From Enterococcus sp. HY326 (GTDB taxonomy: Bacteria; Bacillota; Bacilli; Lactobacillales; Enterococcaceae): DNA of 24,000 nucleotides. Position 1 is the stretch's first letter. Every line of letters begins with the position of its first letter. A program made the translations under genes and the position numbers. This document shows, in pieces, positions 1 through 24,000 of this stretch. The notes below the pieces were generated by a model that saw only the letters and a program-made list of their open reading frames with translations, had not been told where the DNA came from and searched no databases. The stretch lies in the NCBI RefSeq assembly GCF_026157065.1, contig NZ_JANLGQ010000006.1:229925-253924 (forward strand), read 5' to 3'.

Positions 1-62
1 GAAGTCGACCTGCCCTCAGCTGTTTACAACCTAAAAGGGTAAAACTTTATTCAATTTTTATT

Positions 63-1109
63 TTACATTTCGTCTTCCATCGGAGTGGCTTTGACAAAAT
101 TGGCTCCTAACATGCCGGCAACAGAAGTTAAAACTAAGCCAACAACCATAGCAACAAAGGCCCAGATTGAAGCACTAGCCGTTGCATCAGTGGCATCGTC
201 GGCTGTTTCCCGGACTTCTTGAATCGCATCATCTAAATCATCACGAGCTTGCGCTAGACCATCACGGGCATTTTCAATTTGGGTTTGGGCTTCTTCACTG
301 GCGGTATTCAAAGCCGTCACGATGTTTTCGGTCGCTTCTTGAGCTTCCTGCTCCGTTAAAGAAGTATTAGCAGAGACCGCATTAGCAATGGCATCTTCAT
401 CAATGGCGTCGCCAATAGTCATGGCCCGCTCCTCTAAATCAGCTGACAAGTCATCAATAATTTGATCTGAATTATTTGGATTGGTTAACAATTCACGCCC
501 GGCATCCGTAATTTGGGTAGTTGCTTCTGCCAATTCATTTCGTAAATAATCTGGTTGCAATTCAGGAATATCCGTATCCGTTAAGACGGCTTCCACATCT
601 GTTTGCAATGCGTCTACGTCAACTGAATCGATATTATTTGCGACTTCATCAAAGCCATCTGAGATAACATCGCCGGCAGTTGAGGCTACGTTGCCGACGC
701 CATCTGTCACCGCTCCGGTAATATTTCCAAATAAAGAGCCAACTGCTGAAAAAACACCGACTGTCAGATATGACAGCATTAAAACTAAAACAAAAGCGCT
801 GGCTGCCCACGATAAAAATCCATGGAGCAGGCCGACCCGCCGTGCTGCCATCCCAGCAACAAAACCGCCGCCAAAGAAAGATAAGATTAAAGTAATCGCC
901 GTCCAAATTAATACGCCGGTTCCTACGCCGTCAAGGGGATTTGCGGCCGTTGGGTCAGTCATACCAAACCCGATAGCAGAGCTGATTAATGATAAGGTGA
1001 AAAATAAAGCAAAGAATGTCACAACACCTGCAAAAATTGCTCCCCAAGAAATATTGTAGCCGGCCTCTCTTTCGCCTGCGTCTAAGTAGGATTTAAATCC
1101 TTTATTCAT
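63..1109 (-). CDS. Membrane protein of unknown function (polytopic N-terminal domain, long acidic low-complexity segment, C-terminal TM anchor)
   Basis: ORF 63..1127. I place the start at ATG 1109 (MNKGFKSY...) because the TTG at 1127 lies within the Shine-Dalgarno sequence (minus-strand reading ttGGGAGGtacatttgttATG). There are about 4 hydrophobic helices in residues ~25-135 with GGGFVAG-type glycine motifs, then ~190 residues rich in D/E/A/T, then a final hydrophobic helix (IWAFVAMVVGLVLTSVAGMLGANF). I recognise no catalytic motif. Confidence 0.7.
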   Translation of the reverse strand: MNKGFKSYLDAGEREAGYNISWGAIFAGVVTFFALFFTLSLISSAIGFGMTDPTAANPLDGVGTGVLIWTAITLILSFFGGGFVAGMAARRVGLLHGFLSWAASAFVLVLMLSYLTVGVFSAVGSLFGNITGAVTDGVGNVASTAGDVISDGFDEVANNIDSVDVDALQTDVEAVLTDTDIPELQPDYLRNELAEATTQITDAGRELLTNPNNSDQIIDDLSADLEERAMTIGDAIDEDAIANAVSANTSLTEQEAQEATENIVTALNTASEEAQTQIENARDGLAQARDDLDDAIQEVRETADDATDATASASIWAFVAMVVGLVLTSVAGMLGANFVKATPMEDEM

Positions 1110-1428
1110 AACAAATGTACCTCCCAATAAATTTTAGTAACAGCCTTACTCTAACAAGCGAACTGTTTTTTTATCAATAAATAAAGCTAACTGACAAGTT
1201 TACAAGGATTGTTAGATTTCGGCGTTAGAAATTTGAAATATAATTAAATAAAGGTCGTTATATCAGTATTTTTAACAGTTGTTAAGCTGGGATGGCAATT
1301 ATTTCAAAGCGATTTCAGGCGAGCTTGTCAGGAGCGGTTGGCACAAATGAAAATCCATCTAAACGCTATTTATTCAAGGGTTTAAGAAGTTTTTATTTGT
1401 TAAAAGAAAACGTCTCTTCATAATTTTC

Positions 1429-1460
1429 AAAAAAAATCCGCTCCTTGACGAAAAGCGGAT
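1429..1460 (-). terminator. Rho-independent terminator-like hairpin readable on the minus strand, with no annotated gene upstream of it
   Basis: Plus strand: aaaaaaaa-ATCCGCT-ccttgacgaaa-AGCGGAT. On the minus strand this is a 7-bp stem followed directly by eight T. No minus-strand ORF lies to its right before the T-box promoter. Confidence 0.4.
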
Positions 1461-1652
1461 CACCCACAAAATAATTTTTTTTAAACTGAACAGTGTCTTA
1501 AAAAAATAGCTAAAAACAAACAGTAAAGGGAAAAATTTTACGGATTAAAAGCAGCAACGTTTTTTCAAAATATATTATAGAAGGAAAAGGGACGGCAGCT
1601 GGAAATTTTAGGCAAGATTAAAATTAAATGAAAAAAACTTTTGCAAAAGGTG

Positions 1653-1681
1653 TTGACTTCTCTTTATTTGTCCTGTATTCT
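1653..1681 (+). promoter_or_regulatory. Sigma-A type promoter for the T-box leaders and met operon
   Basis: TTGACT (1653-1658), 17-nt spacer, TATTCT (1676-1681), about 20 nt upstream of the first T-box stem I. Confidence 0.5.
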
Positions 1682-1699
1682 AATCCCAAGTTAATAATT

Positions 1700-1968
1700 A
1701 CTTGCTCCGTTGAAGAGGAAAGTACTTTTGGGAAACTTTTAGAGAGATGCTGGTTGGTGAAAAGCATCAGTGAAACAAAAGGAAAAATGGCCTTTGAGGA
1801 GGATTGTCGATAGGTAGGCAGTCACGGTCCGCTAGTCCGATATCATTAGCACCATTCTTATAAGCAAACTTATAACGATGGATCTGAGGGAATTTTATTC
1901 CGAACAAAAGGTGGTAACACGCATCGTCGTCCTTTTACTAGAGTTAATCTGGTAAAGGGACTTTTTTT
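1700..1968 (+). promoter_or_regulatory. T-box riboswitch leader 1 (probable Met specifier) with intrinsic terminator
   Basis: Stem I base tgaagaggaaAGTA (K-turn-like), AGAGAG plus GGTTGGTGAAA distal elements, candidate specifier gaaaaATGg (ATG 1787-1789). T-box sequence aaaaGGTGGTAACACGC (1907-1923). Terminator arms 1929-1940 and 1950-1961 followed by TTTTTTT (1962-1968). Confidence 0.8.
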
Positions 1969-1980
1969 ATAGCTAAAATT

Positions 1981-2266
1981 GCAGTGAATTGATAAGTAAT
2001 AGAGCAACTCTTTTGACAGAGAGCCTTGGTAGCTGAAAAAAGGCAGAGAGAAACTTTATGAAAATGGTCAAGGAGCAATTCGTCTCAAGTAGCAAAGTAT
2101 TTTAACAAATGCTGTGAGGTGGCGACGGGAGCAACCGTTATATTGCTAGAGTATGGAAGTACTTGAAGAGGGTTTATGCCAGAGCATAAACTAAACTGAG
2201 GTGGTAACACGCAATCGCGTCCTCATACAGCTGTCATTTTTTGACGGCTGTGTGGGGACTTTTTTA
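1981..2266 (+). promoter_or_regulatory. T-box riboswitch leader 2 (probable Met specifier) with intrinsic terminator
   Basis: Second full copy of the architecture: ttgataAGTAatagag, gacAGAGAGccttGGTAGCTGAAA, candidate specifier gaaaATGg (ATG 2064-2066). T-box sequence ctgaGGTGGTAACACGC (2197-2213). Long terminator with arms 2219-2236 and 2243-2259 (several G-U pairs) followed by TTTTTTATTT. It ends 22 nt before the metN start. Confidence 0.8.
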
Positions 2267-2287
2267 TTTGGCAAAGGAGCGGGAAAA

Positions 2288-3370
2288 ATGATTGAACTGA
2301 AAAATATTGATGTGACATTTAAAGAGAAAAAACAGGAAATTGCCGCAGTCAGAGAGGTCAACCTGACGATTGAAGACGGCGACGTTTACGGAATTGTCGG
2401 CTATTCCGGTGCTGGCAAAAGCACCTTAGTTCGCGTAATTAATCTGCTGCAGCGGCCCACCAATGGAGAAGTTTTGATTAATCAGGTCAATCTGACAAAG
2501 CTGAACCAAAAGGAATTACGGCAGGCCCGCAAGAAAATCGGCATGATTTTCCAGCACTTTAATTTGATGCAGGCCCGCACGATTTTTGACAACGTGGATT
2601 TTTCTTTGCGCTATTCAAAATTGAATAAACAGGAACGCCAAGCAAAAGTCACGCAGCTATTAGAGCTAGTCGGGATTGCCGACAAAGCTCAAGCGTACCC
2701 CAGTCAATTATCCGGCGGGCAAAAGCAGCGGGTGGCGATTGCCAGAGCGTTGGCCAATGATCCGGAAATTCTTTTATGTGATGAGGCCACTAGCGCTTTA
2801 GACCCAAAAACAACATTGCAAATCTTAGAGCTGTTGAAAAAATTAAACAAAGAGCTGGGACTGACGATTGTCTTAATTACCCATGAGATGCAAGTCGTCA
2901 AAGAAATTTGCAATAAAGTGGCGGTAATGGAGGCGGGTTTAATCATTGAAAAGGGCAGTGCAATTGACGTGTTCAGTGCACCACAGGAACCCTTGACCAA
3001 GGATTTTATTCGGACGGCAACCCACGTCGATCAAGCGTTGGCAACGATTTTGGAACATCCGAAATTTTCCGCTTTGCAGCCTAATGAATGGCTGGTGGAG
3101 CTGGCTTATGTGGGAGATGAAACTAACGAGCCGCTGATTGCTTCGCTGTACAGTCGCTATCAAGTATCTACCAATATTCTATACGGCAATGTTGAAATTA
3201 TTCAAGAAACGCCGCTGGGCAGTTTGATTGTCACGCTGCAAGGGGGCTTACAGCAACGACAGCAGGCGCTAAATTATTTAGCTGAGCAGGGTGTGCGGAC
3301 GCAAGTCTTGAAAAAAGAAAATGTCGCCGCAACAAATGTTTATGTATTAGAAGGGAGTAATCAGCGATGA
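2288..3370 (+). CDS. metN: Methionine ABC transporter ATP-binding protein (MetN family, C-terminal NIL domain)
   Basis: Start set at ATG 2288 ([11 protein letters not shown]) after AAAGGAG. The ORF-track start at 2201 reads through the T-box terminator. Walker [10 protein letters not shown], signature LSGGQKQR, Walker [12 protein letters not shown], ~100-aa C-terminal extension typical of MetN. The stop overlaps the next start (ATGA at 3367). Confidence 0.9.
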
Positions 3371-4053
3371 ACGTATCAGAACTTTTAGAAAAATGGCTGC
3401 CGAATGTGGTTGCCTATCCCGCCGATTTTATTGAAGCGACTTGGCAGACCTTGTACATGGTCTTTTGGACGGCCTTAATCGCTGGGATTTTAGGCATTAT
3501 TGTTGGCGTCTTTCTAGTGGTAATTCGCCCCGGCGGTATTTTAGAAAACCGCTACGTTTATCAGCTTTTTGATAAAGTCATCAATGTGGTGCGCTCGATT
3601 CCCTTTATTATTTTATTAACTTTATTAGCAGTCGTAACTCGTTTTATCGTGGGGACGACGATTGGTGCACAGGCGGCTTTAGTTCCGCTGATTATCGGCG
3701 TAATTCCCTTTTTCGCCCGCCAAGTTGAAAATGCTCTCTTAGAAGTTGACCACGGTGTGATAGAAGCGGCCCAAGCGATGGGGACGAGTAATATCGGCAT
3801 TATTTTACGTGTCTATCTGGTGGAGGGGCTGCCGGGGATTGTCCGGGCATCGGCTTTGACGATTATCAATGTGATTGGCTTAACGGCGATGGCAGGAGCG
3901 GTTGGTGCTGGTGGCTTGGGCAATCTGGCCATCACCCGTGGCTATAATCGGTTTCAAACAGATGTCACGATTGTTGCGACCTTATTGATTTTAATCTTAG
4001 TCTTTATCAGCCAGTTTATCAGTAATTTAATTATTAAAAGAGTAACCCATTAA
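3367..4053 (+). CDS. metP: Methionine ABC transporter permease
   Basis: 228 aa, about 5 TM helices, EAA loop ([26 protein letters not shown]). Translationally coupled to metN. Confidence 0.9.
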
Positions 4054-4088
4054 AAAAATAGCAAACAACCATTTGGAGGAAATTATTT

Positions 4089-4931
4089 ATGAAAAAATTA
4101 GTTGCAGGTTTATTTATCGGATTAGCAGGATTGACTTTGGCGGCGTGCTCTACTAGCTCCGCTTCACCATCAGAAAGCTCTAGCGATGAGGCAGTAACCG
4201 TGAAATTAGGGGTTGTCGGGGACAATACAGATGTCTGGGACAGCGTCAGTGAACGCTTGGCCGATGAAGGTATCAATATCGAATATGTAAAATTTACTGA
4301 TTACACACAGCCAAATGTCGCTTTAAGTGATGGTTCAATTGATTTGAACTCCTTCCAGACAGAAATTTTCTTAGATGCCTATAATGAAGAATCCGGCGAT
4401 GATTTGACGCCAATCGGCTTGACGGTGATTGCACCACTTGGAATTTATTCAGACAAGGTGACAGACGTAAAAGATTTAACTGAAGGGGCGACCATCGCGA
4501 TTCCGAATGATACAACGAACGGTGGCAGAGCATTATTATTATTGGAAACAGCCGGCTTGATTGAAGTGGATGATGCCGCCGGTTCAACGCCGACACCGTC
4601 TGACATCACAGACAATCCGTTGAATTTAAATATCGAAGAAGTGGATGCTTCCCAAACCGCTCGTTCGTTGCAAGATGTGGATGCATCAGTTATCAATAGC
4701 GGCATGGCTGTGGATGCTGGCTTTACACCGAGTGAAGATGCGATTTTCTTAGAGCCAGTTAGCGATACTTCTCGACCTTATGTCAATGTGATTGTGGCCC
4801 GCAGTGAAGATGTCGACAATGAAACTTATAAAAAAATTGTTGCAGCTTACCAAACTGAAGCAACTGAAAAAGTGATTGATGATACTTCTAAGGGTTCATC
4901 GATTGCCGCTTGGAATGATTTTGAATTATAG
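4089..4931 (+). CDS. metQ: Methionine-binding lipoprotein (MetQ/NlpA family)
   Basis: Signal peptide with lipobox LTLAAC, Ser-rich linker, 280 aa. RBS GGAGGA upstream. Position after metN-metP under Met T-box control. Confidence 0.85.
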   Translation: MKKLVAGLFIGLAGLTLAACSTSSASPSESSSDEAVTVKLGVVGDNTDVWDSVSERLADEGINIEYVKFTDYTQPNVALSDGSIDLNSFQTEIFLDAYNEESGDDLTPIGLTVIAPLGIYSDKVTDVKDLTEGATIAIPNDTTNGGRALLLLETAGLIEVDDAAGSTPTPSDITDNPLNLNIEEVDASQTARSLQDVDASVINSGMAVDAGFTPSEDAIFLEPVSDTSRPYVNVIVARSEDVDNETYKKIVAAYQTEATEKVIDDTSKGSSIAAWNDFEL

Positions 4932-4958
4932 AATAAGGAAATAAAGGAGTAATTGGTT

Positions 4959-5705
4959 ATGGCGAAAGTTTTAACAGCTTTAGAGGTTTTGAAAAAGCAT
5001 AGATGGTTAGATTTAACTCATGAAGTAAATAATTCAATCCCTTATTTTCAAGCTTTTCAGCCACTTGCTGAACGAACCCTATTCACGGTTGAAGGGGACG
5101 GCTTTTTAGCCAAAGAATATAAAATTGTCAGTCAATACGGCACACACATTGATGCACCTGTTCATTTTGCAAGTGGCAAGCGAATCTTGACAGATTTATC
5201 GCTAAAAGAACTTTTTCTACCATTGTATGTGATTCATAAGGAAGCCGAGGTTGCAGAAAATCCTGATTATTCAATTTCGGTTGCCGATATTTTAGAATTT
5301 GAAGCGGCCTACGGAAAAATTCCTGCGGATAGCTTTGTGGCCTTTGCCAGCGGTTGGTCACAGCGTTGGGATAAAGCAGCTGATTTTTATAATTTGGATG
5401 AAACAGGAATTTCCCACACGCCAGGTTGGTCGCTAGCAGCTTTAAAATTCTTACATGAAGAACGGAACATTACAGCAATTGGCCACGAAACTTTAGATAC
5501 CGATGCTGGAGCAGACTATGCTAAAAATAAAGGCTTGGTCGCTGAATTGTATTGGCTCTCACAAAATAAATATCAAGTGGAAGTCTTGAATAATTTAAAA
5601 GAGCTACCAGCAGTTGGCGCTATTATCCAAATCGGTGTACCTAAAATTGCTGAAGCGCCTGGCTTTACCGTACGAGCAGTAGCCATTTTACCTGAATTAG
5701 CTTAA
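4959..5705 (+). CDS. Cyclase-family protein / arylformamidase (kynurenine formamidase)-like hydrolase
   Basis: Start at ATG 4959 (MAKVLTALE), 9 nt after AAGGAG. HxDxPxH metal motif present (GTHIDAPVHF). ~248 aa, typical of the putative-cyclase/formamidase fold. Confidence 0.7.
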   Translation: MAKVLTALEVLKKHRWLDLTHEVNNSIPYFQAFQPLAERTLFTVEGDGFLAKEYKIVSQYGTHIDAPVHFASGKRILTDLSLKELFLPLYVIHKEAEVAENPDYSISVADILEFEAAYGKIPADSFVAFASGWSQRWDKAADFYNLDETGISHTPGWSLAALKFLHEERNITAIGHETLDTDAGADYAKNKGLVAELYWLSQNKYQVEVLNNLKELPAVGAIIQIGVPKIAEAPGFTVRAVAILPELA

Positions 5706-5754
5706 ATAGAACTAGCATAACACAATTGAAAATAAAAATACCGGAGGAATTTCC

Positions 5755-6957
5755 ATGACTTATAAAGAACAATTTGAAACATTTATCGCAGAACGCTTAC
5801 CAGAGTACCAAGCCTTAGCCTTAGATATCCATGATCATCCAGAAGTCAGCAATTATGAATTTTATTCTTCAGACGTTTTGATTGACCGTCTGAAAAAAGA
5901 AGGCTTTACAGTAGAAAAAGATGTTGCCGGTCACCGGACGGGCTTTGATGCCCGCTATCAATCCGGAAAGGCTGGTCCGACGATTGCCTTTTTAGCTGAA
6001 TACGACGCATTGCCAGGCATTGGCCATGCCTGTGGTCACAATTTATTTGGAACCACTTCGATTTTGGCGGCCAGCGCATTGAAACAAATTATCGATGAAA
6101 TTGGCGGTGAAATCCGCGTTTACGGAACACCAGGCGAAGAAGGCGGCGAAAATGGTTCAGCGAAGGGGAGCTTTGTGCGGGAAGGTTTCTTTGAGGATGT
6201 CGATGCGGCAGTGTGCTGCCATCCGGGCCATCGCTATAGCTTGACGAGTCCCGGCTTAGCTAATGACCCGGTGGATATTAAATTTTACGGGCGGGCCTCA
6301 CACGCGGCGGCGGCTCCGGAAAAAGGAATTAATGCTTTAGATGCCGTGATTCAAGTTTATAACAGCATTAATGCTTTGCGGGAGCATTTGCCAAGCGATG
6401 TGCGGATTCACGGTATTATCACCGATGGCGGTGTTGCAGCGAATGTCGTGCCGGAATTTGCCTCAGCTCGTTTTTATCTGCGGGCTTTAAAACGGAACAC
6501 CTTAAATGAAGTTTATCAAAAGGTCGAAAATATTGTGAAGGGAGCTGCCTTGGCCACCGGAACAACCTATGAATTTGGGTTATTCCAAAATTCTGTCGAT
6601 GATATCGTCGTGACACCAGCCTTTGACGCAGTGTTTTTAAAACACCTGCGGGATTTAGGCACTTCTGAGGAGGAAATTGCCACGAAGAAACCGGATGCTT
6701 TAGGTTCATCAGATGTGGGAAATGTCAGCCAAGTGATTCCAACGATTCAACCTTTAGTCTCCATTTCGGATGACTACATTGCCGGTCACAGCATTGAATT
6801 TAAAGCGGCGGCCCGCAGTGAAAAAGGACTAGCCTCCATCGGCATCGGCGCTGAATTATTGGCCCTCACAGCACTGGATTTGATTTTGCAACCAGAGCTG
6901 CTGGCGCAAATTAAAGCACAGCACCAAGCGGCAATTCAAACGGAAGTTTTAGTTTAA
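5755..6957 (+). CDS. M20-family amidohydrolase (N-acyl-amino-acid amidohydrolase / AbgB-like)
   Basis: 400 aa, RBS GGAGGA 6 nt upstream. HACGHNL motif and GTPGEEGGENG block typical of M20D-type amidohydrolases. Last gene before a strong terminator. Confidence 0.75.
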   Translation: MTYKEQFETFIAERLPEYQALALDIHDHPEVSNYEFYSSDVLIDRLKKEGFTVEKDVAGHRTGFDARYQSGKAGPTIAFLAEYDALPGIGHACGHNLFGTTSILAASALKQIIDEIGGEIRVYGTPGEEGGENGSAKGSFVREGFFEDVDAAVCCHPGHRYSLTSPGLANDPVDIKFYGRASHAAAAPEKGINALDAVIQVYNSINALREHLPSDVRIHGIITDGGVAANVVPEFASARFYLRALKRNTLNEVYQKVENIVKGAALATGTTYEFGLFQNSVDDIVVTPAFDAVFLKHLRDLGTSEEEIATKKPDALGSSDVGNVSQVIPTIQPLVSISDDYIAGHSIEFKAAARSEKGLASIGIGAELLALTALDLILQPELLAQIKAQHQAAIQTEVLV

Positions 6958-6965
6958 TAAAATAC

Positions 6966-7014
6966 GACCTCTTTAGGCTAAAGATTCTAGCTTAAAGAGG
7001 TCGCATTTTGTTTT
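6966..7014. terminator. Intrinsic terminator between the convergent met operon and PTS operon
   Basis: GACCTCTTTAg...CTTAAAGAGGTC hairpin (6966-7002) followed by gcATTTTGTTTT. On the minus strand the same stem is followed by gtatttta, so it may serve both convergent operons. Confidence 0.75.
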
Positions 7015-7095
7015 GAGGCAGACAAAGCAAGTCTGACTGTTTAATTTTATTTCAGCTGCCAATCAAAATTGGCAAATAGTCATTTTTTGCGGTGC

Positions 7096-7416
7096 TTATT
7101 CCACATCGATTTTGCGGTACAAGTCGATGATTTCCTTAGCCAAGTCAGTAAAAGCAATCGCTGTCATCAAGTGGTCTTGTGAGTGAACAGTTAATAACGT
7201 CACTTCCATGTGATTGCCTTGTGCTTCTTCAGTTAACATATTGGTTTGAGAATGGTGAGCTTGCACTAAAGATTGCTCAGCATCGACGATTTTTTGGTCA
7301 GCTAATTCAAAGTTGCCTTCTTTGGCTGCTTGAATGGCTTCCATGGCATCGCTTTTAGCATTGCCTCCGTACATAATTAAGCCCATGATTGCTTCTAAAT
7401 TTTGTTGATCTTCCAT
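7096..7416 (-). CDS. PTS lactose/cellobiose-family EIIA component
   Basis: Start set at ATG 7416 (MEDQQNLEAI), since the TTG at 7431 sits inside the GGAGGG RBS. ~106 aa three-helix-type IIA with the phosphorylatable His context LLTVHSQDHLM. Confidence 0.9.
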   Translation of the reverse strand: MEDQQNLEAIMGLIMYGGNAKSDAMEAIQAAKEGNFELADQKIVDAEQSLVQAHHSQTNMLTEEAQGNHMEVTLLTVHSQDHLMTAIAFTDLAKEIIDLYRKIDVE

Positions 7417-7437
7417 CGTTGTTCCCTCCAAATTTTG

Positions 7438-7755
7438 TTATTTCATTAAACTTTCAGCTTGGTCTAACACTTTTTCGCCATTCATCATGCCGTAATCAGA
7501 CATGTTGATAACGTCCAAAGGAATGCCCAATGGTGCTAATTTATCAGCGAACTGATTTTTCATAAAGCGAACTTGCGGGCCTAAAAGCAAGACATCAATA
7601 TTTTTGCTTTCGATATTATTGTCCGCTTCAGAAGCAGACACTGCAAAAATATCTGCATCCATGCCGCGTTCATCCGCCGCTTTTTGCATTTTTGTTACCA
7701 GTAAACTTGTGCTCATGCCGGCTGAACAAACCAGCATAATTGTTTTTTTAGCCAT
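7438..7755 (-). CDS. PTS lactose/cellobiose-family EIIB component
   Basis: Start set at ATG 7755 (MAKKTIMLVCSAGMSTSLL) after AAGGAG. The ORF-track N-terminal extension has no support. Active-site Cys in LVCSAGMSTS. Confidence 0.9.
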   Translation of the reverse strand: MAKKTIMLVCSAGMSTSLLVTKMQKAADERGMDADIFAVSASEADNNIESKNIDVLLLGPQVRFMKNQFADKLAPLGIPLDVINMSDYGMMNGEKVLDQAESLMK

Positions 7756-7788
7756 TGTTATCACTCCTTGTATTTTTGATACCTTCTT

Positions 7789-7817
7789 ATCATAATCTAA
7801 TCTAAGCAGAAAATCAA
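7789..7817 (-). promoter_or_regulatory. Candidate internal sigma-A promoter driving EIIB-EIIA
   Basis: Minus strand reads TTGATT (7817-7812), 17 nt, TATGAT (7794-7789). It lies in the only sizeable gap (147 nt) of the operon, ~35 nt upstream of the EIIB start. Confidence 0.45.
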
Positions 7818-7902
7818 AGCCGCTTTTTGAAAAGTTTTTCCAGATAGCTAGGTCAACAATCCAGATAAAAGATTTCAAAGAGGCGGCTAGTTTTTTTAGT
7901 TG

Positions 7903-8982
7903 TTAACGCAGTGTTTCTTTAAAGACCGCTACATCCTTCATGCTCAAAGAACGGATAAAGGCCACCAGCAGTTGAATGGTTTGGCGATAATCTTCTTGGT
8001 GAATCAGTAAGCGGGAAGAATGCATGTACCGGGTGGGCAGCGAGAGGGTCATGGTGACAACCCCCTCCATCGCCTTGTGAATATTACAAGCATCGGTGCC
8101 GCCGACAGTCATAAAGTCATAGCGAACATTTAAATTTTGTTCTTTAATAATTGTTTCCATGCGCTCTAGTAAACCACGATTGGCAATCGTCAAGGAATCT
8201 AACACTGCTAAAATACAGCCATCACCTAATCGCAGCCCGTCTTTATCAAAGGGAGTGTCTTTTGCTGTGGTGACGTCTAAAGCAATCGCAATATCAGGCT
8301 TGATGCTATGGACCGCCGTTCGTGCGCCCCGAATGCCGACTTCTTCTTGGACCGTTGCCGCAAAATAAACATCTGCCGCAATTTCAGATTGCGCTATGTT
8401 ACGTAGCACCTCTAAGCTTGTCCCTAGACAGATTCTGTCGTCCCAGGCTTTGCCCATTAGATATTCGGGGTCATTCATTTGCCGAAATTGTGTATTTGGC
8501 GTAATCATATCACCAACGGCAATTCCCAGTTCGTTAATTTTTGCAGCGCTACTAACCCCCATGTCCAAATAAAAATCCATCGGTGCAAAGACTTTATTTT
8601 TTTCTTCAGCGGGCATTCCGTGGGGTGCCCGACTGCCGATAACGCCGATGTATTTTTGGCCAGTAGCGGTGGTGACTTTCATCTCTTGGGCAGGCATTAC
8701 ATGGCCCCACCAGCCGCCGACAGGTAAAAGATACAAGTAACCCTCAGGCGTAATTTTGCGCACCATAAAGCCGACTTCATCCATATGAGCGGAGAGCATA
8801 ATTTTCGGACCGGTACCTTTTTTGTGCAAAATCAGAGAACCTAGATTATCATAAAAATACTCATCGACTAACGGTGCGCCATAATTTTTGACAACACGGG
8901 AGACTTCCCGCTCACAGCCGCCGATACCATCGGCTTCACTTAAATTTTTTAGGAGCTCAAGGTCAATTGCTTGAATTGTCAT
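7903..8982 (-). CDS. M42-family metallo-aminopeptidase (FrvX/YpdE/PepA-type), metal site intact
   Basis: 359 aa. All five canonical M42 ligand contexts are present: AHMDEVG, AWDDR, TVQEEVG, IALDVT, TRYMHS. RBS GGAGG overlaps the upstream stop. Confidence 0.85.
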   Translation of the reverse strand: MTIQAIDLELLKNLSEADGIGGCEREVSRVVKNYGAPLVDEYFYDNLGSLILHKKGTGPKIMLSAHMDEVGFMVRKITPEGYLYLLPVGGWWGHVMPAQEMKVTTATGQKYIGVIGSRAPHGMPAEEKNKVFAPMDFYLDMGVSSAAKINELGIAVGDMITPNTQFRQMNDPEYLMGKAWDDRICLGTSLEVLRNIAQSEIAADVYFAATVQEEVGIRGARTAVHSIKPDIAIALDVTTAKDTPFDKDGLRLGDGCILAVLDSLTIANRGLLERMETIIKEQNLNVRYDFMTVGGTDACNIHKAMEGVVTMTLSLPTRYMHSSRLLIHQEDYRQTIQLLVAFIRSLSMKDVAVFKETLR

Positions 8983-8993
8983 AGTGAGGCCTC

Positions 8994-10055
8994 CTAACGG
9001 TTTTCTTCTTGATAGGCTACAATTTTTTCAGGAGTTAAGGCTTTTAAGAAAGCGGCTAGAGCAGAGGCAATTGCCCGATAGTCTGTTTGCCGTGCGACTT
9101 GCAAGCCAGCATCCAAATTACGCAGAGCCTGACCGATTAATAAAGTCGGGCAGCCAGTCCGTAATTTATTAATCCAGCCGGCATCAGAGCCAGTTAAGGA
9201 ATAATAATCTTGATAAGCAATTTTTTCTGTATCACACAGCTGCCGCAGCTCATTTAAAAGCAAACGATTTGGTAAAACGGAAGGGTCGTAATAGGTGAGT
9301 AATAAGCCCTCACCTAAAATCCCTTGTTGGTCAGTCGCATCTGTTTGATAATCCCACGCCTGCTGCGTATCCAGCATCACTGCCAAGTCAGGTTGAACTA
9401 AATTGGCGGCGGTTTGGGCGCCACGGGTACCGACTTGTTCCTGTACTGTACAGCCGACATATAAATCAAAAGGCAGAGTCACATCAGTTAAGGAACGCAG
9501 GATGTCGATTGTTTGACTGACGGCCAAGCGCCCATTCCAATTTGCAGCATACCAAGTTTCCTGATTTTCTGAAGTGAAAAAATCAGCCGCTAAAGTAATC
9601 ATATCGCCGACCATGATTTGCTTTGTCGTCGCTTCGGCTTCTGAAATAAAGCCAAAATCCAAGAGGACATCGCCGGTTTTGCCTAAGGCAGTGCCAGCTT
9701 GGTCTTGTCCTAAGATGACACCGGTGAAAGTTTTTTGACTGCGGGTCATTAGTTTAACCTTGGTTCCCAACAAAGCTTTGTCGTTAACTTGCCCTAGCGC
9801 CAAAGCTGTCAAGGTACCATTCCCATTAATTTTTTTCAAAATAAAGCCCAATTCGTCCATGTGGGCGTTGACCATCACTCGTAGCTGACTAGCCCCGCTG
9901 CCTTTTTTCAACGCATAAATGGAGCCCAGATTGTCATAAATAATTTCGTCACAGTAGGGTGTGTACTGTTCCTTTAAAAAATGGGAAATATATTTTTCAT
10001 TGCCCGCAATACCTGGCGTTGTCGCCAGAGCTTGCAGTTGTTCAACTAAGTCCAT
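8994..10055 (-). CDS. M42-family peptidase paralogue with degenerate metal-binding site (probable pseudoenzyme or altered subunit)
   Basis: 353 aa, colinear with the neighbouring M42. AHMDELG and MLDTQQ are retained, but DDR is replaced by NGR (ANWNGR), EE by EQ (TVQEQVG), and the C-terminal His by Asp (RNLDAG versus RYMHSS). Confidence 0.75.
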   Translation of the reverse strand: MDLVEQLQALATTPGIAGNEKYISHFLKEQYTPYCDEIIYDNLGSIYALKKGSGASQLRVMVNAHMDELGFILKKINGNGTLTALALGQVNDKALLGTKVKLMTRSQKTFTGVILGQDQAGTALGKTGDVLLDFGFISEAEATTKQIMVGDMITLAADFFTSENQETWYAANWNGRLAVSQTIDILRSLTDVTLPFDLYVGCTVQEQVGTRGAQTAANLVQPDLAVMLDTQQAWDYQTDATDQQGILGEGLLLTYYDPSVLPNRLLLNELRQLCDTEKIAYQDYYSLTGSDAGWINKLRTGCPTLLIGQALRNLDAGLQVARQTDYRAIASALAAFLKALTPEKIVAYQEENR

Positions 10056-10073
10056 CTTTTATCCTCGATTCTC

Positions 10074-10595
10074 TTAATAGCAATATTCAGCAGTAAAGGC
10101 CGTGGTGTCTTCCTGATTGACTTTCAGCTGGCAGAGTTTCAGCATTGTTTCCATTGATTCCGTCAAGCCAGTGCCGCCTTTTTTCGGCATTTTAACAATG
10201 TCGACTTGGTCTTTGTACAATTCAATCGCTTCGGCACATTCCTGAGACATGGCGGCAATCACCGGTTTGTGGAGCTTATCAGTAATCGTCGCCGCCACTT
10301 TGCCGGCCATCAAGCCGTATTTATCATAATTAAAACAAGGACCGCAAATGACGACATCGGGATTTAATTTTTTAACCATTGCAGTTAATTTCAAGGCATT
10401 GGTTTCAGCATCGGCGGCGAAATAATCATCGCCGCAATACAAGGTTGCCATGACTTCGCCGTTGACCGCCCCTAGATAATTTTCAAACATCTGGACTGAG
10501 CCAATCGCCATATATTTGCCGCCCAAGGGTTGGTCGCCTTTTTCAGCGCCACCTAAACCGGCTTGAATTTGATCGAGTATAAAAATAATTTTCAT
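10074..10595 (-). CDS. Small protein resembling the N-terminal domain of the glycine/sarcosine/betaine reductase protein B (GrdB/PrdB) family; no selenocysteine
   Basis: Start set at ATG 10595 (MKIIFILDQ), 8 nt after AGGAGG; the GTG at 10604 abuts the RBS. Blocks IQAGLGGAEKGD, LYCGDDYF and PDVVICGPCFNYDKYG match my recollection of conserved GrdB N-terminal blocks. 173 aa, no in-frame TGA. Confidence 0.5.
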   Translation of the reverse strand: MKIIFILDQIQAGLGGAEKGDQPLGGKYMAIGSVQMFENYLGAVNGEVMATLYCGDDYFAADAETNALKLTAMVKKLNPDVVICGPCFNYDKYGLMAGKVAATITDKLHKPVIAAMSQECAEAIELYKDQVDIVKMPKKGGTGLTESMETMLKLCQLKVNQEDTTAFTAEYCY

Positions 10596-10607
10596 GTCAG
10601 CCACCTC

Positions 10608-11951
10608 CTATAAGTCTTCGATTGAAATATCGTCAAAGGAAATTTCATCTTCGGCCAATTTTTCCGCTGCCGCATCGGCTTCGTCTTGAAGATATTGTTT
10701 GTCTAATGTTTTGATGAACGGATAATAAATCAGACAGCCTAGCGCCAGCAGAACAAACTGCCATAAAGCGGCCACTAAACTACCGGTACTCAAGTAACCA
10801 GAAAAACCAATCGGAGTGGTCCATGGTAGTGAAACGCCGGTCGTATAAGGAATCAGACCAATTTTTGTAACAAAAGTTGACAGCAGTAGGTTAACTGTCG
10901 GTGTCAAAATAAACGGAATGATGATAATTGGATTTAAGACAACTGGTAAACCGAAGATAATCGGTTCATTGATACCAAAAATTCCTGGGACAATTGATAG
11001 TTTTCCCAGTTCTTTAATTCGCCGGGATTTGCAGAAGAGCATCATCACGATAATTAATGAAAGGGTCGAACCGCCACCGCCGAAATTGGTAAAGAAATTA
11101 GAAAACGGATCGGTAAAGATATTTGGCAAAGTGGTGCCGGCTTGGAAGGCATCTAAGTTTTCCATCGTTAAAATTTTGGTGATTGGGGCAAAAACGGAAT
11201 TGGCTACCGCCGGACCATTAATCCCAAAGAACCAGAAAATAGTACAAGCCAAGCTGTAAATAATTTGCGCCGTCAAAGTATTGCCGGCCCCCCGCAAAGG
11301 TGTTTGCAGGACTTCAAAAATAAAATTGTGGGCGGTTTCAAAGGAAGTCATCCCAAATAAAATATTAACTAAGAAGAAGGTCATCATAACTAACGCACTT
11401 GGAACTAAAGCGGCAAAGGATTTAGTAACTGCTGGCGGCACACCGTCAGGCATTTTAATTGTCCACCCCTTTTTAGTCGCATAGGAATAAATAATTACTG
11501 AAACAAAAGCGACAACTAAACCAACGAAAATCCCATTGGTACCCAGATGGTCAAAGGACAAACCGCTTACCGGATCTGCAACACCTTCAATAAAAATTTT
11601 GTTGGGTGTTAAAATCAAAAAGCCAATCGCTGCCACAGCAGCTGCTTGAATCGGGTCGCTTTTTTTCTCCCGGGCATAGGCATAAGCCGTACCAAGACAG
11701 GAGAAGAAGCCAACGGTATTAAAGACAGAACCGGAGACTCTTGTAATCCAAGATTCCCAACCAGTTCCAAAAATTCCCGCCCAAAATTCAGACCAGCCGG
11801 TGATTGGGAAATTGGCGATTAATAAAAAGATTGATCCTACGATTACCAAAGGGGTTGTGATTAAAAAACCATCACGAATGGCAATCAGCGCTTTGTTCTG
11901 GCCCAGTTTAACGGCAACTGGCATCAAAACATTTTCCAACTTACTAAACAT
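10608..11951 (-). CDS. PTS lactose/cellobiose/chitobiose-family EIIC permease
   Basis: 447 aa polytopic protein. N-terminus LMPVAVKLGQNKALIAIRDGF and the internal GINGP, NEPIIFGLP and PWTTP motifs are typical of CelB/ChbC-type EIIC. Unusual acidic C-terminal tail (DEADAAAEKLAEDEISFDDISIEDL). Confidence 0.9.
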   Translation of the reverse strand: MFSKLENVLMPVAVKLGQNKALIAIRDGFLITTPLVIVGSIFLLIANFPITGWSEFWAGIFGTGWESWITRVSGSVFNTVGFFSCLGTAYAYAREKKSDPIQAAAVAAIGFLILTPNKIFIEGVADPVSGLSFDHLGTNGIFVGLVVAFVSVIIYSYATKKGWTIKMPDGVPPAVTKSFAALVPSALVMMTFFLVNILFGMTSFETAHNFIFEVLQTPLRGAGNTLTAQIIYSLACTIFWFFGINGPAVANSVFAPITKILTMENLDAFQAGTTLPNIFTDPFSNFFTNFGGGGSTLSLIIVMMLFCKSRRIKELGKLSIVPGIFGINEPIIFGLPVVLNPIIIIPFILTPTVNLLLSTFVTKIGLIPYTTGVSLPWTTPIGFSGYLSTGSLVAALWQFVLLALGCLIYYPFIKTLDKQYLQDEADAAAEKLAEDEISFDDISIEDL

Positions 11952-11990
11952 TTTTTCATCCTCATTTCTTTTCTTATTTTATTTAAACGA

Positions 11991-12944
11991 TTAATCGATT
12001 GGTGCCTTAATCCGTTTTTCGTATGCGTCGAGCCATTCTTGTGAAATTGGCTCAATTATTGTTTGCTCGTCTGCTCCCATATTGGCGATGAAAATTTGGC
12101 TGTCTTCACCGTTGGCAGCGACGGAAAAAGTAAATTCAACATTAGTGGCAACGCCCCATTCACCCTTGGGATTCATGGCGACTAACGAAAAGGCACCGGC
12201 TTTGCCATAGCGTTTTTTCAACTTATGATGGAAGCGATAGACCGCTTCGTCACAGGCCTGTTGCGGAGCTAAGCCCTCAGACATTTTGCGGACAATTTCA
12301 TAGGAGAGACAACCCTTCATCAAATCTTCTCCCAAGCCTGTGGCAACGGCACCGCCGACTTCACTGTCCACGTAAAAGCCGCTGCCGGATAAGGGCGAAT
12401 CGCCAACCCGACCAGCTTGCTTCATAAACAAGCCTGAGCTGGAGGTGCCGGCACACATTTTGCCAAATTGATCCAGAGAAACCACGCCGACGGTATCGTG
12501 TCCGTCATAAGGGTCCAAATTATGTTTGGAAATTTCCTCCACCCGTTGTTCCCAGATTTTTTTAGCTCGGGGGGTTAACATGTTGCAGCGCTCAAAGCCC
12601 GCCAACATGGCATACTCAGTCGCTCCTTGCCCAACCCGAAAGCTGTTAAATTTTTCATCGCTCAATTTTCGGGCAACTGAAATCGGATTTTTAACATCGA
12701 CAATACCTGCGACAGCGCCAATTTTAAAGGAGTCGCCATCCATAAAAGCCGCATCCATTTCTAAAATTCCGTGGGCATTTGGCAGGCCCCCGTAGCCGAC
12801 CGATTTGTAATAGGGATAATCTTCGACGGCTTTGATAGCCGTCTCGACAGCATCCCCCGCCGTTCCTCGGTTTGCTAATAATGCGGCGGCTTTGTGCACG
12901 CCGTCATCGGCCATCCGCCATGTTGCTATGGTTCCCCAACTCAT
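11991..12944 (-). CDS. Ntn-hydrolase of the asparaginase-2 family, glycosylasparaginase (aspartylglucosaminidase)-like
   Basis: Start set at ATG 12944 (MSWGTIATW), 7 nt after GGAGGA, which removes the overlap with the upstream gene. Motifs SVGYGGLPN, MDAAFMDG, KNPISVAR, autoprocessing/nucleophile site GHD-TVGVV, GRVGDSP and VATGLGEDL resemble bacterial and human glycosylasparaginases more than E. coli IaaA, as I remember those sequences. Confidence 0.7.
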   Translation of the reverse strand: MSWGTIATWRMADDGVHKAAALLANRGTAGDAVETAIKAVEDYPYYKSVGYGGLPNAHGILEMDAAFMDGDSFKIGAVAGIVDVKNPISVARKLSDEKFNSFRVGQGATEYAMLAGFERCNMLTPRAKKIWEQRVEEISKHNLDPYDGHDTVGVVSLDQFGKMCAGTSSSGLFMKQAGRVGDSPLSGSGFYVDSEVGGAVATGLGEDLMKGCLSYEIVRKMSEGLAPQQACDEAVYRFHHKLKKRYGKAGAFSLVAMNPKGEWGVATNVEFTFSVAANGEDSQIFIANMGADEQTIIEPISQEWLDAYEKRIKAPID

Positions 12945-12960
12945 ATTGATTCCTCCAATT

Positions 12961-14274
12961 TTATAAATCAGCAACTGCTAAAGCGCAGATTGCCTTGAGA
13001 TAAATTTCCATATTTAAAAATAAATCTTTTTTCGCCATATACTCATTTTTATTGTGGGCAATGCCTTTTTGTCCGGGAAATGATGGACCAAAGGCGACAA
13101 TATTCGGCATTGAGCGGGCATAAGTGGCCCCTGTCGTTGTCACCGGCGTGCCATCTAAACCGCTAGTTTCCTCATAGACTCGTGATAAAATCTGAATGCC
13201 GGCAGCTTCTTTAGGAATCACATGACTTTTGATACGGCGAGTGACGTTTAGCTGACTGGCTTCTGGAATCACTTGTAAAAGTCCAGCTGTGACATCGTCT
13301 TCAGAAAAAGTTACTGGATAACGAACGGCAAAATCTAAGACTAGCTGCGTCCCATCTTTTTGCAGCTGATAAGGCGTAATCATCAATTTACCAGAATCGC
13401 CATCTTCAAAGGCAATGTTCAAACCTTCGCCGGCGTGTTTTTGATGGAAACTTGTGTAGAGCCAAGAAAAATATGTTGCAACTTCTGTTGGCAAAGCCGC
13501 TTCACCTAATAATTTTTCCGCCAATAGTGTAATGGCATTTAAGCCTAAGTCAGGGGCGTTTGAAGGGGCTCGTTTACCAACTGCAAAAAAAGTTTTTCCT
13601 TGATAGGTGACAGTTAGTTCATCGGGGACGTGGTCGCGAGCTTGGTCGCCGTTAAAAGCACCAAGGTCAGAAAGAGCGCTTTCAGAAAAAGCAGTCCTCA
13701 ATTGATAATTTACAACTCCTCGTTCTCCGTAGACAACTGAATATTTACCATCCGGCGTGAAACCAAATATCGGCGGCTGTTCCTCCGCTAAATACAGCGG
13801 TAAATCAGCCGAACCACTTTCTTCGTCCGTTCCGAAAATAATGCGAATCTGCCGTTTAGGCTGAAAGCCGGCGTCCTTCAAAAGTTTCAAAGCAAACAGA
13901 CAGGCGAGGATTGGACCTTTATTATCTAAAATGCCCCGTCCATAAAAATTTTCGGTATCTTCGCTTAAATCAAAGGGCGGATAATCCCAACCGCTGCCGG
14001 CTGCCACGACATCCAAATGCCCAACGACTCCGATATATTCACTGCTTTCGCCAAAAGCGGCATAGCCAACGGCATCGCCGATGGTCTTTCTTTTGAATCC
14101 GTAGCTCTCTGCCAATTTTAGCGTTTGTTCTAAAGCTGCCCGTGGCCCTGGACCAAAGGGCTCGCCGGTAGCGGTTGGTCCTTTAATGCTGGGAATCTGC
14201 AGGACACTTTTTAAATCTGTTAAAAATTCTGCAGCATGCTCTTGGATCAGCTGCTGATAATTCAGTTCGTTCAT
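12961..14274 (-). CDS. M20-family dipeptidase (PepV / Sapep type)
   Basis: 437 aa. Metal and catalytic motifs GHLDVV, GRGILDNKGP and GTDEESGS are intact. RBS AAGGAGA overlaps the GntR stop. Confidence 0.85.
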   Translation of the reverse strand: MNELNYQQLIQEHAAEFLTDLKSVLQIPSIKGPTATGEPFGPGPRAALEQTLKLAESYGFKRKTIGDAVGYAAFGESSEYIGVVGHLDVVAAGSGWDYPPFDLSEDTENFYGRGILDNKGPILACLFALKLLKDAGFQPKRQIRIIFGTDEESGSADLPLYLAEEQPPIFGFTPDGKYSVVYGERGVVNYQLRTAFSESALSDLGAFNGDQARDHVPDELTVTYQGKTFFAVGKRAPSNAPDLGLNAITLLAEKLLGEAALPTEVATYFSWLYTSFHQKHAGEGLNIAFEDGDSGKLMITPYQLQKDGTQLVLDFAVRYPVTFSEDDVTAGLLQVIPEASQLNVTRRIKSHVIPKEAAGIQILSRVYEETSGLDGTPVTTTGATYARSMPNIVAFGPSFPGQKGIAHNKNEYMAKKDLFLNMEIYLKAICALAVADL

Positions 14275-14287
14275 TGTGAGGTCTCCT

Positions 14288-15007
14288 TTAATGATTACGA
14301 ATTAAGGTGTTCTTGAAGGTATATTTGTCAGCACGGTAATAGGAAGTATCGTAAATTATCGGAATTGCCGTGGCAGAATAGGCAATCGAATTAACTTTTA
14401 ATACGGGATCATTTTTTTTGATTTGCAAAAGCTTCGCTAACTCTTGGTCAGCTAGCATGGCCTCCACCTCTTGATGGGAATAGGCAATCTCGACAGTTTT
14501 TTCAATTAGTTCAAAAAGCGAATTGGCTAACTGTTCCTTGGTAACCTCTTTGACAGTGCTGCTCTTCACGTATAAATGTTCAATCGTCATCGGCTCTTCA
14601 TCAAAAGAGCGTAGCCGCTCGATATAAACCAAATCACCTTGTTTGGTCAATTGCATAGCATTTAAAATAGTTTGCGGCGCTTGCGGCGTTTGGTCATAAA
14701 CTAAAACCTTTGTATTAGAAGATTTACCAAAGGCCTTCGCCGACTCGGTAAAGCCGACTAGACCCGATTTGCCGCTTTGATATTTTTCGCTCGGCTGCAT
14801 CACGTAGGTGCCTTTGCCCTTCATTTTGAAAAGCAAATTTTGCTGAATCAAAAAATCAATCGCTTTGCGCACCGTCAGCCGGCTGACAGCAAATTCAGTG
14901 GCCAAATCGTATTCTGAAGGCAGCTTTTGCGAGCTGACGTAAACACCTGTCTTGATTTTTTCTTCAATTTCTTTTGCAACGAGTTGATAACTCGGTAATT
15001 TTTCCAT
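14288..15007 (-). CDS. GntR-family transcriptional regulator, HutC subfamily (winged HTH plus UTRA effector domain)
   Basis: 239 aa. N-terminal LPSEYDLATEFAVSRLTVRKAIDFL is the GntR wHTH signature. Length and C-terminal pattern fit the UTRA-type HutC/NagR group. Confidence 0.85.
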   Translation of the reverse strand: MEKLPSYQLVAKEIEEKIKTGVYVSSQKLPSEYDLATEFAVSRLTVRKAIDFLIQQNLLFKMKGKGTYVMQPSEKYQSGKSGLVGFTESAKAFGKSSNTKVLVYDQTPQAPQTILNAMQLTKQGDLVYIERLRSFDEEPMTIEHLYVKSSTVKEVTKEQLANSLFELIEKTVEIAYSHQEVEAMLADQELAKLLQIKKNDPVLKVNSIAYSATAIPIIYDTSYYRADKYTFKNTLIRNH

Positions 15008-15022
15008 TCTAATCCATCCTTT

Positions 15023-15868
15023 TTACCAGTCAAAAAAACTAGTATTGGTAGCAACGCCAGAAGCAATGCTGATAAACGCTTGTTGATCTGTTTGCGTAAT
15101 AATTGTTTTGACGGCGGCTAATTCTCTTTTGGAAACTACGACAATCAGCATCTTGCGGGACTCGTGGTCAAAGGCCCCCTCGACATCATTGACAATCGTC
15201 ATGCCTCGGGAAATCTTTTCTTGAATATTCGGTACCAGCTGCGGCGCTTTTTGCGTAACAACTAACAGCTGAACCTTCTGCTGTTTAGCGTTGACATAAT
15301 CGACCACCCTGCCGCTGATAAAAACCGAAAAAGCGCTATAAAAGGCATATTGCCAACCAAATAGAAAGCCTGCCGCAAATTCAATCAAGACATTAAAAAC
15401 AATAAAAACCGAACCAATGCTTTGTTTGGTGTATTTGCGGGCGATGATGCCGATAATATCTAAACCACCAGTTGAAAAATCACTGTTTAACGTAATGCCC
15501 ACCGAAATTCCGTGAAGCACACCACCAAATAATGCGCAGATAAAAGGATCCGTGGTAATAACAAGCGGCGGAATAAGTTTCATCACAAATGAGGTGATGA
15601 CAACCGCAAAAATTGTATAGCAGGTAAATTCTTTGTCAATTTTGAACCAGGCAATAATCAAAAGAGGTAAGTTAAAAATTAAAACTAAAAAAGGAATCGA
15701 CAGCTGAATATGTGCAAACTGATTCAAACTAACCGACAACAGCTGCGATAAGCCCGTGATACCGTTTGCATAAATGTTGCCAGACAACCAAAAAAAGTTT
15801 AAGGCAATCGATGATAGCACCGCATACAATAAAGCAATTCCCATTTTTGAAAAATTAGCTTTTGGCAT
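15023..15868 (-). CDS. YitT-family membrane protein (DUF2179-type C-terminal domain)
   Basis: 281 aa, about 5-6 TM helices, then a soluble ~80-aa C-terminal domain (VQLLVVTQKAPQLVPNIQEKISRGMTIVNDVEGAF...). RBS GGGAGA. It ends 15 nt before the GntR start, so it is probably the first gene of the operon. Confidence 0.7.
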   Translation of the reverse strand: MPKANFSKMGIALLYAVLSSIALNFFWLSGNIYANGITGLSQLLSVSLNQFAHIQLSIPFLVLIFNLPLLIIAWFKIDKEFTCYTIFAVVITSFVMKLIPPLVITTDPFICALFGGVLHGISVGITLNSDFSTGGLDIIGIIARKYTKQSIGSVFIVFNVLIEFAAGFLFGWQYAFYSAFSVFISGRVVDYVNAKQQKVQLLVVTQKAPQLVPNIQEKISRGMTIVNDVEGAFDHESRKMLIVVVSKRELAAVKTIITQTDQQAFISIASGVATNTSFFDW

Positions 15869-15900
15869 AGCACTGATCTCCCATTAATTTTTTCAAGTTT

Positions 15901-15929
15901 ATTATAACTAGTATATACTGTTTTGTATA
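15901..15929 (-). promoter_or_regulatory. Sigma-A promoter of the yitT-gntR-peptidase-PTS operon
   Basis: Minus strand reads TATACA (15929-15924), 17 nt, TATAAT (15906-15901), 33 nt upstream of the YitT-family start codon. Confidence 0.55.
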
Positions 15930-15938
15930 TACTGTTTT
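15911..15938. promoter_or_regulatory. Tandem 14-bp direct repeat, each copy with the palindrome GTATATAC: candidate GntR/HutC operators
   Basis: gtatatactgtttt occurs twice back to back (15911-15924 and 15925-15938). GTATATAC is self-complementary and fits the HutC-subfamily operator pattern GT-M-TA-K-AC as I recall it. One copy lies in the promoter spacer and the other overlaps the -35. Confidence 0.6.
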
Positions 15939-16110
15939 TGAAATTTATTTTTGATTGAAGGGAAAATAATTTTTTTGTGTGAGAAATAAAATGGATTGGT
16001 TTTTGCAGTGTAGTAGAGGTACAACTGGTAATTCACAAATGAAAACGTAGAATTGTTTTGCAGAATCGATGATGAAACTATTAAAAACGAAATGACATGA
16101 CTGGTTTGTC

Positions 16111-16161
16111 CAAATAGAAAGCCCCAGATTTAGCACTGCAGAAAGCAGTTCTAAATCTGGG
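16111..16161 (-). terminator. Long hairpin, probable terminator of the RpiR-family gene
   Basis: CCCAGATTTAGCACTGC-agaaa-GCAGTTCTAAATCTGGG (16123-16161): 17-bp stem with one mismatch. On the minus strand it is followed by CTTTCTATTT. It lies 45 nt downstream of the rpiR-type stop. Confidence 0.45.
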
Positions 16162-16206
16162 AGATAATTAAAATCCTATTTTGATTGAGTGGATGATATG
16201 AAATGG

Positions 16207-16926
16207 CTAGCTACCAATTATTTTCTTGCAGAGCATCTCAATAATAAACATGACTGGCAGTTGAGTGGTCATATCAATTTCACTGGATTTGCTGTAGGGA
16301 ATATAGTAAGCCAGCACATAATCAGAAAGTTTGGCTAAAGTTGAGTTGTCGTAGTTGGTAATGCTAATAATTTGGTTTTGACTCTGTTTGAGATTTTGTA
16401 AAATTCGGATGGTATTATCAATTTCACCAGATACTGAGAGAACAATCAGCACAGAATTATCAAAAAGAGAATCTTGACTGTGGAAATACGGATCATCAAT
16501 AACTAAGTTTGTTTTACCAGTATTGGCAAAATAACTAGCAGCATAGCGACAGATTCCAGCTGAGGCACCAAAGCCCATCCAGACAATGCCACTGGATTTT
16601 TTGATAACAGCCGCAATCTCACTAAGCTTTTCTTGAAACTCTAGTGTTATATACCTTTCCAAATAACTGATGTCCGTTGAAGGGAAATCTGCTGCTACGG
16701 AGTTTTCATTTGCAAGATAATCTTTGTAGTGCAGCTTGAATTCTGCATAGCCCTTGAGTCCAAGGGAGCGGCAAAATCTTAAAATCGTAGTGGTGGAAAC
16801 GTGGGTTTTATTGGCAAGTTCCTGAATCGACATGTTTAAAATATCGTTGGGATGATCAATTATATAATTGTAAATAATGATTTCCAATTCGCTTAAGTGC
16901 TTGATTTTGTCATAATTAAACATCAT
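16207..16926 (-). CDS. RpiR/MurR-family transcriptional regulator (HTH_6 plus SIS domain)
   Basis: Start probably ATG 16926 (MMFNYDKIKHL), 9 nt after GGAG; the ORF-track start at 16941 overlaps that RBS. N-terminal HTH (SIQELANKTHVSTTTILRFCRSLGLKGYAEFK) and a C-terminal SIS-like phosphosugar-binding part. Confidence 0.85.
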   Translation of the reverse strand: MMFNYDKIKHLSELEIIIYNYIIDHPNDILNMSIQELANKTHVSTTTILRFCRSLGLKGYAEFKLHYKDYLANENSVAADFPSTDISYLERYITLEFQEKLSEIAAVIKKSSGIVWMGFGASAGICRYAASYFANTGKTNLVIDDPYFHSQDSLFDNSVLIVLSVSGEIDNTIRILQNLKQSQNQIISITNYDNSTLAKLSDYVLAYYIPYSKSSEIDMTTQLPVMFIIEMLCKKIIGS

Positions 16927-17063
16927 TTTGACTCGCTCCATTTATTTTTTTTCAGGTAATAAATTACAAACGCCTTGAAATTGGTTTCACAACCTTTGGC
17001 TATGATATAAAATATACCTCAGAAAGGAAGCGATAACAAATGAAAAATTGAATTTTAACTTTT

Positions 17064-21200
<4,137 letters not shown>

Positions 21201-21214
21201 TAATAAAAATGTTA

Positions 21215-21260
21215 GCAGTTAGAAAACGGGCTGAACCGCCATTTTCTAACTGCTTTTTGG
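21215..21260 (+). terminator. Intrinsic terminator of the EIIC-GH1-gtfA operon
   Basis: GCAGTTAGAAAA (21215-21226), 15-nt loop, TTTTCTAACTGC (21242-21253), followed by TTTTTGG. Confidence 0.8.
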
Positions 21261-21344
21261 TGTGGAAGAAAAAACAATTTCTATTGTGGTTTTGATTAGA
21301 GAAGAATTTCAAATGGAGAAACAAGTCAACAGGAAATTTAACGT

Positions 21345-21372
21345 TTTTGAAGTAAGTCACCCTTGCTATAAT
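21345..21372 (+). promoter_or_regulatory. Candidate sigma-A promoter with extended -10 upstream of the sigma factor operon
   Basis: TGcTATAAT (21364-21372) with a weak -35 TTTTGA (21345-21350), 16-nt spacer. Confidence 0.4.
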
Positions 21373-21397
21373 AAAATTAAAAAAATTTCTATAAAGC

Positions 21398-21423
21398 TGT
21401 AACATTTTCCAATGTCAAACGTA
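21398..21423 (+). promoter_or_regulatory. ECF-type (autoregulatory) promoter
   Basis: TGTAAC (21398-21403), 16 nt, CGTA (21420-21423). This matches the Firmicute ECF pattern tGaAAC/tGtAAC-N16/17-CGTa/c and lies ~24 nt upstream of the sigma start codon. Confidence 0.55.
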
Positions 21424-21446
21424 TATAAAGCGAAGGGGGAGTGGGG

Positions 21447-21950
21447 ATGGAAAGTTCACAATTGGAATTGTTGTATCAGTTGTATGCCAAGGAACTATTT
21501 TTATATGCCCGCTCCTTTACTAAAGATAATTACGGGGCCGAGGAGCTAGTCAGTGATGCTTTTTTTCAGTTGGCGCTGCAGGAAGTGCTGCCCGAAAATT
21601 TGAAATTTTGGCTCTTTGCAGTCGTCAAGCATCGGTTTATTGATATGACACGGAAAAGTCGTCGCTGGCAGCTGCTGCCGTTAGAAAAGGCGATAGAAGC
21701 AAAGTCGCCACTTTTTCAGTCAGCAGATGAGCAGTTGCTTCAAAAGGAAAACTATCAGCAGCTCTATCAGGCAATCAACGATTTAAAACCACCTCAAAGT
21801 GAGATTATTTTGCTCTTTTATTTTTTACATTGGTCAACAGCCGATATTGCCCAATACTTGGGCTTAAAGCCAGGGCAGGTGCGAGTGATGCTCCATCGCA
21901 GCCGCCACAAATTGAAGGGAGTGTTAACAGATGACGGAAAAGTTAACTGA
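21447..21950 (+). CDS. ECF-type RNA polymerase sigma-70 family factor
   Basis: Start at ATG 21447 (MESSQLELLY) after AAGGGGGAG. ~167 aa with a region 2 (ELVSDAFFQLAL...FWLFAVVKHRFIDMTRK) and a region 4 HTH (WSTADIAQYLGLKPGQVRVMLHRSRHKLK). Confidence 0.85.
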   Translation: MESSQLELLYQLYAKELFLYARSFTKDNYGAEELVSDAFFQLALQEVLPENLKFWLFAVVKHRFIDMTRKSRRWQLLPLEKAIEAKSPLFQSADEQLLQKENYQQLYQAINDLKPPQSEIILLFYFLHWSTADIAQYLGLKPGQVRVMLHRSRHKLKGVLTDDGKVN

Positions 21951-23148
21951 TTTATTGGAAAAATATCAGCGGGGGGAAGCTACTGCTGCGGAGAAAAACT
22001 ATGTGGAGGAACGCTTAAAAGAATTTGCTGCCCTGCAGGAGGTTTTATTGGAGCAGGAAGACAGCGAAGTCTTTGAACTGCCGAATTCGACTGAGGCAGA
22101 AACGGTCGATTCAAAAAAATTGAAACACCAATTCAATCGTAAATTTTTACGATTAGGATTAGGCGTAGCTGGGATTTTACTGGTTGTTTTTGCGGTTTTG
22201 CAGTGGCTGCTTTTTCCATTGGCCAATTTTTTCTATTTCAATCCAACAGAAAAAGTAGTTCATGAAGAAGTCGTTCCTTATAATATTGTGGCCGCAATTC
22301 AGACAGAGGTGACGAGTCCTTTGTATCACTTATCTGCGCTTGGTTCTCAGCAGGATGGCATCGGGAAATATATCATCACCAAAACGTATCAGAGCAATCT
22401 GCCAGCTGTTCCCCTTTCTGGTAATCAAGAAACTTATGAAATTGTGCGGGGGAAGGTTGGGGAAACGAGTGGCACCTTGCCAGCAGCCAGCAGTCTAATT
22501 GGCAGAACCAGTGAGTTAAGCGAAGAGAGTCGGCAATTATTTCTTGCCAACAAGGAACAAACTCTCGAAAAACTTACAGCGTTACCGGCGACTAGCGAAA
22601 TCGCCGGCGGACTAACTTTTGCTACGCCACTAGGACTTGGTGAGGTTCAAGAGTTTTTTGGGACAGAAAGTTTTTTCAGTGACAGCGATTATCGAGTGAA
22701 CTGGTTTAGCGTGGATATTGGCGATAGCGAAGGGCTACAGCTGGGCTTCAACTGGTTTGCGACCTTTGATTTTGCAGCCAATTATATTGGCACTAGCAGT
22801 TCTTATCTCACGGATTTAAACGGTCAATATCCCCATCTATTGCCAAGCACTGAGGCCGGAGCGACAGACGTTAATTTGCGACAAGACTTCAAAGAGCATT
22901 TTACATCCTGCTTACAATATCTTTTAGACAATCATGAGCTATTAAAAATGCAAAATAAGGCAACACCATTGTCTGCTGAATACTTGCAGCAGGCCCTGGA
23001 TTATATCGAGGAAAATGATGTAAAAATAACCGGTGTTTATTTTTCGGCAACCACGGAACGCTATCGGGAAATCGTGGGGGCAGATCAGGTGTTGGACACG
23101 CAGATTTTGGGGACAGAGCTGTATAGTCAGAGTTTTGTGAATTCATAA
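21931..23148 (+). CDS. Putative membrane-anchored anti-sigma factor with a large extracytoplasmic domain
   Basis: Overlaps the sigma gene by 20 nt. ~70-aa cytoplasmic N-terminus (no HxxxCxxC zinc motif), a single TM helix (LGLGVAGILLVVFAVLQWLLFPL), and a ~300-aa external domain with no motif I recognise. Confidence 0.65.
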   Translation: MTEKLTDLLEKYQRGEATAAEKNYVEERLKEFAALQEVLLEQEDSEVFELPNSTEAETVDSKKLKHQFNRKFLRLGLGVAGILLVVFAVLQWLLFPLANFFYFNPTEKVVHEEVVPYNIVAAIQTEVTSPLYHLSALGSQQDGIGKYIITKTYQSNLPAVPLSGNQETYEIVRGKVGETSGTLPAASSLIGRTSELSEESRQLFLANKEQTLEKLTALPATSEIAGGLTFATPLGLGEVQEFFGTESFFSDSDYRVNWFSVDIGDSEGLQLGFNWFATFDFAANYIGTSSSYLTDLNGQYPHLLPSTEAGATDVNLRQDFKEHFTSCLQYLLDNHELLKMQNKATPLSAEYLQQALDYIEENDVKITGVYFSATTERYREIVGADQVLDTQILGTELYSQSFVNS

Positions 23149-23150
23149 AA

Positions 23151-23195
23151 AAACGAATCAGTTACTAGCAAAGCCAAGTAACTGATTCGTTTTTG
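23151..23195. terminator. Bidirectional intrinsic terminator between convergent genes
   Basis: AAACGAATCAGTTACT (23151-23166), 10-nt loop, AGTAACTGATTCGTTT (23177-23192). It is flanked by an A-run on the left and a T-run on the right. Confidence 0.85.
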
Positions 23196-23196
23196 A

Positions 23197-24000
23197 TTAT
23201 TTTTGAAAACAAATCTCTCCCTGATAAAAACTCGTTTCCACCGGCGTTTTACGGGCAACAAATTCAGCAGAACAGCTGCTGTCAGTCAAAATAAAATTAG
23301 CTGGCTTGCCGCTGGTTAGAAAATTGTCGGGTCCCATTGTGGTTTGTCCGGTGATAAGACTTAAAGCCTCAGTCAATGCTTCCTGCGTGGTGAGTTGGTA
23401 AATTTCTGCGTAACGATTCAGTTTTTCTAAGACGCTGCCATCTCCAAAAGGCGACCAAGAATCGTCAATATTATCACACCCCAATGCAAGCTGAACGCCT
23501 GCTTGACGAATCTCTTCCAACGGTGGTCTAACACTATCTAATGGCACGCTGGAAATCAATGAAATGCCTTGCTCAGCCAAACCGTGAAAAATTTCTTGAC
23601 TTTCCACTTCAGAAAAATCCTGCAGACCATAGCCATGACTGATGGTGACGCGGTTTTGCCAACCGGCATCAGCGGTTAACGCCATCATTTTTTGATAAGT
23701 TTGGCGAGCAGCATCCCCTCGCTCATGGAGATGAATGTCAATCGGCACGTTAAACTGCGTTGCCAAATCAAAGGTTTGCTGCAATGATTTTTCTAAATTA
23801 CCATCTAAGGAAAAAGGGTCAACACCGCCAACGAGGGTGGCGCCATTTGCCAAGGCGCGTTTCATCTCGTCATAGGCTTCAGATAGTAACAAGCCATGCT
23901 GAGGAAAGGCGACTAGCTCGTAGCCAAATATTCCCTGATACTTGGCCAAGACAGCCTGTGCCTGTTCTAAAAATTTTTGCCCAATTTTCGGATGAACATC
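23197..24000 (-). CDS. Cytosine deaminase-family amidohydrolase (CodA-like), 5' end outside the window
   Basis: The frame stays open to position 24000 (...DVHPKIGQKFLEQAQAVLAKYQ...), so the TTG at 23949 is not the start. LVAFPQHG, IDIHLHE, TISHG and GCDNIDDSWSPFG parallel E. coli CodA IVAFPQEG, IDVHCDE, TASH and GHDDVFDPWYPLG. Confidence 0.75.
   Translation of the reverse strand, partial: DVHPKIGQKFLEQAQAVLAKYQGIFGYELVAFPQHGLLLSEAYDEMKRALANGATLVGGVDPFSLDGNLEKSLQQTFDLATQFNVPIDIHLHERGDAARQTYQKMMALTADAGWQNRVTISHGYGLQDFSEVESQEIFHGLAEQGISLISSVPLDSVRPPLEEIRQAGVQLALGCDNIDDSWSPFGDGSVLEKLNRYAEIYQLTTQEALTEALSLITGQTTMGPDNFLTSGKPANFILTDSSCSAEFVARKTPVETSFYQGEICFQK

Follow-up and report, generated by a model that had tools for sequence, protein, structure and literature searches.

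A probable ega-type PTS operon for GlcNAc-asparagine use in Enterococcus sp. HY326, carrying a transporter of another clade and an added M42 gene pair

GlcNAc-Asn is the stub left once endoglycosidases and proteases have digested (host) N-glycoproteins. The closest described system for its use is the ega locus of E. faecalis (OG1RF_10933-10939), characterised in 2023 (Combret et al., Res Microbiol 2024); ega comprises genes for a GntR regulator, a dipeptidase, the glycosylasparaginase EgaG, EIIB and EIIC, a split GrdB-like pseudogene, and two promoters. Papers citing Combret et al. 2024 name it a GlcNAc-L-Asn PTS dependent on the EIIA CelA1. L. casei AsnA2 has been proven biochemically to cleave GlcNAc-Asn, and Becerra 2020 already drew asnA2-pepV-alfR2 beside PTS genes; in L. 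sakei, LSA1689, LSA1690, LSA1692 and LSA1693 are jointly upregulated on ribose versus glucose. The original prediction for the DNA studied here described the L. casei alf-2 operon accurately; its statement that no PTS for glyco-amino acids had been characterised is outdated by ega (2023/24) and the Becerra 2020 drawing.

We analysed a 24-kb stretch of the Enterococcus sp. HY326 genome (the window) and read its PTS operon, with a probability of roughly 80%, as an ega-type operon for GlcNAc-Asn use by the mechanism proposed below. The HY326 operon has the same parts as ega, and gene order after YitT is alike save for EIIB, which lies between EgaG and EIIC in ega but after M42b in HY326. The GntR/HutC protein, a predicted repressor, corresponds to EgaR and AlfR2, the M20 protein to the “dipeptidase” of ega and to PepV of alf-2, and the GrdB-like protein to the ega “putative oxidoreductase”; orthology to ega is proposed from architecture, family membership and congeneric loci rather than from direct protein alignment. 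The two systems differ in that HY326 has an EIIC of another clade and an added M42 gene pair, encodes its own EIIB and EIIA whereas the ega PTS reportedly relies on CelA1, and has a single promoter as against the two described for ega. The HY326 locus is a mosaic of an enterococcal regulator/PepV/amidase core and a co-inherited EIIC/GrdB-like/M42a/M42b module. The pathway itself is not new, and the HY326 copy is a variant with another transporter clade and an unexplained M42 pair; of the predicted PTS pathway for GlcNAc-Asn, uptake and release by the amidase hold up, and the claim of novelty falls with the publication of ega in 2023/24.

ORF calling recovered the ten predicted genes, all on the minus strand and in one direction from 15868 to 7096 (Table 1); every refined gene begins with ATG behind a Shine-Dalgarno site, and the lengths match NCBI calls in sister assemblies. 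From YitT to EIIA the gaps measure 15, 13, 16, 39, 12, 18, 11, 147 and 21 nt; the predicted gaps of 39 and 147 nt stand, and the predicted 3-nt gap came from a GTG start of the GrdB-like gene that NCBI does not use. Every family call made by eye was upheld in Pfam and NCBIfam, and the motifs quoted with them (GHLDVV, DNKG, TDEESG, SVGYGGLPN, KNPISVAR, GHDTVG and GRVGDSP) are found in the translations. The operon contains no GH1 or GH4 glycosidase, as predicted; a GH1 sits 2.5 kb away on the upstream side, as part of a divergent RpiR-EIIC-GH1-GH13 block (15968-21361) that is missing from two sister genomes in which the operon itself is 94.8% identical, and this block is therefore placed outside the locus. 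The hairpin beyond EIIA, presumably acting on the minus strand too, is probably the operon terminator.

Table 1. Features of the HY326 operon, with positions in the window
Feature	Position	Strand	Evidence
Promoter and two tandem operator half-palindromes	15901..15932	-	promoter scan, 8-mer count
YitT-family membrane protein	15023..15868	-	PF02588, PF10035
GntR/HutC-type regulator	14288..15007	-	Pfam GntR + UTRA, NF041547
PepV/Sapep M20 dipeptidase	12961..14274	-	TIGR01887
Ntn-hydrolase glycosylasparaginase	11991..12944	-	PDB match, active-site residues
Lac/Cel/Chb-family PTS EIIC	10608..11951	-	TIGR00410, tree
GrdB-N-domain-like protein without selenocysteine, 173 aa	10074..10595	-	NF041545
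M42a, degenerate M42 paralogue	8994..10055	-	Pfam M42, 9.8e-55
M42b, canonical M42 (TET-type) aminopeptidase	7903..8982	-	Pfam M42, 1.7e-92
147-nt gap, weak promoter-like match, no operator	7756..7902	-	promoter and operator scans
PTS EIIB, Lac/Cel family, 105 aa	7438..7755	-	PF02302, 2.4e-22; NCBI call also 105 aa
PTS EIIA, Lac/Cel family, 106 aa	7096..7416	-	PF02255, 3.2e-36; NCBI call also 106 aa
Hairpin, 16-bp stem, between convergent EIIA and M20-amidohydrolase genes	6965..7003	.	terminator scan

In the mechanism that we propose, the GntR/HutC repressor would, when no substrate is present, sit on two tandem tA-GTATATAC-Ta operators that reach over the −35 element and into the spacer of the operon's only promoter; conservation shows the operators, and binding of the repressor to them is presumed. 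As the E. faecalis system and nagAB linkage suggest, the Lac-family EIIC with the operon's EIIB and EIIA would import the glyco-amino acid and phosphorylate its GlcNAc, presumably at the 6-position. The glycosylasparaginase, an enzyme class assigned from sequence, would cut the β-aspartyl-glucosylamine bond of a putatively phosphorylated substrate to yield L-Asp and 1-amino-GlcNAc(-6-P), which would decay to GlcNAc-6-P and ammonia; NagA and NagB, encoded elsewhere, would feed the sugar to glycolysis. M42b/M42a and PepV would remove the residues on either side of the glycosylated Asn of short glycopeptides, leaving the amidase a substrate with free α-amino and α-carboxyl groups. PTS uptake of GlcNAc-Asn and sugar release by the amidase are well supported; glycopeptide trimming is plausible and the likeliest role of M42b/M42a and PepV. 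In favour of the GlcNAc-Asn reading we count the equivalog matches, the AGA-clade amidase, the ega system, conservation over 80 loci, nagAB, alternative front ends, the presence of one PTS locus type per genome and the L. sakei co-expression.

Conservation of the neighbourhood, one of the checks originally proposed, shows the core to be widespread: among 80 related loci, 58 have GntR with M20, 53 an EIIC of the superclade described below and 49 that EIIC with GrdB-like, and the linkage is kept over dozens of genera. A Crassaminicella cluster joins nagA-nagB to EIIC, GrdB-like, M20, M42, M42 and Ntn, which supports GlcNAc-6-P as the product, as had been predicted. In other genomes (loci L010 and L016) the GntR-M20-Ntn core is joined to an apparent ROK kinase, permease and fucosidase (by-eye calls), which fits the predicted substitution of a PTS for permease plus kinase. 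Of the genomes scanned, none had both an M42-less and an M42-containing PTS locus, the sole double-hit genome carrying an M42-type and an alf-2-like locus; one PTS locus type per genome suggests that either PTS type can fill the same role in place of the other.

The EIIC scores 399 bits against TIGR00410 (cutoff 236) and 330 bits against ChbC 3QNQ. Phylogenetic placement, also originally proposed, groups it with M42-linked EIICs in a clade within a GlcNAc-Asn-type superclade. At the position of ChbC His250, the HY326 EIIC and the entire superclade have Asn; transport or phosphorylation chemistry may therefore be non-standard. The GrdB-like protein exceeds the cutoff of NF041545 (GrdB_like_no_Se; 239.7 vs. 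175 bits) and lies next to an EIIC in all 49 of its occurrences among the 80 loci and in every distant context sampled; its AF2 model (pLDDT 97) has no informative structural neighbour, and its sequence is 100% identical to the protein recorded for Enterococcus sp. HY326. M42b, with 1VHE as its closest structure (286 bits), keeps H66, D181, E213, E214, D236 and H321, as does every orthologue, and is on this evidence predicted to be a competent aminopeptidase. Three of the five canonical metal ligands are gone from M42a (bridging Asp to Asn, second-metal Glu to Gln, second-metal His to Asp); equivalent losses occur in all seven orthologues from variant loci, a separate alignment to 3KL9 concurs, and in Crassaminicella and C. 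disporicum other substitutions have made the orthologues degenerate. With these ligands lost, M42a is unlikely to work as a canonical di-metal aminopeptidase, and is probably a non-catalytic partner; the predicted four peptidase-type genes are thus overstated, the M42b and M20 motifs being intact and M42a degenerate.

The same core chemistry could serve another natural substrate of the M42-linked PTS. This PTS might be restricted to GlcNAc-Asn glycopeptides and use free GlcNAc-Asn poorly, or might take a different conjugate, of a sugar with an amino acid or a peptide, that the M42 pair processes; the amidase would be an add-on acquired in Enterococcus. We consider this unlikely, although it draws on several observations. 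The M42-linked EIICs form their own clade, which travels with GrdB-like and a strictly co-inherited M42 pair over Bacilli, Clostridia and Erysipelotrichia; the HY326 EIIC shares only ~50% identity with its counterparts in enterococcal loci that lack M42, EIICs of a different clade, and its substrate range may differ from theirs; and Erysipelotrichaceae and C. disporicum have the module with no amidase (Ntn) within 16.5 kb, so that it has no obligatory tie to GlcNAc-Asn. The EIIC identity, the His250-to-Asn change and the amidase-less modules may tell against the GlcNAc-Asn reading. However, the module stands beside Ntn and PepV in Enterococcus, Vagococcus, Lacticaseibacillus baoqingensis and Crassaminicella, with the same operator in the first three; Ntn and M20 also occur in the sister lineage (Tepidanaerobacter, Schnuerera), there with no M42; the Asn signature is common to all clades; and genomes without a local amidase could encode one elsewhere.

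The amidase, starting at ATG 12944, 16 nt past the M20 stop and with a GGAGG site, has Flavobacterium glycosylasparaginase as its best PDB match (189 bits, E 1.4e-54) vs. ~121 bits to hASRGL1-type/isoaspartyl peptidases, which puts it on the glycosylasparaginase side of the proposed placement check. The HDT autoprocessing site, the Thr nucleophile and the equivalents of R180/D183, T203/G204 and W11 are conserved; no catalytic or Asp-binding residue has been lost, the sugar-stacking Trp is kept, and Enterococcus and Vagococcus proteins named by NCBI with EC 3.5.1.26 activity are 74-79% identical. As judged from these features, the Ntn hydrolase is an N4-(β-N-acetylglucosaminyl)-L-asparaginase of the AGA clade. 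Its sequence shows no sign of having adapted to phosphorylated substrates; within a single genome, the PTS-linked paralogue is 97.5% identical to the kinase-linked one, which may count against the GlcNAc-Asn reading. The M20 dipeptidase (TIGR01887, 406 bits vs. cutoff 208) has its metal and catalytic motifs GHLDVV, LDNKG, TDEESG, TPDGK and IAHN in translation and adjoins Ntn in 66 of the 80 loci; a clostridial 374-aa form belongs to the same family at 37% identity. The normal growth of an L. casei pepV mutant on the free glyco-amino acid may also count against the GlcNAc-Asn reading and its trimming step.

It is very improbable that the locus instead salvages peptidoglycan or isoaspartyl peptides, with Ntn a β-aspartyl peptidase whose substrates would be damaged peptides or fragments of D-iso-Asn/Asp cross-bridges, the peptidases finishing the work and the PTS importing a muropeptide-type sugar-peptide. 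The Asparaginase_2 family does also hold isoaspartyl peptidases, the operon has several peptidase-type genes, and nagAB linkage fits GlcNAc-containing muropeptides equally; however, besides the PDB scores and the Trp, the β-aspartyl-peptidase equivalog gives the amidase only 109.6 bits vs. a cutoff of 567, the locus has no MurNAc etherase or muramidase, and GlcNAc-Asn is a substrate of the related enzymes in E. faecalis and L. casei. Least probable of all is an ordinary cellobiose/chitobiose PTS operon lying by chance beside unrelated peptidase genes: EIIC, EIIB and EIIA are of the Lac/Cel family with “cellobiose” in their best NCBIfam names, but the EIIC falls under the cutoffs of the NCBIfam cellobiose, lactose and chitobiose equivalogs, its superclade stands apart from ordinary Cel-type EIICs (28-38% identity), no phospho-β-glucosidase is present in the operon, and the linkage is conserved with one operator in dozens of genera.

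The regulator has HTH and UTRA domains (Pfam) and scores 332.7 bits against NF041547 (GntR_LSA1692; cutoff 275), which like NF041545 is an NCBIfam equivalog made for this gene neighbourhood. HutC-subfamily operators follow the pattern GT-N-TA-N-AC, with which the consensus across loci, tA-GTATATAC-Ta, agrees. The promoter scan gave a main promoter with −35 TATACA (15929-15924) and −10 TATAAT (15906-15901), a 10/12 match; GTATATAC cores lie on the −35 element (15925-15932) and inside the spacer (15911-15918) and nowhere else in the window (0.6 expected), and the EMSA target originally proposed, 15901..15938, contains this operator. An internal promoter had been predicted in the 147-nt gap; its candidate (TTGATT-17-TATGAT, 7817..7789) is a 9/12 match in a scan whose yield does not better that of shuffled sequence (21 found vs. 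17.4 expected), the gap contains no GTATATAC, and the internal promoter is not established. The gap and the trailing EIIB-EIIA are present in sister assemblies and missing from the other seven M42-variant loci scanned. Among the 80 loci, 61 carry GTATATAC ahead of YitT/GntR and of Ntn. The HY326 operon is two ancestral transcription units merged into one. YitT (5 TM plus DUF2179; PF02588 at 6.7e-53, and PF10035), the first gene of the operon, follows the operator and directly precedes GntR in 17 of the 80 loci, and is divergent from the module in Erysipelotrichaceae.

Our ORF scan recovered the ten co-oriented minus-strand genes between positions 15868 and 7096; their lengths agree with NCBI gene calls in two sister assemblies, and every family that the original prediction had named by eye was confirmed by Pfam and NCBIfam. 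The gaps between the genes are, in order, 15, 13, 16, 39, 12, 18, 11, 147 and 21 nt. The operon also contains no glycosidase, as predicted: the GH1 and GH13 genes upstream are part of a divergent RpiR-controlled block. We consider, with a probability of about 0.8, that the ten genes form a PTS operon for GlcNAc-Asn catabolism of the type described at the enterococcal glycosylasparaginase (ega) locus: the GntR protein would repress transcription at GTATATAC operators; the PTS would take up GlcNAc-Asn with phosphorylation; the amidase would release Asp, GlcNAc(-6-P) and ammonia; and NagA and NagB would act downstream of the amidase product.

Genes and other features of the operon, in window coordinates
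Feature	Position	Strand	Basis
Promoter, TATACA-17-TATAAT	15929..15901	-	promoter scan
YitT (membrane protein)	15023-15868	-	ORF scan, start refined by Shine-Dalgarno
GntR (regulator)	14288-15007	-	ORF scan, start refined by Shine-Dalgarno
M20 (PepV/Sapep dipeptidase)	12961-14274	-	ORF scan, start refined by Shine-Dalgarno
Ntn (amidase, glycosylasparaginase)	11991-12944	-	ORF scan, start refined by Shine-Dalgarno
EIIC	10608-11951	-	ORF scan, start refined by Shine-Dalgarno
EIIC Asn245 (ChbC His250 position)	about 11217-11219		
GrdB-like	10074-10595	-	ORF scan, start refined by Shine-Dalgarno
M42a	8994-10055	-	ORF scan, start refined by Shine-Dalgarno
M42b	7903-8982	-	ORF scan, start refined by Shine-Dalgarno
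EIIB	7438-7755	-	ORF scan, start refined by Shine-Dalgarno
EIIA	7096-7416	-	ORF scan, start refined by Shine-Dalgarno
Hairpin, 16-bp stem, closing the operon	6965-7003		terminator scan

The amidase scores better with glycosylasparaginases than with isoaspartyl peptidases: a PDB search gave 189 bits (E 1.4e-54) for Flavobacterium glycosylasparaginase structures vs. about 121 bits for human ASRGL1-type isoaspartyl peptidases, no PDB isoaspartyl enzyme exceeding about 122 bits, and lower scores for E. coli EcAIII and Taspase; the NCBIfam beta-aspartyl-peptidase equivalog NF007589 gave 109.6 bits, far short of its cutoff of 567; and the proteins most similar to it, from Enterococcus and Vagococcus (74-79% identity), carry the NCBI name N(4)-(beta-N-acetylglucosaminyl)-L-asparaginase. 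Alignment to the Flavobacterium enzyme showed that the His-Asp-Thr autoprocessing site and the Thr nucleophile are kept, and that the equivalents of W11, S50, D66, H150, D151, T152, R180, D183, T203 and G204 are all conserved; Phe13 is replaced by Met and Thr170 by Ser. From the structural literature we take R180 and D183 to bind the alpha-carboxyl and alpha-amino groups of the substrate, T203-G204 to form the oxyanion hole and W11 to stack on the sugar. The scores, the conserved residues and the named homologues together favor the AGA over the isoaspartyl clade, a placement that the original prediction had put forward for checking. Identity as an isoaspartyl peptidase or plant-type asparaginase (IaaA, EcAIII) is rejected on the equivalog and PDB scores.

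A system of this kind is already on record for a congener. Two papers that cite Combret et al. (Res Microbiol 175:104169, 2024) describe the ega locus of E. faecalis (OG1RF_10933-10939) as two units, each with its own promoter: OG1RF_10933 (GntR regulator) and 10934 (dipeptidase); and 10935 (EgaG), 10936 (EIIB), 10937 (EIIC) and 10938/10939, the latter a split pseudogene, in OG1RF, of a GrdB-type "putative oxidoreductase". In the citing literature the transporter is called a GlcNAc-L-Asn PTS that depends on CelA1, a cellobiose-family EIIA from the cel locus; the title of Combret et al. states that substrate use during infection depends on the ega locus. Judged by gene order and families, the window operon appears to match ega in its GntR regulator, PepV-type dipeptidase, glycosylasparaginase, Lac/Cel EIIB and EIIC, and GrdB-like protein, the shared genes standing in the same order and in the same genus. 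The two differ as follows: the window adds M42a and M42b, an EIIA of its own and YitT as first gene; its EIIC and GrdB-like protein belong to another clade, with about 50% and 40% identity, respectively, to those of M42-less enterococcal loci; its EIIB stands at the operon end, whereas that of ega follows the amidase; and it forms one fused operon with no second promoter upstream of the amidase, whereas ega has two units. E. faecalis EgaG was not among the best 120 matches to either the window amidase or the E. caccae enzyme, nor did it occur in any of the 80 loci that our genome scan retained.

Two further systems share parts of the operon. The alf-2 operon of L. casei/paracasei BL23 (alfHC, asdA, alfR2, pepV, asnA2, sugK) encodes an AsnA2 that cleaves GlcNAc-Asn; mutation of pepV causes no phenotype when the free glyco-amino acid is supplied, and action of PepV on glycopeptides was proposed by the authors (Becerra et al., mBio 2020, PMC6960285). 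According to the Fig. 7 legend of that paper, L. gasseri, L. johnsonii, L. sakei and L. curvatus have PTS genes adjoining asnA2-pepV-alfR2. The window shares with alf-2 the catabolic core of GntR regulator, PepV and glycosylasparaginase; alf-2 alone has an MFS permease needing 6'-fucose, the fucosidase AlfC, the ROK kinase SugK and AsdA, and lacks the PTS, GrdB-like and M42 genes of the window, in which none of alfH, alfC, sugK and asdA was found. In Latilactobacillus sakei, asnA2 of the LSA1689-LSA1693 cluster is induced in meat fermentation, and LSA1689, 1690, 1692 and 1693 go up together on ribose. This cluster has the M20 peptidase, cellobiose-type EIIC, GntR regulator (the namesake of NF041547) and asnA2 in common with the window, but its order differs (Ntn, GntR, GrdB-like, EIIC, M20), it has neither the M42 pair nor EIIB and EIIA in cis, and its EIIC is of the Lactobacillaceae clade. 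One scanned locus (L046) shows the L. sakei-type arrangement with a GrdB-like gene.

NCBI-curated equivalog models also exist for two of the operon genes. In view of ega (published for the congener in 2023/24), of the asnA2-pepV-alfR2 genes drawn beside PTS genes and of these models, the original statement that no PTS for glyco-amino acids had been characterized is out of date; the functional interpretation was essentially right, and what falls away is its novelty. As the system is already characterized, the main value of the present analysis is comparative, and its lasting contributions are a defined variant carrying the M42 module with its degenerate paralogue, an operator motif common to the regulon, a signature substitution in EIIC, and the connection of two orphan protein families (GrdB-like and YitT) with the system. 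By this pathway, lactic acid bacteria of the gut and of foods can use the GlcNAc-Asn stubs of host and dietary N-glycoproteins as nutrients.

We scanned species-representative genomes with the window amidase and mapped the ten window proteins onto the resulting 80 loci. M20 lies next to Ntn in 66 of them and GntR occurs with M20 in 58; a related EIIC (at least 45% identity) is present in 53, EIIC together with GrdB-like in 49 (GrdB-like never alone), EIIB in 27 and the M42 pair in 7. The published order GntR, M20, Ntn, EIIB, EIIC, GrdB-like is exact in more than 20 Enterococcus and Vagococcus loci. In two loci (L010 and L016), the core of GntR, PepV/M20 and Ntn is followed, alf-2 style, by genes resembling a ROK kinase, a permease and a GH29 fucosidase, calls made by eye from N-terminal motifs. 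The same core is thus found with a PTS or, on these by-eye calls, with permease plus kinase, which makes the front ends interchangeable and agrees with the predicted replacement of permease and kinase by a PTS. Regulator, PepV and amidase constitute a conserved cassette that has been combined with three or more uptake front ends. The cluster of Crassaminicella profunda (nagA, nagB, EIIA, EIIB, EIIC, GrdB-like, M20, M42, M42, EIIA, Ntn, EIIB) includes nagA-nagB, which gives direct genomic support for GlcNAc-6-P as the product.

The genome of Enterococcus sp. AZ128 has two glycosylasparaginase genes: one (L008) in a PTS/M42 locus, the other (L016) beside kinase-type genes, its amidase gene preceding the ROK kinase-, permease- and GH29 fucosidase-like genes called by eye. 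Tandem GTATATAC operators lie upstream of both. The two amidases, one per context, are 97.5% identical, as if a recent duplication had supplied two routes of uptake. Active-site columns are identical between PTS-linked and kinase-linked amidases; on this ground and the near-identity of the AZ128 paralogues, a phosphate-specific adaptation of the amidase was rejected.

The window GntR protein scores 332.7 bits against the equivalog NF041547 (GntR_LSA1692; cutoff 275) and thus belongs with the GntR/HutC repressors of LSA1692/EgaR/AlfR2 type. The sequence ACAGTATATAC overlaps the operon promoter in two copies spaced 14 bp apart; its core, GTATATAC, is a perfect palindrome and has the HutC-type GT-N-TA-N-AC form. 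Within the 24-kb window the core occurs at 15911 and 15925 only (0.6 occurrences expected), and the same 8-mer is found within 6 kb upstream of Ntn in 61 of the 80 related loci, almost always at two places: 35-175 nt upstream of YitT/GntR and 42-102 nt upstream of Ntn. The consensus over the related loci is tA-GTATATAC-Ta, a single operator motif that marks the regulon across Lactobacillales. The ega locus reportedly consists of egaRP and egaGBCD1D2 units (egaR-egaP and egaG-B-C-D) with a 16-bp palindromic EgaR site. The palindromic promoter operator of ega corresponds to the architecture of more than 20 congeneric loci, and the two-promoter layout of the related loci agrees with the published ega organization. 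Congeners keep both operator sites, whereas in the window the 16-nt M20-Ntn gap holds neither a second operator nor a promoter. As the second site is absent and the amidase ATG lies 16 nt past the M20 stop with a GGAGG site in between, the two units have been fused into one operon.

The internal promoter that had been predicted in the 147-nt gap did not hold up: the candidate matches at 9 of 12 positions, comes from a scan that performs no better than on shuffled sequence, and is accompanied by neither an operator nor an inverted repeat within the gap. This weak match may nevertheless drive EIIB and EIIA. A perfect match to a degenerate cre 15-mer (ATGCAAACGGTATCA) lies at 15757-15771 on the minus strand, ~100 nt inside the yitT coding sequence, and is suggestive, at most, of a CcpA roadblock site.

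The transporter differs from the amidase in its pattern of identity among related loci. The window EIIC is 73-92% identical to the EIICs of seven two-M42 loci (E. canis, E. songbeiensis, E. gallinarum, Enterococcus sp. AZ128, an Enterococcus MAG, Vagococcus fluvialis and Lacticaseibacillus baoqingensis) and 48-51% identical to those of M42-less enterococcal loci, which form a different clade; for the amidase, however, identity is 74-79% to the M42 and the M42-less types of Enterococcus and Vagococcus alike. In a neighbor-joining tree, all GrdB-linked EIICs form one superclade, apart from ordinary Lac-family EIICs (28-38% identity) and from the second EIIC of the window itself, and all M42-linked EIICs, including those of Crassaminicella, Clostridium disporicum and Erysipelotrichaceae, form a single clade within our sample. 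This single clade and the identity pattern argue that EIIC, GrdB-like, M42a and M42b are a co-inherited module, here grafted onto the enterococcal core. The residue equivalent to ChbC His250 (3QNQ) is Asn in all ~62 superclade EIICs, with Glu334 kept, whereas unrelated Lac-family EIICs in the same loci have His at this position, except for one distant outlier with Gln; Asn at the His250 position is therefore a diagnostic substitution of the superclade. In the ChbC structure, His250 reportedly lies beside the acceptor hydroxyl, at a site of importance to the transporter. The operon ends with its own EIIB and EIIA, a tail absent from the other seven variant loci. The EIIC-EIIB-GrdB-like-M42-M42 module also occurs in Erysipelotrichaceae (L086, L087, L090) and C. 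disporicum (L088), in none of which a glycosylasparaginase was found within the 16.5 kb shown; at amidase-less module loci an RDD-family membrane protein is often present and GntR is often replaced by a PRD/Mga-type regulator, and in C. disporicum fumarase-like and aspartase-like genes follow the module.

The GrdB-like protein, whose gene lies 12 nt from EIIC, scores 239.7 bits against the separate family NF041545 (cutoff 175) and accompanies the superclade EIIC in every context sampled. Its sequence is 100% identical to that of the Enterococcus sp. HY326 protein, in keeping with an origin of the window from HY326 or a very close relative. It has 173 aa and matches positions 1-165 only of the GrdB profile, which rules out the selenoprotein B of glycine, sarcosine and betaine reductases (~430 aa, with a selenocysteine-containing C-terminal half). 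Its conserved motifs are DQxQAGxGGxE, LYCGD, CGPxFNY, AAMSxE and MPKKGGxGL, and its predicted structure (pLDDT 97.2) has no informative neighbor in the PDB. Given that the gene is a pseudogene in OG1RF, the protein is probably dispensable for use of the free glyco-amino acid.

The five metal ligands of M42 (TET) di-metal aminopeptidases (His, bridging Asp, Glu, Asp, His) and their catalytic Glu are all present in M42b (H66, D181, E213/E214, D236, H321); its closest structure is 1VHE, and its best NCBIfam matches are E. coli-type aminopeptidase models, below their cutoffs. In M42a, the bridging Asp is replaced by Asn, the second-metal Glu by Gln and the second-metal His by Asp, losses of a type seen in all seven variant-locus orthologues and in agreement with a separate alignment to 3KL9. 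These losses make it unlikely, on sequence grounds, that M42a acts as a canonical di-zinc aminopeptidase; on the simplest reading, it would join a hetero-oligomeric TET particle as a partner without catalytic activity. The distant loci carry orthologues of both genes: the first copy is degenerate through other substitutions in Crassaminicella and C. disporicum, and intact in Erysipelotrichaceae.

Glycosylasparaginase needs free alpha groups on Asn. PepV, moreover, is not required for the free compound, and the M42 pair is tied strictly to an EIIC clade of its own. It is plausible, at somewhat short of even odds, that M42b/M42a and PepV trim glycopeptides ahead of the amidase. Our fuller proposal is tentative and rather more doubtful: EIIC, GrdB-like, M42a and M42b may be an ancient, horizontally mobile PTS module for glycopeptides (GlcNAc-Asn plus residues on its flanks, or a different sugar-peptide conjugate), in which the active and the degenerate M42 protein would form a hetero-oligomeric TET particle and trim the phosphorylated glycopeptide after import, and the GrdB-like protein would be an obligatory cytoplasmic accessory of the Asn-bearing EIIC superclade. 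In E. coli, the M42 peptidase genes frvX, sgcX and ypdE are embedded in PTS operons; to our knowledge, no role has been found for these peptidases, and our literature search on M42 proteins with a PTS returned nothing on function. The E. coli operons differ from that of the window in having Fru/Gat PTS types and in lacking the amidase, the GrdB-like gene and a paired degenerate paralogue, and we found no evidence of a substrate shared between them. If true, the module proposal would be the first functional explanation of recurring M42 peptidases in PTS operons, and the strictly co-inherited active and degenerate pair offers a tractable entry to their role.

The main rival holds that the M42-linked module has another primary substrate, a reading prompted by the absence of a local amidase beside the module in Erysipelotrichaceae and C. 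disporicum; we regard it as unlikely. Salvage of isoaspartyl or peptidoglycan material and a plain cellobiose PTS are both rejected as very improbable; among the cellobiose/chitobiose models compared, the window EIIC passes the subfamily model TIGR00410 only and stays below the equivalog cutoffs of TIGR00359 (399 vs. 434.45), NF007157 (239 vs. 503) and the chitobiose model NF007634 (197 vs. 760).

The surroundings of the operon are partly strain-specific. An RpiR-EIIC-GH1-GH13 sugar block (15968-21361), immediately upstream of the operon promoter, and a cyclase-family gene (4936-5729) are both strain-specific insertions: they are missing from the sister assemblies GCA_054871765.1 and GCA_054871815.1, whose identity to the window in other parts, the operon included, is 94.8%. 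On the plus strand (2201-6957), a Met-type ABC transporter (NIL-domain ATPase, permease and NlpA lipoprotein) precedes a cyclase-family gene and a gene for an M20 amidohydrolase that contains a dimerization domain; all of them converge on the operon terminator and have no obvious relation to the operon.

In the window, and likewise in 17 of the 80 loci (among them L001-L003, L007, L009, L019, L020, L024, L027, L028 and L031-L035), the GTATATAC operator is followed first by the gene for YitT, a YitT/DUF2179 membrane protein. The protein may be connected with the pathway as a transporter or exporter; a search for functional literature on YitT/DUF2179 found nothing. The system thereby ties in two orphan families, GrdB-like NF041545 and YitT/DUF2179, and defines roles for them that are open to testing. 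In four loci (L028, L031, L033 and L034), YitT-GntR-M20-Ntn stands with no PTS or kinase nearby, and in Erysipelotrichaceae (L086/L087, 2116-2973) YitT is divergent from the EIIC-GrdB-like-M42 module.
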